64,000 nt of DNA, taken from Alphaproteobacteria bacterium (GTDB lineage Bacteria > Pseudomonadota > Alphaproteobacteria > SP197). The stretch is taken from assembly GCA_965215635.1 (NCBI GenBank), contig CBDCEA010000004.1, forward strand, positions 731,157-795,156. Reading direction: 5' to 3'. The translations under genes and the position numbers were made by a program. Position 1 is the stretch's first letter; each line of letters opens with the position of its first letter. Under the pieces are notes generated by a model. The model worked only from the letters and a program-made list of their open reading frames with translations. It was not told where the DNA came from and made no database searches. Below are positions 1 to 64,000 of this stretch, piece by piece.

Positions 1-574
1 CGCTGTCGAGGCCCACCACCTCGGCGGCCGCCATGAGGCCGGCCTGGCTGAAATCGTCGGTGTCGATCATGAGGGCTTGGTGAAAGGGTTCGTAGAGACC
101 CTGTTCGCGTGCCGCGAGTGCCGCTCTTGCGGCGCGGACCGAATCCTCTCCAAGAATAGGAAACTCCTTGTAGACCAGCCTGATACCGGGAATACCGTAG
201 CGAACCGTGAAGAGATCAGGCGCGCTCAACCGGCAATAGCCGCACTGGTAGTCGAAGAACTCGACGATCACGATGCCGCTGTCCGGATCGCCTTCCGACG
301 GCGTTTCGGGATCATTGTAGATCTCATCGGTCCGGCTCTCGATGACAAGCCTTGCCTGGTCCGCCTTCCGTTCTTCGCGCTGCTGTTCCCACGCTTCCAG
401 TGCCCTGATCACGATTTCGGGATTGTCGATGAGGTATTCCTCGATGATGACCTCGACATCTTCCCGCGTGACCGCTATCTCGCCTTCCTCGGCAGAGGAC
501 GGGACCGCGGCCGCAGCGCCCATCATCAGGAACGCGATGAGCCACGGGCGGAAGAGGGTAAGAATTCGGCGCAT
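1..574 (-). CDS. DsbA-family thiol:disulfide oxidoreductase (3' end runs off the window edge)
   Basis: It is absent from the ORF track because it is open at the edge. A reverse-strand ATG at 574-572 gives MRRILTLFRPWLIAFLMMGAAAAVPSSAEE (signal-peptide-like), followed by the CxxC motif FFDYQCGYCR and FPILGEDSVRAARAALAA. It is a paralog of the next gene. Confidence 0.7.
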   Translation of the reverse strand, partial: MRRILTLFRPWLIAFLMMGAAAAVPSSAEEGEIAVTREDVEVIIEEYLIDNPEIVIRALEAWEQQREERKADQARLVIESRTDEIYNDPETPSEGDPDSGIVIVEFFDYQCGYCRLSAPDLFTVRYGIPGIRLVYKEFPILGEDSVRAARAALAAREQGLYEPFHQALMIDTDDFSQAGLMAAAEVVGLDS

Positions 575-652
575 GGAGGTCTCGCTTCGGTTTTCAGGGA
601 ATGGAAACATCCGATTGTGGCATGAACGTGGCTGCTTCGCCATCCACGGCGG

Positions 653-1333
653 TCATCGGGAGTGAAGCGTGGAGACAAGTTCGGCAAGACTCGCGGAATC
701 GATGGAGCCGACAAAGAGATGACCGCCGATGATCAAGCTCGGCGTGCCATCGACACCGGCGGACGAGGCAATCTGTCTGTTGTAGGCAAGTGCCTCCGAT
801 ACGGCTTCTGCCTGCGCATCCTCGGTGAGACGCACAGGATCGAGACCGAGATTGGCGCCAAGCTCGCTGAAGCCGGAGTCCGTCAGGGGAACCGTGGAGA
901 ACATCAGCGCACGGTGATACGCCGGCCAGGCGTCCTGGAGGCCGGCCGCAAGCGCATGACGTGCGGCACGCACCGACGCCTCGCCCAGGATTGGAAACTC
1001 GATCACGGCGACCCTCATGTCCGCGTTCGATGCCAGGAAACCATCGATCACCGGTGCCATACGGCGGCAGTGGCCGCAGGAATAGTCGGAGAAAACGATG
1101 ATGACGGTCTCGCCGTCCGGATTGCCGAGATACGTCACCAGTGGTGCGCCGGCGAGCATCGCGGTGACATCGGCAACCCCTGTCTCAGGCAGTGTCACGC
1201 CCTGATGTGTCTCGCCGAAGAGGCCCGCCTCGCGCAGCGCGAAGGCGACGATCAGAACGCCGACAATGAGGAGGAGGTTCTTCCGGGAAGACCGTCCGGG
1301 CCGTTCCCGGGTGAACGCCCTCTCCACGGCCAC
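653..1333 (-). CDS. DsbA-family thiol:disulfide oxidoreductase
   Basis: The 226-aa ORF has an N-terminal hydrophobic anchor (LLLIVGVLIVAFAL), the thioredoxin-fold CxxC motif FSDYSCGHCRRM, and FPILGEASVRAARHALAA. Confidence 0.8.
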   Translation of the reverse strand: MAVERAFTRERPGRSSRKNLLLIVGVLIVAFALREAGLFGETHQGVTLPETGVADVTAMLAGAPLVTYLGNPDGETVIIVFSDYSCGHCRRMAPVIDGFLASNADMRVAVIEFPILGEASVRAARHALAAGLQDAWPAYHRALMFSTVPLTDSGFSELGANLGLDPVRLTEDAQAEAVSEALAYNRQIASSAGVDGTPSLIIGGHLFVGSIDSASLAELVSTLHSR

Positions 1334-1393
1334 GCCGATCTTCTTCCTGCGTTCGTCCTTGTCCAGGGGAGCTTGCCTTTCGCCGGCGGGTCT

Positions 1394-2185
1394 TCAGAAC
1401 TCGAGCAGCCTGGCAAGCTGTTCCACGACCGCAGGCGTGCCGAGCAGGACATCGTGGCCCCTCCCCCGGCCTGTCTCGCGGACCAGGATCGTGCCGCCGG
1501 CCTCCTCGAGAAGGATGCGGGATGCGGCAAAGTCCCACAGCGAAAGATCGGGATCGAACACGGCGTCGAGCGCACCTCGCGCCGCTGCGATATGGGAAAA
1601 CACATCGCCGAAGATGCGCATGTCCGCCACCGCACCGCTGAGACGTTCGAGGAGGTGCTCCACGCCGCTTTCGCGGAACTGGAAGAGCGTGCCCGCAGCG
1701 ACCATTGCATCGGCGAGCCCGGTTGTCGACGACACCCGGATGCGTTGTCCGTCCCGCCAGGCGCCGCCACCCCGCCAGGCCCAGACGGTTTCCCTGAGCC
1801 CGGGAAGCCGGACCGCACCCGCCACCATGCACCCCGATTCGACGTTCTGCAGCGCGACCAGGGTCCCGTAAACGGGAATGTCGCGGGTGAACGCCGTCGT
1901 GCCGTCGATGGGATCGACAATCCAGCGCCACGCGGAATGGCCTTCGTCTTCGCCTTCCTCCTCCCCGAGCACCGTCGCGTTCTCGGGATAGCCGCCCTCG
2001 CGGAGCACGGATCTTACCAACCGCTCGGACATTGTGTCGGCCGTGGTCTGCGGACTGCCGTCGGCCTTGAAAGCCGTCCTGAAGGAACCCGACCGCGCAG
2101 CGTCGAGGAGCATCGCGGACGGTGCCTCGGCGGCCCGCCGCGCGATGGTGCAGGCACGCTCGAAGTTGATGGTCTCCCTGCTCAT
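1394..2185 (-). CDS. inositol monophosphatase family protein (IMPase / histidinol-phosphatase-like)
   Basis: The 263-aa ORF carries the IMPase signature WIVDPIDGTTAF and the C-terminal WDFAASRILLEEAGG motif. Its start overlaps the stop of the upstream acyl-CoA dehydrogenase gene (2182-2185). Confidence 0.85.
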   Translation of the reverse strand: MSRETINFERACTIARRAAEAPSAMLLDAARSGSFRTAFKADGSPQTTADTMSERLVRSVLREGGYPENATVLGEEEGEDEGHSAWRWIVDPIDGTTAFTRDIPVYGTLVALQNVESGCMVAGAVRLPGLRETVWAWRGGGAWRDGQRIRVSSTTGLADAMVAAGTLFQFRESGVEHLLERLSGAVADMRIFGDVFSHIAAARGALDAVFDPDLSLWDFAASRILLEEAGGTILVRETGRGRGHDVLLGTPAVVEQLARLLEF

Positions 2186-3345
2186 GGCTGACGTTCTCCT
2201 GCCTCCCGCAGCATGTGACGCGCGATCACGAGTTTCTGGATCTCGGAGGTCCCTTCGTAGAGCCTGTAGAGTCTCGCGTCACGGTAGAGGCGCGCCACCG
2301 CGCTGTCGTTGATGTAGCCGGCACCGCCGTGAATCTGAACGGCCCGGTCCGCCACGCGCCAGACCATCTCGCTGGCAAGGTACTTGGCCTGGGCTGCGAG
2401 CCGGGTGATCGTGTCGCCCGCCGATGCCTGTCTTGCCGCATCCCGCACGAAGGCCCAGGCGGCATCGTGTTCGGTGCGGCTGTCGGCCAGCATCGCCTGA
2501 ACCAGCTGGAAGTCGCTGATGGGCTTGCCGAACTGCCGACGCGCGAGCGCATGACGCACCGCCTCGGCTATCAGCCTGTCGGCGAGTCCGCAGCATGTCG
2601 CCGCCAGGTGGAGCCGGCCGCGGTCCAGCACCTGCATGGCGGTCCTGAAGCCCCTGCCCTCCACACCGCCGATCAGCGAATCGGCGGGAATGCGGCAGTC
2701 CTCGAAGATGACGTCACACACGTGCCCGCCCTTCTGGCCCATCTTGTTGTAGGGCTCGCCCAGATGGATGCCTTTCGTCGAGGCCTCGACGATGAACGCG
2801 GAAATGCCTCTCCCGCCGCTCTGTTCGGGGTCCGTCCGGGCCATCACCGTGAAGGTATCGGCAACCGGCGCATTCGTGATGAACCGCTTGATGCCGTTGA
2901 GAACATAACCGTCTCCGTCCTTTTCGGCGCGTGTCCTGAGCGAGGCGGCGTCGGATCCCGCCTCGGGCTCGGTGAGCGCGAAGGATGCGATGATCTCGCC
3001 TGTCGCCATGCGCGGCAGGTATTTTTCCTTCTGCTCTTCAGTGCCGTCAATGACGAGGCCCTGGGAGCCGATTGCCACATTCGTTCCGAAGACGGACCGG
3101 AAGGCGGGTGCGGCATGTGTGATTGTCCAGGCAACCTCGACCTCTTCTGCAGGCGTCAGACCCAGACCGCCGTATCTTTCGGGTATCGTGATCCCAAAAA
3201 GCCCCAGATCTTTCATTTCGGCCACGATCGAATCGGGAATGTGATCCTCGGCGTCGACCCGGGCTTCCGCCGGAATCAGGCGTTCATCGACAAAGCGGGC
3301 AAGCGTTTCGAGCAGCTGTTCGAGTGTCTCGCGGTCCAGCGCCAT
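2182..3345 (-). CDS. acyl-CoA dehydrogenase
   Basis: The 387-aa ORF has typical ACAD blocks (ALTEPEAGSDAASL, GIKRFITNA, QIHGGAGY, YEGTSEIQKLVIAR). Confidence 0.9.
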   Translation of the reverse strand: MALDRETLEQLLETLARFVDERLIPAEARVDAEDHIPDSIVAEMKDLGLFGITIPERYGGLGLTPAEEVEVAWTITHAAPAFRSVFGTNVAIGSQGLVIDGTEEQKEKYLPRMATGEIIASFALTEPEAGSDAASLRTRAEKDGDGYVLNGIKRFITNAPVADTFTVMARTDPEQSGGRGISAFIVEASTKGIHLGEPYNKMGQKGGHVCDVIFEDCRIPADSLIGGVEGRGFRTAMQVLDRGRLHLAATCCGLADRLIAEAVRHALARRQFGKPISDFQLVQAMLADSRTEHDAAWAFVRDAARQASAGDTITRLAAQAKYLASEMVWRVADRAVQIHGGAGYINDSAVARLYRDARLYRLYEGTSEIQKLVIARHMLREAGERQP

Positions 3346-3501
3346 GGTTCCCCGTCATCCCGGAATGGAAGGTTCCGGAGAACCTACCCTCTACCGCGGC
3401 GTTCGCCAACGCCAGCAGGGCAGCACTTGACCGGTCAGCCATGTTTCCGGCAAAGACACCCCTCATCGACGGCCAACGTGCCACCGGACGGGAACCGATC
3501 C

Positions 3502-3957
3502 ATGAGCAAGACCTCGCAAGTCCCCGAAGGATTCGTCCGCGTCGAGGCGGACGATCCGTTCGAACGCGTCAACGCGGTCCACTGGTACAACGACACGGGA
3601 GACGGCCGTGTCGAGGTCGGTGTCCTGGCCGGCGCATGCCATGCCAACGAGTACGGCTGGGTCCACGGCGGTGTCATGATGACGATGGCCGACGCGGCGC
3701 TCTGCATGAATTCGCGCTGGCACGATCCCGGGGAAGGCGCCATCACGGTGAGCGCCACCAATAATTTTGTGAAGGGCGCCGAGGTCGGCGAATTCCTCGA
3801 GACCCGCACACGCGTGGTGCGCCGCACGCGGCAGTTCAGCTTCGTCCAGTGCGAAATCGTGGTTGGCGACCGGGTCTGCATGACCTCGAGCGCGGTCATC
3901 AAGCGCCTGCTACCCGACGCGAAAGGCGGATTGACGCCGCCTGCACCCTCCGCTTGA
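3502..3957 (+). CDS. PaaI-family hotdog-fold thioesterase
   Basis: An ATG at 3502, in frame with the tail of the long shadow ORF 2215..3957, gives MSKTSQVPEGF...GWVHGGVMMTMADAALC...FVQCEIV. The HGG-x3-ADxA block is typical of the PaaI family. Confidence 0.75.
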   Translation: MSKTSQVPEGFVRVEADDPFERVNAVHWYNDTGDGRVEVGVLAGACHANEYGWVHGGVMMTMADAALCMNSRWHDPGEGAITVSATNNFVKGAEVGEFLETRTRVVRRTRQFSFVQCEIVVGDRVCMTSSAVIKRLLPDAKGGLTPPAPSA

Positions 3958-4160
3958 TTCCCGGGAGGGGGCCGTATGGAGGTGTCGTGGAGTCGGAACC
4001 GGGCAACGTCCCAAGGTGACCGGTTACAGGCTGGGCAACGCCTTCGACCGCGAGTAAACCAAGACAAGGTTGGCACCTAACAATACCGTTGCGGTGGCGG
4101 AGGATGCGCTGTGAGGCGGAGCAGGACGTTATCAGGGTGTCGGGCCGGGTAGGCGGGGGC

Positions 4161-6171
4161 ATTGCTGCGCCCCGCCCCCCACAGAGCCGAGCGTGCGCGA
4201 TTGACGCACTCGGTTCCTCACCTGACAGGTTCGCTCACGACGGGTGTCGATGAGCGCACGAACTGGACCGACGGCAGGGGGTAGCGCTTGAGGATTGTGT
4301 TCATCCGGTCCCAGTTCAGGCACCGGCGGCGGCTGCGGCGTAAGAGCCACTTCCGCCAGGTGCGAGCGACCTGGTAGCGGAACCACTCCAGACGTTTGCC
4401 GTTGCCCGTCAGACCATAGTAGGCGTTGTGGCCCCGGACCACCCGAACAAGGTAGTCATGCTGCGCCTTGATCGGCAGATGCCGGTGGCTCTTGCACCAG
4501 TCGTGTACCGATTTCAGCGCGCGGGCGAAGCGGCCTTTCGCCGTAATCTGGCGAACGACGTCCTTGCCTCGCAGCGACCGCCCCCAGACGTGGGTGAAGC
4601 CGAGGAAGTCGAACGTCGTGGCCGATGCCATCCGGTGACGCCCGTAGGGGCGCCTCCGGCGGAAGTCCACATAGCGCGTCTTGGTCTCATGGAGCGTGAG
4701 CCCGTATCGACCGAGACGTTTGCCCAGCACGTCAAGCAGACGCTTGCCGCTGTGGCGGTCTTCGAAGGCAACAACAAAGTCATCAGCGAATCTCACCAGC
4801 TGGCAGTTGCCGCGCAAGCGCGGCCTCGCCTCGTCCTCGAACCACTTGTCCAGCACATGGTGCAGGAAGATGTTGGAGAGAATCGGCGAGATCACCCCAC
4901 CCTGGGGTGTGCCAGCGACCGGCCTGTGCACGGTGCCCTCTTCGAGCACCCCCGCTTTCAGCCACTTGTCGATCATGCGCCTTACGACGCCGTCCTTGAT
5001 CCGCAGGTCGAGGAAGGACCGCAGGTGGGTGTGCGAGATCGAGTCGAAGTACGACTTCACATCCGCATCGATCACCCACCGTTGGCGCTGCTCGATGATG
5101 CCCGCCCGAAGGGCCTTGACGGGCATCGTGAGCCGAGCGCCCGGGCCGGAAGCCGTACGAGCACGGTAGAAAGTCCGTCTCGTAGATCGCCTCCAGCAGC
5201 ATCAGGATCGCCCGCTGCGCCACCTTGTCTTCGAACGTCGGGATGCCCAGTGGGCGTTTCGTGCCGTCCGCCTTGGGGATGTAGTGGCGTCGCACCGGCG
5301 GCGCGACGTAGCGGCCCGACTTCATCCGGTCCAGGAGGTCGTTGAGATTGGCCTCAAGGTCCTTCTCGTAGTCGGCCGCCGTCACGCCGTCGATGCCTGT
5401 CGCCCCATCCTTGCGCGTCCGGTGGTACGCTTCGTGCATCCACGCGCCGTCGATCAGATGGTGCAGGGACGTGAACACCCGATCCGGATGCTCCCTCGCC
5501 TGTTCGGCTATCCACTGCTGTTTCGTGTACGTGTTCATGGAACTCAGGGTTTCCTCCAGCGTTTCCCATCAGTGGTTCTGTACAGATGACGCCCCGCTTC
5601 CCTCCAGCGGGTCCCGATGGCCACGGTTCCCCGCCTTCCACAGTACTATCAAGGCGCTACGACTCCCTGCCCCCGCATGGCCTTCGGCTTATTGGTTTCG
5701 CCAGCCGGCTCCACGAGCGCCTGCCGGGGTTCGTGTTCGCCATAGGCGCTCCCGCCGCCGTGCAGGCCCGTCGGCAGGCCAGGTCTTGATTGGTCACGCT
5801 GGCATTCCCTCTTCCAGCGGTCTTGCCCGTGGGCAAGGACAGGATCTCCCAGGTTCCCTGGTCATCCATCCCGTGGCTTTGCGCCGGTCCACGACCCCGG
5901 ACGACCCGTTGCGCCTCGCCACTCGCGGCGCTTCCGATGCTGCCCCCACACGCTTAACAATGAAGGCGTCGTCGCTTTACGATTTCGAGGCTTACCCCAC
6001 CGCTTCATCACCTGCTGTCTACGCTTCACGACGGGCGCTTGCCGCACGCCATGCAAGACTCGCTTCCGGCTGGCGGGCTGCGCCTTTGCCGGGCGGGAGT
6101 CGAACCCGCTGGATCACAACGAGAGGTTTCAGTTCATGTCATCCTCCTCTCCAGGGCTTGCCCTGGCGCAA
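4161..6171 (-). mobile_element. group II intron, copy 1 (about 2.0 kb; ends +/-10 nt)
   Basis: An RT/maturase ORF is preceded by about 630 nt of non-coding 5' RNA and followed, 1 nt after its stop, by a 33-nt domain-V-like hairpin (4184-4216). A near-identical second copy lies at 45617-50340. The ends were set where the two copies stop being identical. Confidence 0.8.
4218..5538 (-). pseudogene. group II intron reverse transcriptase/maturase, frameshifted
   Basis: ORFs 4783..5538 and 4218..5126 together carry RT motifs ([43 protein letters not shown]) and the maturase block RGHNAYYG. Copy 1 reads ttgaCgggc at 5120 where copy 2 reads ttgagggc, a 1-nt insertion that breaks SAHDALKALRAG. There is no En/HNH tail. 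Confidence 0.85.
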
Positions 6172-7185
6172 TAAGCGTTCGTTCCGCAGGTGATGGCTGA
6201 GTTTTTTCCTTTTTGCGCAATTCATTTTCTACTGGCAACCTGGCTCGGCATGCGCTGACACCGTACGCATGTTGATGAAAGAGTGCACTCGATGACGGCG
6301 GCGGGCGCGGTTCTGGTCGCGGACGGCATTGCGGTTGCTTGTCCGTCTGGCGCTCTGGAGGTGTCCGACTGGGCGCGGTTTCACGAGGAAGAGAAGCGCC
6401 GCGCAGATGCCGCGGAGGGGCGTGCCGAACAGCTCGAACGGGAGAAGGTCGAGGCCCACCGCGAGGCGCAGTACTGGAAAGCGCGGTGGGGTCGGACCCC
6501 GAACGCGCTCAAGGCGGTGTGGGCGAAAGCGAAGGACTTGCGCCGTGTGTCGGGGGATGCGTTGCATCTGCGCCCGCAGGTCAACCGTCTTGAGGCACTT
6601 CTTGCCGACATCGGCGTCGACACGCGCGAGCGCAGCACGATCGCGTCCCTGCGGACCGATGCCGGCCCCGGTTGCAGGCCGGGAGCGAAGCGCTGCGCAG
6701 GCAGCTGCAGGAGGTCGAGAGCCAGCGTGACGATCTGCGCTCGCAGGTTGAGACCCTGTCGCGCGCGCAGTTCGGTCGCAAGAGCGAACGGCGCCGCAAG
6801 ACGGGGTCGGACGACAAGAAGAAGACCGGCAAGCGCGGCCACCGGCCCGGCGGCGAGACCCACGGGCGTACGCCGCGCCCCAAACTGGCCCGCAAGAAAG
6901 AGGTTCTCAACCCGCCGCCCGAGGCGTTGCACTGTCCGTGCTGCGACGCGCCCGGGTGGCCAACGGATCGCACACATTGATTGAAGTCGCGGTCAGGGCC
7001 CATGTGCGGGTCATCGACCGGACCCGCTGGCGCTAGACCTGCCAGTGTTCTGACACGCCTGAGGAGGTGTCGGCGCCACCGGTACCGCGCCTGTTTCCGA
7101 GAACCGGGTTCGGTATCAGCGTCTGGACGCGGCTGCTGTTCGAGCTTTTCGTCGCCAACCGTCCCTTGCGGCGGGTCGCGGCGTG
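6172..7185 (+). mobile_element. IS66-family element remnant (left inverted repeat plus degenerate, truncated transposase)
   Basis: The IRL TAAGCGTTCGTTCCGCAGGTGA (6172-6193) matches the IRR at 53519-53541. Transposase fragments in three frames (6292.., 6672..6980, 6981..) are roughly 80-85% similar to ORF 50502..51989. Similarity stops at about 7185. Confidence 0.7.
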
Positions 7186-7500
7186 CGGAACTTCCTGATC
7201 CACGCTCGAATCATCCACGGGCGTCCGGATGTTGCGCCCAGCGTAACCCTCGAGATGCCGGACGACGATTGCCTGATCATGTCCCGGCATACCGGACTGA
7301 TCGAGATGATGGTCGATCTTGGGCAGCCAGTCGGGCAAGGCGCGCTGCTCGCCCGCATCCACGATATTGAGCGCACCGGAGGCGATCCTGTTGACTACCA
7401 TGCACCCCGGGCCGGCATCCTGCCGGGCCGCCGCCATGCGGGCCTGACCCGCCCCGGAGACACCCTTTGCGCCTTGGGCGTCCATGCGTTTGGCAGCTAG
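7186..7500 (+). pseudogene. C-terminal fragment of a succinylglutamate desuccinylase/aspartoacylase-like (AstE/AspA family) protein
   Basis: The ORF 7183..7500 tail (GLIEMMVDLGQPVGQGALLARIHDIERTGGDPVDYHAPRAGIL...PGDTLCAL) resembles the beta-hybrid C-terminus of this family. No N-terminal catalytic part is present. Confidence 0.35.
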
Positions 7501-7504
7501 AGAA

Positions 7505-7700
7505 GATTCGACTTTATCTTGATCGTATCCGGCTGCGGTGAAATAATTTTGGCATTCTTTGGCAGTGAATTCCTCGATGCTTTCTGCGATGACATCCCAA
7601 AGGTCGTCAACGGTTCTTGCCGCGGCCTTTCGGAGCATCGCCTTGAGTTTGTAAGTCCTTTTTTTGCACGAGGCTCGATGAGTTGAAACTTGTTCAGCAC
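7505..7700 (-). pseudogene. IS630-family transposase C-terminal remnant
   Basis: The reverse strand reads ...FQLIEP.. / YKLKAMLRKAAARTVDDLWDVIAESIEEFTAKECQNYFTAAGYD. This is colinear with the C-terminus of the IS630 transposase at 62.9-63.05 kb ([45 protein letters not shown]). The frame breaks in an A7 run. The segment is visibly AT-richer than its flanks. Confidence 0.55.
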
Positions 7701-7731
7701 CGCAGGTGCACATGGGGGGACATGGGGGGAC

Positions 7732-9030
7732 ATGGGCCGTTACGACACATCGATCGCGCGCTATCAGGAGGCACTCAAGGTGCTTGCCGGGGGCGTGTCG
7801 AGCAACTTTCGCTATCACCCCATACCGGTGCCGCTTGCCATCGAGCGGGGCGAGGGCCCCTACCTGTGGGATGCCGACGGCAACCGATACATCGATTATG
7901 TCATCGGCAACGGTCCGGCATTCCTGGGCCACAGCCCGCAGCCTGTTCTCGATGCCGTTCGCGCCTCGCTCGGCGGCGGTCAGGCATTCACCACCGTCCA
8001 CGAGGCCGAAATCGCGCTCGCGCGGCGGATTACGGAAATCATCCCCTGTGCCGAGCTGGTCCGGTTCGACACCTCGGGCACCCAGGTGGACCAGATCGCC
8101 ATGCGTCTTGCGCGCGCCCACACAAGCCGCACGAAGGTGGTGAAGTTCGAGGGCCACTATCACGGCTGGGCGGACAACATCTTCGCCAGCGTGGCGCCGG
8201 AGCTCAACCGGGCCGGGCCTCGCGACCAGCCCGAAGTGCTCGCCCAGAGCACCGGACAACCGGAGAACATCCGCGATAACCTCATCGTTCAGCCCTTCAA
8301 CGATATCGCGGTCCTGGAGGCCACGGTCACGGAGCGCGCCGGGGAGATCGCCGCCATCGTTCTGGAACCCGTGGCCTGCAACTGCGGTGTCATCGAACCG
8401 GCACCGGGATATCTCGAGGCCGTGCGACGTCTGTGCGACGACAACGGAATCGTGCTCATCTACGACGAGGTGATCACCGGTTTCCGCGTGGCACCGGGCG
8501 GTGCCCAGCAACGCTACGGCGTGATTCCCGATCTTGCGGTCTTCGCCAAGGCCATCGCCAGTGGTTTTCCCCTGGCGGCCGTCGCCGGCAGGGCCGGCAT
8601 CATGGAAGGTGTCACGAAGGGCGCCGTCCATGGCGGCACCTATAATGGGATCACCTCAAGCATCGCCGCCGGCCTCGCCACCATGGACATGCTCGCGGCC
8701 GATGGAGGCGCGATCTACGACAAGGTCGAGCGGGACGGCAGGACCCTGATGAATGGCCTCGAGGAGATTGCCTCGAGACGCGGCATTCCACTCCACGTCC
8801 AGGGGCTCGGGGCGATATTCTCGACCGTATTCACGGAGAATCCTCCACTCTGGAACTACCGGGACTACAAGGCGACAGACACCCAGATGCGTGAGAAATT
8901 CGTCCAGGGATTGCAGGACCGCGGCGTGAGGGTGACGCTTCGGGGGACCTGGTTCGTTCCGGCGGTGCTCGGCAATGACGATATCTCCATGACTCTCGAT
9001 GCCGCCGACGGTGCCGTGGCCTGCCTGTAG
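7732..9030 (+). CDS. class-III (PLP) aminotransferase, glutamate-1-semialdehyde aminomutase-like
   Basis: The ATG at 7732 is in frame with ORF 7690..9030. Diagnostic blocks are GGVSSNFR, DGNRYIDYV, FEGHYHGW, DEVITGFR and FAKAIASGFP (PLP lysine). Confidence 0.85.
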   Translation: MGRYDTSIARYQEALKVLAGGVSSNFRYHPIPVPLAIERGEGPYLWDADGNRYIDYVIGNGPAFLGHSPQPVLDAVRASLGGGQAFTTVHEAEIALARRITEIIPCAELVRFDTSGTQVDQIAMRLARAHTSRTKVVKFEGHYHGWADNIFASVAPELNRAGPRDQPEVLAQSTGQPENIRDNLIVQPFNDIAVLEATVTERAGEIAAIVLEPVACNCGVIEPAPGYLEAVRRLCDDNGIVLIYDEVITGFRVAPGGAQQRYGVIPDLAVFAKAIASGFPLAAVAGRAGIMEGVTKGAVHGGTYNGITSSIAAGLATMDMLAADGGAIYDKVERDGRTLMNGLEEIASRRGIPLHVQGLGAIFSTVFTENPPLWNYRDYKATDTQMREKFVQGLQDRGVRVTLRGTWFVPAVLGNDDISMTLDAADGAVACL

Positions 9031-9106
9031 AGGCCGGGAACCCGAACGTTTACAACGGCATGGAATCCCGTAAGACTGGATGGGCTCCCAGGGGTAAAGC
9101 GTCAGT

Positions 9107-10162
9107 ATGACCGGTCTTGTCCTCGACAATATCTCCAAGCGTTTCGGTTCTGTCATGGCCGTCACCGAAATCAATCTCGAGATTCCGGAGGGACGGTTCG
9201 TGTCGTTTCTCGGACCGTCGGGCTGCGGCAAGACAACACTCCTGCGCCTGATCGCCGGACTGGAAACGGCAACCTCCGGACGGGTTACGCTGGACGGCGA
9301 GGACCTGACCGACAAACCCACGCACGAGAGAAACATCGGCATGGTGTTCCAGTCCCTGGCACTGTTTCCCCATCTTTCGGTGGGCGAGAACATCACATAC
9401 TCCCAGAGGATACGCGGAATTGACAGGGCGACGCGGCGGTGCCGCGCCGAGGAGCTTCTCGAGCTGGTGCGGTTGCCGGGCGTCGCAGACCGCAATATCT
9501 CGCAGCTCTCCGGTGGCCAGAAGCAGCGTGTCGCCATCGCCCGGGCGCTCAATCTGGAGCCGAAGCTGTTTTTGCTCGACGAACCGCTCTCCGCACTCGA
9601 TGCCAAATTGAGGGAGGACATGCAGGTCGAGCTGCGCATGCTTCAGGAGCGCCTTGCCATCACCACGGTCGTCGTGACCCACGACCAGCGTGAAGCGATG
9701 ACGATGTCGGACGAAGTGGTGGTCATGTCGACGGCGCGCATCCAGCAGATGGGGCCGCCCCTTGAGATCTACCGGAATCCGGCCTCGGCATTCGTCGCCG
9801 AGTTCATCGGCACCAGCAATCTCATCAGGGGACGTCTTGGAGGTCGTTCCTCGGTCCTTATCGGTAAACGGGAATTCCGGACTTCCGGGGTTCCCGATCA
9901 GCTTGGAGCAGGGTCCAGTGTCGTGGTCTCGATCCGGCCTGAAGAGGTCCATGTCTTCCCCGAGAGCCACGATGGCGAGAACCAGCTCGATGGCATCGTC
10001 ACCTTCGTGCGCGATGTGGGTGCCAGTGTCGAGACCTTCGTCGACTGCGACGGCCTTCAGGTCATCGCCATGGCCACGCCGAAGGACCGGCCGGACGTTC
10101 ACAAGGGTGAAAGGGTCAAGGTCGAACTGCCGTTGGAAAGCTGCGTGGTGCTCAAGGCATGA
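9107..10162 (+). CDS. ABC transporter ATP-binding protein (PotA-like, polyamine/amine-type importer)
   Basis: It has Walker A GPSGCGKTT, the signature LSGGQKQRVAIARAL, Walker B LFLLDEPLSALD, and a C-terminal TOBE-like domain. Confidence 0.9.
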   Translation: MTGLVLDNISKRFGSVMAVTEINLEIPEGRFVSFLGPSGCGKTTLLRLIAGLETATSGRVTLDGEDLTDKPTHERNIGMVFQSLALFPHLSVGENITYSQRIRGIDRATRRCRAEELLELVRLPGVADRNISQLSGGQKQRVAIARALNLEPKLFLLDEPLSALDAKLREDMQVELRMLQERLAITTVVVTHDQREAMTMSDEVVVMSTARIQQMGPPLEIYRNPASAFVAEFIGTSNLIRGRLGGRSSVLIGKREFRTSGVPDQLGAGSSVVVSIRPEEVHVFPESHDGENQLDGIVTFVRDVGASVETFVDCDGLQVIAMATPKDRPDVHKGERVKVELPLESCVVLKA

Positions 10163-11073
10163 GTGAAGCCGCTCCTGTTCATGAGAACGGGGACGTCCGC
10201 GGCTCGGCGTGGAAGAAAGAGTTCCTCCTGCCGTTGAGGCGCTTTCCGATCAGTCTCTATCCGACCCTGATGATCGGCATCTTCTTCCTGATTCCGTTCG
10301 GCATCATGTTCGTGGTGAGTTTCGCCACCCGCACCCAGTCGACCTATGAAGCCGGCTTCGAATTTACCCACTACGCCCGGTTCTTCTCGCCGCTCTTCAC
10401 CACGCACCTGTGGGTGTCGGTGCAGTTTTCCGTACTGGCGAGCCTCCTGTCGATCATGGCGGCCGTTCCCTTTACCTACTTCATCAGCCGGTTCCGTCGC
10501 CGTCCCCAGGTCGTGGCTCTCGTCTTCATTCTGAGCGTGCTGACTCTTTCGGAGGTGATCGTCGCCTATTCACTTTCAGTCGTGATGAGCCGGTCGAGCG
10601 GCTTTCCCAGCCTCGCTGAATGGCTCGGGCTCGTCGAACGGGCACGCTCATGGTATCCCGGCTACCTGTCGAATCTTTTCGGCCTGAGCTTCTTCAACAT
10701 TCCGTTTGCAGTGCTCATTCTCTATCCGGCCTGCACCCGGCTGGACCGGGAACTGACGGAGGCCGCCCAGACCATGGGCGCCTCGCCCGTCAAGAGCTTC
10801 GCGACCATCGTCCTTCCCCTCCTCGACCGGACGATTGTCGCAGCCTTCGTGCTGCTTTTCGTGTTCACCATGGGCGCCTTCGTCACACCCACCTGGCTCG
10901 GCCGTCCCGAGGACACAATGATGGCGCAGCTGATCGCCAATCAGGCGCTGTCCCGCGGCAACATTCCCTTTGCGGCCGCACTTTCCATGTTCTTCATGGT
11001 GGTCACACTGGTTCTCAGCATTGTCACTGTGCGGCTGAGGCGCAACGACCAGACGACACGGGGCTCATCATGA
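10159..11073 (+). CDS. ABC transporter permease (PotB-like)
   Basis: The 304-aa multi-TM ORF carries an EAA-type loop (LTEAAQTMGASPVKSFATIVLPLL). Its start overlaps the ATPase stop. Confidence 0.85.
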   Translation: MSEAAPVHENGDVRGSAWKKEFLLPLRRFPISLYPTLMIGIFFLIPFGIMFVVSFATRTQSTYEAGFEFTHYARFFSPLFTTHLWVSVQFSVLASLLSIMAAVPFTYFISRFRRRPQVVALVFILSVLTLSEVIVAYSLSVVMSRSSGFPSLAEWLGLVERARSWYPGYLSNLFGLSFFNIPFAVLILYPACTRLDRELTEAAQTMGASPVKSFATIVLPLLDRTIVAAFVLLFVFTMGAFVTPTWLGRPEDTMMAQLIANQALSRGNIPFAAALSMFFMVVTLVLSIVTVRLRRNDQTTRGSS

Positions 11074-11867
11074 CCCGCTGGGGCAAACTCGTTTTCCTCG
11101 TGGTCATGTTCGGCATGCTCGCCGCACCGCTGCTGATCGTCGCAGGCGTGTCGCTCAACGCCAAGAAGCTCATGTTCTTTCCGCCCAGGGGCCTGTCGCT
11201 CCAGTGGTATCCGGCGGTGTTCGAAACCAACAAGTGGCTCGAGGCCCTGTCATCGAGCGTGGCGATTGCGGTGGTCTCCGCCGTCATCGCTATCTCGATC
11301 GCCCTGCCGACGGCGTACTTCCTGTGGCGTTACAAGGTGTTCTATGCCAAGGCCCTGTTCCTCGCAGGGATCGTCCCGTTCGCGCTGCCGCCGGTCATCA
11401 CCGCGCTCGGCATGCTGATCTTCTGGGGACAGATCGGTTATGTCGGCCAGATCTGGAACATCATGATCGGCCATGGTGTGTTCCTCGTCACGCTGCCCCT
11501 GGTCATGATCTCGCTGGGCCTCGAATCGATCGACGAGGAGCTTCTCGAGGCGGCGCGAACAATGGGTGCGGATTCACGGCGCATGTTCACGACGATCATC
11601 TTCCCGATGATCCTGCCGTACATGATTGCCGGATACGCATTCGTCGTCGTGCTCTCGATGAACGAATACATCATCTCGTATTTTCTCGGGCAACACGCCA
11701 CCATCACGCTGCCGGTCCAGCTTCTCGCCAGCCTGAGGTCCGGCTACACGCCAATCATCGCCGCTGTTTCGGTCATGTTCATCCTGTTCGCCGTCGTGGT
11801 CTTCAGCCTTGTCGCCCGGTTCGGTGATCTTCCCAAGCTGCTCGGCGCCTGGATGCCCAAGGACTGA
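11070..11867 (+). CDS. ABC transporter permease (PotC-like)
   Basis: The ATG at 11070 overlaps the previous stop (ATGA). The product starts MTRWGKLVFLVVMFGMLAAPLL and has the EAA loop LLEAARTMGADSRRMFTTIIFPMILP. Confidence 0.85.
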   Translation: MTRWGKLVFLVVMFGMLAAPLLIVAGVSLNAKKLMFFPPRGLSLQWYPAVFETNKWLEALSSSVAIAVVSAVIAISIALPTAYFLWRYKVFYAKALFLAGIVPFALPPVITALGMLIFWGQIGYVGQIWNIMIGHGVFLVTLPLVMISLGLESIDEELLEAARTMGADSRRMFTTIIFPMILPYMIAGYAFVVVLSMNEYIISYFLGQHATITLPVQLLASLRSGYTPIIAAVSVMFILFAVVVFSLVARFGDLPKLLGAWMPKD

Positions 11868-11872
11868 AGGCC

Positions 11873-12532
11873 TTGTACATCCTCTACGGCGGCAGCGTGA
11901 CACGGGCCCTGGCACCGCAGATGGTGCTGGAGGAGTGCTCGCTGCCATACGAACTGCGCGAAGTCGATATCGCCTCGGGCGAACACCGCGGCGATGCCTT
12001 CCGGCAACTCAATCCTGCGGGCTATGTACCCGCGCTTGTGACGCCTGACGGCGGCGTGCTGCATGAAGCCGCCGCCATCATGCTCTGGCTCGCGGACAGG
12101 CACGGTCTGGAGACCATGGCACCAGCGCCCAACGATCCGCTTCGCGGCATCTTCCTTTCCAAGTTGTTCTACTTCACCAACGACGTGCAGCCCTCGCTCA
12201 AGCACTGCTACTATCCCTGGCGCTGGGCCTTGAGAGACAGCGACACCGAGGCATTCAGGGCCCATTCGAAGGCGATGGCGCGGGAACGCTGGCAGGTGCT
12301 CGATGACTGGCTGGAGGTGAACGGCCCCTACCACCTCGGTGACCGTTTCAGCCTGCTGGACCTCCACCTTGCCATGTGGGCCTGCTACGGCCTGGAGACC
12401 CCCTGCGATCTCCTCGAGGACATGCCCGCAAGCAGGCGCCTTTTCGATCTGGTCCTCGCTCGTCCGGTTTCCGGTCCCATGCTCGAAGGTCTCATCCAGA
12501 CCCTGGGGACCTGGCGCGGCGAACATCGCTGA
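11873..12532 (+). CDS. glutathione S-transferase family protein
   Basis: The 219-aa ORF (TTG start per the ORF track) has an N-terminal thioredoxin-like GST block (FRQLNPAGYVPALVTPDGGVLHEAAAIMLWLAD). Confidence 0.7.
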   Translation: MYILYGGSVTRALAPQMVLEECSLPYELREVDIASGEHRGDAFRQLNPAGYVPALVTPDGGVLHEAAAIMLWLADRHGLETMAPAPNDPLRGIFLSKLFYFTNDVQPSLKHCYYPWRWALRDSDTEAFRAHSKAMARERWQVLDDWLEVNGPYHLGDRFSLLDLHLAMWACYGLETPCDLLEDMPASRRLFDLVLARPVSGPMLEGLIQTLGTWRGEHR

Positions 12533-12540
12533 AGCCCGGC

Positions 12541-13545
12541 CTATCCCCAGATATCGCGAACGGCCCTCAGGAAGTTTTCGCCGAGAACCTTGCGGATGTC
12601 CGCTTCCGCCCATCCCTCGTCGATCAGGCGTTCGGTGATGCGCGCGAGATCGCCATGGCTTGCGCAGTCCGAAAGATAGCGATTCTCGATACGGTTGCTG
12701 AAAGCTTTCGCATAAGCCCCTATCGCAGCTGGATAATTTCCCAATGTGAATTCCGTGATGTGACGGACGGAGCCGAGATCGGCCACCGCCGGCAGATCCG
12801 TGCCGAGTCCCACATGATCGATTCCCGCCAGCGCAACCGCATGCTCGATGTGCCGCATGAAGTCATCGAGTGACGGATGCCGGGAGGAGTCGCCGTCCCA
12901 GCACATCGGTCCGTAGATGCTGATGCCGATGACACCGCCCGTGGCGGCGATGGCCCGGATCGCATCGTCGGACTTGTTGCGCAATGCCGGAGTGACCGAC
13001 CGTGCGTTGGCATGGGTCGCCAGGACCGGTCTTGACGACGCCTCGGCCGCCTCGATCGACGTGCGCTGTCCGACATGGGAGAGATCGATCGCCATGCCGA
13101 GCATGTTCATCATGCCGACGGCCTCGCGGCCAAGGGTTGTGAGGCCTCCATCCTCCGTCTCGAGGCAACCGTCTCCCAGAAGATTGCGCCCGTTGTAGGT
13201 AAGCTGGGCGACCCGCAGGCCAAGGTCATGGAAAAGAACCAGGCGGTCGAGGTTGTCGGCGACAGGACGCAAGTTCTGCCATCCCATGATCAGGCCGGTC
13301 ACACCGTCGGCGTGGCAGGCTTCAATGTCGCCGGCTCTCCTCACCAGGCGCCAGCCCTGATCCGATTGCCTGAGCACGGCAAGCCAGCGTGCCATGCCGT
13401 CGAGTGCCTCCTCGAAATCGGCCTCGAAATGGCTGACGGTCATGTTGACCGCCGTGATCGAGGCGTTCTTCAGGACACCGGGGTCCCCGTCGCCATGAAA
13501 GTTCAGGCCGTCGATGATGAGGGCACGGTCATGAAGGCTCTTCAT
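12541..13545 (-). CDS. membrane dipeptidase (peptidase family M19)
   Basis: The 334-aa ORF has M19 blocks (LIIDGLNF, AQLTYNGRNLLGDGC, AIDLSHVG, PVLATHANARS, VGLGTDL). Confidence 0.85.
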   Translation of the reverse strand: MKSLHDRALIIDGLNFHGDGDPGVLKNASITAVNMTVSHFEADFEEALDGMARWLAVLRQSDQGWRLVRRAGDIEACHADGVTGLIMGWQNLRPVADNLDRLVLFHDLGLRVAQLTYNGRNLLGDGCLETEDGGLTTLGREAVGMMNMLGMAIDLSHVGQRTSIEAAEASSRPVLATHANARSVTPALRNKSDDAIRAIAATGGVIGISIYGPMCWDGDSSRHPSLDDFMRHIEHAVALAGIDHVGLGTDLPAVADLGSVRHITEFTLGNYPAAIGAYAKAFSNRIENRYLSDCASHGDLARITERLIDEGWAEADIRKVLGENFLRAVRDIWG

Positions 13546-14570
13546 AAGGGCTCCCCTTGCAGGAAATGCGGCATGACGTCTCGCGCGAACCTCTCCATGG
13601 ATGCCATGACATCTCGATGGCTGGCGCCGAACGCCATGTTGACCAGAAGGTCCATGATATCGAGATCCCTGTAGGCAGCGAGCTTGTCGATCACCTCCCC
13701 AGCTGTTCCGATCGGCAGGGCATCGGCCACATCGTCCATCGATTCGGCGACGTCCAAGGGCACGATCGCACCATTGTCGACCGTGCCCGGCGTGTCGAAG
13801 ACATTACAGAACCTTCTGTGATTCTCGTAGGCCATGGAGATCTTCTCCCGCCGATCAGCCTCGTCTCTTGCGACATAGAGCATGCGCAGCATGGAGAACC
13901 TTGAAGCGTCACACCTGCCGCTGGCATCCCGGAGCGCGTCGTGAAACGCTCTTGCCTGCGTCTCCACCGTCTCCATACCGCCTCTCAGGGGCGTCGTCTG
14001 GATGTGGTAGCCCCGCAGGACCGAATGGTAGATCGCCTGATAGCCCAGCGCCGCGATCCAGATGGGTATCGGCTTCTGGACCGGGTGCGGCGTGATGGCG
14101 ACCGGTTCGAAATCGTACCATCTGCTCTTCCAGCCCGTCTCCTTTCCGGTCAGCAGCCGTTCGAGAAGCGCCAGGGCATCATCGAAGCGTTCCCGGCTTT
14201 CTTCCTGCGGCACCCCGAACTTCCGGAACTCGTAGGCGAAGGCCCCGCGCCCGACACCGAGTTCCAGCCTGCCGTCCATCAGGCAGTCCGCCTGGCAGAT
14301 CTCGCCGGCAAGACGGCGCATATCGTAGAAGGGAAGGACGAGCACGGAGGTGATGATCCTGATCGAGCGGGTCCGGGACGCCACCTTGACCGCCGTCAGC
14401 AGCGGCTGCGGATGGGTGAGATAGTTGATGAAGTGATGTTCGGGAATGCACAACGTGTCGAAGCCCAGCGCCTCCGCAAGCGCGCCCTCCTCGACTGCGT
14501 CCTCGTAGAGGCGTCGCGCCGGATAGCCGAGATCCGGCCAGTAGCACGGAAGATAGAAACTGAATCGCAT
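13542..14570 (-). CDS. LLM-class flavin-dependent oxidoreductase (luciferase-like monooxygenase)
   Basis: The 342-aa ORF starts MRFSFYLPCYWPD...AEALGFDTLCIPEHHF, typical of the family. Its stop overlaps the dipeptidase start. Confidence 0.85.
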   Translation of the reverse strand: MRFSFYLPCYWPDLGYPARRLYEDAVEEGALAEALGFDTLCIPEHHFINYLTHPQPLLTAVKVASRTRSIRIITSVLVLPFYDMRRLAGEICQADCLMDGRLELGVGRGAFAYEFRKFGVPQEESRERFDDALALLERLLTGKETGWKSRWYDFEPVAITPHPVQKPIPIWIAALGYQAIYHSVLRGYHIQTTPLRGGMETVETQARAFHDALRDASGRCDASRFSMLRMLYVARDEADRREKISMAYENHRRFCNVFDTPGTVDNGAIVPLDVAESMDDVADALPIGTAGEVIDKLAAYRDLDIMDLLVNMAFGASHRDVMASMERFARDVMPHFLQGEPL

Positions 14571-14672
14571 GAGGCAGGCCCTGCACCATTCGGCATCTTG
14601 GAGAAGTCACGGAAAATTGTTACCGTCACAAACATGAGAATACCTGGTTAACCAAATCAAGGGGGGGAAACG

Positions 14673-15839
14673 ATGACCACGCATATGGATATCGAGGAAT
14701 TCCGTTCACGTCTTGCCAACCGGGACATCTCGCGGCGGGACATCCACAAGGTCCTGGCCTCGGCCGGAATTGCGACGATCGCAATCCCGGTCGTCGGAAG
14801 TCATGCGCAGGAGGAAGATGCAGAGCAAGGCGTCCTGGAAACCGACGACGATCTCATGGTGTTCACCTGGGCGGGTTACGACCTCCCGGAATTGCACACC
14901 AGCTACATTGACAAGCATGGTGTGACCCCCGCGTTTTCACTGTGGGGCGAGGAAGAAGAGGGATTCCAGAAGATGCGCGCCGGCTTCCAGCCCGACATCG
15001 CCTGGCCATGCACCTACAGCCTGCGGCGCTGGCACGATGCAGGCCTGCTTGAGCCGCTGGACACCTCACGTCTTGAACATTGGGGCGACGTGTTTCCCAG
15101 TCTCAAGACGATCGAGGGAGGCATCATCGATGGCAACGAAGTGTTCCTGCCCGTAGACTGGGGCAACAGTTCCGTGCTGTTCCGGCCTGACCTTGCTCCG
15201 GAGTATGCCGGAGCCGAGAACCATTCCTGGATGATCCTCTTCGACGAGAAGTACGCCGGCCGTCTGGGGATCTACGATTCGGTGGACGGAGTATTCGGTG
15301 TCGTGGGTGCGGTCATCGGTGCCGAGAATCCCTTCGACATGACCGATGAGGAACTGGCCGAAGCAACCGAATGGATGCGCAAGCAGCGCGACGTCCTGCG
15401 CTGGTACTGGACCGATATCACAGCCGTTGAACAGGGCCTCGCTTCGGGTGAACTGGTAGCTTCCTATTCCTGGAACAGTTCCGTTCTCGAACTCAAGAGG
15501 CAGGGTATCCCCGTCGAGTTCATGAATCCGAAGGAAGGCATCTATACCTGGGTGTGCGGAGCGGTACACATCTCCTCCGGCGACGGGTCCGACGACAAGG
15601 CCTATGATTTCCTGAATGCCGTATCCTCACCCGAAACCGGAAACTACATCATCACGCAGTACGGCTACGGCCATTCGAACCAGAAGGCCTTCGAAACGGT
15701 GGACCAGGAAACCCTCGACAATCTGGGGATCTCCGATCCTGTCGCCTTCATGGCGGGAAGCAGGTATTTCTCCGAGATACCTGCGGCAACGCGCGAGAAG
15801 TACATTCAGCTGTTCGACGAAATCAAGGCGGGATTCTGA
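14673..15839 (+). CDS. ABC transporter periplasmic substrate-binding protein (PotD/PotF-like) with Tat-type signal
   Basis: The 388-aa ORF has a twin-arginine-like leader (DISRRDIHKVLASAGIATIAIPVVGSHAQ) and sits in the same locus as the PotABC-like genes. Confidence 0.8.
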   Translation: MTTHMDIEEFRSRLANRDISRRDIHKVLASAGIATIAIPVVGSHAQEEDAEQGVLETDDDLMVFTWAGYDLPELHTSYIDKHGVTPAFSLWGEEEEGFQKMRAGFQPDIAWPCTYSLRRWHDAGLLEPLDTSRLEHWGDVFPSLKTIEGGIIDGNEVFLPVDWGNSSVLFRPDLAPEYAGAENHSWMILFDEKYAGRLGIYDSVDGVFGVVGAVIGAENPFDMTDEELAEATEWMRKQRDVLRWYWTDITAVEQGLASGELVASYSWNSSVLELKRQGIPVEFMNPKEGIYTWVCGAVHISSGDGSDDKAYDFLNAVSSPETGNYIITQYGYGHSNQKAFETVDQETLDNLGISDPVAFMAGSRYFSEIPAATREKYIQLFDEIKAGF

Positions 15840-15857
15840 GCCCCTTCCTTCGTGTCG

Positions 15858-15886
15858 GCGGAGCGGGCCAGTCCGGCCCGCTCCGC
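15858..15886 (+). terminator. GC-rich hairpin downstream of the binding-protein gene (possible intrinsic terminator)
   Basis: A perfect 12-bp stem GCGGAGCGGGCC / GGCCCGCTCCGC with a 5-nt loop lies 19 nt after the stop at 15839. There is no clear U-tract. Confidence 0.35.
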
Positions 15887-15913
15887 ATGTTCCCGCCTCC
15901 GTGAGATAGCGAC

Positions 15914-17527
15914 ATGCCGCAGAAAGACCCGCGCAATGAGCAGAGCGTGGGACGGATCTTGGGCGGACGGGCACGTGCGACACCGGACGCCATCTTCATC
16001 CTTTCGGACCGGCGCACACTGAACTATGGCGAGGCGGACCTCGAATCAAACCGCCTTGCCAACGGCGCCGCGGCGCTCGGCATCGCCCGGGAGAGCGCCG
16101 TTCTGGTGATGATGCCCAATGTCGTGGAGTTCATTGTCATCTGGCTGGGACTCGGCAAGCTCGGGGCCATTCAAGTGCCGGTCAACACCGCTTATCGCGG
16201 CAGCCTTCTGACCCACGTCATCAACGATTCCGCCTCGTCAACGATGATCGTGGCGGCGGAGTATCTCGAACGGATAGCCGAGGTGGCACCGGACCTCGAC
16301 CATCTCGAACGCCTGATCGTCTTCGACACGGAATGCGGTGCGCCGGACCTTCCCGGCGCGCTCGCCCGACTTGAACGGTTCGACTTCGGCGTTCTTCTCG
16401 ATGCTGACGATGCGCCCCTCGAGGACCTTCCTCGCCATCATGACCTCAAGGCCGTGATGTACACGTCCGGCACGACGGGACCGTCCAAGGGGGTCATGAT
16501 CTCCCACAGGCATGCCTACACCTATGCCCACGGCAATTTCGAGCTCATGGACCTGAAGCCCGGTGATGTCTTCTACGCGCCGTTACCCCTGTTCCACATC
16601 GCCGGGCAGTGGGCCATGTGCTACTCGTCGATGATCGCCGGCTCGGCAGCGGTCGTGACGGAAAGGTTCAGTGTCGAGCGTTTCTGGGACGATGCCAGAC
16701 GCTTTGGTGCAACGGTCAGCTTCTTCCTGGGAGCCATGGCGAATTTTCTGGCGCGGCAACCTCCCCGTCCGGACGATATCGACGTCCCGGTCGAGCGCGC
16801 GCTTGTCGTTCCGATGTTCCCGGATGCCCATGACTTCGCCAGGCGTTTCGGTATGAGAATCAAGACGACCTACGGTTCAACGGAGACCTGCGCCCCTCAC
16901 CGCATGGAGTGGGACAATCCGAACTGGAGAACCTGCGGCAGGCTGCTCGACGAGTACTATGAGGCGCGAATTGTCGACCAGAACGACGAGGAGGTCCCCG
17001 ACGGCACCGTCGGGGAGTTCGTCATTCGCGGCAAGGAGCCCTGGCTTCTCATGTCCGGCTACTGGAGGCACCCGGAATGGACCGAAAAGGCATGGTCCAA
17101 CCTGTGGCTCCACTCCGGCGATGCCATGTGGAGGGATGGCGACGGCTGCTACTATTTCGCGGACCGCATGAAGGACTCGATCCGGCGCCGTGGCGAGAAC
17201 ATTTCCTCTCTCGAGGTAGAAAACGAGATCAATCTCCATCCCGATGTCATCGAGTCCGCCGTCTTTCCCGTGCCGAGCGAGTACACCGAGGACGAGGTCA
17301 TGGCAGCCGTCGTAGGAAGGCCCGGAAGCACCCTCGATCCCGAATCGCTGATCCGCTTCGTCGAATCGAGGATGGCCTGGTTCATGGTCCCGCGTTTCAT
17401 CGATGTGGTGGACTCCCTGCCGAAGACCCCGACGGGCAAGATCAGGAAGTTCACCCTGCGCGAGATGGGTGTGACATCCGTCACCTGGGACCGGGAGAAG
17501 GCCGGTATCCTCCTGAAACGCCCGTGA
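15914..17527 (+). CDS. AMP-dependent acyl-CoA synthetase/ligase
   Basis: The 537-aa ORF has the AMP-binding motif MYTSGTTGPSKGV, YGSTE, and a C-terminal PKTPTGKIRK. Confidence 0.9.
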   Translation: MPQKDPRNEQSVGRILGGRARATPDAIFILSDRRTLNYGEADLESNRLANGAAALGIARESAVLVMMPNVVEFIVIWLGLGKLGAIQVPVNTAYRGSLLTHVINDSASSTMIVAAEYLERIAEVAPDLDHLERLIVFDTECGAPDLPGALARLERFDFGVLLDADDAPLEDLPRHHDLKAVMYTSGTTGPSKGVMISHRHAYTYAHGNFELMDLKPGDVFYAPLPLFHIAGQWAMCYSSMIAGSAAVVTERFSVERFWDDARRFGATVSFFLGAMANFLARQPPRPDDIDVPVERALVVPMFPDAHDFARRFGMRIKTTYGSTETCAPHRMEWDNPNWRTCGRLLDEYYEARIVDQNDEEVPDGTVGEFVIRGKEPWLLMSGYWRHPEWTEKAWSNLWLHSGDAMWRDGDGCYYFADRMKDSIRRRGENISSLEVENEINLHPDVIESAVFPVPSEYTEDEVMAAVVGRPGSTLDPESLIRFVESRMAWFMVPRFIDVVDSLPKTPTGKIRKFTLREMGVTSVTWDREKAGILLKRP

Positions 17528-18393
17528 CCACCGAACGCCCCCTCACCCAGGACGAGATCGCCCGCTATCACCGGAATGGCTATGTCATCCTGCCGGCGTT
17601 TCTGTCAGCAGAAGAGCTCGCGCCGCTGAAGCAGGCGATCGAAGAGGATCCCGGCATTCGCGGACGCCTTGCCACGATTCACGACGGCAGCGAGACGACG
17701 CTGCACGACTATCTCGGCTGGGTACGCCATGGCGACGACTGGCTCGGCACCGCCACACGTCTTGCCCGGATCGTCGAAAGCGCGGCGACGCTCATCGGCG
17801 AGCCCGTCTACCACTACCACTCGAAGATCGTGCAGAAGCCTGCCGCGCGCAGCGGCCAGGTGGTCTGGCACCAGGATTTCGGCGGCTGGTACCAGGACGG
17901 CTGCCTGATGCCGGACATGCTGACCTGCATCGTGGCCCTCACCAGTGCGACCGAGGAAAGCGGGTGTCTTCACATGCTGAAGGGTTCGCACCTCATGGGG
18001 AGGGTCGACCGCATCCGCGACGAACACGCCTATGCCAATATTCACCCCTTGCGCACCGACGCCATGCTGGAGCGCTTCGAGCGTGTCGCCATCGAACTCG
18101 AATCCGGCGACGGCCTTTTCTTCCACGGCAACACGGTGCATGCCTCCGGCAACAACCGGGCCTCATGGAACCGCGTCCTTCTCGAATTCTCCTACAACGG
18201 GATCAGCAACGCGCCTGTGTTCCCGGGACAGGATCACCATGCGGTGAAGCCATTGGAGATTGCGCCGGACAATTCGCTCAGACGCGGCACATGGTCAGGC
18301 GTCTTCGACTCGACGCCGCTGTGCGATCTCAATGACCCGCAAGACGAGGGCTACACGATCTTCGTGCGCGACCGCTTCCCCGATCTCAACTGA
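17524..18393 (+). CDS. phytanoyl-CoA dioxygenase (PhyH) family Fe(II)/2-oxoglutarate oxygenase
   Basis: The GTG start at 17524 overlaps the ligase stop (GTGA). Diagnostic blocks are YHRNGYVILPAFL, VVWHQDFGGW and LFFHGNTVHASGNN (the H-x-D...H facial triad). Confidence 0.8.
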   Translation: MTTERPLTQDEIARYHRNGYVILPAFLSAEELAPLKQAIEEDPGIRGRLATIHDGSETTLHDYLGWVRHGDDWLGTATRLARIVESAATLIGEPVYHYHSKIVQKPAARSGQVVWHQDFGGWYQDGCLMPDMLTCIVALTSATEESGCLHMLKGSHLMGRVDRIRDEHAYANIHPLRTDAMLERFERVAIELESGDGLFFHGNTVHASGNNRASWNRVLLEFSYNGISNAPVFPGQDHHAVKPLEIAPDNSLRRGTWSGVFDSTPLCDLNDPQDEGYTIFVRDRFPDLN

Positions 18394-18400
18394 ACGGCTT

Positions 18401-19294
18401 TCAGGCGACTCTGACGTTGGCGCCGGCAATCGGTCTCGCGGCGCCATCGGCATAGAGATCGCTGCCGCCCGAGGAAAGTTCCTGGTAGCCGTGAATGACG
18501 TCGTAGGGATCCTGGAAGTCCTGGACCCACCCCAGGAACGGCTTGTGGAGGTTGAAACCGAGCAACCGTGCCAGTTTCTCGGGCATCTGCCTCACCTCCT
18601 CCGGCGTGACTGAGAGATACCAGTTCTGCTCCTGGCGCAGCCATCCGAGCGTGAAGCCCGTGAACATGCCGATGCGCCAGAAATCCGGGGTCAGGTTGCG
18701 CCCGCCGCCGTGATAGACGCCGCCGCTGAAGGCGCAGAACGAGCCCTTCGACATGACCGCACCGGTGGTCTCCTCGTCCTTGGGAACCCTTGTGTCATCC
18801 CATCTGTGGCTGCCGGGAATGATCCGGGTCGCGCCGTTTTCTTCCGTGAAGTCTGTCAGGGCCCAGAATGCGGTGCAGGTCGCATTGCGCTCCGACGGAT
18901 GGGCAAGGGGATAGAGAAGATCGTCGCGGTGGAGTGGCTGCGGTGTCTCGTCCGGCCCGATCGCCGTGATCGAGTTTGAATTCAGTTGATAGCTGTCGCA
19001 CCACGGCAGGAGCGTCAGATCCATGATATCGAGAATCCTGTCGTGGAGAACGAAGTCCTGGATGCTTAGCGACTTGCCGAACAGGGAATGCAGACGCTTC
19101 GTTTGGTAGCCGACGAAATCGCCGCTCCCGCAGGGCTTGCGCTTGAGGTAGGGTTCGAGATCCTCGAGAAGGGCATCGATCGTGCCGTGATCGATGGCAT
19201 CCCGCACGATGATGCAGCCATCGCGTTCGAGGATCGCCCCGACGGAGTCAAGAGGCGTATCGGGGTCGACTGTCTGGATACCGGTCGAACTCAT
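18401..19294 (-). CDS. phytanoyl-CoA dioxygenase (PhyH) family protein
   Basis: The internal ATG at 19294 (MSSTGIQTVDP) is preferred over the ORF-track start at 19342. Diagnostic blocks are GCIIVRDAI, QPLHRDD, GATRIIPGSH and GGVYHGGGRN. Confidence 0.8.
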   Translation of the reverse strand: MSSTGIQTVDPDTPLDSVGAILERDGCIIVRDAIDHGTIDALLEDLEPYLKRKPCGSGDFVGYQTKRLHSLFGKSLSIQDFVLHDRILDIMDLTLLPWCDSYQLNSNSITAIGPDETPQPLHRDDLLYPLAHPSERNATCTAFWALTDFTEENGATRIIPGSHRWDDTRVPKDEETTGAVMSKGSFCAFSGGVYHGGGRNLTPDFWRIGMFTGFTLGWLRQEQNWYLSVTPEEVRQMPEKLARLLGFNLHKPFLGWVQDFQDPYDVIHGYQELSSGGSDLYADGAARPIAGANVRVA

Positions 19295-19509
19295 TTTGTC
19301 CTCCCTCGTTGACCTTCTTTCGGTGCAACACGATACCGCCATCCGGATCGAAGCACCACGGACGATCCGGTTGAAGAATCCGGCATGGGTTCATTAGAGT
19401 GCAGGGGGGAAACGGCGGGACATCCATCGCTCCCGATCCTGGCACCCCATACCCTTGAGGCCCCTTGTCGACCGCCTCTTCGGGTAATCCTGAACGTTGC
19501 AGCAGAAGG

Positions 19510-20709
19510 ATGACAATCGTGAACAAAGACCCGGAAATCTCCGCGTTCAGGTGGGACGATCCGTTCCATCTGGAGGACCAGCTGACCGAAGACGAACGCA
19601 TGATCCGCGATTCGACGCGCCAGTTCTGCGAGGAGTATCTGGCCGCGCGCGTTCAGAAAGACTTCCGTGACGAGACCGGTGACCGCGAGATCATCGCGCG
19701 CATGGGTGAAGTCGGCCTGCTCGGACCGACGATCGAAGGCTACGGCTGTGCCGGCATCAGTCATGTCGCCTATGGCCTCATCGCCTTCGAAATCGAAAGG
19801 GTCGACAGCGCCTACAGGTCGTCGGCATCGGTGCAATCCAGTCTCGTGATGCACCCCATTCACGCCTATGGAACGGAAGAACAGTGCCGGAAATACCTGC
19901 CGAAACTCGCGAGCGGCGAGTTGGTCGGCGCCTTCGGCCTCACCGAGCCGGACCACGGCTCGGATCCGGGCAGCATGGCGACACGTGCCACGAAGGTGGA
20001 CGGTGGATATCGGATCAGCGGCGCCAAGATGTGGATCTCGAACGCGCCCATCGCCGATGTCATGGTGATCTGGGCAAAGGACGACGAGGGCCGGATCAGG
20101 GGGTTCCTGCTCGATCGTGGCATGAAGGGGCTCTCGACACCGAAGATCGAGGGCAAGTTCAGCCTGCGTGCCAGTCCGACCGGCGAAGTCGTCATGGACG
20201 ATGTCTTCTGCCCGGCCGAGAACGTGTTTCCCGACATACGCGGTCTCAAGGGGCCGTTCGGATGCCTCAACAATGCGCGCTACGGAATCGCATGGGGAGC
20301 GCTCGGTGCTGCGACCTTCTGCTGGCAGGCTGCTCTCAACTACACCCTCGAGCGAACCCAGTTCGGCCGTCCGCTGGCCGCGAACCAGCTGATCCAGAAG
20401 AAGCTTGCCGACATGCAGACGGAGATTGCCATCGGACTACAGGCATGCCTGAGGGTCGGACGCCTCAAGGACGAAGGCAGGGCGAGCCCTGAGATGATCT
20501 CCATCATCAAGCGCAACTCATGTGGCAAGGCGCTCGAGATCGCGCGCAATGCCCGAGACATGCATGGCGGTAATGGCGTGAGTGACGAATACGGCGTGAT
20601 ACGCCATATGCTGAACCTCGAGGCGGTCAACACCTATGAGGGCACACACGACATCCACGCCCTGATCCTGGGACGCGCTCAGACCGGCATTCAGGCCTTC
20701 ACAGACTGA
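19510..20709 (+). CDS. gcdH: glutaryl-CoA dehydrogenase-like acyl-CoA dehydrogenase
   Basis: The ATG at 19510 ([34 protein letters not shown]) gives the typical GCDH N-terminus. Other blocks are [14 protein letters not shown] and [14 protein letters not shown]. Confidence 0.8.
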
Positions 20710-21320
20710 CCACGTCGGCAGCTGAAGCAGTGACCTTGCCGCAGGTCGCCTGAAGACCGGGTTTGACATGCGGGGCCCGAAAGACCTGTGTCGCGCGGTA
20801 CGGAGGTTTCGGATTGGAAACTTCCATGGCTGGCCTTGATGGCCGGACATGCTGGTTCGCTCGAACTGGTGGACCCGCGGGATTTGATGGGGCAGCCTGC
20901 GTCCACGCAAGGAGTCCCGTTAGCCCGGTGATCAAGGACATGAGACCTTCAAGTGTTTCTTCCGTTGTACCGAAGTCCGGAACGTGGCGGGGAATCCCGT
21001 TGCGCGATTGCCTGCGTCTTCAGGCAAGAACACGCATGGGCCCGGTTCACCTCACGTGAACGGGCCGATGCTCATTGGCAACGGGAACTGAAGAGATTAC
21101 CCCGGCGGTGGAGTGGCCTTGTCAGGAGTAGTAGAGTGGGCGTGTGGAACCGTCCGCGTTTCGTCCCTCTGCGCACCGGCCGGATACCGGTGCCGCTCGC
21201 GTTCCCTGTCAGGCAGCCGTCGGACACGCGGGCTCATGATTTTCCGCACGGCGCTTCGTTGAGGCTTGCAGGAGACGAGCACCGGTCCTATCTCAGATGC
21301 GAAGGACGCAGGATCGAGAC

Positions 21321-22334
21321 ATGACGCACAGTCCCGGGCATCTTCCCGGCAGGTTTCCGTCAACCAGGATGCGGCGCCTCAGGCGGTCGCCGTGGCTGCG
21401 GTCCATGGTGGCCGAAAACACCCTTGTCGCATCCGATCTCATTTGGCCGGTATTTTTGTGCGAGGGAACGAGCGTGCGCGAGCCGGTTGAATCGATGCCC
21501 GGTGTCGACCGGCTCAGCGTCGATCTTCTCGTCGAATCGGCCCTCGAAGCCCGGGATCTCGGCATTCCCTCGATCGCCCTCTTTCCGCACACGTCTGAAG
21601 ACGCCAAGAGTGCGGATGGCAGGGAGGCGTTGAATCCGGACAATCTCGTGTGCCGCACCATCTCGATCCTGAAGGCGCGCGTCGAAGGCCTCGGCATCCT
21701 GGTCGATGTCGCACTCGATCCCTACACGACCCATGGCCATGACGGGGTGATGTCCGGCGACGAGATCCTGAACGACGAAACCGTCGAGATCCTCACCCGC
21801 CAGGCTGTGGTCCAGGCCACTGCCGGATGCGACATCATCGCACCCAGCGACATGATGGACGGCCGGGTGGCCGCGATCCGCAAGGCGCTCGATGACGGTG
21901 GATTCGAACACGTGCCGATCATGGCCTACGCCGCGAAGTATGCGTCCGGTTTCTACGGACCATTTCGCGATGCCGTCGGATCCGCTTCCAGTCTCGGCGA
22001 GGGCGACAAGCGAACCTATCAGATGGAGCCGGCCAATTCGGACGAAGCCTTGCGTGAGGTCGCTCTGGATCTCGAGGAAGGCGCGGACATGGTCATGGTC
22101 AAGCCGGGCATGCCCTATCTCGATATCGTGCGCCGCGTGAAGGACACATTCGGTGTCCCCACGTTCGCCTATCAGGTGTCCGGAGAGTACGCGATGATCG
22201 AGGGAGCGTGCCGCAACGGTTGGCTCGATCGCGACAAGGTCTGGCCCGAAACGCTGGATTGCTTCAAGCGCGCCGGCTGCAACGGCATCCTGACCTATCA
22301 CGCCCTGGAATTCGCCCGCCGCCTCAAGGCCTGA
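21321..22334 (+). CDS. hemB: porphobilinogen synthase (delta-aminolevulinate dehydratase)
   Basis: The ATG at 21321 gives RMRRLRRSPWLRSMVAENTL, followed by PSDMMDGRV, YAAKYASGFYGPFR and MVKPGMPYLDIV (Schiff-base lysine). Confidence 0.9.
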   Translation: MTHSPGHLPGRFPSTRMRRLRRSPWLRSMVAENTLVASDLIWPVFLCEGTSVREPVESMPGVDRLSVDLLVESALEARDLGIPSIALFPHTSEDAKSADGREALNPDNLVCRTISILKARVEGLGILVDVALDPYTTHGHDGVMSGDEILNDETVEILTRQAVVQATAGCDIIAPSDMMDGRVAAIRKALDDGGFEHVPIMAYAAKYASGFYGPFRDAVGSASSLGEGDKRTYQMEPANSDEALREVALDLEEGADMVMVKPGMPYLDIVRRVKDTFGVPTFAYQVSGEYAMIEGACRNGWLDRDKVWPETLDCFKRAGCNGILTYHALEFARRLKA

Positions 22335-22395
22335 TGGACGGATGACCCGTTCCTGTGGGATTGTTTTCTCCCAGTCCCAACCAGGGTTGTAGTCC

Positions 22396-23559
22396 ATGCC
22401 GGAAGGACCGCTCGGCGGCATCACGATCATCGATCTGACACGGGTTCTTGCGGGCCCCTACTGCACGATGCTGCTTCATGACCTCGGTGCGCGGGTCATC
22501 AAGGTCGAGCAGCCCGGCGGGGGTGACGAGGCCCGTGGAACCGGGCCGTTCCTGGGATCCGTATCGGGCTACTTTGCCTCGATCAATCGCGGCAAAGAGA
22601 GCATCGTCCTCGATCTCAAGGACGACAGCGACCGCGACGTATTCGGCGCGCTTCTCGATATGGCCGATGTGCTGGTCGAGAACTTTCGACCGGATGTCAT
22701 GGAAAGGCTCGGTTTCGGCTGGAACGTTCTCCATGAGAGGTATCCAGCGCTCATCTACGCGGCCGTTTCGGGGTTCGGCCAGAGCGGGCCCTATCGCGAC
22801 AGGCCAGCCTACGACATGGTGGTCCAGGCCATGGGCGGTCTCATGAGCCTCACGGGACACCCGGGAGGCGGCCCCACACGCGTCGGCACTTCCGTCGGCG
22901 ATATCACGGCCGCTCTCTTCACGACCGTCGGCATCTGCTCGGCCCTCTACCATCGCTCGCTGACCGGCAGGGGACAGATGATCGACGTCGCGATGCTCGA
23001 TTGCCAGGTCGCGATTCTGGAGAACGCGATTGCGCGCCATGGAGCCACCGGCGAGATCCCGGGCCCGCTGGGCGCACGCCATCCCTCGATCGTTCCGTTT
23101 GCAGCCTTCACCACGAGGGACGGCCACATCGTCGTCGCGGCAGGCAACGACGAGCTGTTCCGGCGACTCTGCAACGTCCTCGGTCTGGGCGAGCTTGCGT
23201 CCGATCCCCGCTTCACCACCAACGCCAGGCGAGCCGAAAACGTCGATGCCCTGCAGGACGCGATGGAAGCCGTGCTCGTGACGCAGGATACCGGACGCTG
23301 GCTCGGTATGCTTCAGGACGCGCGCGTGCCCTGCGGCGCCATCAACAATGTCGCTGAGGTCATGTCGGATCCCCAGGTTCATGCCCGCAACATGATCGTT
23401 GCCGCCGAGGATCCGGAAGCCGGACACATCAGGATGTCCGGCAACCCCATCAAGCTCTCCGCCTTTGCGGATCCGGCGACCCGCGGCGCCGTGCCGAGGC
23501 TGGATGAGCATCGAAACGCGATCGTTTCGGAACTTCGGACCGACAGATCTCCGACATGA
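22396..23559 (+). CDS. family III CoA-transferase (CaiB/BaiF type)
   Basis: The 387-aa ORF has ITIIDLTRVLAGPYCTMLLHDLGARVIKVEQPGGGD and ENFRPDVMERLG. Confidence 0.85.
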   Translation: MPEGPLGGITIIDLTRVLAGPYCTMLLHDLGARVIKVEQPGGGDEARGTGPFLGSVSGYFASINRGKESIVLDLKDDSDRDVFGALLDMADVLVENFRPDVMERLGFGWNVLHERYPALIYAAVSGFGQSGPYRDRPAYDMVVQAMGGLMSLTGHPGGGPTRVGTSVGDITAALFTTVGICSALYHRSLTGRGQMIDVAMLDCQVAILENAIARHGATGEIPGPLGARHPSIVPFAAFTTRDGHIVVAAGNDELFRRLCNVLGLGELASDPRFTTNARRAENVDALQDAMEAVLVTQDTGRWLGMLQDARVPCGAINNVAEVMSDPQVHARNMIVAAEDPEAGHIRMSGNPIKLSAFADPATRGAVPRLDEHRNAIVSELRTDRSPT

Positions 23560-25934
23560 GGATCGTACGGAAAGCCTTCAGGGTCGTCTTCATCCTTGCG
23601 GTTCTTGTTCTGGCGGGAGCCGTCGCCCTTTTCTTCTGGCTGCGGACATCCCTTCCCCGGATCGAAGGCGACGTGGCCGTCGAAGGCCTCGGGGACGATG
23701 TCGAAATCCTGCGTGATGAATGGGGCATCCCCCATATCTTCGCGCAATCTCCCCGGGACGCCTATTTCGGACTGGGCTTTGCGCATGCCCAGGACCGCTT
23801 CTTCCAGATGGAGATGCAGCGCCGCGGGGCGCAGGGCAGTATCTCCGAACTCCTGGGTTCCCTTGCCCTCGAGCGTGACCGTTTCCTGCGTCTGCTCGAT
23901 CTCTACCGTGCATCGCGTTCGAGCTTCGCGACCCTGTCGCCCGAAACCCGCGAAACGCTCGAGGCCTATGCGGCAGGCGTCAACGCCTGGCTTGCAACCC
24001 GTGACGGACCGGCCGCACCCGAACTGGCGCTTCTTCTCGCGGACCATCCGGAATCCTGGCACCCGGCTGATTCCGTTTCATGGCTGAAGATCATGGCCCT
24101 TCTGCTTGCCGGAAACTGGCGAGAGGAAGCACTCCACGCCGCCGTCGCGGAAAGACTCGGACCGGAGAAGGCCGCGAGTTTCTTTCCCGCATTCCCACAA
24201 GACAGTCCTGCCATTCTCGAGGCGGCCCAAGGCATCGATTTCACGGCACTTTCGTTCCTCTTCGATCGCCTGCTTGGCACTCCGGGCAAAGGATCCAACA
24301 ACTGGGCGGTAAGCGGCAAGCACACGGCCTCCGGATATCCGCTGCTCGCCAACGATCCCCATCTTGGCTACGCCATCCCGTCAGTCTGGTATCTCGCCCA
24401 TCTCGAGGCGCCGGGATTTTCCGTGGCGGGCGCGACCCTGCCGGGCATGCCACTGGTCGTCATTGGAACCAATGGACGGATCGCATGGTCGCTCAGCAAC
24501 ACGGGTCCAGATACCCAGGACCTCTTCATCGAGCGCCGCGATCCCGACGATGCCGATCGCTACCTTGCACCCGATGGCCCGGAACCGTTTGCCGTGCGCG
24601 AAGAGACCATCGTCGTGCGCTTCGGCACGGACGAACAGATCACCATGCTCGAAACCCGGCATGGTCCCGTGCTGACAGGGATCGTCGACCGCCTCCCGGG
24701 CGATGCCGATGATGAAGAGGTGCTGTCCCTTGCATGGACCATGCTCCATGACGATGACCGCAGCATGGAATCGGCGCTCGCACTCCACACGGCGCAGAAC
24801 TGGCAGGATTTCACCGCCATCGCCCGGTTCTATGCCGGTCCGATGCAGAACATCATCTATGCGGACAGGGATGGAAACATCGGCCTGCTGGCACCGGGTT
24901 TCGTGCCTGTACGCCGCTCCGGCGACGGCCGCCTGCCGGTCGAAGGCTGGACCGGTGAATCGGACTGGCTCGGCCGGATACCGCTTCACGACCTGCCAAG
25001 GACCTTCGATCCGCCGTCGGGTATCCTCGCGGCCGCCAACAACCGCCTTGTGGGCGAGAACTATCCCTACTTTCTCAGCCACCGATGGGAACCGGGCTAT
25101 CGTGCAGACCGAATCCGCGAGGTACTCGGTTCACACTCCCGTCACGATCTCGAGAGCTTTACCCGCCTCCAGCTCGATAACCGGTCGGGACTCGTCGAAG
25201 CCTTCCTCGGCCATGCGCTCTCCGGAGAACCGCAGACCGTGGCCGGACGCCTGCTCCAGGTTCATCTCGAGGCATGGGATCTTGCCATGGATACGGATCT
25301 CGTGGCGCCTACGATCTTCCATGCCTGGTACCGGGAATTCACCCGTTCGATCTACGAGGACGAGATGGGCGAACTGTTCGAGACGGCCTGGTGGCACCGT
25401 CCGGAATTCGTCCTCGGTCTTCTCAATGACGATTCTCACGGCTGGTGCAGCAACGCCGAAACAGGTGAGAGCGAAAGTTGCTCGGAACTCGCGGTCGCAG
25501 CGCTCGACAAGGCGGCGGTGTTCCTTCGGGAAAAGTTCGGCGGAGATCCTGCCGACTGGGTCTGGGGAAAGGCGCACGCTCTCGACATACGGCATCCCCT
25601 GTTCGGGTTCGTGCCGGTTCTCGATGACCTTACGGGTGTCAGCCTGCCACTGGGCGGAGACCGCCACAGCGTTGCCGCCGCCGACTATGCCTTCAGTTCG
25701 GATTCAAGGGTCTTCACCACCGTCCACGGTCCTGCACTTCGCGCCGTGATCGACCTCGAAGAACCCGTGACGGGACACTTCATCATCATGCCCGGCCAGT
25801 CGGGCAATCCATTTTCCCCGTTCTACGACAACATGACCGAGCGCTGGAACGCCAACCGGCCCCTTGCCATCGTTCTGGGACGGGAAATGACCGGTGCAGC
25901 CACCCGTCTTGTCCTGACGAGCGGCAACGAGTGA
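23556..25934 (+). CDS. penicillin acylase-family Ntn hydrolase (acyl-homoserine-lactone/penicillin acylase-like)
   Basis: The 792-aa ORF has an N-terminal membrane/signal segment, the autoprocessing nucleophile context GKGSNNWAVSG, and ANDPHL. Confidence 0.85.
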   Translation: MRIVRKAFRVVFILAVLVLAGAVALFFWLRTSLPRIEGDVAVEGLGDDVEILRDEWGIPHIFAQSPRDAYFGLGFAHAQDRFFQMEMQRRGAQGSISELLGSLALERDRFLRLLDLYRASRSSFATLSPETRETLEAYAAGVNAWLATRDGPAAPELALLLADHPESWHPADSVSWLKIMALLLAGNWREEALHAAVAERLGPEKAASFFPAFPQDSPAILEAAQGIDFTALSFLFDRLLGTPGKGSNNWAVSGKHTASGYPLLANDPHLGYAIPSVWYLAHLEAPGFSVAGATLPGMPLVVIGTNGRIAWSLSNTGPDTQDLFIERRDPDDADRYLAPDGPEPFAVREETIVVRFGTDEQITMLETRHGPVLTGIVDRLPGDADDEEVLSLAWTMLHDDDRSMESALALHTAQNWQDFTAIARFYAGPMQNIIYADRDGNIGLLAPGFVPVRRSGDGRLPVEGWTGESDWLGRIPLHDLPRTFDPPSGILAAANNRLVGENYPYFLSHRWEPGYRADRIREVLGSHSRHDLESFTRLQLDNRSGLVEAFLGHALSGEPQTVAGRLLQVHLEAWDLAMDTDLVAPTIFHAWYREFTRSIYEDEMGELFETAWWHRPEFVLGLLNDDSHGWCSNAETGESESCSELAVAALDKAAVFLREKFGGDPADWVWGKAHALDIRHPLFGFVPVLDDLTGVSLPLGGDRHSVAAADYAFSSDSRVFTTVHGPALRAVIDLEEPVTGHFIIMPGQSGNPFSPFYDNMTERWNANRPLAIVLGREMTGAATRLVLTSGNE

Positions 25935-25963
25935 CGGCTTCCATGCTTGAGGGGCCGTGAACC

Positions 25964-26755
25964 GTGCAGACCTGCAGCCTGAAAAGGGGAAACGCCCCCC
26001 TTGTCCTGAGTTTCCCCCACATCGGCACCTGGCTTCCCGCCGACATCGCCGACACGATGACGCCCGTCGCCCGGCATCTCCTGGATACCGACTGGCATGT
26101 CGACCGTCTCTACGGTTTCGCAGAGCGCCTCGACGCGACCGTGCTTGTGGCCACCCATTCCCGGTATGTCATCGATCTCAACCGCGCGCCGGACGACCGG
26201 CCGCTCTATCCCGGTGCGGACAACACCGAGCTTTGTCCGCTCACGACCTTCGATCACGAAGCTATCTATCTGCCCGGCCAGCAACCGGACACGGCTGAGA
26301 TCGAGGAGCGTCTGAGGCGCTACTGGCAGCCATTTCACGCCGCACTTGTCAGCGAGGTCGGCCGCCTTCTGGAACGTCACCGGCGCATCCTGCTCTGGGA
26401 TGGCCATTCGATCCGCTCGCATGTCCCGCGGCTTTTCGACGGCCGTCTTCCCGATCTCAATTTCGGCACTGCAGACGGAACCACAGCGCACCCGGACCTG
26501 CTGGAATGCGCCGTCAGGCCGGCACGCGATCACAAGTCCTTCAGCGTCGCCTCGAATGGCCGCTTCAAGGGTGGTTACATCACGCGCCGTTACGGCGAAC
26601 CGTCGAAGGGCGTTCACGCCATCCAGCTGGAACTCTCCCAGAGGACCTACATGGAGGAGGAACTTCCGTTCCGCTGGCTCGACGAGGACGCCGAAGTTAT
26701 CGCGCGGACGATCAAGGAATCTGTGACCGCCGCGCTCGCTTGGGTCGCCGGCTGA
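25964..26755 (+). CDS. N-formylglutamate amidohydrolase family protein
   Basis: The 263-aa ORF has LSFPHIGTWLP, SRYVIDLNRAPDD, WDGHSIRS and FKGGYITRRYG. Confidence 0.8.
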   Translation: MQTCSLKRGNAPLVLSFPHIGTWLPADIADTMTPVARHLLDTDWHVDRLYGFAERLDATVLVATHSRYVIDLNRAPDDRPLYPGADNTELCPLTTFDHEAIYLPGQQPDTAEIEERLRRYWQPFHAALVSEVGRLLERHRRILLWDGHSIRSHVPRLFDGRLPDLNFGTADGTTAHPDLLECAVRPARDHKSFSVASNGRFKGGYITRRYGEPSKGVHAIQLELSQRTYMEEELPFRWLDEDAEVIARTIKESVTAALAWVAG

Positions 26756-26759
26756 TCTC

Positions 26760-27275
26760 TCAGGACCACTCCAGATCCGAGATATCCGGGCTCAGCGAGC
26801 GGTAACCTCCCCGGAAATAGAGGAGGGGCGCCGCGGGATCGCCCACCATCATGTTGAACGCCTCGCCGACGAAGATGATATGGTCACCGCCGTCGTAGTG
26901 GAAGCGGGTGTAGCACTCGAATCTGGCAAGCGATCCGGGAAACAACGGACACTGTGTCACGCCAGTCTCGTATTCAATATCCTTCCACTTGTCGATCGAC
27001 GCACGGGCGAACGTGTCGGAAAGATCTCGCTGCCTGTCCGAAAGGATATTGACGGCGAAGAAATCGGAACTCTCGAACTTGTTGAGACTGTGCGCCTCGC
27101 GGGACAGGCTGAACAGTATCATGGGAGGATCGAGTGAGACCGCGTTGAACGAGTTCGCCGTGATGCCCAGCAGTTCGCCGCCGCGCGTGCAGGACGTGAT
27201 GATCGTCACACCGGTTGCGAACATGCCAAGCGCATCACGCAACTGGCGTTTCGTGAAGGTACGCTTGCGACTCAT
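26760..27275 (-). CDS. flavin reductase (NAD(P)H:FMN oxidoreductase, RutF/HpaC-like)
   Basis: The 171-aa ORF has FATGVTIITS...GITANSFNAVSLDPPMILFSL. It is convergent with the amidohydrolase gene, and the LLM monooxygenase in this window is a plausible partner. Confidence 0.8.
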   Translation of the reverse strand: MSRKRTFTKRQLRDALGMFATGVTIITSCTRGGELLGITANSFNAVSLDPPMILFSLSREAHSLNKFESSDFFAVNILSDRQRDLSDTFARASIDKWKDIEYETGVTQCPLFPGSLARFECYTRFHYDGGDHIIFVGEAFNMMVGDPAAPLLYFRGGYRSLSPDISDLEWS

Positions 27276-27344
27276 GGCATCACCCGTGACTCACAATTTT
27301 TATACCAGCACTGGCCGCACTTCACAATCTCGCCGCCTCATGGG

Positions 27345-29335
27345 CCAGGGCCAATCATTGTCTGCGTATTCTGTGAGTAGGATCATGACGATACCGAAAG
27401 TCGTGGACACGTCTCCATGGAGCGGCTACAACGCCTTCCGCCCGGATCGGGAGGCGTTGTATGGATCTGTCCGAGGTCGTCGTGGAGCCGGTTGCGCCGA
27501 ACGACGAAGCGGCGTTCCGGTGCCTGATGCAGACTCATCATTATCTTGGGGCTCTGCCAAAGATCGGTGAGACGATCTGGTATTGGGCACGGTGGCGTAC
27601 GCAAACCGTGGCGTTGCTGAGCTTTTCCGCGCCGGCGCTCAAATGTGGCGCACGGGATCGCTGGATCGGCTGGGATTTCCGCATCCAGTACGACCGGCTT
27701 CATCTGATCACGGCCAACACGCGTTTCCTGATTCTTCCGGGCTGGCATCGCAAGAACCTCGGCTCACGGGTGCTGGCCCTGTGCCGCAAGCGGCTTGCCG
27801 GCGACTGGCCGAGACGTTTCGGCCATCGCGTGCTCGCGCTTGAGACTTTCGTCGACCCCAGCCGCTTCGAGGGTACCGTCTACAAGGCCGACAACTGGAT
27901 CGAGGTCGGCCGCTCGGGCGGCTTCCAGCGCTGCCGCGGCGGCTATGCCGCTGAAAAGGTCACACCCAAACTCGTCTTCGTCAAACCGCTTGTCGCCGAT
28001 GCCAGGGCGTGCCTCGGCGCACCCCGGCTGGCACAGGCCGACCATCATGGAGGTTCCAGACGCATGATCGCTGCAGACCAGATGCGGGCCCTGCCCGCCT
28101 ACTTCAAGGGCGTCCCCGATCCCCGGAAAAAGTATGGAAAGCGCTACACGATCGAGACCATCCTCGCCATCGCCAGCGCCGCAACCCTGTGCGGCATGAG
28201 CGGCTACAAGGCGATCGGCGAGTGGGCACAGGACTTGAGCCAGACGGCCCGCAAGCGCTTCGGATGCCGACGCCGAAACGGCGTCTTCCAGGCGCCCACC
28301 ACCAACACCATCCGCGAGCTCCTGATCAGGGTCGTCCCCGAAGATCTCGACCACGCCCTGGCGCGCTGGAACAAGGATAACACCTGCCACGACCAGGCAA
28401 TCGCGCTCGACGGCAAGACCCTGTGCAACGCCGTCAACGACGACGGTTCCCGAACCCATCTGCTCGCCGCCGTGGGCCACGACTCCAAGACGACCCTGGC
28501 TAAAAAAAAACGGTCCTGAAGGACGATGACAGCGATAACATCAAGAGAACCAACGAAATCGGCGTCGTCATCCCCCTGCTCGAAACCCTCCAGGATACCC
28601 TGCCGGGCACCACTATCACCGTCGATGCCCTGCTCACACAACGAAAGCTCGCACGCTTCCTCCACGACCATCACGCTCACTACGTGATGGTCGCCAAGGG
28701 CAACCAGCCCACACTCCGGGACGCCATCAAACTCTTCTTCCGAGAGCGCAAGACCCCCGACTGGAGCGAACCCGACGCCAAACCCGATCACGGACGAAAA
28801 GAGAGCCGCACAATCTGGACCACGACAGAACTCAATGACTACATCAGGGACGAAATCAAGTTCCCCCATGTCCGGCAGGCTTTCTGCATCCACCGAACCC
28901 GCACCACCGTCAAGACCGGAGAACGCGCCGAAGAACTCGTCTACGGCGTCACAAGCCTCAGCCCCGAGGACGCCGATGCAAAGCGCATTCTCGAACTCAA
29001 CCGGAAACACTGGACCATCGAAAACAGTTGTCACAACATCCTCGACACCGCATGGCAGGAAGACAAATCCTGCATCCGAAAAGGTCATGGACCTGACAAC
29101 ACCTCACGCCTCAGGCGCTTCGCAATCGGCCTCATCAAGGCACGCGGGATGGATGTCAAACCAACAACACTGCGCCTCAACAGAAAACTCAGAACCGTCT
29201 TCGACTGGTTCAAAATGACCGCCAACTCTCAGCCCCGATCCTGAACCGGCGCAACAACTCATATACCTCAAGAAACCCTCAAACTCGACATCACCAACAC
29301 AGGAACAGCAATGAAAAAGAACTGATTTGCCCTGG
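27345..29335 (+). mobile_element. ISAs1-family insertion sequence (boundaries tentative)
   Basis: Candidate imperfect terminal inverted repeats are CCAGGGCCAATCATTG (27345-) and the reverse complement of CAACTGATTTGCCCTGG (..29335). They bracket the DUF4338-ISAs1 transposase gene. Confidence 0.4.
27461..29244 (+). pseudogene. DUF4338-domain / ISAs1-family (H-repeat, DDE) transposase fusion, needs a -1 frameshift at an A9 run
   Basis: ORF 27461..28519 has the DUF4338-like blocks HHYLG, RDRWIGW, NTRFLILP, LETFVDPSRFEGTVYKADNW, then the ISAs1 N-domain DPRKKYGKRYTIETIL. The frame breaks at A9 (28502-28510). The -1 frame continues KRTNEIGVVIPLLE...TVDALLTQ...VMVAKGNQPTL...HWTIENSCHNILD (ORF 28684..29244). 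Confidence 0.75.
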
Positions 29336-29699
29336 GGACGCTGCTGACTTCAGCAGCGCGCGGCGCTGGGTGCGGCGGCGGGTGTTGTTGGTTCGGTCGT
29401 GCCTTTCGATTTTCCTGGGTCTGGAGCCGGTGCTGTTCGCGGGGGTTGCGCTGCTGATCGGCGCCGTGGCGGGGCGACTGGATGACCCCGTGGCGTTGAT
29501 TGGGCTGCGCCGGCTCGGCTCATCGCGGCTTTCCCTCATTCCCTATCCGGTCGGCTTTGACTTGCGTCGGCGTCGCGTCGGATCGCAAACGGGCCCGCCA
29601 ACAGAAGATGGCTCTGCTCGGGCTGCCGCCTTTCTCCGATGATGCAGTTACGGACCGCGCAGGGTCCGTGACGCAAGCAGAGAGAAAGGGGGCTCCTCG

Positions 29700-30994
29700 A
29701 TGAGTGACGCGTTGGAAGAGCATCGGAGGGCGGTAGCGCTGTTCCGGTTCGAGGTCCTGGCACCGGTGTTGAACGAGCCGTCGGACCGGACGGCTTCGCT
29801 GATCCGTGTGCAGGCGGCGAAGGTGTGGGACATCCCGGGCAGCAGCCGGATGCGGGTCGCCGAAGGGACGATCTACGACTGGCTCCGACTGTATCGTGCG
29901 CGGGGCTTCGATGGGCTGCTGCCGAAGAGCCGCCGCGACCGGGCGAAGCCGCGGCGGATGCCGCCGGATGTGGTCGATGCGGTGCTGTCGATCAAGGGGA
30001 AGGCCCCCGAGCTGAGCATCCGGCAGGTGATCCGGAAGGCGCGGGAGACGGATGCGGTGCCGCAGGATGTCCCGCTGCCGCCCTCGACGTTGCACCGGCT
30101 GTTCACGCGTGAGGGGCTGATGGTGCGGGAGCAGCAGGGGCCGCAGAAGGACCAGCGGCGCTGGGCGTTTCCGTATGCCGGCGATCTCTGGCAGTCGGAC
30201 GTGATGCACGGACCTGCGGTGCGCGACGAGCGCGGGCGCATGCGGAAGACGTATTTGCTCGCCGTCCTGGACGACGCGACCCGGCTTGTCCCTCACGGCG
30301 CATTCATGTTCTCGGAGAACGCGTCGGCGTTCCTGCAGGTGTTTCGGGAGGCGGTTCAGCGCAGGGGCATCCCCCGGCGCCTGTATGTGGACCTCGGCGC
30401 GTGCTACCGCTCGCAGCAATTGGCCATGGTCTGCGCCAGACTGGGCGTCGCATTGATCCATGCACGCGCGTTTCATCCGGCTGGAAAGGCAAGATCGAAC
30501 GACACTTCCGGACCACACGGTCACAGTTCATGCCCCTGGTGGGCGATGCGGCGACGCGCAGCCTGGCGGCGCTGAACCGGACGTACTGGACCTGGCTGGA
30601 GGGGGAGTACCACCAAGCCCCGCATCGCGGGCTCGACACCCTGTCGCCGCTGGACAAGTGGGCACAGTGCGGTGAGCGCGTCCGCCACGCCGGGCCGGAG
30701 ATCGATCTCGAGGATCTGTTCCTGTTCGAGGCAACGAGGCTCGTCTCCAAGGCACGCACCGTGAGTCTCGGCGCCCGGCTCTACGAGGTCGACGCGGCGC
30801 TCTGCGGCCAGCGGGTCGTCCTCCGCTTCGATCCTCTGGCTCCTCCGGAACGCCCGATGCAGGTCGTCCACGAGGGCAAGCCGGCGGGCGTTACAACGCC
30901 GCTCGACCTGCACGGCAACGCCCGCGCGAAGCGGGGTGGACCGTCGCAGCCGCTCTCCTTCCGCTCGCTCGACGACGAGAAGGAGGACGCGTGA
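29700..30994 (+). pseudogene. Mu/TniA-like DDE (rve) transposase, frameshifted
   Basis: ORFs 29700..30575 and 30401..30994 give an HTH N-terminus, then WQSDVMHG...YLLAVLDDATR (DDE), then HP-AG-KGKIERHFRTT. That last block is reached only after a -1 shift at GGAAAGG (about 30485). Confidence 0.7.
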
Positions 30995-31794
30995 TGCACA
31001 AGCACCACTTCGCGCTCAAGCACTATCCCTTCGAGCGCACCCTGCACGCGGACGAACTCTTCGAAGGCGAGGCCCAGGGCGAGGCCCAGTCACGCATCCG
31101 GCATTTGCTGGAACTGCGCGGGATCGGCCTGCTCACCGGGGAAGCCGGCAGCGGCAAGACAACCGTCTGCCGCAAGGCCGCCTCGGGCCTGCACGCCGGC
31201 CTGTTCCGCGTCCACTACGTCTCCCTGTCCACCGGAAGCGTGCTCGACACCTACAACACCATCGCCAGCGAGTTCGGCCTGCCCGCCTTCGCCGGACGCG
31301 CCGCAGCCTACCGCGCCATCCGCGCCGAAGTCTCGCGCATGGTGGCAGAATCGAAGCAGCTGCCGGTCCTCGTCTTCGACGAGGCGCACCACCTCCGCAA
31401 CGAGATCCTCGAGGAACTCAGGCTCCTCACCAACTACCTGATGGATGCCGAGAAGCGGCTCTGCCTGCTGCTGGTCGGCCTGACAGAGCTGCGCCGCAGG
31501 CTCGCCAAGTCCGCCCATGAGTCCCTCGCGCAGCGCATCGTGGTCCGCTTCCACCTCGGCGGCTTCAGCCGCGAGGAAGTCGGTGCATACATCGAACACC
31601 GGTTGCGCCTCGCCGGAGCCACTGTGCCGATCTTCGAGCCCGGCGCCATCGAGGCCATCGCCCTGGCCAGCAATGGCTTCCCAAGGCGCATCGACCGCAT
31701 CGCGCACTACGCGCTGCACGCTGCGACCGCCGCCGAGGCGCGCACCGTGGACATCAGCCATGTGGAGGCTGCCAACGCCGAGCTGGGTCCATGA
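30991..31794 (+). CDS. TniB/ExeA-like AAA+ ATPase (transposition helper)
   Basis: The 267-aa ORF has Walker A GEAGSGKTT and Walker B PVLVFDEAHHL, with the ExeA/TniB-like layout. Its start overlaps the transposase stop, and its stop overlaps the next ORF. Confidence 0.75.
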   Translation: MMHKHHFALKHYPFERTLHADELFEGEAQGEAQSRIRHLLELRGIGLLTGEAGSGKTTVCRKAASGLHAGLFRVHYVSLSTGSVLDTYNTIASEFGLPAFAGRAAAYRAIRAEVSRMVAESKQLPVLVFDEAHHLRNEILEELRLLTNYLMDAEKRLCLLLVGLTELRRRLAKSAHESLAQRIVVRFHLGGFSREEVGAYIEHRLRLAGATVPIFEPGAIEAIALASNGFPRRIDRIAHYALHAATAAEARTVDISHVEAANAELGP

Positions 31795-32718
31795 GGGATC
31801 GCAGCACGCTGCGGGCCGACGCGCTCCGCGGCATTCCCCTGGAGCGCGTCGCCGCCGCCCTCGGATACCACCGCGACAGCCGCGACCATACACGCTGGAA
31901 GCGTCCCGGGCTCCATCCTCAGCATCAATGGCGCCAAGTTCTACGATCATCTCACCGGACAGGGAGGCGGCGGCGCCATCGACCTCGTCCTGCATGCCAG
32001 CGACTGCTCCTTCCTGGAGGCCCTCGAAGCCCTTGCCAACATCGTGCCGACCTGCGGCAGGCCCGCCGGCAAGCCGTTGCAAGAGCGCCTCGACCCCGCC
32101 TCCTGGCCCGCCGTGCTGCACTACCTCGCCCGGCACCGCAGCCTCGATCCCGCAATCCTCGACGCAGGCTTCCGGCAGCGCATCCTCGGCGCCGACCAAC
32201 GCGCCTACGCCGTCTTCATCACACGCGATGCCGACACCAACCCCGCCGGAGCCGAACTGCTCGGCACCCGCCCGCAGCGCCCCTTCCGCGGCATGGCGCC
32301 CGGTTCACGCAAAACCAGGGGCGGGTTCTGGATTGCCCGCCGGACGCCGCCCCGATCCGCCCTCATCGTCGAAAGTGCCGTCGACGCACTCTCCGCCTTC
32401 GAACTCCCCTGCATGCAGGACATCGACCTCTTCCTCTCCACCGCCGGCCTCGCGACGCGCATACCACCATGGATCAACGCCTTCCAACTCCAGGACATCG
32501 CCTGCGGATACGACGCAGATCCCCCCGGAGATCAGGCCGCCGAGCGTCTCATCCGCACAAACACAAACCTCCGGCGCATTCGACCCATCGGCGAAAAGGA
32601 TTGGAACGACATCCTGCAATCACGAAAACGCGATGCTCGCCTGAACCCGGCGCCAAAACACGAACACACGGTTCCCGATAACGCACCCCGATACACAGGC
32701 CGAACCTGCCACCGATAG
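31791..32718 (+). pseudogene. DUF3991/Toprim-domain protein, frameshifted
   Basis: ORF 31791.. (MRDRSTLRADALRGIPLERVAAALGY...RWKRPG) continues as SILSINGAKFYDHLTGQGGGGAIDLV only after skipping 1 nt near 31911, joining the ORF 32044..32718 frame. The Toprim part is LIVESAVDALSAF...ACGYDADPPGD. Confidence 0.6.
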
Positions 32719-32821
32719 GACAACGCCGGAAGCCGACGCAACCCACTGCCCTCCTGCCGGGAAAGAAAATCCCTTCCCGAAAGCGATCGCTCCAACAAAA
32801 CCGGAAGAACGTGGGAAAATC

Positions 32822-33195
32822 TGTCCCATTCCATTCGGATTAATCCGGAAATACCATTCCGACTTAATGAGAAAAACAACACCTGTTCTGCGCCAGCCAA
32901 GACCTGCAGACGGTCCTGCGCTGCCACATCGACGCCTTCGCCGCGATGGGCGGCGCGCCGTCCGAGGTGCTCTACGACCGCATGAAGACGGCGGTTACCC
33001 GCGAGAACCGGCGCGTCGGCATCGGGCTGAAGACCGCGCGGCTGAACCCGCCGAAAACGCTCGAGAGCTTCGACTTCGCCTTCCAGCCGTCGCTCAACCG
33101 CAACCGTATCCTGGCGCTCGCCCAACTCAACTTCGTTGCCCGTGCCGAGGTCGTCCACCTCCTCGGCCCGCCCGGCACCGGAAAAAGCCACCTTT
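32822..33195 (+). mobile_element. IS21-family remnant (terminal repeat block plus an IstA fragment fused to an IstB fragment)
   Basis: TGTCCCATTCCATTCGGATTAATCCGGAAATACCATTCCGACTTAATGAG resembles an IS21 multi-repeat end. It is followed by an IstA-like piece (HIDAFAAMGGAPSEVLYDRMKTAVT) joined directly to an IstB-like piece (ARLNPPKTLESFDF...VVHLLGPPGTGKSHL). Confidence 0.55.
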
Positions 33196-33365
33196 CTCTG
33201 AGCTCGTTCTTTGCCTCGTCGAGCCGGTGAATCCGGCTATGCCGCAGATGATGCAAATTGTATGCATCTAGATGGATTCAAACCCCGTTGAAAAACGCCG
33301 CAGATGAACGCCGATTTTTTCGGAGGATTTGGCGCGAGTTGCGGCAACCAGACCGCGGCAAAGCG

Positions 33366-34553
33366 TTATTCCCCCACCCTAAAGGCAAGCATGATGGTGG
33401 TGCGGTCGACGGAGCCGACAAGAAGGCCATCTTCGTCGACGACGGGCACGCGTTCGTCGGTGCGCGCAGCTACCGTAATGAGCTCCTCGAACTTGGTGTC
33501 AGGAAGGGTTGTCGGCAGGTGATTGCGGGTAAGCGTCTTGGCCTTTGCGCCCGCGGCGGCCGATTCGAGCTCGCTATTCGCGAGCGAGCCGACGAACCTG
33601 CCATCGTTGTCCACCACGAACGCGATCGACGCGCACGCATCGGCGATCTTGTTGCGGGTCGTTTCCAGGCCGTCGGTTGCCAACACGACGCAGTGCTCCT
33701 GGGTCATGACGGTGCGGGCGGTCAGCACCTTGTGGCGCGGGACCTCCTCCGTGAACTCCCGGACGTAATCGTCCGCAGGTTGCAATACCAGCTCTTCCGG
33801 CGTACCCACCTGTGCGATGACTCCGTCCTTCATGATCGCGATGCGGTCGCCCATCTTGATGGCCTCGAGGAAATCGTGGGTGATGAAGATCATCGTCTTG
33901 TGGACCAGGGATTGGATTTTCAGCAGCTCGTCTTGCATGCCCCTGCGGATCAGAGGGTCCAAAGCGCTGAACGGCTCGTCGAAGAGCAGGATCTCGGGGT
34001 CCACGGCGAGTGCGCGCGCAAGACCGACCCGCTGCTGCATGCCGCCGCTCAGCTCTTGGGGATAGTGGCGGTCCCAGCCCGATAGACCGACGAGCTCCAG
34101 CACCTGCATCGCCTTATCCATTCGCAACTTCTTCTTCATCCCCTGCACCTCGAGGCCATAGGCGATGTTGTCGATCACCCGGCGGTGGGGAAACAGCCCG
34201 AAGTTCTGGAACACCATGCTCATCTTGTAGCGCCGAAACTCGGTGAGCTGCTTGTTGTCCATCGCCACCACGTCCTCGCCATCGATCACCACCTGGCCGT
34301 CGGTCGGCTCGATCAGACGCGAAATGCATCTCACCAGGGTGGACTTGCCGCTGCCCGATAAGCCCATGACGACGAAGGTCTCCCCCTGATCGACATCGAA
34401 AGAGATGCCCTTGACCGCCACCACATGGCCGGTCTGCTCCAGAACCTCATTTCGGGATAGGGTTGGGTCGAGCTGCTCTTTGACGCGTCGGGCATGGCGG
34501 CCGAAGACCTTCCAGATGTCGCGGCATGAGATCTTTGTTTCCATTCCCATCAC
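33366..34553 (-). CDS. proV: glycine betaine/proline-type ABC transporter ATP-binding protein with tandem CBS domains (ProV/OpuAA-like)
   Basis: The 395-aa ORF has [35 protein letters not shown], and a C-terminal CBS pair. No cognate permease or binding-protein gene is adjacent. Confidence 0.85.
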
Positions 34554-34583
34554 TCAAGCTTCTTGTCGCAGACGCGGTCGACG

Positions 34584-34928
34584 CTATGAGGGCTGACATC
34601 TTAGCAGTATGGCCGATCGTGGCACCTCCCGGACCCCATCCCGCAACGCCGCCTGTTCCTCTTCCGTCAGCACCAGGGGATGACGGTCCGGATCGTCGGC
34701 GAGCGCTAGCTCCACCACATAGCGCGACACGGTCTTCTCCGCCGCCGCCGCGCGCTCCCGGATCATCGCCTGCTCCGCCGGGTTGCAGTGCAGGCTCCGC
34801 TGCCGCCTGCCGGGCCGCCCCGCCTCCTCCGTCACGGCCCGTCCTCCCCAGCCGGCCCCACCGCCTTCCAGCGGTTCGCCGCGCCGGGATCGGTCAGCCG
34901 GTCCAGCATGCCCTCCCGGTCGATCCAT
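34584..34928 (-). CDS. small ribbon-helix-helix, MobC-like protein
   Basis: The 114-aa ORF has the core RRQRSLHCNPAEQAMIRERAAAAEKTVSRYVVELAL, matching the basic-stretch/strand/helix-helix pattern of MobC-like RHH proteins. It is a paralog of the next ORF. The start codon is uncertain. Confidence 0.5.
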   Translation of the reverse strand: MDRPGGHAGPADRSRRGEPLEGGGAGWGGRAVTEEAGRPGRRQRSLHCNPAEQAMIRERAAAAEKTVSRYVVELALADDPDRHPLVLTEEEQAALRDGVREVPRSAILLRCQPS

Positions 34929-34960
34929 TCGTCAACCGCGTCGCAGGCGTCCTCCCAGGC

Positions 34961-35290
34961 CTATCCGGCGCCGGCCTCGCGCAGCCGCCTCTCCTCAAGC
35001 CTGGACAGCACCAGCATCTCGCGCACAGCCCGGCGCAGAACCTCTGGCGGCAGAGAGTCCCGATCCAGCGCGCGATGAATCACGAAGCGCGACAGATCCA
35101 TGCCGCTCGCCGCGGCTGCCCGGCCGATCCGTTCCCACTCCGCATCGGTCGCCATCACGGCGCGCTGGCGGCGCCCGCTGGCATCCTCCCTCATCGCAAC
35201 TGTTCGCCCGAAAGGACTTGCGGCGGCTGCGACACACCGGGTCCCGATCTCGGAAGCCTGGTCACAGAAGAGTCCTACGCAATTACTCAT
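34961..35290 (-). CDS. small ribbon-helix-helix, MobC-like protein
   Basis: The 109-aa ORF has the core RRQRAVMATDAEWERIGRAAAASGMDLSRFVIHRAL, the same pattern as ORF 34584..34928. The start codon is uncertain. Confidence 0.5.
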   Translation of the reverse strand: MSNCVGLFCDQASEIGTRCVAAAASPFGRTVAMREDASGRRQRAVMATDAEWERIGRAAAASGMDLSRFVIHRALDRDSLPPEVLRRAVREMLVLSRLEERRLREAGAG

Positions 35291-35455
35291 GAGTGAACGT
35301 ATCGTATCGTTACTATGTTGCGCCTGGAACCCAACCGTTGTCAGATCTGGATCCTACAGTTCTTCCAGCCCAGATTCCACCCCCACATCCCCAAATGCAA
35401 CTCCTCAGCACCACACCATCCACACTTATGTCGTCCCAACTGCCCCCATCCGCCC

Positions 35456-35484
35456 TTGACATCGCTCCTAACCCTCTGTACTAT
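35456..35484 (+). promoter_or_regulatory. sigma70-like promoter candidate (TTGACA-17 nt-TACTAT)
   Basis: TTGACA at 35456-35461, an exact 17-nt spacer, and TACTAT at 35479-35484. It points toward the TatD-like gene about 155 nt downstream, inside the AT-rich segment. Confidence 0.35.
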
Positions 35485-35640
35485 AACCCTCTTATCAGGA
35501 GGAAACTACTATTTTACGTAACCGTCACAGCACCAAAAATCACGTTTCTAATGTGCACACCTTAACTTCGCTGCCAAACTGTACACAATGTGGGACCACC
35601 TCAGATTGAGGTTCAAAATACTTTACGAAAGGAGACTGAA

Positions 35641-36429
35641 ATGTTTGCCGACGGCCATAACCAGCTAGGGACATTTTCCGATGAGGAGATAGATGGCATC
35701 CTTCATAGGGCCAAGGCTGCCGGGCTGGAGTTTATGGTTATATCAGGGCTGGATTTAAAGTCATCGGAGAAGACGTTGATGATGGGGCAGAGGGATAAAG
35801 CTCTATGGCCTCAAATAGGGATTTACGGTTGGTGGGCGCAGGAATTAGACGCATCCACTTATCCCAAATTGAAGGATCTGGCAAAAAGAGATGAGGTGGT
35901 GGCTATAGGGGAGATAGGGCTGGATTATACTGTTGACCCGGATAGGGAAACCCAGAAGCGATGTTTTGCAGAACAGGTGAAATTAGCTAAGGAGTTGGGA
36001 TTACCCCTGTCTCTGTATACCAATACCCAGGAGGGCTATCAAGATGTGGTAAATATCCTATACAAAGAAAAAGCCGAAGGGCTGGGTGCGGTGTTTAACA
36101 CCTTCGATCGTTTTATGCTGAACTCTCAGCGCGGTTATAAGCCTGTCCTTAAGAATTGGCTGGATATGGGCTATTACGTATCTCTCAGCCCTGGCCTGTT
36201 GCACTCTGAGGAGCCTGCCCTTATGCAGCAAGTCAAAGAGATACCGCTTGATAGACTTATCATCGAGAGCGAGGCCTATAACGACCCAGTCGCCAGCGAA
36301 AGGTACGCTGAGCCAGCAGAGGTTGTGGCAGTGGCAGAAAGGGTAGCCCAAATAAAGGACACCACCCCTGAAGAGATAGGAAGGGTAACAATCGAAAATA
36401 TAAAACAGCTCTATAAAAAAACCCGTTAA
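35641..36429 (+). CDS. TatD-family hydrolase-like protein with degenerate metal-ligand motifs
   Basis: The ATG at 35641 follows AAAGGAG. The IGEIGLDY motif is conserved. However, the N-terminal DxHxH is DGHNQL, the later His positions read YTNTQ and FNTFD, and ETDaP reads ESEAYN. Codon usage is AT-rich, unlike the rest of the window. Confidence 0.7.
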   Translation: MFADGHNQLGTFSDEEIDGILHRAKAAGLEFMVISGLDLKSSEKTLMMGQRDKALWPQIGIYGWWAQELDASTYPKLKDLAKRDEVVAIGEIGLDYTVDPDRETQKRCFAEQVKLAKELGLPLSLYTNTQEGYQDVVNILYKEKAEGLGAVFNTFDRFMLNSQRGYKPVLKNWLDMGYYVSLSPGLLHSEEPALMQQVKEIPLDRLIIESEAYNDPVASERYAEPAEVVAVAERVAQIKDTTPEEIGRVTIENIKQLYKKTR

Positions 36430-36692
36430 TTCAGAAGCCCTAGTCGGCAATGGTGGACGAAATCTCCTTCAAGGCTCCCCCAATAATATGCCTAGGAGCA
36501 TTCTTAGCGAACATACTCTCGGTCATCGCCTTTGCAGAGCTGGGCAGGCTCTTGACAATGTTGGTCGGTGAAGTCTTATACCAACCGACTGAACTGCTGA
36601 CTCTGTAATCGATTCCCATGGCGGGGCCGATGTTATTCTCTTAGAGTACGACTCATAAGTCATTGATATCATTATGTATAATTCTCATACCC

Positions 36693-37259
36693 TTATCCCC
36701 GCGCCACACGGCGCATCAGAAAACGGCAGGCCGCCAGGCGACACCATGCCAGAGAACTCGCAAGACTCCGCTCATAATCCTTCGACAAACGCCGGCAGCG
36801 GGACATCCAGGCAAAGGTCCGTTCGACGACCCAGCGGCGGTACAGGACCGTGAAACCTTTGATATCCTCGGGCTTCTCGATAATCTCCAAAGCCTCCCCC
36901 AACCCCATCTCGGCAAGCCGAGCCTGCAGTTTCGGGCCCTGGTAGCCACCATCCGCCCACAACTTCTCGACCGCCGGGGCCTTGTTCATCAGCTCTTCGA
37001 TCACATCCGGCGCCCCATCGCGGTCCTGAACCGAGGCCTCATGCACCGTCATCGCGATCGGCGTGCCCTCAACGTCAACCGCAATGTGCCGCTTGCGCCC
37101 CTTGATCTTCTTGCCCGCATCATAGCCGGCCGGACCGCCGCTTTCCGTCGTCTTCACCGTCTGGCTGTCGATCGCCGCAGCCGTCGGCTCCAGATCGCGC
37201 CCCGCCAACTGTCGCGCTTGCTCACCCAGCACGTCCAGCAACTTCTCCAGGACCCCACT
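36693..37259 (-). pseudogene. IS5-family transposase, C-terminal part
   Basis: ...GVLEKLLDVLGEQ...IDSQTVKTTESGGPAGYDAGKKIKGRKRHIAVDVEG...ADGGYQG...RWVVERTFAWMSRCRRLSKDYE. It joins in frame to the N-terminal part at 44344-44610 once IS21 and one copy of CCCACT are removed. Confidence 0.8.
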
Positions 37260-37781
37260 TGCGGAATCCGACGGACTTGACCAAGAATCCAATTTCACTT
37301 GAGCAAGAGTCCAATCGCACTTGAGCAAGAATCCAACGGACTTGACGCGCGCAGCGCGCAGCCTGTTGTCTCTCCGTGTTCTGTGTCGGCAACCTCTCAG
37401 TCCGTGGTTTTTGAGTGACGGCCGCAGGCCGCTTCTTTGTCAAGCACAAAGTTCCAGGGGGTGGGGCCGGACTGAACCCCTCAGTCCGGTCCGGGGCCGG
37501 CCCTGCCGCCGGGTATGGGCCTTATGAAGAGGACGCCGCAGGCGCCGACGCTTCGGCGTCAGCCGGAGCGCAGCCCCCGAGAGCGTCGCGTCGGTATCGG
37601 CCCGCGAGGCATCGATCATGGCCCCGAGACCGTTCAGCCTGGCCCGTCATCCCCGGCCAGCGACCGCGCCACATGACGCGTGCCTGTCGATCCTCCCTGG
37701 TCCTGCTGTCAAGGTCCTCTGTCGTGCAATCGAGGCGGTGGTGATGGCCTGGCTGAGCGTATGTTGGGGCTGCGCCGGGGC

Positions 37782-37793
37782 CGTTACGTAACG
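37782..37793. promoter_or_regulatory. perfect 12-bp palindrome CGTTACGTAACG (copy downstream of the small ORF)
   Basis: Read directly from the sequence. The identical 12-mer occurs at 38133-38144 and 48887-48898. Confidence 0.6.
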
Positions 37794-37859
37794 AACGACA
37801 AGGAAGATCCACGGTGTTGCGTGACGGGTCCATGCGACGGCATTGACCGACGGCCGCCG

Positions 37860-38100
37860 TCAATCGCGGCCGAAGCCCCGTGGCAGATCGAAGGATCTCG
37901 TCGAGACGCTCGGCCGTGGGCGACGCCTCGAGCGCCTTGGGTATCGCGTCGCGCCAGGCCTGCCAGGCGTTGCGCAGCGTGATGATGGTTGCGATGGCGT
38001 CGTGCCACTGTTGATGACGCGTCCGTCGGTCCCGCCTGTCGTGGACGCGTGGCTGCCGTTCGCGATATCGCCGTTGCCGTTCGACATTTGACAATGCCAT
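37860..38100 (-). pseudogene. small basic-N-terminus protein, paralog of ORF 48583..48870 (apparent +1 frame break near 37893)
   Basis: The ATG at 38100 follows AGGAGG. The product starts MALSNVERQRRYRERQ...W-x-DAIATIITL...ERLDEIL. The conserved C-terminal FDLPRGFGRD plus stop (37860) is only in the +1 frame. The uninterrupted frame would instead run on to 37522. Confidence 0.55.
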
Positions 38101-38132
38101 GCCATCCTCCTGACTTTACGTCTGTTTTGGTT

Positions 38133-38144
38133 CGTTACGTAACG
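38133..38144. promoter_or_regulatory. perfect 12-bp palindrome CGTTACGTAACG, candidate operator
   Basis: It lies 33 bp upstream of the ATG at 38100. The same motif sits upstream of the paralog at 48870. Confidence 0.6.
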
Positions 38145-38204
38145 GTGTGCAGTCGGGCCCGCCACCGTTTACCGTTGCGCGCGACGGAGTCCTGGTGACG
38201 AGGA

Positions 38205-38969
38205 TCAATGTGTTGGCCGGGGATCGTCGATCGGTGGCGGCTTGAGCAGCTTGCGCCGGGATTCTCCGGTCAGGGTAATGTGGTGGCCGTAATGGACGAT
38301 GCGGTCGAGGATCGCGTCCGCGATGGTGCTTTCGCCAAGCACATTGTGCCAGGCGGACACCGGCAACTGTGAGACGATCATGGTCGAGCGCCGGGCACTG
38401 CGTGGCTCGATGAGCTCGAGGATGTCGCGCCGGCCCTGAGGCGAGAAGTTCTGAAGTCCCCAATCGTCGAGAATCAACAAATCGACCGTGGTCAGCCGGC
38501 GCATCAGCCGGATGTAGTTGGTGCCGCCCCGTCCGGCATCCAGCGAGAGCACCAGGTCCGGGACCCGGAGATAGGCGACAGAGCGGTTCTGTCGGCAGGC
38601 CTGGTTGGCGAGGGCGCAGGCAAGGATCGTCTTGCCCACCCCGGTCGCGCCGACGACCGTGAGATTGGCGCCGGCATGGATCCAGCCTCCAGTCGCGAGG
38701 TTCAGCAGCGTCGTCCGGGTGATGCCACGCCCGGCACTGCAGTCGATATCGGCGATATCGGCCCGCTCGCGCAGTTGCGCCTTGCGCAGGCGGGCGAGAT
38801 AGCTGCGGTCGTTGCGCTGCTGGCGCTCACGCTCGAGCAGCATGACCAGCCGGTCATCGAAGCCGAGTTTGGCAAAGTCCGGGCTCTCAGCGTGCTCCTG
38901 ATAGGCTTCAGCCATGCCGGCGAGCTTCAGCGAATAGAGGATTTCGACGATCGGGTTGCTCAGGCTCAT
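38205..38969 (-). CDS. istB: IS21-family helper ATPase IstB
   Basis: The ATG at 38969 (MSLSNPIVEILYSLKLAGM) overlaps the original istA stop (ATGA). Walker A is VGATGVGKT and Walker B is LLILDDWG. Confidence 0.9.
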   Translation of the reverse strand: MSLSNPIVEILYSLKLAGMAEAYQEHAESPDFAKLGFDDRLVMLLERERQQRNDRSYLARLRKAQLRERADIADIDCSAGRGITRTTLLNLATGGWIHAGANLTVVGATGVGKTILACALANQACRQNRSVAYLRVPDLVLSLDAGRGGTNYIRLMRRLTTVDLLILDDWGLQNFSPQGRRDILELIEPRSARRSTMIVSQLPVSAWHNVLGESTIADAILDRIVHYGHHITLTGESRRKLLKPPPIDDPRPTH

Positions 38970-39013
38970 GATCCGTCCTCCTCGTCGCTCCGGTAGTAGC
39001 TGCTGCCGCGGAT

Positions 39014-39035
39014 ACCATGCCGATATCGGCATGGT
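39014..39035. repeat. perfect 22-bp palindrome ACCATGCCGATATCGGCATGGT at the RIT/IS21 junction
   Basis: Read directly from the sequence. It lies between the IS21 CGGAT (39009-39013) and the RIT inverted repeat. A related half-motif TTATGCCGATATCG occurs at 42387-42400. Confidence 0.7.
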
Positions 39036-39076
39036 ATCCGTAATGCCGACATCCTGATTATGCCGCGTGGACCGCC
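39036..39076. repeat. RIT terminal inverted repeat (istB-proximal end)
   Basis: ATCCGTAATGCCGACATCCTGATTATGCCGCGTGGACCGCC is the exact reverse complement of 42433-42473. Confidence 0.85.
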
Positions 39077-39122
39077 AGACACCTTGCTGATGCAGACCGC
39101 CGGAGGCGGTCCATCGGCATAA

Positions 39123-40118
39123 TCACAGCGCTTCGAGGAACGTCATCAGCTCGTCAGATGGCTGATACCGGCCAGAGGCCACGCCGACCGGTTTTGTCTG
39201 GTCCATTGCTTTCTCCTTCAGCTGAAGATCGGCATGGAGGTAGATCTGCGTGGTTTCGATCGACTCGTGGCCGAGCCAGAGTGCGATCACCGCGCAATCG
39301 ACCCCCGATTGGAGCAACATCATGGCGGCGGTATGTCTGAGAACATGCGGTGTGACGCGCTTGTCCTTGAGTGACGGGCACACCTTGGTTGCGAGGGCGG
39401 CGTATTTCTGCACGATTCGTTCGACCGCATCCCGGCTGAGACGGCCACCACGGATGCTGGTGAACAGGGGATCACCGTCATTACCGGGACGCTCTGTCAG
39501 CCAGGAGCGTAGTGCATCGACGCTGTCCTTCCGCAGCGGGGTCGCTCGCTCCTTTCGTCCCTTGCCCATGCACCGGACATGGGCGCCGGTCCCGAGAACG
39601 ATGTCACCGCAGGACAGGTTGATCAGCTCGGAGACTCTGAGACCGGTTTGCAGCGCGACAACCAGCAGGGTCCTGTCACGCCGCCCGAACCATGTGCTGG
39701 TATCGGGTGCCGCCACCAGCGCAGCCATTTCTACCCGGTTGAGGTAAGTGACCGTCGTCCTCTCATACTTCTTGGCCGGAATGGAAAGGACCCGATGGCA
39801 GTGATGAACAAGCTGCGGTTCATGCGTCGCGACGTATTTGAAGAACGACCGGATGGCCGACAGCCTTGTGTTGCGGCTACGGACGCTGTTGCCGCGCACC
39901 GTCTCGACGAAGCTCAGGAATCGACCAACGAGGTTTGCGTCGAGATCCTCGAACTTCAGGTCCGTCGGCATGCGGTCAAGCTGGTCGGAAGCGTAGTTCA
40001 GCAGCAAGCGGAAGGTATCCCGATAGCTCGCGATCGTATGGGCGCTCGCCCGCAGACCTACCGTGAGATGGTCGGTGAAGAACCGCTGAAGGCAGATGGC
40101 AAACGGATTACGGTTCAT
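39123..40118 (-). CDS. ritC: tyrosine recombinase, third gene of the trio (RitC-like)
   Basis: The ATG at 40118 overlaps the ritB-like stop (ATGA). It has a SAM-like N-domain and a catalytic domain with the R...HxLRH...Y layout (PHVLRHTAAMMLLQSG ... TQIYLH). Confidence 0.8.
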   Translation of the reverse strand: MNRNPFAICLQRFFTDHLTVGLRASAHTIASYRDTFRLLLNYASDQLDRMPTDLKFEDLDANLVGRFLSFVETVRGNSVRSRNTRLSAIRSFFKYVATHEPQLVHHCHRVLSIPAKKYERTTVTYLNRVEMAALVAAPDTSTWFGRRDRTLLVVALQTGLRVSELINLSCGDIVLGTGAHVRCMGKGRKERATPLRKDSVDALRSWLTERPGNDGDPLFTSIRGGRLSRDAVERIVQKYAALATKVCPSLKDKRVTPHVLRHTAAMMLLQSGVDCAVIALWLGHESIETTQIYLHADLQLKEKAMDQTKPVGVASGRYQPSDELMTFLEAL

Positions 40119-41065
40119 GACGCACCTTCCGTGTCCGCCGCCCTTTCGGCGCGTGCACACGCAAGGCGCATCAGTTCCGGGACGGCCTCCATGTACCAGT
40201 AGGTGTGAGACGGGTGCTTGTGCCCGAGATAGGTCGTGAGCTTGATCATTTCCCGATTGGGATCGAGCCCCTGACGGTACCAGGCGGTGATGGTGCGGAC
40301 GGCCATTGAGTGGCGCAGATCATGAATGCGCGGACCGCGACCCCGTTTGCCAGTCGGGTCTGCGTCACGAATGCCAATGGCCATTCCAATCCGAGCGAAG
40401 ACCGCTTGAACATAGTTGTCGCTTGGGCGCCGACCCTGCTCGTTGAGGAAGAATGGTTGTGCCCCGCGGCCGAGAATCCGGTCGCGCACGGTGCGGTAGG
40501 CGTCCAGGCGCTCTGTGGTCGAGAGCGCGATCGGGAGCAAGCGGAACTCGCTATTCTTCGTTCGTGTGATTGTCAGCACCGCCTCGTCGAGGTCGACATC
40601 GGCCTCATCCAGCCCCAGTGCCTCCCCGAGCCGCAGCCCCGTGACCGCAATCAGTCCGAAGAGGGTCGAGAAGGTCCACGCGTTCAGCCCGCGCGGTGAG
40701 GGCAGCTGCGCCGCATGCTCCACGATGCGAGCGAGCTCTTCTTGCGTGTAAATGTAGGGGCGCGGGCGTCGATTGCCGCGTCGGATCAGGTCGGCCGATG
40801 GGACTTCAGTACGTGGGTCCACGCAGTGAAGCCATTTTGCGAAGCCACGCACATAACTCAGATTGCAGCCCCAGGTGACATCGCTCGGCGCCTCGAACTG
40901 TTTCCGCCATTCCAGGAACAACTCTGTGGTGACGGACTCGGCACCGAAGTCGTCGGCAAAGGCTGCAAAGCGACGTAATACAGCGGCCGTGGTTCCTATG
41001 CGGCGGTAGCCGAAGCGGCGACGGTGATCGAGATACTGCACAACGCGATTGCTCAGAGTGGTCAT
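40115..41065 (-). CDS. ritB: tyrosine recombinase, second gene of the trio (RitB-like)
   Basis: The ATG at 41065 overlaps the ritA-like stop (ATGA). Diagnostic blocks are GLRLGEALGL, IHDLRHSMAVRTI and HPSHTYWYM. Confidence 0.8.
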   Translation of the reverse strand: MTTLSNRVVQYLDHRRRFGYRRIGTTAAVLRRFAAFADDFGAESVTTELFLEWRKQFEAPSDVTWGCNLSYVRGFAKWLHCVDPRTEVPSADLIRRGNRRPRPYIYTQEELARIVEHAAQLPSPRGLNAWTFSTLFGLIAVTGLRLGEALGLDEADVDLDEAVLTITRTKNSEFRLLPIALSTTERLDAYRTVRDRILGRGAQPFFLNEQGRRPSDNYVQAVFARIGMAIGIRDADPTGKRGRGPRIHDLRHSMAVRTITAWYRQGLDPNREMIKLTTYLGHKHPSHTYWYMEAVPELMRLACARAERAADTEGAS

Positions 41066-42318
41066 GGCAGGTCTCCCCGCGGTACGGGCCACGCCGGTGC
41101 AATCGAGCGCAATGCATCCAGGTCATAGCGGGCGTAGACGAGCGTCGTCGCACGACGCCGATGGCGCAGCACATCGCCGATCTCGTCGAAGGACGCTCCT
41201 TGGCGCAGCATCGTCGTTGCCAAGGAGTGACGGAGCAGATGGACGCCGTGACGATGCTGCGGACCTCTGAGCCCGGTCGTCGCCAACGCATCGCCGAGCA
41301 CCTGAGAGACAATGGTTCCGGTCCTGAAAGGGCGCCACGGCGCCCGGGCGGTGACGAACAAGTGACGACAGGTCCCTTTCCTGCCGTGGCGGATGTAGTC
41401 GACGAGCGCTTCCCCGACGTCAACCGGAAGTGGCATGGGGTCGTGACGATTGCCCTTGCCCCGAATCAGGATCTCGCCGGCGCGCCAGCGAATATCCTCA
41501 AGGCGGATGGCGACCACTTCCTGCGCACGAAGACCCAGCCGGCCAGTCAGCAGCAGGATCGCGTAGTTGCGGCGAGCAAGAGCTGAATCGCCTCGAACAG
41601 CATCGAGCACACGCCGAACTTCGCCCGGTTCCAGATGCACCCGTGGAGTTGTCAGGTGGCGGCGCGCAGTGCGCGATACCGTCTCGACAAGAGCGACCGG
41701 AACCCTGCCGCTCCAGTGCAGAAACCGTAGGAGATTGCGCAGCCTGGATGCCTTGGTGCGCTCTGGATACGCCCAGCGATCGGTGCGCTTTGGCACGAGA
41801 AAGGCGACCAGGTCCTCCGGCGTTATGCGGTCGGGTTGAATCGCCTCATCCACGAACCGGAAACGCATGAAGGCGTTGAAGACCCGCAAGTTGTTCTTGA
41901 CCGTTTCGTCGCTCAGCCCACGCTGATGGCGAAGCCAATCTTCGTACGCTACGCGCAGATGTCGTAGGTCGTCCGATTCTGGTGCACCCTCAGGTACAGA
42001 CGGGTCGAGAATCCCGAGCTCACAGAGATATCTGACGAATCGTCTCGCGACGGTTTTCCACAGTGCCCGCGTCTTCGCAGCTGAACCCTTTGGTGCCAAA
42101 TCCCCCAAGGTAGCAGCCGCGGTCGCTTCCAGGCTCGCAATCTCAAGACCTCGGGCTGTGAGTTCCGAACACTGGGCCCGCACAAGGCGGCCATAAACGT
42201 CGATCGTTGCAGGTGAGTAGCCTTGTACGGCGAGGCTTTCCAGAAATCCGTCACGGCTTTGCTGGAGCCAGCCTCCAGCGTTCGTCCGAGCGGCGACATC
42301 GTTGATGTGCAGTTCCAT
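41062..42318 (-). CDS. ritA: tyrosine recombinase, first gene of the trio (RitA-like)
   Basis: ORF 41062..42339, with the internal ATG at 42318 (MELHINDV) preferred. Diagnostic blocks are GLRAQEVVAIRL, VHLLRHSLATTMLRQG and TLVYARY. Confidence 0.8.
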   Translation of the reverse strand: MELHINDVAARTNAGGWLQQSRDGFLESLAVQGYSPATIDVYGRLVRAQCSELTARGLEIASLEATAAATLGDLAPKGSAAKTRALWKTVARRFVRYLCELGILDPSVPEGAPESDDLRHLRVAYEDWLRHQRGLSDETVKNNLRVFNAFMRFRFVDEAIQPDRITPEDLVAFLVPKRTDRWAYPERTKASRLRNLLRFLHWSGRVPVALVETVSRTARRHLTTPRVHLEPGEVRRVLDAVRGDSALARRNYAILLLTGRLGLRAQEVVAIRLEDIRWRAGEILIRGKGNRHDPMPLPVDVGEALVDYIRHGRKGTCRHLFVTARAPWRPFRTGTIVSQVLGDALATTGLRGPQHRHGVHLLRHSLATTMLRQGASFDEIGDVLRHRRRATTLVYARYDLDALRSIAPAWPVPRGDLP

Positions 42319-42386
42319 TGGTCGTTCCTTTCCTCTCAAGGTGAAAGAAACGAGTGGTGATCAACGAACCGCCAATCGCAACCCGA

Positions 42387-44012
42387 TTATGCCGATATCG
42401 TGTTGTGGGAAGTCCGCCGCGTCACGGCGATCGGCGGTCCACGCGGCATAATCAGGATGTCGGCATTACGGATATGCTCGTGCTCGGGCAGAACCTCCTC
42501 GTCTGGCGTCCCGCTGGCCGGCGACGGGGCACCGAGCTGGTTCTTGACGAAGCCCGTGGTAAACCGCTCGGCTGCCAGTGCGGCCTTGCAGGCCGCCTCG
42601 ATCTGTGCCGGGCTGTGAAGGTCCACCATCCGCACAACCCCGCGCAGCGTCCGGTAGGCCTGTTCCGGAAAGTCGCGGCTGGCGCGGCAACGCGCAGCCC
42701 ATGCGGAGGTCATGGGTCCGACAGCCCGTAGCTGTCCCATCATCCAGGTCTCATAGTCCGGGCTGCGTTGCTGCTTCATCGCCGCGTGCTGTGAGGGCAT
42801 GTGCTCGGCGATGGTCTGATAGGTGCCGCGACCGAACCGGCGTGGGTGTCGCGCCACAACCTCGCCGGTGCCCTTCAGGCTGATCTCGATCATCTCCGCG
42901 CTGAACTTCAGGACCACGTCATGGCCGATCCACTGCTTCGGGACCGAGTACTGATTGTACTCGAGGATGATGTGGTAGTTCGGACCGACCTTGCGTTCGC
43001 TATACTCGACATAGCTCCAGGGCCGCTCCGGCAAGGGCTGCAGCGCCGGACCATCGGATGTGGCGAACCGCTCCCAGCGGCTGACGCCGCAGGCTTTCAT
43101 CTCCTCGGCATTGAGCTTGTCAACACGCGCCTTCAAGGCCGCATTGAGGGTGTGCATATCGAAGAAGGATTCGTTGCGCAGCCGGAGCAAAACCCGGCTC
43201 TGTACCACGCCGACAGAATTTTCCACGGCGCCCTTGTCCTGAGGCCGCATCGGCCGGGCAGGGAGCACTGCGATGCCATAACACCGGGCAAAGTCAGCAA
43301 AGGTTCTGTTGAGCACGGCATCGCCGTGTGACCACTTTGTCACCGCGCTGCGCAGGTTGTCGCAAATCAACCGCCTTGCGACACCGCCGTAATATTCGAA
43401 CGCGGCGCGATGCGCCGCGGTCCACGATGCCAGGGTCTGATCGGCCACCGCCATCGCGAAGATCAAGCCGGAACAAGGCAGCACGCAGACCAGGATCTCG
43501 ACCATCTCCTGCCCTTTACGGGTCTGCAACGGCAGCGTCTTGCCAGAGAAGTCCGACATCATCCAGACGCCTGCCTCATAGCTGAAGCGCATCTCCGGCT
43601 CTTGCCCGGGCCCCTTGAGATGCTCCTTCAGCCGTCCGAAGAAGTGGCTCCGTGAATACCCCTTCAGGCCCTGCGCCCTGGCCTCAGTATAATATTCTTC
43701 CCACAACACGTCCCTCGTCACCCGTGGCGCCCGATACCCCCGCCTGGTCTTCTGATCCATCAGCACCTGCGCCACAGCCGCCAGGTCCGGCTCCAGATAG
43801 TCCGCTTTGGCTGTCTCGACTGGCGGGTAGAGAAGCCCCCGAAGATCCTCCATGGCAACACCGTCCGGCAGCGGCCATGACACCCCCGCCGTCGCAGCGC
43901 GCGCCAGAATGTTCGACACCGTACCGGTGCTCACCCCGGTGATCGTCGAAATCTCTCTTTGGGTCAGTGTTCCGCCCTCGCTCAGGCGCAGGACATCACC
44001 TATCTTCAACAT
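42387..44012 (-). CDS. istA: IS21-family transposase IstA, native 3' end displaced by the RIT insertion
   Basis: The ATG at 44012 gives MLKIGDVLRLSEGGTLTQREIS (HTH), then the DDE region. After ...LPEHEH the ORF reads through the RIT inverted repeat (IRNADILIMPRGPP...) instead of the native IRGSSYYRSDEEDGS now at 38970-39013. Confidence 0.85.
   Translation of the reverse strand: MLKIGDVLRLSEGGTLTQREISTITGVSTGTVSNILARAATAGVSWPLPDGVAMEDLRGLLYPPVETAKADYLEPDLAAVAQVLMDQKTRRGYRAPRVTRDVLWEEYYTEARAQGLKGYSRSHFFGRLKEHLKGPGQEPEMRFSYEAGVWMMSDFSGKTLPLQTRKGQEMVEILVCVLPCSGLIFAMAVADQTLASWTAAHRAAFEYYGGVARRLICDNLRSAVTKWSHGDAVLNRTFADFARCYGIAVLPARPMRPQDKGAVENSVGVVQSRVLLRLRNESFFDMHTLNAALKARVDKLNAEEMKACGVSRWERFATSDGPALQPLPERPWSYVEYSERKVGPNYHIILEYNQYSVPKQWIGHDVVLKFSAEMIEISLKGTGEVVARHPRRFGRGTYQTIAEHMPSQHAAMKQQRSPDYETWMMGQLRAVGPMTSAWAARCRASRDFPEQAYRTLRGVVRMVDLHSPAQIEAACKAALAAERFTTGFVKNQLGAPSPASGTPDEEVLPEHEHIRNADILIMPRGPPIAVTRRTSHNTISA
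42433..42473. repeat. RIT terminal inverted repeat (istA-proximal end)
   Basis: GGCGGTCCACGCGGCATAATCAGGATGTCGGCATTACGGAT is the exact reverse complement of 39036-39076. Confidence 0.85.
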
Positions 44013-44343
44013 GTCGGTTCTCCCCATCTGAACATTCCTTCTTGCTGTGAGACAAAAAGGAACAGTGCAGGACCGGGCGGGAACCGACACCACCGGCCGC
44101 AGCGCAGCCGACCTCCGAGATCGGAAAGCCAACGGAAAGTTGTCAACAGGCTGCGTTCAGGCCGCTCGACAGACCGCGCAGATGCTCCAAACCGGCCGCA
44201 TCGCCACTCGAAACCCGCTCCGAATCGGGCAGGCCTATCCGCCTCCAGTCTCCGCCAGGCCAGGCGCTACAACCGCGGTCAAGTCCGTTGGATTCTTGCT
44301 CAAGTGCGATTGGACTCTTGCTCAAGTGCGACTGGATTTTGCA

Positions 44344-44610
44344 CCCACTCCTCGACCATCGGTAATAGTATCTCTGGACCGTGGAATACGCAGGAAAACA
44401 AGGCGGTAACGCACGCCACTGGCACCCCGTCCCAAGGATGTACTGGATCGCGTTGAAAACCTCTCGAAGATCCGTCTTCACAGGCCGACCCAGCCGCGAC
44501 AACGGCGGCAGATGCGGTTCAACCAGCGCCCATTCCGCATCCATCAAATCCGTTTCAAATCGAACCATCGGACGCCTATACTGCTCCTGAGTGGTCTCGT
44601 TCCAAACCAT
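44344..44610 (-). pseudogene. IS5-family transposase, N-terminal part
   Basis: The ATG at 44610 gives MVWNETTQEQYRRPMVRFETDLMDAEWALVEPHLPP...GCQWRALPPCFPAYSTVQRYYYRWSRSG, which is then cut by the IS21 end. Confidence 0.8.
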
Positions 44611-44719
44611 GGTACCCTCCAAGTATGGTTTTTCCGACTGACTTGGAATACCACATTTGGACGGACCACTCACTTATGGGTCAAACTCTTAGGCGACTGA
44701 TTCGCTGAGGAGAACCGAT

Positions 44720-45613
44720 ATGGCTGTGGCAATTACGCGAACCGAGCTCTCGGGACAGGAGTTGCGCTCGGAAGCGCGGCGGACGAAGGACACCTATCAG
44801 GCGCGTCGCCTGTTGGCGCCGGCCCTGGTGCTCGACGGGGCGTCGCGGGCGGCGGCGGCGCGGGCCGCCGGCATGGACCGTCAGACCCTGCGGGACTGGG
44901 TGCACCGCTACAACGCGGAGGGGGTCGAGGGTCTTTGCGACCGTGCCCGCCCGGGCCGGCCACCTCGACTGTCGGGGGTTCAGCTGGCCGAGCTGGCGCG
45001 TCTGGTCGAGGCCGGCCCCGATGCGGCGCGCCATGGGGTGGTGCGCTGGCGCTGCGTCGACCTTCGGGCGGAGATCAAGCTGCGCTTCGAGGTCGAGATC
45101 AGCGAGCGTCATGTCGGACGGCTCTTGAAGCGGCTCGGCTTCACCCGCCTGTCGGTGCGTCCGCGCCATCCGCGAGCCGACCAGGCGGCACAGCAGGCGT
45201 TTAAAAAAACTTCGCCGAGATCGTCAGGCAGGCCCTGCCTGCGGCGGCCCGCCACAAGCCCCTGGAGATCTGGTTCCAGGACGAGGCCAGGATCGGCCAG
45301 AAAGGCACGCTGACCCGCATCTGGGCCCGCCTCGGCTCGCGCCCGCCGGGCCCGCGCGACAGCCGCTACGAATGGACCTACATCTTCGCCGCCGTCTGCC
45401 CCGAGCGGGCCACCGGCGCCGCCCTGGTGATGCCCTATGCCAACACCGAGGCGATGAACCTGCATCTCCAGGAGATCAGCCGCACCGTCGCCCTCGGCGC
45501 CCATGCCGCGCTCGGCTTCGACGGCGCCGGCTGGCACACCAGCCCAGCGCTCGAGCTGCCGCAGAACATCACCCCCGTCTGCCTGCCGTCCTATGCGCCC
45601 GAGCTGAACCCGA
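44720..45613 (+). pseudogene. IS630-family transposase, two-frame (A7 slippery run), truncated after ...YAPELNP
   Basis: ORF 44720..45313 has the HTH domains. The -1 frame from A7 (45203-45209) continues NFAEIV...LEIWFQDEARIGQKG...LGFDGAGWH...LPSYAPELNP. It stops abruptly at 45613-45616, where the intron begins. Confidence 0.75.
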
Positions 45614-45673
45614 GGCATTGCTGCGCCCCGCCCCCCACAGAGCCGAGCGTGCGCGATTGACGCACTCGGTTCC

Positions 45674-46351
45674 TCACCTGACAGGTTCGCTCACGACGGG
45701 TGTCGATGAGCGCACGAACTGGACCGACGGCAGGGGGTAGCGCTTGAGGATTGTGTTCATCCGGTCCCAGTTCAGGCACCGGCGGCGGCTGCGGCGTAAG
45801 AGCCACTTCCGCCAGGTGCGAGCGACCTGGTAGCGGAACCACTCCAGACGTTTGCCGTTGCCCGTCAGACCATAGTAGGCGTTGTGGCCCCGGACCACCC
45901 GAACAAGGTAGTCATGCTGCGCCTTGATCGGCAGATGCCGGTGGCTCTTGCACCAGTCGTGTACCGATTTCAGCGCGCGGGCGAAGCGGCCTTTCGCCGT
46001 AATCTGGCGAACGACGTCCTTGCCTCGCAGCGACCGCCCCCAGACGTGGGTGAAGCCGAGGAAGTCGAACGTCGTGGCCGATGCCATCCGGTGACGCCCG
46101 TAGGGGCGCCTCCGGCGGAAGTCCACATAGCGCGTCTTGGTCTCATGGAGCGTGAGCCCGTATCGACCGAGACGTTTGCCCAGCACGTCAAGCAGACGCT
46201 TGCCGCTGTGGCGGTCTTCGAAGGCAACAACAAAGTCATCAGCGAATCTCACCAGCTGGCAGTTGCCGCGCAAGCGCGGCCTCGCCTCGTCCTCGAACCA
46301 CTTGTCCAGCACATGGTGCAGGAAGATGTTGGAGAGAATCGGCGAGATCAC
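45674..46351 (-). pseudogene. group II intron RT/maturase, C-terminal part (from ...SPILSNIFL)
   Basis: It matches the tail of ORF 4218..5126 exactly. The upstream part of ORF 45674..46552 is read-through from the inserted element. Confidence 0.85.
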
Positions 46352-48002
46352 TCCCCGAACGCAATAGATAGTTTCCCGCTTTGTTCCTGCCGCTGTCAAG
46401 TCCGGATCCGTTTTGTCCGTTCTTTTGCGGTGTCTTCGGGATCGGGATCGAGTGACGGATTGTGATTGCATCGTCGTCCACCAGGACGTCCTTGACGAGC
46501 AGCCTGACAATCCGTTGGCGTTCCGCGACATCCATGGTTTCGGCGCTCTCACGCAACAGGGCGAGGAAGCTTGTCAAAGTCTCGGTGAGTTTCAGCCAGA
46601 CTTCCTTTTCTCGCGCCTGATCGATGACGGACTGCCATTCGGCATCGACAGCCTTTTCCTGTCTTCGCAACGCGGGCATTCTCGCGCGCAGCTCATCGAT
46701 TGTGATCAAGTCTTCCTGATAGACCTGAAGCAGACGATCGATCGCCTTGCGGATACGGGCCAGGTTTCGGTCGAGTTCCTGTTCGCGCCGTTGGGTCGGG
46801 TCGCTCCGGCGTGCTGTTTCAAGGCGTCTTGCGATCTCGACTTCGATCAAGGCGGGATCCTCAAGCAGGCGGATGACTTCGGTCCAGACGACCTCATCGA
46901 GCAGATCCTGGCGCACCGGACGGTTGTCGCACACCGGTCCATTGAAGTGGCGCCAGGCGTCGGACCCCAGACAACGCAGGTAAAAGATCTTGCGGGTGCT
47001 CGTTCTGGTTGATGTGCGATAATATGCATAGCCACATTTGCTGCACGACACCAGGCCCTGCAGGAGGCTTGGTGTCCTGGTATGGCGTTTGGACCATAGC
47101 TTGTTCTGTGCCAGTTTCTCCTCGGCAAGAGCGAAAGTCGTTTCGCTGATGATGGATGGCACCGGGATCTCGATCCACTCCTCCCGGGGCCGCTCATGAT
47201 TGGCACTGTTGCGCTTCGCGATCCCGCCGCGCTGACGTATCGGTCGCGTCACGCGCTGGCGCGGCGCCGTTCGTGTCTTGCCATAAGAGGCTTTCCCCTT
47301 ATAGGCCGGATTGCGCAGGATCGCCCACACCACGGAGCGCTCCCAGCGTGCCCCTCCCTTGCGTGTCGGCACAGCCCGTTCGTTCAACGTGTGGACAATG
47401 GCACCGATGCTCATGTGATCGACGGTATGGTATCTGTAGATATCGCGGACCACCGACGCCTGAGGTTCAATGACTTCGTACCAGGCGTCACTTTCGGCTG
47501 TCTTCTTGTGGTACCGGTAGCCATAGGGCGCCCCTGAAAGGATGCTGACCTCGCCGCGAAGCGCCCGATGGCGCTTGCCACGCCTGGACCGCTCAAGGAT
47601 CTGTGCTCTCTCATATTCTGCAATCATGCCCTGAAACTGCACGACAAGCCGGTCTTCGGGCGTGTCCTGCGACGGTGCCTTGATGAAACGGCATTCAACA
47701 CCGTTGCGCGCAAGTTCCTCAATGATAAGAACCTGATAGGCATATTTTCGGCTGAGACGGTCCGGTGAATGGACCAGAACCGCTTCGATCGACCCTTCAG
47801 CCGCAAGATCGCGGATCCGCTCGAGGCCTGGACGCTCCAGTATGGCACCGGGAAAGCCATCATCCTCGATGACCATGTCTTCGGCGACCCGAAAGCCGTT
47901 GCTCTGCGCGAAGTCGGTCAGCGCCGCGGTCTGGCTGGCAATCGTGTTGCTCTCCCTTTGCTGGTCTCCCGATACCCGGGCGTAGATGGCCGCTATCTTC
48001 AT
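46239..48002 (-). CDS. large serine recombinase
   Basis: The 587-aa ORF starts MKIAAIYARVSGDQQ (catalytic Ser), then DRLSRK, a recombinase domain, a zinc-ribbon-like CSKCGYAYY...CLGSDAWRHFNGPVCDN, and a coiled-coil. There is no stop inside the element, and the last ~36 codons come from intron DNA. Confidence 0.9.
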   Translation of the reverse strand: MKIAAIYARVSGDQQRESNTIASQTAALTDFAQSNGFRVAEDMVIEDDGFPGAILERPGLERIRDLAAEGSIEAVLVHSPDRLSRKYAYQVLIIEELARNGVECRFIKAPSQDTPEDRLVVQFQGMIAEYERAQILERSRRGKRHRALRGEVSILSGAPYGYRYHKKTAESDAWYEVIEPQASVVRDIYRYHTVDHMSIGAIVHTLNERAVPTRKGGARWERSVVWAILRNPAYKGKASYGKTRTAPRQRVTRPIRQRGGIAKRNSANHERPREEWIEIPVPSIISETTFALAEEKLAQNKLWSKRHTRTPSLLQGLVSCSKCGYAYYRTSTRTSTRKIFYLRCLGSDAWRHFNGPVCDNRPVRQDLLDEVVWTEVIRLLEDPALIEVEIARRLETARRSDPTQRREQELDRNLARIRKAIDRLLQVYQEDLITIDELRARMPALRRQEKAVDAEWQSVIDQAREKEVWLKLTETLTSFLALLRESAETMDVAERQRIVRLLVKDVLVDDDAITIRHSIPIPKTPQKNGQNGSGLDSGRNKAGNYLLRSGSDLADSLQHLPAPCAGQVVRGRGEAALARQLPAGEIR

Positions 48003-48136
48003 CGTGTTCTCCGGTTTTCAGGGCCGTGGTCCTGCAGGCATGATCGGGCGACAGGAGCGCATAGGCCTGCACGAGCTTGTCAAAGCCGAGACGGTCGAAA
48101 ATGCTTTCAAGGTGGATGTCGCGCCGCGCTCCGCGA

Positions 48137-48466
48137 TCAGCCATGTCGACGCGTGCCCCGCAAGAACGCCGCCAGAGCGCGCGACACGATCGTGCCCATC
48201 GAAAGGCCGCTGCTCGTAGCGTGGGCACGCAACGCATCGACCACGCTGCGTGGAAGCTTGAGGGTGACCGCGACCGGTGTTTCCGGCACCTCCGCCGGCG
48301 CGCTGATCGCCTGGGCTTCGCGGACGTAGCGATAGGCTTGACGTTGCGACAGATCGCACTGTTTCGATAATCTTTCGACAGCTTCGGTGCCCGTGCATCC
48401 CTCGCTCAGCATCCTGTAGGCCGTATTGAGCAGTTGCGCTCTGCGCATGTGTGTCGATCGCGCCAT
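48137..48466 (-). CDS. small DNA-binding protein (N-terminal HTH-like, C-terminal ribbon-helix-helix-like)
   Basis: The 109-aa ORF has ...TGTEAVERLSKQCDLSQRQAYRYVREAQ then VAVTLKLPRSVVDALRAHATSSGLSMGTIVSRALAAFL (RHH pattern). Its stop overlaps an ATG (ATGGCTGA) of a further short ORF that leads into the recombinase start. Confidence 0.6.
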   Translation of the reverse strand: MARSTHMRRAQLLNTAYRMLSEGCTGTEAVERLSKQCDLSQRQAYRYVREAQAISAPAEVPETPVAVTLKLPRSVVDALRAHATSSGLSMGTIVSRALAAFLRGTRRHG

Positions 48467-48582
48467 TTGCCATATAGATATTACCGTTTATGGCTGGTGT
48501 CAAATCTTGATCTCGAATCCACGAAGTCACGCCCGTGCCATCCTTGCCCATTTCCGAAGGTTGCTCAGTCACGCCCACGACT

Positions 48583-48870
48583 TCAGTCCCGACCATAGCC
48601 TCGCGGTGGCGTGACAGCCTCCAGCTCTGAAAGGTCGAGGGTGCAGATGATGTCAAGGAGCTCTCCCGTCGCCGAGTCATGGAGCGTCTCGGGAACCATG
48701 TCGTACCAGTCCCGATACTCCTGCTGAAGACGGACAAGGGTCTCAACGGCGTCCGTCCAGCGCCTGTATCGCGGACGCCGGTCTTGCGGAGATCCCGCCG
48801 GAACCGGCTTTGCCAAGGCCTTGCGTCGGTCCCGAAAACGTTTTTGCCGTTCAGCATTGGTAAGGGCCAT
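48583..48870 (-). CDS. small protein with a bZIP-like basic N-terminus (first gene of the element)
   Basis: The 95-aa ORF has GGAG 8 nt upstream of the ATG. The product is MALTNAERQKRFRDRRK...RRWTDAVETLVRLQQEYRDWYDMVPETL...PPRGYGRD. A paralog lies at 37860-38100. Confidence 0.65.
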   Translation of the reverse strand: MALTNAERQKRFRDRRKALAKPVPAGSPQDRRPRYRRWTDAVETLVRLQQEYRDWYDMVPETLHDSATGELLDIICTLDLSELEAVTPPRGYGRD

Positions 48871-48885
48871 GGTTCATACTCCGGT

Positions 48886-48899
48886 CCGTTACGTAACGG
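48886..48899. promoter_or_regulatory. perfect 14-bp palindrome CCGTTACGTAACGG, candidate operator
   Basis: It lies 17 bp upstream of the ATG at 48870, just upstream of the SD. The core 12-mer is identical to 37782-37793 and 38133-38144. Confidence 0.6.
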
Positions 48900-49059
48900 G
48901 TGTTGTTTGAAGTTCACGCATCCGAATTGCAAACTCACGATGGCGCATGATCAGTCTCGGAACGCCGTCTCCGACCTTTTCTGCAATCCTTGACCGGATG
49001 ACTACGCCATCCCACGATCAAGCGTTCGAATAAAAAGTTATCTCTTGCGTTCGGGGAGT

Positions 49060-49707
49060 GATCACCCCACCCTGGGGTGTGCCAGCGACCGGCCTGTGCA
49101 CGGTGCCCTCTTCGAGCACCCCCGCTTTCAGCCACTTGTCGATCATGCGCCTTACGACGCCGTCCTTGATCCGCAGGTCGAGGAAGGACCGCAGGTGGGT
49201 GTGCGAGATCGAGTCGAAGTACGACTTCACATCCGCATCGATCACCCACCGTTGGCGCTGCTCGATGATGCCCGCCCGAAGGGCCTTGAGGGCATCGTGA
49301 GCCGAGCGCCCGGGCCGGAAGCCGTACGAGCACGGTAGAAAGTCCGTCTCGTAGATCGCCTCCAGCAGCATCAGGATCGCCCGCTGCGCCACCTTGTCTT
49401 CGAACGTCGGGATGCCCAGTGGGCGTTTCGTGCCGTCCGCCTTGGGGATGTAGTGGCGTCGCACCGGCGGCGCGACGTAGCGGCCCGACTTCATCCGGTC
49501 CAGGAGGTCGTTGAGATTGGCCTCAAGGTCCTTCTCGTAGTCGGCCGCCGTCACGCCGTCGATGCCTGTCGCCCCATCCTTGCGCGTCCGGTGGTACGCT
49601 TCGTGCATCCACGCGCCGTCGATCAGATGGTGCAGGGACGTGAACACCCGATCCGGATGCTCCCTCGCCTGTTCGGCTATCCACTGCTGTTTCGTGTACG
49701 TGTTCAT
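49060..49707 (-). pseudogene. group II intron RT/maturase, N-terminal part (to ...GTPQGGVI)
   Basis: ORF 49018..49707 is identical to copy 1 and is intact across the copy-1 frameshift site ([16 protein letters not shown]). It then runs into the inserted element. Confidence 0.85.
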
Positions 49708-50464
49708 GGAACTCAGGGTTTCCTCCAGCGTTTCCCATCAGTGGTTCTGTACAGATGACGCCCCGCTTCCCTCCAGCGGGTCCCGATGGCCACGGTTCCC
49801 CGCCTTCCACAGTACTATCAAGGCGCTACGACTCCCTGCCCCCGCATGGCCTTCGGCTTATTGGTTTCGCCAGCCGGCTCCACGAGCGCCTGCCGGGGTT
49901 CGTGTTCGCCATAGGCGCTCCCGCCGCCGTGCAGGCCCGTCGGCAGGCCAGGTCTTGATTGGTCACGCTGGCATTCCCTCTTCCAGCGGTCTTGCCCGTG
50001 GGCAAGGACAGGATCTCCCAGGTTCCCTGGTCATCCATCCCGTGACTTTGCGCCGGTCCACGACCCCGGACGACCCGTTGCGCCTCGCCACTCGCGGCGC
50101 TTCCGATGCTGCCCCCACACGCTTAACAATGAAGGCGTCGTCGCTTTACGATTTCGAGGCTTACCCCACCGCTTCATCACCTGCTGTCTACGCTTCACGA
50201 CGGGCGCTTGCCGCACGCCATGCAAGACTCGCTTCCGGCTGGCGGGCTGCGCCTTTGCCGGGCGGGAGTCGAACCCGCTGGATCACAACGAGAGGTTTCA
50301 GTTCATGTCATCCTCCTCTCCAGGGCTTGCCCTGGCGCAATAAGCGTTCGTTCCGCAGGTGACGGCTGATTTTTCTTTTAGCGTGATTCATTTTTCACTG
50401 GCAACTTGGACCGGCATGTGCCAGGACTGTAGGCATGCCAGGTCTTCAGGAAGCATTGCACTCG

Positions 50465-52628
50465 ATGACGGCGGCGGGCCCTGTTCCGGGCGCGGGCGGC
50501 CTTGCGGTTGCTTGTCCGTCTGGCGCTCCGGAGGTCTGGCCCCGGCTTCACGAGGAAGAGAAGCGCCGCGGATGCTGCGGACGGGCGTGCCGAACGGCTC
50601 AAACGGGAGAAGGTCCAGGCGCACCGCGAGGCGCGGTACTGGAAAGCGCAGTGGGGTCGGGCCCGGAACGCGCTCGAGGCGGCGCGTGCGGAAGCGGAGG
50701 ACTTGCGCCGTGTGTCGAAGGATGCGTTGCATCTGCGCTCGGAGGTCGATCGTCTTGAGACGCTTCTTGCCGCCATCGGTGTCGATACGCGCAAGCGCAG
50801 CACGATGGCGTCCCTGCGGATCGAGAACGGCCGGTTGCAGGCCGGGAGCGAAGCCCTGGGCAAGCGGCTGCAGGAGGTCGAGAGCGAGCGTGACGGCCTG
50901 CGCTCGCAGGTTGAGACCCTGTCGCGCGCGCAGTTCGGTCGCAAGAGCGAACGGGGCCACAAGGGTACGGGCCACAAGGGTACGGGCCGCAAGACGGGGC
51001 CGGACGACAAGGGGAAGACCGGCAAGCGCGGCCCCCGGCCCGGTGGCGAGACCCACGGGCGCACGCCGCGCCCCGAACTGGCCCGCGAGAGAGAGGTTCA
51101 CGACCCGCCGCCCGAGGCGTTGCACTGTCCGTGTTGCAACGCGCCCCGGGTGGCCAACGGATCGCATACCTCGGATCTGATCGAGGTCGAGGTCAAGGCT
51201 CATGTGCGGGTCATCGACCGGAGCCGCTGGCGCAAGACCTGCCAGTGTTCTGACACGCCCGAGGAGGTGTCGGCGCCACCGGTGCCGCGCCTGTTTCCGA
51301 GGACCATGTTCGGTATCAGCGTCTGGGCGCGTCTGCTGTTCGAACTTTACGCCGCCAACCGTCCCTTGCGGCGGGTCGCGGCGTGGTTCGAGGCGCAGGG
51401 CCTGCCAGTCTCACCGGGAACGCTTTCAGACGGGCATGACCGGATGGTGGCGCTGTTTGCGCCGCTGTCGGCGGCGATCCTTGCGCATCTCCAGCAGGCG
51501 CCGGTGGTGCATGCCGACGAGACCACCTGGAGGGTCCGGGAGTTCGCCACGACGGGCTCGTCCAGCCGCGCCTGGCTGTGGATCGCGACCTGCGTGGATG
51601 CGGTGTATCTGCATGTCGATGCATCGCGCAGCGCGGCCGCCGCCGCGACGCTGCTCGGCGGGCTGCGCAAGGGTGCGGTCCTGGTATGCGATCGCTATAG
51701 CGCCTGCAAGAAGCTGGCCCGCCTGGCGGCGGGCCGGCTGGTCTTGGCGTTCTGCTGGGCCCATGTCAGGAGGGATTTCATCAAGGTGGCGGCGGCGCGT
51801 GGCGACCTCGAGGACTGGAAGGACCAGTGGCTGAGCCGGATCCGGCGCCTGTACAGGCTGAACGCCAGCGCTTGCGCTATCACGATCCCGGCAGGCCGTC
51901 CGGCAGGAGGAGGTCTGAGGATGCAATTCCGTCTGTCCCGCGTCCTCGGGGAGGTCTTCACGGAGGCGGAACGGGAACTTGCCACCTGAACGTCGCCGCA
52001 GGCAGCGTCTCTTGCGTGAGGGCTGTCTCATCACGATCCCGGCGATGGGCCGTCCGGCAGGAGGAGGTATCTGAGGATGCAATTCCGTCTGTCCCGCGTC
52101 CTCGGGGAGGTCTTGCCCCCGCGGAGGCGGAACACCGGACTTGTCCGCTGATTGAACCGCCGGCTGCACCGTTGAAGCCACCGGCCATCAAGCTTTGATC
52201 CGCCGGACGACGTCGCCGCAGGCGAAGGTGTTGCGGTCTCTGCATGAATCATCGTGAAGGGCTGTCTCAGGTCCTCGACGATCTCCGTGTTCCGATGGAC
52301 AACAATCTCGCTGAACGCCAACTCCGCCAACCCCGTACGAGGCCAGGTCGCTCGACGAATTCTCCGTGCGATGGGTTGAACGCCGTTCCGCCCTGAGGTC
52401 ATCCGCCGGAAGCTGTCGCTGGGCTCGGACAGCAAGGAGGGCGCGCAGGGCATGGCGAAGATGCTTTCGGTGGTCCGCACGCTTGAGGTCAACGACATTG
52501 CGGTTGTGCCGTGGCTCGAGGCGTGGCTGTCCGCCTGTGCCGCCAATGGCGGCCGTCCGCCGGAGGATCTCGGGCCGTGGCTGCCCTGGACAATGGACGA
52601 GGCGCGCCGGGCAGAGTTTCGCGCGTGA
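50465..52628 (+). pseudogene. IS66-family transposase (TnpC-like), multiple frameshifts and an internal duplication
   Basis: ORF 50502..51989 has a coiled-coil/zinc-finger N-terminus (HCPCCNA) and the DDE region (HADETTWRV, VCDRYSACKK, FCWAHVRRDF). The C-terminal blocks PMDNNLAER and ...GMAKMLSVVRTLEVNDI...WLEAWL are in other frames and end at the TGA at 52626-52628. Confidence 0.8.
51880..52269 (+). repeat. imperfect tandem duplication inside the IS66 transposase gene (units about 151 and 239 bp)
   Basis: Both units start TCACGATCCCGGC...GTCCGGCAGGAGGAGGT(A)TCTGAGGATGCAATTCCGTCTGTCCCGCGTCCTCGGGGAGGTCTT and end ...GTCGCCGCAGGC...GGGCTGTCTCA (51880-52030 and 52031-52269). Confidence 0.7.
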
Positions 52629-53509
52629 GCGCGGCACCGACATGCCGCTATGCGGGGCGCGACTTCACCGAAGACGAGATTGCGCTGATCCGGGATCTGA
52701 TTGCCGGCGATCCGAAGCTGACCCGGGCTCACCTGTCGCGGGCGCTCTGCCGCCGGGTCGGCTGGGTCAAACCCGACGGCGGGTTGCGGGACATGATGGC
52801 GCGTTGCGCGCTGCTGGCGATGCATCGCGACGGGCTGATCGTCCTGCCGCCACCACGACACCCGCGCCGTGCGCCCGGACCGGTCGTCTTCGGGCCCGAG
52901 ACCGAACCACCGCCATCGCCGCCGCCCGCGACCCTCGAGGCGGTGCGGCCGCTCAGCCTCGTCCCCGTCCTCGACCGGACCAGCCACAACGCCGTGTTGT
53001 GGAAGCAGTTCATCGCGCGCTACCATTATCTCGGCTACAAGCCGATGGCCGGCGCCCAGATGCGCTATACCGTGGTCGACCGCCACGGCGCCCCGCTCGC
53101 CATGATCGGCATGGCAGCAGCAGCCTGGAAGACCGCGCCGCGCGACCGCGCCATCGGATGGAACCCGGAAACCCGGGCGCGCAATCTCCATCTCGTGGTC
53201 AATCAGTCCCGCCTGCTTCTACTGCCCTGGATCGTCATCCCCAACCTCGGGTCCCACATCCTGTCGCTGCTGCGCCGACAACTGCCCGGCGACTGGACGC
53301 AGCGCTACAATGTCGAGCCCGTCCTGATGGAAACATTCGTCGAAAAGCCGCGCTTTGCCGGCACCGTCTACAAGGCCGCCAACTGGACCCATATAGGCAC
53401 CACCAGGGGACGCGGCCGTTACGACAGAAAAAACGAATGCGCCCTCGCCAAAAAGGACATCTGGGTGCAGCCGCTCCGCAGAGACTGGAAGCGCAGACTC
53501 AACGATTGA
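52625..53509 (+). CDS. DUF4338-domain protein (DruA-like domain), inside the IS66-family element
   Basis: The GTG at 52625 overlaps the transposase stop (GTGA). The product reads CRYAGRDFTEDEIALIRDLIA...YHYLGYKP...RDRAIGW...QSRLLLLPW...METFVEKPRFAGTVYKAANW. It is homologous to the N-domain of the ISAs1 fusion at 27461. Its stop is 10 bp before the IRR. Confidence 0.75.
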   Translation: MSAAPTCRYAGRDFTEDEIALIRDLIAGDPKLTRAHLSRALCRRVGWVKPDGGLRDMMARCALLAMHRDGLIVLPPPRHPRRAPGPVVFGPETEPPPSPPPATLEAVRPLSLVPVLDRTSHNAVLWKQFIARYHYLGYKPMAGAQMRYTVVDRHGAPLAMIGMAAAAWKTAPRDRAIGWNPETRARNLHLVVNQSRLLLLPWIVIPNLGSHILSLLRRQLPGDWTQRYNVEPVLMETFVEKPRFAGTVYKAANWTHIGTTRGRGRYDRKNECALAKKDIWVQPLRRDWKRRLND

Positions 53510-54035
53510 CAGAAATCATCACCTGCGGAACGAACGCTTACAAGCCAACTTTCGCTTCCCGGGCCGTGCAACAAACCAACGGCCAGACCCCGAGATGCGT
53601 CGCCGTTCGTGTCAGACAGCGGATCTCGTTCACGGTATCGCGCACCGGCCGCTCGATCACCCCGAAGTCGCCGGGATCCTTGCCGGATCCAAAGTGTTCG
53701 TAGAACAGCGCGAGCATCCCAGGACACCGCCTCGGCGGCGATGTCGGGCAAGTCCGACAGAGCGATGGACGACGGGATGGAAGGCTGCGACACTGGCATG
53801 GGAATGCTCCTGATGTCGGGGACGGATACAGCATCGCGCCGCTTTTTGCTGTTCGGGGCATCCCCCGCCCCGATGCCGCGCGTGCCCATCGTGACGGGAT
53901 CCCACCCGTGTCGGACATACTGTCACGAAACCCCGTACTCAGGTGGACAAAACAGCGCTAAGCCATTGAATTTAAACACTCTCAGTTCGCCATCCCAAAC
54001 CTGCATCCGGTCGATCCGGCAAAGGAGTACGCGCG

Positions 54036-55469
54036 ATGCGAACCGTCATCACTGCAGGGCTCATGGCCCTGACCGCCATCCTGGCTTCTGCCGAGCTTGA
54101 GGCCGAGACGATCCGAACGGAAGACTTGCTCGACCAGATGCAGGACTCCTTTCGGAACGTAGCGGACGAAGTGTTTTCGTCCCTGGTTCATGTCGAGGCC
54201 TACAGCGGCGAGTCGGGAAGTTCCGGTTCAGGTTTCATCGTGGACCATGACTCCGAGAACAGCATTTTCTACGTCGCCACCAACCACCATGTTGCCGGCG
54301 GCCAGTACGACGACATCCGGGTTACCACTCGTGACGGCCGTTCGTTCGAAGCCGTACTTTTAGGGAGTGACCCGCGCTATGATGTCGCACTGCTCTCATT
54401 CGAGTATTCGACTGACGATTACTTCGATTGGAGTCCATCTATCTCCAGCATCGGTGACTCCGATGCCGTGCAAGCCGGCGACCTGGTGTTTGCGGTCGGC
54501 AGCCCGCAAAATTTGCCCGAGACCGTTACGCTTGGCATCGTCAGTCATGTCTCGCGTGAATCGCCCGACAGTGTCGGCGTGTTCATTCAGACAGATACCG
54601 CTATCAACCCTGGCAATTCCGGTGGCCCACTTGTCAGCCTGCGCGAGGGAAAGGTGATCGGAATCAACACCTGGATAAAACAGGCTCAGGTAGTAAGCGG
54701 CGCACAATCCGTGACAACAACTGAGGGAGATCCTCTGTTCGCATTGGGCAGCGTTGGCCTCGGCTTTGCGGTGCCGATCAACGTCGCCATGCGGATTGTC
54801 AACAATCTCAGGGACTACGGCACAGCACGCCACGGTTTCATAGGTGTCGAGTATTCGCCTTGGGGTGCAACTGATGTCGTGGGTGAGTGCGGCTCACCGG
54901 ATTTGGGGGGAGAGGAATGGGATGATGAAACCTGGGCAATGTTCGTGAGGGGTTTGACGACGATCATGAACGTCGCCCCCCTGGCTCCGGCAGACCGGTT
55001 CGGTCTGAAGCCCGGCGATGTGATCTTCCATGTGGACGGCGAATTCGCGCCCGTTATCGCCAGTGTCGACCGGCCCCCAAACCACAGCAGGCTGGTTCGG
55101 ATGATCGACGCACTGACGCCCGGAGAAGACAGCACATTCAGAGTGATTCGTGACTGCGAGTTTATCGACATTACATTACAGGCAGGCGCGCGTGAGGATG
55201 TGGAGGCCGACGGTCGTGTGCTCACGCGTTGGCCGGGAATGCTCCTCAGCGCGGACCTGTCGGTCGTCGCTGTCGCAGAGGCGGGCGTCGCAGCCACTGT
55301 GGGGATCGAAGAGGAGGACGTGGTCACCCACGTCAACAGCGATCAGATAGATAGCCTCGGGCAGTTCTATCGGAGTATCGACACGTGCCGAGCAGATCGC
55401 TGTAGTCTGGGCGTATACCGAAACGGCGTTCTGTTCTGGACTCCTGATTTCGTGGTCCCACGGAAATAG
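54036..55469 (+). CDS. HtrA/DegP-like trypsin-fold serine protease with signal peptide and PDZ-like C-terminal region
   Basis: The 477-aa ORF has a signal peptide, GSGFIV...ATNHHVAGG (His), RYDVALL (Asp) and TDTAINPGNSGGPLV (Ser). Confidence 0.85.
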   Translation: MRTVITAGLMALTAILASAELEAETIRTEDLLDQMQDSFRNVADEVFSSLVHVEAYSGESGSSGSGFIVDHDSENSIFYVATNHHVAGGQYDDIRVTTRDGRSFEAVLLGSDPRYDVALLSFEYSTDDYFDWSPSISSIGDSDAVQAGDLVFAVGSPQNLPETVTLGIVSHVSRESPDSVGVFIQTDTAINPGNSGGPLVSLREGKVIGINTWIKQAQVVSGAQSVTTTEGDPLFALGSVGLGFAVPINVAMRIVNNLRDYGTARHGFIGVEYSPWGATDVVGECGSPDLGGEEWDDETWAMFVRGLTTIMNVAPLAPADRFGLKPGDVIFHVDGEFAPVIASVDRPPNHSRLVRMIDALTPGEDSTFRVIRDCEFIDITLQAGAREDVEADGRVLTRWPGMLLSADLSVVAVAEAGVAATVGIEEEDVVTHVNSDQIDSLGQFYRSIDTCRADRCSLGVYRNGVLFWTPDFVVPRK

Positions 55470-56104
55470 CGTAAGCACCGGTCGCCGGGCAGACGTGGCC
55501 CGCCAGTGCATCCGGTACGGACTGGGAATTCGAACCGGCACCTGCTCGCGCGAGAGGCCGCGCCGGCGCGCCTTGCGGTCCAGCTTTCGCTCCCTCTTCC
55601 GTAAGCGCCGCGCCCCCGCCCTTGTAGAAATCTGAGACTTCGTCGTGCATCCGGCGCCTCTTCAATCACGGGGGTGACAGCTGACAGACGCAGTAAACGA
55701 AAGAGTGGAGTACCGCGCCTCCGACCTGGAGCATGGGGTTTGATGGCGTGGGAGGACCCGGTGGACGATGCGTCATCGCCCTTATGGCCGGACGCGCCGA
55801 CGCTGCGGGGCTTCCCGGTGCCCGGCGAGCCTCCGCTCACCGGGATGCTGGAGTAGCCGCGCCTCGCGCGGTCGGATCGTCGCTTCGCTCCGGAGTGGCT
55901 GCTTTGGGTGACAATCACCGCTACGTTGAGTGATATTCGCCGGCTCTCTACATTGATGATATTCTGCACGAGACGCGGCGGCCAACATGCGCCTCCTGCC
56001 GTTGGAGTGCGAGAATTGCCCAAGGGTCTCCTGTCGAAGCAGATGGGTATAGGAGAAACACAATGTCAGCCAACGACGGTCGGGAACTGGACAGTTCACG
56101 ACCC

Positions 56105-57115
56105 ATGCGCCCAAAGCGGCTTCTTCGCTGGATCCGGTGGACGACCGCAGCGCTGCTACTCCTGAGCATCGCAGTACCGGTCATGGCCACGGAGAAGGAC
56201 CGACAGCTGCAGCTCGTGTCGACGGCATGGTCGCCGTTCACCAACCCGCCAGGACAGCCGCGGTTCGCCCTCGATCTGGTCGAGGAGGCTCTCGAACGCC
56301 TCGACATCATTGCCGCCACGGTCATCGTGGACGAGGCCAGGTTGACGCCCTCGCTGTTGAGCGGCGAGTTCGACGGAAGCGCGGCGCTCTGGAGGGATGC
56401 GGAGCGGGAACGCGTGCTGATTTACTCTCAGCCGTATCTTGAGAACAGGTTGATCCTCGTCGGTCGCCGGGGCAGCGACGTCTCCGCGACCGCGTTGGCT
56501 GAGCTCGCCGGGAAGCGGATCGCCCTGGTTGCCGGGTACGCCTATGGCGAGGCGGTCGAGACGACCGCCGGCCCGATCTTCGTCGACTCGCACAGCCTGG
56601 AGGACAGCGTTGCAAAGGTCCTCAGCGGTGAGGCGGACTACACGCTTATGGACGACCTGGTCGTCCAGTATCTCATCAGCAACCACGGAGAAGAAGCGCG
56701 AACGCGGCTGTCGTTCGGCTCCACACCCCTTCTAACGCGCTCCCTGCACCTCGCTGTCCAGCGCTCTCTTCCGGACGCTGAATCGATCATCTCACGGTTC
56801 AACTTCGTGCTGAGCTTCTTGATGGCCGACCGCACCTACCATCGCCTGCTCAACCTCGACTGGATCCACGCGGACGTCGACGGCGACGGTCTCGGGGAGT
56901 TCGTGCCTCATGACGATCGAATCGGACCACGCCCACCAGAGCATTCCTACGAGCTCTTCGCGGCAAGAACTCCGCTCGCAGAGCCCGGCGGGACTCGGCG
57001 ATTCTATATCGGTGGCGATATCTACGAAGGCTGGTCCGCAGTGCCCGACCGATACACGGCCTCGGACTTCGACAGACCCGTGCGCGAATTTAAACTCTTC
57101 AGCTTCAGTTTTTAG
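56105..57115 (+). CDS. family-3 extracellular solute-binding protein-like (periplasmic)
   Basis: The ATG at 56105 gives a signal-like MRPKRLLRWIRWTTAALLLLSIAVPVMA. Other blocks are STAWSPF, YSQPYLENRLILVGR, RIALVAGYAYGE and ADYTLMDDLVVQYL. Confidence 0.6.
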   Translation: MRPKRLLRWIRWTTAALLLLSIAVPVMATEKDRQLQLVSTAWSPFTNPPGQPRFALDLVEEALERLDIIAATVIVDEARLTPSLLSGEFDGSAALWRDAERERVLIYSQPYLENRLILVGRRGSDVSATALAELAGKRIALVAGYAYGEAVETTAGPIFVDSHSLEDSVAKVLSGEADYTLMDDLVVQYLISNHGEEARTRLSFGSTPLLTRSLHLAVQRSLPDAESIISRFNFVLSFLMADRTYHRLLNLDWIHADVDGDGLGEFVPHDDRIGPRPPEHSYELFAARTPLAEPGGTRRFYIGGDIYEGWSAVPDRYTASDFDRPVREFKLFSFSF

Positions 57116-57518
57116 CCCAAGCTACGCTACTGCGGCTCGTCTCACGTGATCCGGGTAGCCGTCATAATTCCTATGATGAGCGGGTGGTTCCGCACCCCCG
57201 GGCATGAAGTGTCCCGCTGAACCGGGCGCACCCCGAGCTTGTTGGGTGTTGCTGGCGGTCCGGGGACCGATTTTGGATGTCATCGGGAATGGAGACGGAA
57301 CCGAGAACGAATGCTTAGTGTGGCTCAAGCGAATGCTTAGTGTGGCTTGGACCACGTTCGGCTTGGACCACGTTCATAAAATTGTTCCGGATGGCCAGGC
57401 ATCGAATCCCTGGAGGTACCCGGCCTGACGGTCGAGGACGCACGGCAAAATGACCGCAGGTGTGTCCTTTGGATGCCGCTGCGAGTGCCCCCCTGGCCAT
57501 CCACTCCGTCTCCACCCG

Positions 57519-58732
57519 ATGATCTCTCGAAGGAGACGTGACCATGATGATCCGCATGTTGTCCATGCCCGAGCGGCGGGTTTGGATGTCCGCAAGATGG
57601 CGGTGACTGCAACGGTTCGGCTGTGTGTTGGAAGCGGCGAACCGGTGTGCGAGAGCCGCGGCTTCAGTGCCCTGCCGCGCGGTCTCGACGATCTTGTGAG
57701 CTGGCTGGTGTGCCACGGTGTCGAGGCGGCGGCGATGGAGGGCACCGGTGTTTACTGGCGGACACCATGGGAGAGGCTGACCGGCGCCGGGATCGAGGTG
57801 GAACGGCTGCATGCCCAGCATGTCAAACAGTCAATGGCCGCAAGACCGACATTGCCGACAGTATCTCGCTGGCCCGCATCTCAAAGCTTCAGCCTGTGCA
57901 GGGAGAGCATGGTGCCGCCGCGCGCCTTCCGCAGCCTTCGCAAGGTCTCGCGCATGCGCCGCCAGGTGGTCCGCGAACGGGCACGGGCAAGGAACCGGAT
58001 CCACAAGATCCTCGATGCCTCGGGTCTCCGGCATCCTCTCCGACCTCTTCGGCGCCAATGGCATGCGCATCCTGAAGGGGCCTGGTCGAGAACGTGCCGC
58101 GCGAGACGATCCTGGCCTCGCTGACCAGCCATGCGATGTCCTGACCGCCTGCAGCCTCTTTCTCCTGCGTGATCAGCTCGACGCCTTCGACGATGCCACC
58201 AGAAGGCTCGAGCACTACGATGAGGTCATCAACGACGGGCTGGCTGAACACCAGGATCAGATCGACCTGATGATGACGATACCCGGCATCATCAGGGCTG
58301 CACCATCCTCCTCGAGATCGGACCCGACATCACCGTGTTCTCCTCACGACGCCGGGTTGCCGCGTGGGCGGGCCTGTATCCCGGCAACAACGAAAGCGCC
58401 GGCAAACGGCACTCGGGCAGAACCCGGCGCGGCAACACCACACTGCGCGAGGTCCTCATCGAATGTACCCGGGGTGCCGCATGGACCCGGAACTGTCAGT
58501 TCCAGGGCCTACCACAAGGACCTGGCCGTCCGCAGAGGCTACTGCAAGGCCAGCGTCGCCACCGCAGATGCTGCGCGTCATCTACAGCGTGTTGAAGAGT
58601 ACCGTGTCCTACCACGACCCCGACCACGAGGCGGCCATGGTCCAACGCAATGCTCAACGCTGGATCACGATGCTGAAGAAATACAGCATCGATCCCGCGA
58701 CATGGTCCAGCCGAACCCGGACCGTTGCCTGA
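57519..58732 (+). pseudogene. IS110-family transposase, at least four frame breaks
   Basis: Pieces in three frames read AGLDVRKMAVTATV, AMEGTGVYW, NGRKTDIADS, MVPPRAFRSLRKVSRMRRQVVRERARARNRIHKILD, TIPGI, AAWAGLYPGNNESAGKRHSGRTRRGN and ...MLRVIYSVLKSTVSYHDP. Confidence 0.75.
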
Positions 58733-59228
58733 GAAACATTCCCGGCCGCGGCACACACAGCCGGCCTGAGAGAGCCATCAACACCATCGTCAAACCGAAA
58801 ACCGGCGCCGGGCCATAAGGCGGGGTCGCCCAAACCGCCAGACTTCGTCAACGACAAGGTGCTCCACACTGGACCCCTTGCCCAGGTAGCCCAACACTTC
58901 CGTTCGCCTGGACTGCAAACATGTTAAACATGTTACACAGCAAAGATCCAGGCCCGCGCCCGCGCGACTTCCGCGATTGGACCGTTATGGCCACCATCGA
59001 CAAAGGGGTTAAGGGATTCTTGTCGAAAAGCAGCGACCCCGGGTGCCGGGACCTTGGGACCTGGGTCTTCGGTGGTCGAAGGAGGATTGGTTCTGGCACG
59101 AGTGTGAAATGCCGTCCGTCGCGTTACCGGTGCCACCTGAACGCAGGTACCTCTTCGCAGAAATCACTTCATGATCTCGCGAATGAACCTGGCATTCATC
59201 CTGCCGGCTGATGATCGACTCTTCCATG

Positions 59229-60275
59229 TCAGTTACGGTCGCCCGTTTCATCCAGGTGCCGGCGTAAGGCGACGATGTGGGAGACAGTCAGGCCGCAGCA
59301 ACCTCCCAGGATTTGCACGCCGGCCGCGGTCCATCGCCTGCAATAGTCGACAAAACACGCATCATCGACCGTTGGATCCACCGTGATCAGGTGATCCGGA
59401 TCGGGATTCACGTCATCCAGCGAATCCGGATATGCCATCAACGGGCCCGACCAGCGCTCCTTAAGCATCTCGAGGGCAGCAAGGGTCACTTCGGGCCGAC
59501 TGTGCATGATTCCCATTACATCAGCCCCGCCTTCGGCCATGATTGGATCCAGGACGTCGGCGAGGGGCACGGTATCGTTTGTATAGGTCCGCAATACGTC
59601 GTCATGGATCCTGGCCGTGGATATTCCCAACCAGAATGGAAGCCCGCTAGCCTTGGCAGCGCGCATGACACAGGGCGTGAACTTCGGGCATCCCATCATC
59701 TCGGCCATGATCATGTCACAGCCGGCATCCCTCAAGATCGCTGCCATCTCGGCGCAATCGGCTTCGAACCTGGCAATGTCACTCACCTCCGGCGACCAGC
59801 CGCCAGCGCGTGCGGGTCGCGTATGGGAAATCGATCCTGCGACCAGCACGGGGCCACGGTGACCGGGCGTGCTGTCCCTTGCAGCCACCGCAATTTCGAC
59901 CGCTTTTCGATTGAGTGATTCGAAACGGTCTCCGTAACCCACGGGCTCCAGCACCTCGCGAGTTGTGGCGAAGGTATTGGTCGTCACGACTCGCGCACCG
60001 GCCCGGATGTAGTCGGCATGGATGTCAAAGAGAACATCACCGTGGGATTCCGTTGCCAATGCGCACCAGGCTCTGTCGTGCATCGGTACGCCGCGACGCT
60101 CCAGCTCAGTGCCTGTGGCGCCGTCGATGACGATGACTTTACCATCCGAAATTTCCCTGAGAACGGCATCGTAGGTCACTTGCCTTGCCTCCGCTGTGAT
60201 ATTCTTTCCGATCCAGCTTAGGTCGACACGGTTACTGACGGCGAGCAACGTCGGTTGTTCAAACGGACAATTCAC
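59229..60275 (-). CDS. homocysteine S-methyltransferase family protein
   Basis: The 348-aa ORF has VIVIDGATGTELERRG, VVTTNTFATT, and the C-terminal zinc-ligand motif ILGGCCGLT. The true start may be internal. Confidence 0.8.
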   Translation of the reverse strand: MNCPFEQPTLLAVSNRVDLSWIGKNITAEARQVTYDAVLREISDGKVIVIDGATGTELERRGVPMHDRAWCALATESHGDVLFDIHADYIRAGARVVTTNTFATTREVLEPVGYGDRFESLNRKAVEIAVAARDSTPGHRGPVLVAGSISHTRPARAGGWSPEVSDIARFEADCAEMAAILRDAGCDMIMAEMMGCPKFTPCVMRAAKASGLPFWLGISTARIHDDVLRTYTNDTVPLADVLDPIMAEGGADVMGIMHSRPEVTLAALEMLKERWSGPLMAYPDSLDDVNPDPDHLITVDPTVDDACFVDYCRRWTAAGVQILGGCCGLTVSHIVALRRHLDETGDRN

Positions 60276-60595
60276 CGGGCAGGTTGACGGAATCGCAATG
60301 CTGGATTCATGTATCTGGACCGGGCGTAGCGCCTTTGAAACCGGTCGGCAACCACAATGTCAAGCTCGTCCTTTCCGGAGCGCATGTGATCGAGGCCCTG
60401 GAGAACGGGGTGAGCCGGATCGCGGAAGTCGCGGAACGGTTTCCACAGGATTCAGGCCTTGCCTTATCATTCGGCGGTTGAGGTCTTGGATGATCAGACT
60501 TCTGACACCGTCTTGGAGGCGGAGCGGGCAGTCCTCACGGCAAGGCTAGCGGAATTCCTTGAAGACGATCTGGAAAGCGGACAACGCGGATAGAA

Positions 60596-61665
60596 ATGTC
60601 CGGGATCATTCTGGCTTACAGCGACAAGATCAGCGCCTGTTCCGGCGGGACGATCGCCTTTAAGGTCCATTGCGAGCGGCCGCAGTCTTGCCGCTATCGC
60701 GTGGTGCGTCTGATTTGCGGGGACGACAGCGAGACAGGTCCGGGCCTCAAGTTCGAAGAGACCGAGACGCTTCCCGCGGGGAAGTTCCCCGGTCGACGTC
60801 AAAGGATTCAGTGCGGGTCGTATGTCGTCGTCCCCTTCAAGAGGTTATTGGCCTGGCGAGAGGAGATAGAGTTTCAAGCGCATATTTGGCCGACGCTCAC
60901 CGGCGTCGGTATTCAGACAATTGCCTCCCATTGCGATGATTCCGGACAGGGCCTGGAACCCGGCGTAGATGGCGGCGCCCGGTTGTTCCTGCGAATCCGT
61001 GGGCTTGACGGCCGCGTGACATGCCTGGTCCTCGATCAGGCGTTGCGAAACAGGGAATGGATTTATGTGCGGGCAGCCTATGACAGCCGATCTGGTCGCA
61101 TGAGTCTCGAAGCTGACAACAGGTCCGGCGTTGCCCTCCCGGGTGAGCGCGCGCAACAGGTGGAGACAACCGGCATTGCCGGGGTTATCGGCGCCGAACA
61201 GCCGTTCTTCATCGCCGCGCACGCATCTCCCGACGATGCTGCTACTTCAACGGGAAGATCGAGAGTCCCCGGTTATGGTCGGGCGGAAAGGCCCTGGCCT
61301 GCTGGGACTTCGCCGCCGATATCGCGTCGACCCAGATCACCGACAGATCAGGGCACGGCCTGCGCCGGGAAACGGTAAATCTGCCTACCCGCGCGGTAAC
61401 CGGCCACAACTGGACCGGCGCCATCCACGACTGGCGCTACGCGCCCGAACAATGCGGCGCGGTCCATTTTCATGAAGACGACATCTACGACGCAAAATGG
61501 GAGACCGACTTCGAGGTGCAGGTGCCGGAGAGTGTTCGAAGCGCGATCTACGGCGCCTGGATCACGGGCGAGGACGGCTCGGAGCATGTCCAACCCTTCG
61601 TGGTAAAGCCGCGCCATCGGGCGCCTCAAGCAGTCAGGTTATCGTTTCCTGCGGATACCCATCCG
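60596..61665 (+). pseudogene. N,N-dimethylformamidase large-subunit-like protein, frameshifted and truncated
   Basis: ORF 60596..61378 (ILAYSDKISACSGGTIAFKV...VRLICGDD...GSYVVV) continues in another frame from about 61245 (YFNGKIESPRLW...VNLPTRAVTGHNWTG...AVHFHEDDIYDAKWETDF...FVVKPR). Similarity is then lost after about 61665. Confidence 0.55.
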
Positions 61666-61991
61666 ATTCCACGGGGACCGGAACGCTGCCTCTTCGTCTC
61701 AACGAAGACCCCCGTAAGTGGAGGAATTCCGCCAGACTCGGCCTGGATCCGGCGTCTGCGGCGGACGTCACGACGGGAAGGTTGTGGGTCTGAGGGTTGG
61801 GCATTCCTCGGGTCGAAGATGGCAGCCGTGACGACACTAGTGGTGGGGGCGTAACCGGCCGCGTGACTTCCTCGGCACGCGATGGTCGAACGCTAGCTTT
61901 GAGGAATCACAGCCCTTTCCGGAAAATTTGTCGGACACAGGTTGTACCTTCCGGACACATATTCGTCCTCGTATCGTTGCTAGGTGTCTGC

Positions 61992-63069
61992 TAGAGCGTT
62001 ATCCTATCTGATTGAATCGAAAGGGGATTCCCAAGGTTATGGATTTGTGATTCACACTATCTGCCGGGAAGGAGGCCGGTAGATATGTCGAAAGCACTTT
62101 CCTTTGATCTTCGGGTTCGGGTCTTGGCTGTTGTTGCGGCGGGTGCGAGCCACCGGGTTGCGGCGGCACGGTTCGGCGTGAGCGCGGCGAGTGTCAGCCG
62201 GTGGCGCCAGCGATCGCGGTCGCAGGGCGACCCGCGGTCGGGAGCGCTGGGCGGTGACCGCCGCTCGGTCCACATTGAGGCACATCAGGAGCTGGTCCTC
62301 GGGCTGGTCGGGGAGACCCCCGATATCACCATTGAGGAGCTACGCCAGTCTCTTGCCAGGCGGGGGCTGGGGTTCGGTTACGGCACGGTCCAACGCTTCC
62401 TGGTACGCCACGGGATGACCCGCAAGAAGAAGACCGACCATGCCAGTGAACAGGAGCGTACAGATGTGCTGGCCCGGCGACAGAACTGGCTCGACAGTCA
62501 GCCCGGGCTCGACCCGGCGCGACTGGTGTTCATCGACGAGACCTGGGCCAAGACTAACATGATGCGCACACACGGCCGCGCGCCACGTGGCCAGCGTCTG
62601 CGGATGGGCCGGCCGCACGGCCATTGGAAGACCTCGACTTTCGTCGCCGGTCTCACCGTGCGCGGCATGATTGCGCCCTTCGTGCTCGACGGGCCGATTA
62701 ACCGTCGAGCCTTCGAGACCTACGTTGAGAAGATCCTCGTCCCCGAATTGCGCTCCGGCGACATCGTCATCATGGACAACCTCTCAAGCCACAAGGGGCC
62801 TGGGGTCCGCCAAAGCATCGAGGCCGCCGGCGCCGAGATCCGCTTCCTGCCGCCCTACAGCCCCGACTCGAGATGGCCTTCGCCAAGACTTCAACCCCAT
62901 CGAGATGGCCTTCGCCAAGCTCAAAGCGATACTTCGCAAAACCGCCGAGCGCACCGTCGAAGATCTGTGGGCCGCAATCGGAAAAATCATCGAAACCTTC
63001 GCACCCGACGAATGCAGAAACTACTTCAAAGCTGCGGGTTATGATCCAAGTTGATCGGATTTCGCACTA
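61992..63069 (+). mobile_element. IS630-family insertion sequence
   Basis: The inverted repeats are TAGAGCGTTATCCTATC (61992-) and the reverse complement of GATCGGATTTCGCACTA (..63069). Both ends terminate in TA, as expected for IS630 TA-target duplication. Confidence 0.7.
62085..63054 (+). pseudogene. IS630-family transposase disrupted by a 22-nt insertion
   Basis: ORF 62085..63044 is correct up to ...LPPYSPD. The insert CGAGATGGCCTTCGCCAAGACT (62869-62890) shifts the frame. The proper continuation [17 protein letters not shown]...KAAGYDPS is in ORF 62671..63054. Confidence 0.8.
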
Positions 63070-63089
63070 GCCGACCTCTACGACCCTGA

Positions 63090-63719
63090 CCTGATGCCGA
63101 CGAACCTGCGCCGTGCTACACGGTCCGGGCCAACTGGAAGCTGATCGCCGAAAACGCCATGGAGGCCTATCATACGGGAACGGTCCACAGCGCCTCGCTG
63201 GGCGCTCAAGCATCCCGCGAGCTCGTGACACGCGGTCACTGGGATGCCATCCAGGTCCTCGGCGAGGCCTCGATCGCCGTGCTTCCGGGCGAGGATGCCC
63301 CGTTTCCCGCGGTTCGGACACTCACGCAAGAAGCCCGGGCCGGCACCTACTTCACGACGCTCCATCCCAACACCCAGTTCGCCTGTGTCCAGGACAGCAT
63401 GTGGTGGCTCCACTACCGCCCCCTTTCGCCCGATCGAACGCATCTCGAGGTCGGCCAGTGCTTCCCCGGGTCGACCACAAAAAGAGACGACTTCGCAGCC
63501 AGATCGAGGCTCTACTTCCATCGTTGGGACACCGGTATCGACGAGGATAACGCCATCTGCGAGGCCCAGCAGGAAGGCCTTTCCTCTCCCTTCCACCGGC
63601 CCGGCCGTCTCTCGCGCCGCGAGAGGGCGGTCCATCGCCTCAACAACTGGATCCTCGACCAGACGATCGACGACGGCCACGCCACCCGCCGCATTGACGG
63701 TGCCCGAGCAACCCATTAG
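63090..63719 (+). pseudogene. C-terminal (catalytic-domain) fragment of a Rieske-type ring-hydroxylating oxygenase alpha subunit
   Basis: ...YTVRANWKLIAENAMEAYHTGTVH... (mononuclear-iron His motif) runs through ORF 63159..63719. No Rieske N-domain is present. It starts right at the IS630 end. Confidence 0.6.
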
Positions 63720-63729
63720 AACCGGCAGC

Positions 63730-63820
63730 GGAGAGGTGGCCGAGCGGTTGAAGGCGCTCCCCTGCTAAGGGAGTATGGGTCAAAAACTCATCGAGGGTTC
63801 GAATCCCTTCCTCTCCGCCA
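63730..63820 (+). tRNA. tRNA-Ser (anticodon GCU)
   Basis: The 91-nt sequence GGAGAGGTGGCCGAGCGGTTGAAGGCGCTCCCCTGCTAAGGGAG...GGGTTCGAATCCCTTCCTCTCCGCCA has a 7-bp acceptor stem, a long variable arm, the anticodon loop CT-GCT-AA, and an encoded CCA. Confidence 0.9.
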
Positions 63821-64000
63821 TGAATACTATGTATCACATTGTATTATATGTTTGTTTCTGAATTTCTGTCAGTATGAACCCCACTATGTTCCCACATACT
63901 GGTTCAGAACGAGCTAGACGTTTCAAGCATTCGACAACGCCTGACATGGTTCAGCCAGAAATGATGGCGCTGGGCGCTGGCATCGCCGGTGAGGGCTTGA

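Follow-up and report, generated by a model that had tools for sequence, protein, structure and literature searches.

Of the two copies of a group II intron present in the 64,000-nucleotide stretch of alphaproteobacterial DNA analysed here (hereafter, the window), one is interrupted, which raises the question of what the additional DNA is and by which means it moves. The comparison of the two copies returned 2714 bp of extra DNA, as stated by the initial annotation, at positions 46349-49062; this length includes a single copy of the shared GATCAC. The two copies are identical up to position 46351 (...GGCGAGATCAC) and again from position 49060 (GATCACCCCACC...). The intact site in the second copy, previously placed at 4881-4897, actually lies at 4885-4901. 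The host is a group II intron, having both ribozyme domains (Rfam RF02005, 115 bits in the host intron; matches at 50054-50271 and 5885-6102) and a reverse transcriptase (RT)/maturase ORF, which, once restored, matches RVT_1 (4e-37). The features of the locus are the following:

45614..50352, minus strand: interrupted host group II intron (Rfam, RVT_1, and comparison with the copies L082, L083, and A), with the C-terminal half of the RT at 45674-46346, the N-terminal half at 49063-49707, and the ribozyme domains D1-D4 at 50054-50271
46239..46346, minus strand: adventitious recombinase tail of 35 codons plus stop, derived from the intron flank (frame-shifted RT) when integrated (ORF geometry)
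46347..46348, no strand: crossover dinucleotide AT at the recombinase 3'-end junction (attR-type, in recombinase orientation), AT being present in both junctions and in the empty site
46349..46370, plus strand: terminal inverted repeat, recombinase-proximal end (attP-type arm; repeat search and family consensus)
46349..48002, minus strand: large serine recombinase, portion lying within the element, with 551 full codons and the initial base of codon 552 (Pfam, ORF geometry)
47860..48144, minus strand: short conserved ORF, MADRGxRRD..FDRL..KL.Q.Y..L.P.. (family conservation, coding signature)
48137..48466, minus strand: helix-turn-helix (HTH) and ribbon-helix-helix (RHH) protein, 109 aa (weak Pfam RHH_1 match, RefSeq annotation of copies)
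48475..48503, minus strand: promoter-like site of the RHH-short ORF-recombinase operon, TTGACA, 17 nt, TATCTA (read from the sequence)
48583..48870, minus strand: 95-aa ORF, a passenger gene (missing from relatives of ~2.24 kb)
48935..49060, minus strand: detached 3' recombinase segment, 41 codons plus stop (HSPNARDNFLFERLIVGWRSHPVKDCRKG...; tail conservation, in-frame indels, synonymous bias)
49039..49060, minus strand: terminal inverted repeat, distal end (attP-type arm; repeat search)
49061..49062, no strand: crossover dinucleotide AT at the distal junction (attL-type, in recombinase orientation; junction and family comparison)
4871..4912, minus strand: empty target (attB) in the second intron copy, ...CCCCAGGGTGGGGTG-AT-CTCGCCGATTCTC..., with the central AT at 4891-4892 (intron comparison, attB consensus)

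The element is terminated by 22-nt inverted repeats with the sequence CACTCCCCGAACGCAA[T/G]AGATA (46349-46370, plus strand; 49039-49060, minus strand); probing the window for further matches with up to three mismatches did not retrieve any, 0 being expected from 100 shuffles. Once joined at their common AT, the two ends read TTGCGTTCGGGGAGTG-AT-CACTCCCCGAACGCAA, that is, the perfect 34-bp palindrome that had been predicted. At the level of the family, the inverted repeats measure about 26 nt; they are the arms, identical to each other, of a palindromic attP. The recombinase-proximal one (46349..46370) also codes for a portion of the recombinase (...NYLLRSGS).

The large serine recombinase (LSR) proposed earlier was recognised through its Pfam domains: the resolvase catalytic domain with its Ser nucleophile (PF00239, residues 4-151, E 1e-31; the motif IYARVSGDQQ lies at the N-terminus), Recombinase (PF07508, residues 181-300, E 4e-19), and Zn_ribbon_recom (PF13408, residues 313-376, E 1e-10). 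The protein also matches PHROG 95 ("integrase", E 7e-96), residues 373-491 retrieved only a weak coiled-coil-like Pfam match (DHC_N2, E 0.06), and CcrB, XisF, SprA, TP901-1, and TnpX are distant relatives. The 587-aa ORF originally described does exist, but the element accounts for only 551 of its codons; codon 552 spans the crossover, and the remaining 35 are read from the intron flank. The length of the homologues ranges from 553 to 829 aa, because the flank-derived tail depends on the insertion site.

The RHH protein has a constant length (109 aa) in nearly all the members of the family and is labelled "ribbon-helix-helix protein, CopG family" in the RefSeq copies; its gene shows 57% synonymous differences vs. 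17-21% in the other frames, and its product is a candidate regulator or directionality factor. The RHH stop is overlapped by the ATG of the short ORF (ATGGCTGA), whose 3' part enters the start of the recombinase gene in another frame. The coding signature of this ORF is moderate (44% synonymous vs. 17-28% in the other frames), and its product is a candidate accessory or directionality factor. The promoter-like site at 48475..48503, absent from the output of a simple consensus scan, is kept in the family as TTGAYT...GGTAATAT, directly before the RHH ATG at the left ends.

The 95-aa ORF, lying immediately downstream of a 14-bp perfect palindrome (CCGTTACGTAACGG, 48886-48899), had been defined as "bZIP-like", a definition that found no support in Pfam, NCBIfam, or PHROGs. 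It is restricted to the 2.7-kb subfamily, and no more than 18 homologues were retrieved; for the two distant ones with an inspected contig, the surroundings are other mobile elements, with a relaxase or a tyrosine integrase-like gene nearby. Judging from this distribution, the ORF is an acquired passenger; the element, described earlier as unusually small, has an even smaller core (~2.24 kb). The ORF and Pfam scan revealed neither a DDE or other transposase between the repeats nor mob or resistance genes in the element.

The element belongs to a family of more than 577 loci, confirmed by tblastn in species-representative genomes of many phyla, with a usual size of ~2.24 kb. Several copies may be present in one genome, and their sequence identity is confined to the stretch between the inverted repeats, so that the element does not belong to a larger unit. 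Ends, target, and phase were compared in the 57 analysable copies. All 57 share the same kind of ends, in which the arm CAC(G/T)CCC..ACGCAAAAGGTAAC comes after the central dinucleotide, the latter being at a constant distance from the ACGCAA motif. Across the family, the junctions have only 2 nt in common and no real target duplication, which supports the initial proposal of a serine-recombinase exchange at a central AT. Actinobacterial relatives (47% identity) show the same target and the same architecture, and relatives at 40% identity do not adjoin RT genes. No earlier description was found; the family is large and apparently undescribed. The initial annotation had missed it, together with its spread across phyla, its specificity for an RT motif, the ORF across the att site, the smaller core, and the passenger nature of the 95-aa ORF.

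The target of the family is the DNA coding for the motif G-x-P-Q-G-G-x|x-S-P-x-L-x-N of group II intron proteins, located in RT block 4 (polymerase motif B), and the attB consensus was built from 43 sites. The motif was found in at least one flank of 55 out of 57 copies, in both orientations; in 43 of the 57, the rejoined flanks restore an unbroken GxPQG..SP.L.N reading frame, five have two N-halves or two C-halves, and seven a single recognisable half. The restored ORFs match RVT_1, some of them together with GIIM, and ribozyme domains of several intron classes lie beside 12 of 15 loci (related loci include RF00029, the D1D4 families, and GIIM). Every insertion breaks the RT active-site motif of its intron, and the introns provide landing sites that are harmless, repeated, and horizontally mobile. 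In the window, the similarity between target and arm beyond GATCAC was originally given as 7 out of 9 nt, a count that requires a 2-nt gap (TCGGGGAG vs. TCGGCGAG, 7/8) and drops to 3/9 without gaps.

The crossover dinucleotide corresponds to the first two bases of the codon preceding Ser-Pro, so that the centre follows the target codon: AT for Ile (the commonest), GT for Val, GC for Ala, CT for Leu, and TT for Phe. Most copies have the same dinucleotide at both ends; where the ends are unequal, they usually differ by one base and one of them is AT, as would be expected from the replication of a mismatched 2-nt overlap. Such a tolerance would be unusual, because the serine integrases studied so far (phiC31, Bxb1) are not known to accept mismatched central dinucleotides.

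Alternatively, the element might now spread mainly within the host intron, the spliced composite retrohoming with an RT provided in trans by other copies, and recombinase-mediated excision and integration being rare. Composite units of intron plus element do recur at different genomic sites with limits corresponding exactly to the intron ends: L004 and L005, from one genome, share 4537 nt (99.87%, from GTGCG... to ...TAC) between different exons, and the composite seen in the window recurs, in unchanged orientation but between other flanks, in L082 and L083. These units suggest that the element may ride on intron retrohoming, yet independent insertions into sister intron copies could also generate them. 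Moreover, one metagenome-assembled genome (MAG) harbors three 100%-identical copies (L025, L026, and L028) in clearly different introns and in both orientations, which requires transposition at the DNA level, and 43 distinct target sequences, in introns of several structural classes, are occupied. We therefore consider retrohoming as the main route rather unlikely.

A second peculiarity concerns the recombinase gene, which in the window copy has no stop codon inside the element. The segment at 48935..49060 comes in frame with it only once the two ends are joined. The same holds for the family: in 56 of 57 copies, the recombinase ORF meets no stop within the element and passes the crossover in one and the same phase, the stop lying 89-95 nt into the opposite end. 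The resulting tail, of ~30 aa in the family and 41 codons in the window copy (range ~30-42 codons), has the consensus H(A/S)(L/P)(N/Y)AKGNF.FER.I..WR....LDLR.K and a clear coding signature. These comparisons show that the LSR gene spans attP and that integration detaches its last ~30 codons. The integrated copy therefore encodes a recombinase with a junk tail, the conserved C-terminal peptide being encoded by joined ends only. The clipped recombinase retains all the catalytic and DNA-binding domains, lacking just the ~30-aa C-terminal peptide. In one public assembly (L090), a 611-aa ORF passes through the junction and ends in the conserved tail. Three joined-end contigs were found in public assemblies, representing tandem or adjacent copies and not demonstrably circles; no excised circle or excision product was directly observed.

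Might the tail be no functional peptide at all, the frame running open through the junction only incidentally, with the left-end sequence of the element preserved at the DNA level for the attP arm, for a subterminal motif bound by the recombinase or a regulator, and for the operon promoter? The first nine tail codons are indeed the inverted repeat, that is, the attP arm, and the last ~10 overlap the operon promoter, within a conserved TTGAYT / CGCAAA.GGTAATAT block resembling the repeat motif plus a promoter; part of the conservation is therefore at the DNA level. Furthermore, the tail is absent from all of the best 120 homologue clusters. However, codons 10-22 (F.FER.I..WR) lie outside both DNA elements and show third-position wobble, third positions varying most throughout the tail; 61% of its single-base codon differences are synonymous in this frame only (11-18% in the others); and the length variants step by whole codons, with stops at 89, 92, or 95 nt. 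The open frame is kept in all copies but one, and the actinobacterial clade retains the same split arrangement with a different conserved peptide. A purely DNA-level conservation is thus clearly improbable.

The orientation of the copies agrees with the lack of orientation control anticipated from the AT centre. L081, 99% identical to the window copy and with a matching 5' flank, occupies the same intron site in the opposite orientation, the identical copies of the MAG lie both ways, and the copies with AT at both ends are split into eight sense and nine antisense. The two orientations at one intron site, the N/N or C/C flanks (a predictable outcome of inversions between copies), and the destruction of every RT motif would also fit a resident invertible cassette that silences RT genes, reshuffles introns, and is kept for limiting intron spread. 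Yet the occurrence in multiple copies, in unrelated introns and in several phyla, is the mark of a mobile selfish element, and linkage to host genes is absent; such a cassette is very unlikely. Lastly, an ordinary insertion sequence moved by another transposase with a 6-bp target duplication, or the end piece of a larger island with its true ends elsewhere, although GATCAC occurs at both window junctions, is already contradicted and hardly credible: no transposase, DDE or other, lies between the repeats, only the central 2 nt are common to both junctions in other copies (the G before and the CAC after the window AT being inner palindrome-arm bases that match the target by chance), same-genome copies are identical exactly from repeat to repeat, and the empty site is an intact intron.

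Among known systems, Tn4451/Tn4453 and Tn5397 (TnpX/TndX, clostridia) resemble the family in having an LSR as the sole transposition enzyme, no target duplication, a crossover at 2 bp that are the same in the target and at either end, and movement as an excised circle. TnpX/TndX-type recombination occurs "between 2-bp identical sequences", with integration and excision without an RDF (PMC5704250). However, Tn4451 and Tn5397 are at least 6 kb long, carry resistance and mobilisation genes, and use a GA crossover at many sites, whereas the present elements (2.2-2.7 kb) have long palindromic ends, one coding motif as target, several tolerated central dinucleotides, and a gene across attP. That clade typically has DUF4368 (PMC10083194), for which Pfam gave no match in our recombinase, and TnpX matches the catalytic domain only (E 1e-9). 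With no DUF4368, centres AT/GT/GC/CT/TT, and one motif in 55 of 57 copies, the family does not belong to this type.

Phage and island serine integrases (Bxb1, phiC31, TP901-1, A118, SPbeta SprA, CcrB, XisF) share the same three-domain enzyme, with an attP of ~50 bp and an attB of ~40 bp, and a site-specific attB within a conserved coding sequence is common for LSRs (PMC10083194). They are associated with a large cargo, a single-copy host gene, a non-palindromic centre fixing orientation, and a separate RDF for excision, whereas here the cargo is roughly the recombinase operon, the target is a multi-copy mobile element, and attP is perfectly palindromic. The NCBIfam scores are well under the cut-offs (CcrB, 104 vs. 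900; XisF, 94 vs. 375). The IS607 family also comprises serine-recombinase insertion sequences moving via a circular intermediate; its TnpA has ~200 aa, a DNA-binding domain before the catalytic one, and minimal target specificity (PMC4058570). Our recombinase exceeds 550 aa, shows the reverse domain order with respect to the N-terminal MerR-like domain, and reaches 35 bits with NF033518 (cut-off 110) through its catalytic core only; it is not an IS607 member. In the "suicidal" integrases of the SSV1 type (archaeal viruses and plasmids), the att site lies inside the gene, integration changes or splits it, and an entire gene is found in the free circle only. Mx8 intP/intX (Tojo et al. 1996) reportedly has an att site inside the recombinase gene that is changed by integration. 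These are tyrosine recombinases, whereas ours is a bacterial serine recombinase, and the likeness is an analogy only. The recombination itself, by comparison, has the pattern of an LSR: one dinucleotide, at a fixed distance from the arms, common to both junctions and the empty site.

Taken as a whole, we consider it probable that this is an autonomous, minimal, IS-like element moved by its LSR, the gene of which spans attP. From serine-recombinase chemistry, the LSR would excise the element as a circle (attL x attR), giving attP and an exactly restored intron, and the circle would re-insert conservatively (attP x attB), without duplication. With identical attP arms and a self-complementary AT, in-place flipping by the same reaction would also be possible. 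A topology-dependent switch is the most likely role of the split gene: the full-length enzyme from the circle would drive or favour integration, and the clipped one would act on the integrated copy, perhaps with the RHH or short-ORF products as directionality factors, or be largely inert.

More tentatively, and with somewhat less than even confidence, the element may be both a topology-gated enzyme system and an obligate hyperparasite of group II introns, also spread through RNA in retrohoming composite introns. In this stricter form, the C-terminal peptide, made by the circle only, would set the direction of the reaction, the complete enzyme leading to integration and the clipped one to excision, inversion, or silence. 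If true, this would represent a directionality switch intrinsic to the recombinase, of a kind not known from serine integrases, and a DNA transposon with a second, reverse-transcribed propagation route.

The family represents a class of very small (2.2 kb), abundant, cross-phylum transposable elements built on a large serine recombinase, in a niche previously assigned to IS607 and a few clostridial transposons alone. The recognition of related ~40-bp sites and the apparent acceptance of several central dinucleotides are of practical interest for serine-integrase genome engineering. The completion of the gene by the joined ends offers a simple, testable mechanism by which the form of the enzyme could be coupled to the state of the element, as hitherto reported for tyrosine integrases of archaea. 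Moreover, the family offers a clear case of a selfish element specialised on another one, landing in the most conserved stretch of the intron RT gene; the insertion inactivates the intron RT, is harmless to the cell, and bears on the control of intron populations.

The window contains two minus-strand group II intron copies, with Rfam group-II-D1D4-6 matches at 5885-6102 and 50054-50271, which are identical over 727 nt up to position 46351 and then again from 49060 on. Comparison of the two confirmed that the second copy (copy B) carries 2714 bp of extra DNA (46349-49062); the intact site in the unoccupied copy (copy A) lies at 4885-4901, four bases off the 4881-4897 assigned to it by the initial annotation. 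Both junctions have GATCAC, and the insert is bounded by the inverted ends CACTCCCCGAACGCAA[T/G]AGATA at 46349-46370 and 49039-49060; allowing up to three mismatches, the window has no third match, and none is expected by chance. Joining the ends at the shared AT reproduced the perfect 34-bp palindrome previously proposed. A 6-bp target duplication (GATCAC) was ruled out by the comparison of junctions across family copies, in which the shared centre is of 2 nt. The insert harbors the following genes:

Minus strand: large serine recombinase (LSR) with Resolvase, Recombinase and Zn_ribbon_recom domains
Minus strand, upstream of the recombinase: 109-aa HTH and ribbon-helix-helix (RHH) protein
Minus strand: short ORF, the ATG of which overlaps the RHH gene stop
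Minus strand, far end of the insert: 95-aa ORF without family match

The recombinase had been described as a 587-aa protein; the insert holds 551 of these codons, codon 552 straddles the AT and the remaining 35 are intron flank. No stop codon is present within the insert. The "bZIP-like" label of the 95-aa ORF was rejected: no family matched it, and the two distant homologues with inspected contigs belong to unrelated mobile elements, adjoining a relaxase or a tyrosine integrase-like gene. A programmed frameshift from the short ORF into the recombinase is unsupported, since relatives carry a stop in the recombinase frame just 5' of its ATG (nt 574-576 in locus L001). On the whole, the observation of a compact serine-recombinase element with a palindromic att site is confirmed and its interpretation supported.

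The recombinase has thousands of homologues (62-99% identity, 553 to 829 aa), the similarity among them ending at about residue 550. A scan of one genome per species gave more than 577 confirmed family loci among the matches listed, and their hosts included Alpha- and Gammaproteobacteria, Binatia, Acidobacteriota, Gemmatimonadota, Verrucomicrobiota and one spirochaete MAG. Multiple copies in one genome are common, and they share 98-100% identity across about 2.24 kb and no relation beyond; this identifies the inverted repeats as the ends and excludes the alternative that the recombinase is part of a larger element with its ends elsewhere. A megablast of PLSDB plasmids with the element gave no match, and plasmid carriers surfaced only by protein-level search: Bradyrhizobium elkanii USDA 76 plasmid pUSDA76, and Streptomyces and Rhodococcus plasmids with recombinases at 47-48% identity. 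Besides B. elkanii USDA 76, the element is carried by the cultured strains Nitrococcus mobilis Nb-231, Telmatobacter bradus DSM 23630, Sinorhizobium psoraleae CCBAU 65732 and Streptomyces sp. NBC_00271. On all these plasmids the genes are annotated merely as "recombinase family protein" and "CopG family".

The flanks were read after anchoring each copy on the conserved arm motif, which left 57 analysable copies.

Flanking sequences of the 57 analysable copies
Rejoined to an open G-x-P-Q-G-(G/A/S)-x-X-S-P-x-L-x-N frame, sense: 23
Rejoined to the same open frame, antisense: 20
The same reverse transcriptase (RT) half, N or C, on both sides, as inversion between copies would produce: 5
A single recognisable RT half: 7
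No recognisable RT half: 2

The restored ORFs match RVT_1 and most of them also have the group II maturase domain; moreover, 12 of the 15 loci examined are flanked by intron ribozyme domains, comprising five Rfam D1-D4 classes and domain V/VI. Since introns of five D1-D4 classes are occupied, the specificity is for the coding sequence of RT block 4 (polymerase motif B), and not for one intron lineage. The consensus of the unoccupied target (attB) over 43 distinct sites is gGG.ACgCCgCAaGGcGg.gtg-NN-ctc.CCg.TgcT.gCcAAcaTc and that of the element arm is NN-cACgCCCtgaACgCAAAAGGTAACTT; the inner six bases of each half-site are similar in attB and in the joined ends (attP). As delimited here, attP is a 52-bp palindrome and attB a 44-bp RT-motif site. 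An actinobacterial clade at 47% identity has the target and architecture of the main family, and relatives at about 40% identity (pWW53, Microvirga) have no adjacent RT genes. Flanks of two N-halves or two C-halves (L023, L024, L047, L067 and L068) are what inversions, or rearrangements of another kind, between element copies lodged in different introns would leave behind; furthermore, L002 and L004 have one RT half in common and the other not. The loci L010 and L052, sited outside recognisable RT genes, may be off-target insertions: the L010 site translates as HGSPQSTE-x-TPSSATA, a loose mimic of the RT motif, and the L052 flanks bear a faint resemblance to it. In the window, copy A (4158-6152) has one extra base near 5120 compared to copy B (ccttgaCgggcat vs. 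ccttgagggcat), which breaks its RT into the ORFs 4218-5126 and 4783-5538, which overlap; copy B being interrupted, neither window intron encodes a whole RT.

The crossover dinucleotide lies at a fixed distance from the arm motif and corresponds to positions 1 and 2 of codon X in G-G-x-X-S-P.

Crossover dinucleotides at 43 distinct sites (RT sense strand, each junction counted separately; one junction, other junction)
AT (codon X, Ile): 22, 20
GT (Val): 10, 11
GC (Ala): 5, 5
CT (Leu): 2, 6
TT (Phe): 2, 1
AC (codon X not given): 1, 0
AG (codon X not given): 1, 0

Both ends usually have the same dinucleotide; unequal pairs are mostly one base apart, with AT at one end, from which we infer the ligation of a single mismatch in the 2-nt overlap, followed by replication. 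The serine integrases studied so far are not known to ligate mismatched 2-nt overlaps efficiently. The expectation that an AT centre gives no orientation control held, the AT/AT copies being split 8 to 9; one MAG harbors three 100%-identical copies with both orientations represented. Locus L081, 99% identical to the window element, is inserted at the same position in the same intron but points the other way, and its 5' flank matches that of the window. Identical arms and a self-complementary centre imply that recombination between the two junctions of an integrated copy (attL x attR) can yield either excision or in-place inversion, and the L081-window pair fits either inversion or re-insertion.

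In 56 of the 57 copies the recombinase ORF has no stop within the element, with the central dinucleotide at codon positions 2-3. When right and left ends were joined in silico, the ORF closed 89, 92 or 95 nt into the left end (125 nt in the window copy), adding a conserved peptide, H(A/S)(L/P)(N/Y)AKGNF.FER.I..WR....LDLR.K (hereafter the tail), the first nine codons of which are the terminal repeat itself. Beyond these codons, third positions vary most (entropy 1.29 vs. 0.98 and 0.77), and 61% of single-base codon differences are synonymous vs. 11-18% in the other two frames; the same measure gives 57% for the RHH gene and 70% for the recombinase N-terminus. The actinobacterial clade keeps the split arrangement with a conserved tail of its own, NAMGNFCF(E/D)VTLSYRRLE. 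Judged from these codon comparisons, the joined ends are under coding constraint. Tail conservation is partly at the DNA level: the last ~10 codons overlap a conserved promoter-like block, TTGAYT...CGCAAA.GGTAATAT, just 5' of the RHH ATG, which also resembles the arm motif. An RT-to-tail fusion in integrated copies was rejected, as the central dinucleotide falls at codon positions 1-2 when read as RT and at 2-3 when read as tail; the tail segment is thus unreadable from the RT gene in the integrated state. The tail is absent from all 120 best homologue clusters, as expected if assemblies capture mostly integrated copies.

A pattern scan of metagenome contigs retrieved three with joined ends. 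In L090, a head-to-tail pair of different family members is bridged by a 611-aa ORF that crosses their junction and closes with the conserved tail; the arrangement resembles the product of recombination between an incoming circle and the attR of a copy already in place. The two members, whose left parts are about 84% identical, have one palindromic junction in common (2333-2370, recombinase orientation), and L088 and L089 have a junction of the same type. As proof of circles these contigs were discarded, all three being tandem or adjacent copies. Element-sized short MAG contigs, checked for circularity, showed neither overlapping termini nor a junction in their interior; each is a collapsed repeat with RT flanks of about 130 nt.

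The window copy is a 2.7-kb variant with about 470 bp, including the 95-aa ORF, between the tail segment and the operon promoter, which displaces the tail stop (42 added residues vs. about 31). Its operon promoter reads as intact (TTGACA-17-TATCTA, 48475-48503), and a 14-bp palindrome (48886-48899) precedes the 95-aa ORF, the product of which has only 18 homologues; as a passenger gene, this ORF indicates that the family is able to carry cargo. Inspection by eye revealed no promoter of the IS911 or Tn4451 kind, assembled where the ends of the circle meet; the conserved internal promoter-like block 5' of the RHH gene was missed by a simple promoter scan. The subterminal block CGCAAA.GGTAATAT (nt ~70-105 of family left ends, e.g., L012) resembles the terminal-repeat motif ACGCAAAAGGTAAC, and this, together with its overlap with the operon promoter, suggests that the operon is autoregulated, by either the RHH protein or the recombinase. 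In the window copy, the block before the RHH gene (48475-48520) is intact and a second one, at the tail end (48975-49000), is degenerate, GATTGCAGAAAAGGTCGG; the 95-aa module seems to have been inserted inside the block.

Comparison among copies establishes, at the level of sequence, the ends, the target, the 2-nt shared centre, the free orientation and a multi-copy mobility between different introns. From serine-recombinase chemistry, the element would be excised conservatively as a circle, restoring the intron exactly, and the circle would re-integrate at another RT motif. According to the split gene, only the circle, or copies in tandem, would encode the complete enzyme, which would differ functionally from the clipped enzyme of integrated copies; the direction of the reaction might in this way be tied intrinsically to the state of the element. 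Candidates for a directionality factor or a repressor are the RHH protein and the product of the short ORF. Moreover, composite intron-plus-element units occur at different sites, bounded exactly by the intron ends: L004 and L005, from one genome, are 99.87% identical over 4537 nt and differ in their exons, and the window, L082 and L083 have the same composite with differing flanks. This recurrence fits a possible second route of spread, in which the composite intron retrohomes with the help of RT provided in trans; the element may also have entered sister introns independently.

The interrupted intron is set in a nest of mobile-element genes (41062-45313 and 50502-51989), surrounded by ordinary genes, among them one for a thioesterase-domain protein:

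2182-3345: acyl-CoA dehydrogenase, an ordinary metabolic gene
41062-42339: tyrosine recombinase
42387-44132: rve/Mu-type transposase
44720-45313: IS630-like HTH protein
50502-51989: IS66-family transposase, just past the 5' end of the interrupted intron
54036-55469: DegP-like protease

The only other Rfam match in the window is a tRNA gene (63730-63817). The occupied intron of B. elkanii pUSDA76 (L085) is likewise bordered by IS66 transposase fragments, and in L083, from another sample, an IS110-family element (6330-8137) has entered the same composite intron close to its 3' end, which makes the nesting three-level.

The window enzyme is a canonical LSR outside all named families: NCBIfam scores are far under the cut-off for CcrB, XisF and CcrC, and the best PDB relative, SPbeta SprA (E 3e-11), matches residues 56-262 only. 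An att site inside the recombinase gene is also found in Mx8 intP. Another parallel is offered by the SSV-type tyrosine integrases, with their att site within the gene, which a review terms exclusive to archaea (PMC8371274). The element shares with Tn4451/Tn5397 a circle (predicted here), a 2-bp exchange and the absence of duplication (PMC5704250), but has neither the DUF4368 marker of their clade nor their GA centre, cargo or low specificity (PMC10083194); according to the NCBIfam score, it is not a member of IS607 (PMC4058570).

Full-text literature searches and a large LSR survey gave no published description of the family, its RT target or the split gene, and the survey does not mention reverse transcriptase as a target. 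These elements apparently represent an undescribed, abundant family of minimal serine-recombinase elements specialised on group II intron RT genes. The element is thus richer than initially proposed, in that it belongs to an abundant family, is specialised on intron RTs and carries a recombinase gene completed by the joining of its ends.

Follow-up and report, generated by a model that had tools for sequence, protein, structure and literature searches.

The analyzed window, which is a 64,000-nt stretch of an alphaproteobacterial contig, contains on its minus strand a small open reading frame, ORF1 (48583..48870), and direct reading of the window showed that it encodes a 95-amino-acid protein (MALTNAERQKRFRDRRKALAKPVPAGSPQDRRPRYRRWTDAVETLVRLQQEYRDWYDMVPETLHDSATGELLDIICTLDLSELEAVTPPRGYGRD), which starts with MALTNAERQKRFRDRRK and ends with PRGYGRD. 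A Shine–Dalgarno (SD) sequence, GGAG (48879..48882, minus strand), is located 8 nt ahead of the ATG, and an operator-like, perfect 14-bp palindrome, CCGTTACGTAACGG (48886..48899), composed of two abutting CGTTAC half-sites, lies 3 nt 5′ of the SD sequence. The gene, the SD sequence and the palindrome had all been described in an earlier reading of this DNA made without database searches (the sequence-only reading), and all of them were found in place, except that the distance from the palindrome to the ATG, given there as 17 bp, is 15 nt. The comparison of ORF1 with a relative of 77% amino acid identity gave a dN/dS value of 0.19, indicative of purifying selection, and ORF1 is, as judged from its sequence, a real gene. 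The 12-mer CGTTACGTAACG occurs three times in the window, versus 0.02 occurrences expected from dinucleotide-preserving shuffles. A scan for the sigma-70 consensus detected no promoter at ORF1, and a consensus scan detected none at the paralog of ORF1 in the same window.

The AF2 model of ORF1 (pLDDT 82.7 overall) revealed a modular architecture, in which a predicted basic helix (residues 5–19, NAERQKRFRDRRK, pLDDT ~75) is followed by a nonhelical, proline-rich basic linker (residues 20–33) and then by a well-packed helical C-terminal domain (residues 34–95, pLDDT >90). Prolines at positions 22, 24, 28, and 33 can be read directly from the sequence. Helix 34–58 has an a/d pattern formed by W38, V42, L45, L48, Y52, and W55, and it is not contiguous with the basic helix. 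The model is consistent with the earlier statement that the protein has no heptad leucine zipper. A Foldseek comparison of the model with the PDB and BFVD returned nothing at E < 0.05. The natural tandem-domain protein P0032 was also modeled with AF2 as a proxy for a dimer, but the result (pLDDT 49) was unusable.

ORF1 heads a three-gene unit on the minus strand. The second gene (48137..48466) encodes a 109-amino-acid protein with a weak C-terminal match to the ribbon–helix–helix (RHH) family RHH_1 (E = 0.009, below the Pfam cut-off), and the third (46239..48002) a 587-amino-acid large serine recombinase with Resolvase, Recombinase, and Zn_ribbon_recom domains. Alignment to an intact Rhizobium group II intron showed that the unit is a 2,714-bp insertion in such an intron, with the insertion point in the intron reverse-transcriptase gene, within the GGVI(S/T)P codons. 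The left end of the element (attL side, GATCACTCCCCGAACGCAATAGATAG, 46346..46371) and its right end (attR side, TTATCTCTTGCGTTCGGGGAGTGATC, 49038..49063) are inverted repeats of each other, and when joined they form a perfect palindrome, GCGTTCGGGGAGTGATCACTCCCCGAACGC, which is what a serine-recombinase attP should look like. The reading frame of the recombinase crosses the end of its 2.7-kb element. The operator-like site is located ~155 bp away from the att end. The closest relatives of ORF1 (77%–99% identity) are found in the same three-gene unit, beside fragments of group II intron reverse transcriptases, and in these relatives the arms of the element have covaried to GGGGCGTCATGACGCCCC. 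The order ORF1, RHH-like protein, recombinase is conserved in the relatives, with ORF1 first.

A second pair of motif and site had been reported in the window, and both the gene start at 38100 and the 12-mers at 38133 and 37782 were confirmed. This paralog (37863..38100, minus strand), which begins with MALSNVERQRRYRERQ, is the third gene of an IS21-family element. The gene istB, encoding an IstB_IS21 ATPase (38205..39032, minus strand), is located directly upstream of it, while istA is at 42387..44132, and the element is split by a tyrosine recombinase trio at 39123..42339. One copy of CGTTACGTAACG (38133..38144) lies between the istB stop codon and the SD sequence of the paralog, which is the standard placement in IS21 elements that carry a gene of this family; the third copy (37782..37793) lies ~70 nt downstream of the paralog, and no role for it could be explained. 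The start and the N-terminal motif of the paralog were as reported, but the conserved C-terminal PRG-[YF]-GRD, which had been taken as part of an intact protein, is out of frame. Residues 1–76 are encoded in one frame (38100..37891) and DLPRGFGRD in another (37889..37863), and ~14 residues present in the homologs are missing, in keeping with a frameshift and a deletion of ~14 codons near 37890. The paralog also carries the substitution A6V at an otherwise invariant position. The paralog is a pseudogene. ORF1 itself, unlike the paralog, is outside any IS21 element.

A word-indexed first search found only 18 relatives of ORF1, whereas 2,203 clusters at E ≤ 1e-3 came from an exhaustive profile search among 1.84 billion representative proteins, and at least 6,724 at E ≤ 1e-5 from a profile search of a 5.8-billion-protein set. 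None of the latter has a Pfam domain or a name beyond "hypothetical protein." Scans of ORF1, the paralog and the homologs with Pfam, NCBIfam, and PHROGs gave no named family, tblastn searches of PLSDB plasmids and of INPHARED/GenBank phages gave no match to the family, and a literature search on the motifs, the palindrome or an IS21 third gene found nothing relevant. The family is undescribed in the resources consulted here, and the sequence-only reading likewise knew of no described bacterial family with this combination. Most members begin with MALTNAERQ... or MPRGRKPxGxxALSNAERQARYRAR..., and in the family alignment PRG[FY]GRD forms the extreme C-terminus of all of them. Q9 and R13 are invariant across the family, while N5 is variable.

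The 80 best genome matches to the family all came from metagenome-assembled genomes (MAGs), and the hosts bearing the site include MAGs of Alphaproteobacteria, Spirochaetia, Binatia, Chloroflexota, Acidobacteria, and Actinomycetota. The upstream neighbor in the metagenome loci was istB in 48 of 80 and an IS110 transposase in 16 of 80, while a serine recombinase was nearby in three of the 80. The gene order in IS21 is istA, istB, palindrome, family gene, with IS21-type terminal repeats; the full repeated unit is 3,190 bp long (locus L023, 1344..4533), and the gene is located in it between istB and the multi-repeat right end. The gene can be present in many copies, with more than 20 in one alphaproteobacterial MAG. 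In another MAG it follows an IS110-family transposase within a 1.84-kb repeat (locus L039, 2777..4612). It is also found on a 4.9-kb plasmid with a PriCT-type Rep protein, which was assembled as a concatemer (locus L011). The observed serine-recombinase element around ORF1, together with the IS21 and IS110 elements around its homologs, bears out the mobile-element setting that had been proposed for this gene. Fusions of family members to the IS110 transposase or to IstB were considered as hints to function, and they were rejected as read-through gene calls that mirror the gene order.

The sequence-only reading had set a lack of palindromes upstream of homologs as a result that would refute it, and the palindrome was found to be strongly enriched there. 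Of 143 family genes (174 loci), 114 had the site CGTNACGTNACG in the 90 bp that precede the AERQ motif. Its density was 8.9 per kb in these upstream regions and 0.058 per kb elsewhere in the same loci (855 kb), which corresponds to an ~150-fold enrichment, and the density expected by chance is ~0.001 per kb. The conserved architecture of the site is CGT-X-AC|GT-X′-ACG, that is, two abutting half-sites around an ACGT-type center. Between clades only the 12-mer and the GGAG located 4–5 nt after it are conserved, and the flanking DNA cannot be aligned. Among the Spirochaetia copies, the similarity starts at or near the palindrome. The site was absent upstream of all 23 phage homologs that have the C-terminal domain only, which served as a negative control. 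The 4.9-kb plasmid carries four sites, of which three immediately precede ORFs, and from this arrangement they look like a small regulon. An operator was also looked for at the left end of IS21, where the istA promoter would be expected, but none was found, and the only site in these elements is the one that precedes the family gene. Since there is no site at the istA end, control of the transposase in IS21 is not supported, and since the gene's own site is the only one present, the benefit of the gene to IS21 elements remains unexplained.

Many of these loci are copies of one IS, and therefore the locus counts are not independent. This fact could be used to argue that the association of gene and site, as well as the resemblance to eukaryotic factors, is a matter of chance or of inherited linkage without function. 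On the other hand, the association holds in 37 clusters and in several phyla, with protein identity at ~50% and flanks that cannot be aligned, and the window alone contains three matches where 0.02 are expected. Hence, an explanation without function is one to which we give scarcely any credence.

Ten of the 12 positions of the site are invariant, and only the fourth base of each half-site (X in CGT-X-AC) varies. The data showed that X follows the residue that precedes AERQ (N5 in ORF1), the counterpart of the Asn position of bZIP proteins. Counted as half-sites, with the number of 80%-identity clusters in brackets, genes with N at this position had X = T 59 (12), G 4 (4), and C 1 (1); those with D had T 14 (4), G 69 (8), and C 0; and those with G had T 5 (3), G 0, and C 7 (4). 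The main pairings observed are N with TTAC, D with TGAC, and G with TCAC, while N is paired with X = A in two clades. The same relation arose independently in a switch within a clade, where a gene with N inside the D clade (locus L157) carries TTACGTAA, which has TTAC half-sites, and in two unrelated G lineages (L058 and L049/L145), which both carry TCAC half-sites. A second position, the aromatic one (F12 in ORF1), also differs between site types: Cys occurs with TGACGTCA sites only, 14 (4), Phe with TTACGTAA sites only, and Tyr with any site type. Asymmetric hybrid sites are common among the homologs. The counts are partly inflated by the common ancestry of the loci. The chemistry of the observed covariation is sensible, since Asn is suited to an A:T pair and Asp to the C in a G:C pair.

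The covariation also bears on the question of whether the palindrome belongs to the protein at all. The palindrome could instead be a recombination or insertion target of the IS, or the boundary of a cassette, to which the protein is unrelated; this could explain why the similarity of the Spirochaetia copies begins at or near it, why the IS families upstream differ, and why the paralog in the window is flanked by the site on both sides. However, the site and the gene are located well within the repeated IS units, both in IS21 (L023) and in IS110 (L039), the covariation of residue and base links the site to the protein, and the homologs with the C-terminal domain only do not have the site. A target or boundary unrelated to the protein is for these reasons very improbable in our view, if marginally less so than an association without function.

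The N-terminal helix of ORF1 was compared with the basic regions of bZIP factors. It meets the bZIP signature spacing N-x7-R in its NxxAQxxFR subtype (N5-A-E-R-Q9-K-R-F12-R13), in which Pap1 uses four residues, N, Q, F, and R, to contact the bases (PMC7144946). The Pap1 basic region KRKAQNRAAQRAFRKRK was checked against PDB 1GD2, and its segment QNRAAQRAFRKRK matches ORF1 at all four of these residues. The Pap1/Yap-type spacing given in the sequence-only reading agrees with both sources, and N-x3-Q-x2-F-R-[DE/K]-R-[KR] is shared by Pap1, Yap1, and HapX, with N5, Q9, F12, and R13 as the corresponding residues of ORF1. The Yap/Pap1 factors bind abutting TTAC half-sites (TTACGTAA), while Gcn4 binds TGAC (PMC7144946); the ORF1 site contains GTTACGTAAC. 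ORF1 differs from Pap1 in having Arg in place of Ala at N+3 and a proline-rich linker with a globular helical domain instead of a continuous leucine zipper. A feature in common with the Pap1-type factors is that the residues at the Asn and Phe positions track the half-site type. In contrast to Pap1, the ORF1 family occurs in bacteria, on mobile elements; the variability of the Asn position across the family also sets it apart from bZIPs in general. The basic regions of GCN4, CREB, and AP-1 follow N-x2-A-A-x2-[CS]-R and go with TGAC half-sites, and the Cys position of CREB and Jun is Cys too in family members with TGACGTCA sites, although Asp takes the place of Asn at the key position in these members, and the further differences from Pap1 apply here as well. 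The GCN4 basic region, N-T-E-A-A-R-R-S-R-A-R-K, shares N, E, R, R, A, and R in register with the family consensus N-A-E-R-Q-A-R-Y-R-A-R-R.

These likenesses are not accompanied by detectable homology. The comparison with the Pfam bZIP models (bZIP_1 and bZIP_2), which had been put forward earlier as a check, gave no match to ORF1 at E ≤ 10. With the N-terminal motif, hhalign placed Q9–R15 of ORF1 on QRAFRKRK of Pap1, in the register that the sequence-only reading had proposed, with a probability of only 0.7%, and the full profile gave an insignificant probability of 0.3% against a small bZIP alignment. Of the sequences in this alignment, only those of Pap1 and HapX rest on a checked source. 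The PDB sequences were searched with the profile of the family, with that of the N-motif and with the N-terminal peptide itself, and neither a bZIP nor anything else meaningful was returned. Likewise, the searches of Pfam, PHROGs, Foldseek, and PDB profiles did not assign ORF1 to a known non-bZIP fold, an outcome that would have contradicted the sequence-only reading. A match to DUF222 (E = 0.064) was judged not meaningful, and the PHROG matches were weak and concerned either the N-terminal motif only or phrog_4068. Because there is neither significant similarity nor a contiguous zipper, ORF1 is outside the bZIP family, and within the reach of these comparisons it is a bZIP analogue and not a detectable homolog. 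The case for a bZIP-like reading is based on the site and on the covariation rather than on homology. Moreover, since the basic helix is joined to the putative dimerizer by a flexible linker, the chopstick geometry of bZIPs is not guaranteed.

The arginine-rich N-terminus of ORF1 also resembles ARM peptides, and it could be an RNA-binding motif of the lambda N/Rev type, with the palindrome serving as a hairpin in the 5′ UTR for translational control or antitermination. The position of the site allows for this possibility, because in most clades it is 4–5 nt before the SD sequence, within the likely transcript, and in IS21 it follows the istB stop and precedes the SD sequence. However, in two clades the site is located in the spacer between near-consensus −35 and −10 sequences of leaderless genes, and hence it is not transcribed. 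In the plasmid clade whose members begin with MGLSN (L009, L011, L063), the site occupies the 18-nt spacer between TTGAC(A/G) and TACAGT/TACGGT, immediately ahead of the ATG. In the other clade (L170, L171), TGGACA is followed by a 17-nt spacer containing CCGTTATGTAACGG and by TACAAT, 6 nt before the ATG, and an analogous promoter-spacer arrangement with CGTAACGTTACG was found in L172 and L173. The stem of a hairpin would have only 4–5 bp, and its covariation was not observed, since 10 of 12 bases never vary and the changes are confined to one position in each half-site; the asymmetric hybrids would put a mismatch into the stem. The leaderless arrangements, the ten invariant positions and the frequent asymmetric hybrids argue, at the level of sequence comparison, for a duplex-DNA operator over a hairpin bound by an arginine-rich peptide. 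We consider binding to such a hairpin improbable, though not quite to the degree of an unrelated recombination target.

The above data suggest that ORF1 regulates its own operon as a small protein that binds DNA in a sequence-specific manner, which we consider likely even though there are no data on binding or expression. Two copies of ORF1 would bind the palindrome CCGTTACGTAACGG just 5′ of their own gene, with the N-terminal basic α-helix of each (T-N-A-E-R-Q-K-R-F-R-D-R-R-K) docked at one CGTTAC half-site, in the major groove. Of the helix residues, the one at the Asn position would read the second base pair of T-X-A-C, and the Phe/Tyr/Cys position with the Arg that follows it would be in the bZIP register. 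The helical C-terminal domain (34–95), tethered by the proline-rich basic stretch, is inferred to dimerize the protein. Binding would reduce transcription of the operon that encodes ORF1, the RHH-like protein and the large serine recombinase. Operator binding, dimerization, groove docking and repression are all inferences, and so is a role for the gene in IS21, IS110 and serine-recombinase elements and in small plasmids. The benefit to an IS could perhaps be the control of read-through over circle or tandem junctions, which is a speculation.

Alternatively, ORF1 could bind the palindrome without being mainly a repressor, as an architectural or directionality factor (RDF/Xis-like) or as a factor of copy number or immunity. 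The family gene rides with recombinases, as the counts of istB, IS110 transposases and serine recombinases among the 80 loci show, the presence of only the gene's own site in IS21 leaves the benefit to the element unexplained, and the invariant C-terminal PRG[FY]GRD resembles a docking motif. However, the site is ~590 bp from the end of IS21, and in the window ~155 bp separate it from the att end, so it does not belong to the recombination sites. It is also located within promoters in two clades, and the gene is present on a small Rep plasmid without a recombinase, where the four sites are before ORFs. A recombination, copy-number or immunity factor is therefore unlikely, although it is the alternative that we are least ready to dismiss. 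The autoregulator remains the preferred reading, and the interpretation given in the sequence-only reading is, on the whole, supported by this comparative evidence.

The published bacterial system nearest to a self-regulating ORF1 is RptR, which is a small all-helical homodimeric autorepressor described as bZIP-like, encoded by the first gene of a mobile defense island (PMC12255303). Its short palindromic operator overlaps its own promoter, and it has no long zipper; it goes with Type I restriction-modification systems in Gammaproteobacteria (PMC12255303). RptR is unrelated to ORF1 in sequence, and neither a profile search nor Foldseek (E < 1) against the PDB matched it to ORF1. It binds the 6-bp TAGCTA through an internal helix, α4, rather than an N-terminal basic arm (PMC12255303). 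Besides RptR, the literature search for comparable bacterial bZIP-style cases gave only an older leucine-zipper claim for TodS, which is cited in the RptR paper (PMC12255303). Controller (C) proteins of restriction-modification systems are also small dimeric regulators that use a palindromic operator before their own gene and set the level of a downstream enzyme, but they have a helix–turn–helix, and their sequences and sites are unrelated to those of ORF1; the parallel is an inferred analogy of logic. A relation in sequence was found only for the C-terminal domain, SRxxRW...LQxEYxxWxDNLPENL...LP[LR]GFGRD, which is common to the ORF1 family and to phage proteins related to phrog_4068. The phage relatives found with the family profile matched phrog_4068 with E-values down to 9e-15, while ORF1-family members matched it weakly (E = 0.012–0.33). 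These phage proteins are 80–110 amino acids long and are encoded on 35–120-kb viral contigs in replication-type gene neighborhoods, and their function is unknown; in contrast to the ORF1 family, they have neither the N-terminal AERQ basic helix nor the palindrome.

To our knowledge, bZIP-style recognition, in which a bare basic helix reads abutting half-sites, is regarded as a eukaryotic invention. The ORF1 family could be the first large prokaryotic family on mobile elements to use a bZIP-type basic helix for reading DNA, in the same groove register and with a similar code, but with a dimerizer that is not a zipper. In such a code N, D, or G at the Asn position would specify T, G, or C, and Phe/Tyr versus Cys would specify TTAC versus TGAC. 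We put this forward tentatively, as a proposal that is at present somewhat more doubtful than credible. If it is true, read-out by a basic region would be far older than eukaryotes or would have been invented twice, and its specificity could be reprogrammed by single residues. With its thousands of members and a clean natural code between residues and bases, at the positions that bZIPs also use, the family allows convergence or deep ancestry to be tested directly, and it supplies a specificity module as compact as ~20 residues. The data also expose an unrecognized third gene of many IS21 and IS110 elements, and they place ORF1 at the head of a small serine-recombinase element with group II introns as its target. 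Given the inferred autorepression, they raise the question of why insertion sequences carry an autoregulated DNA-binding protein.

The C-terminal domain of ORF1, the 95-aa protein with an N-terminal basic helix, has relatives that consist of this domain only. These are phage proteins of 80–110 aa, encoded on IMG/VR viral contigs (loci L176–L199), which share the sequence pattern SRxxRW...LQxEYxxWxDNLPENL...LPLGFGRD, match the phage protein family phrog_4068, and are encoded in early or replication-type gene neighborhoods. No palindrome was found upstream of these C-domain-only phage genes. In two natural representative proteins of the ORF1 family, P0032 and P0066, a single chain contains two copies of the C-terminal domain in tandem, an arrangement which, judged from sequence, is consistent with the domain working as a dimer. 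The quality of a single-sequence AF2 model of a tandem-domain protein was too low for it to be usable.

The N-terminal regions of the family vary in length. The long ones begin with MPRGRKPxGE about 9 residues ahead of the basic helix (e.g., L016 3965..4288), and their PRGR(K)P motif is similar to an AT-hook. A KPGRK motif has been noted upstream of the basic regions of Yap1 and HapX (PMC7144946). At L002, a gene at 463..717, just 5′ of the homolog, has an 84-aa product that contains a similar basic stretch (EAQRLANQKSYRKHRDR) and may be a second basic-helix protein. In the 194-kb contig of L001, near a relaxase, a tandem duplication (5798..6297) covers the initial two-thirds of the homolog gene. 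The opposite strand encodes another homolog (7704..7943), which is divergent and has a near-palindrome of its own.

The palindrome is also present in several copies on a small plasmid, which encodes a PriCT-type Rep protein and was assembled as a concatemer of a 4.9-kb tandem unit in a contig of a Binatia MAG (L011). Three of its four exact palindromes are located directly 5′ of small ORFs whose function is unknown; the remaining one adjoins a terminator-like hairpin. At L086 and L089 a repeat of about 148 bp, located about 150 bp 5′ of the gene, copies the palindrome, the SD and the gene start, and this duplication thus results in two putative tandem operators.

In the window, the IS21-family element (38205..44132) is split between istA (42387..44132) and istB (38205..39032) by a row of three tyrosine recombinase genes (39123..42339), which looks like a recombinase-in-trio element. 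About 70 nt 3′ of the broken paralog of ORF1 there is a third exact CGTTACGTAACG (37782..37793), which is followed by an IS5-type DDE transposase fragment (36693..37328) and by no family gene; it may be an operator left from a lost module. The IS-rich island, which spans about 27–52 kb, also includes a DruA-like + DDE_Tnp_1_assoc protein (27461..28519) and an IS66-family transposase (50502..51989), and is bordered on either side by ordinary metabolic genes, encoding penicillin amidase, an AMP-binding enzyme and solute-binding proteins.

ORF1 itself is carried, together with an RHH-like gene and a large serine recombinase gene, by a 2,714-bp integrative element (46346..49063), which interrupts the RT gene of a group II intron at the codons for GGVI(S/T)P. 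When the ends of the element are joined, they form a perfect 30-bp palindrome. The serine recombinase reading frame crosses the att site (46239..46355 and the 49054 region), and its product would be 587 aa long in the integrated form; in the circular form, the tail would differ and the length would be 593 aa. The same RT site is occupied by relatives of the element in other metagenomes, with covaried arms. The 2,714-bp unit appears to be a mini-element with specific targeting of group II introns.
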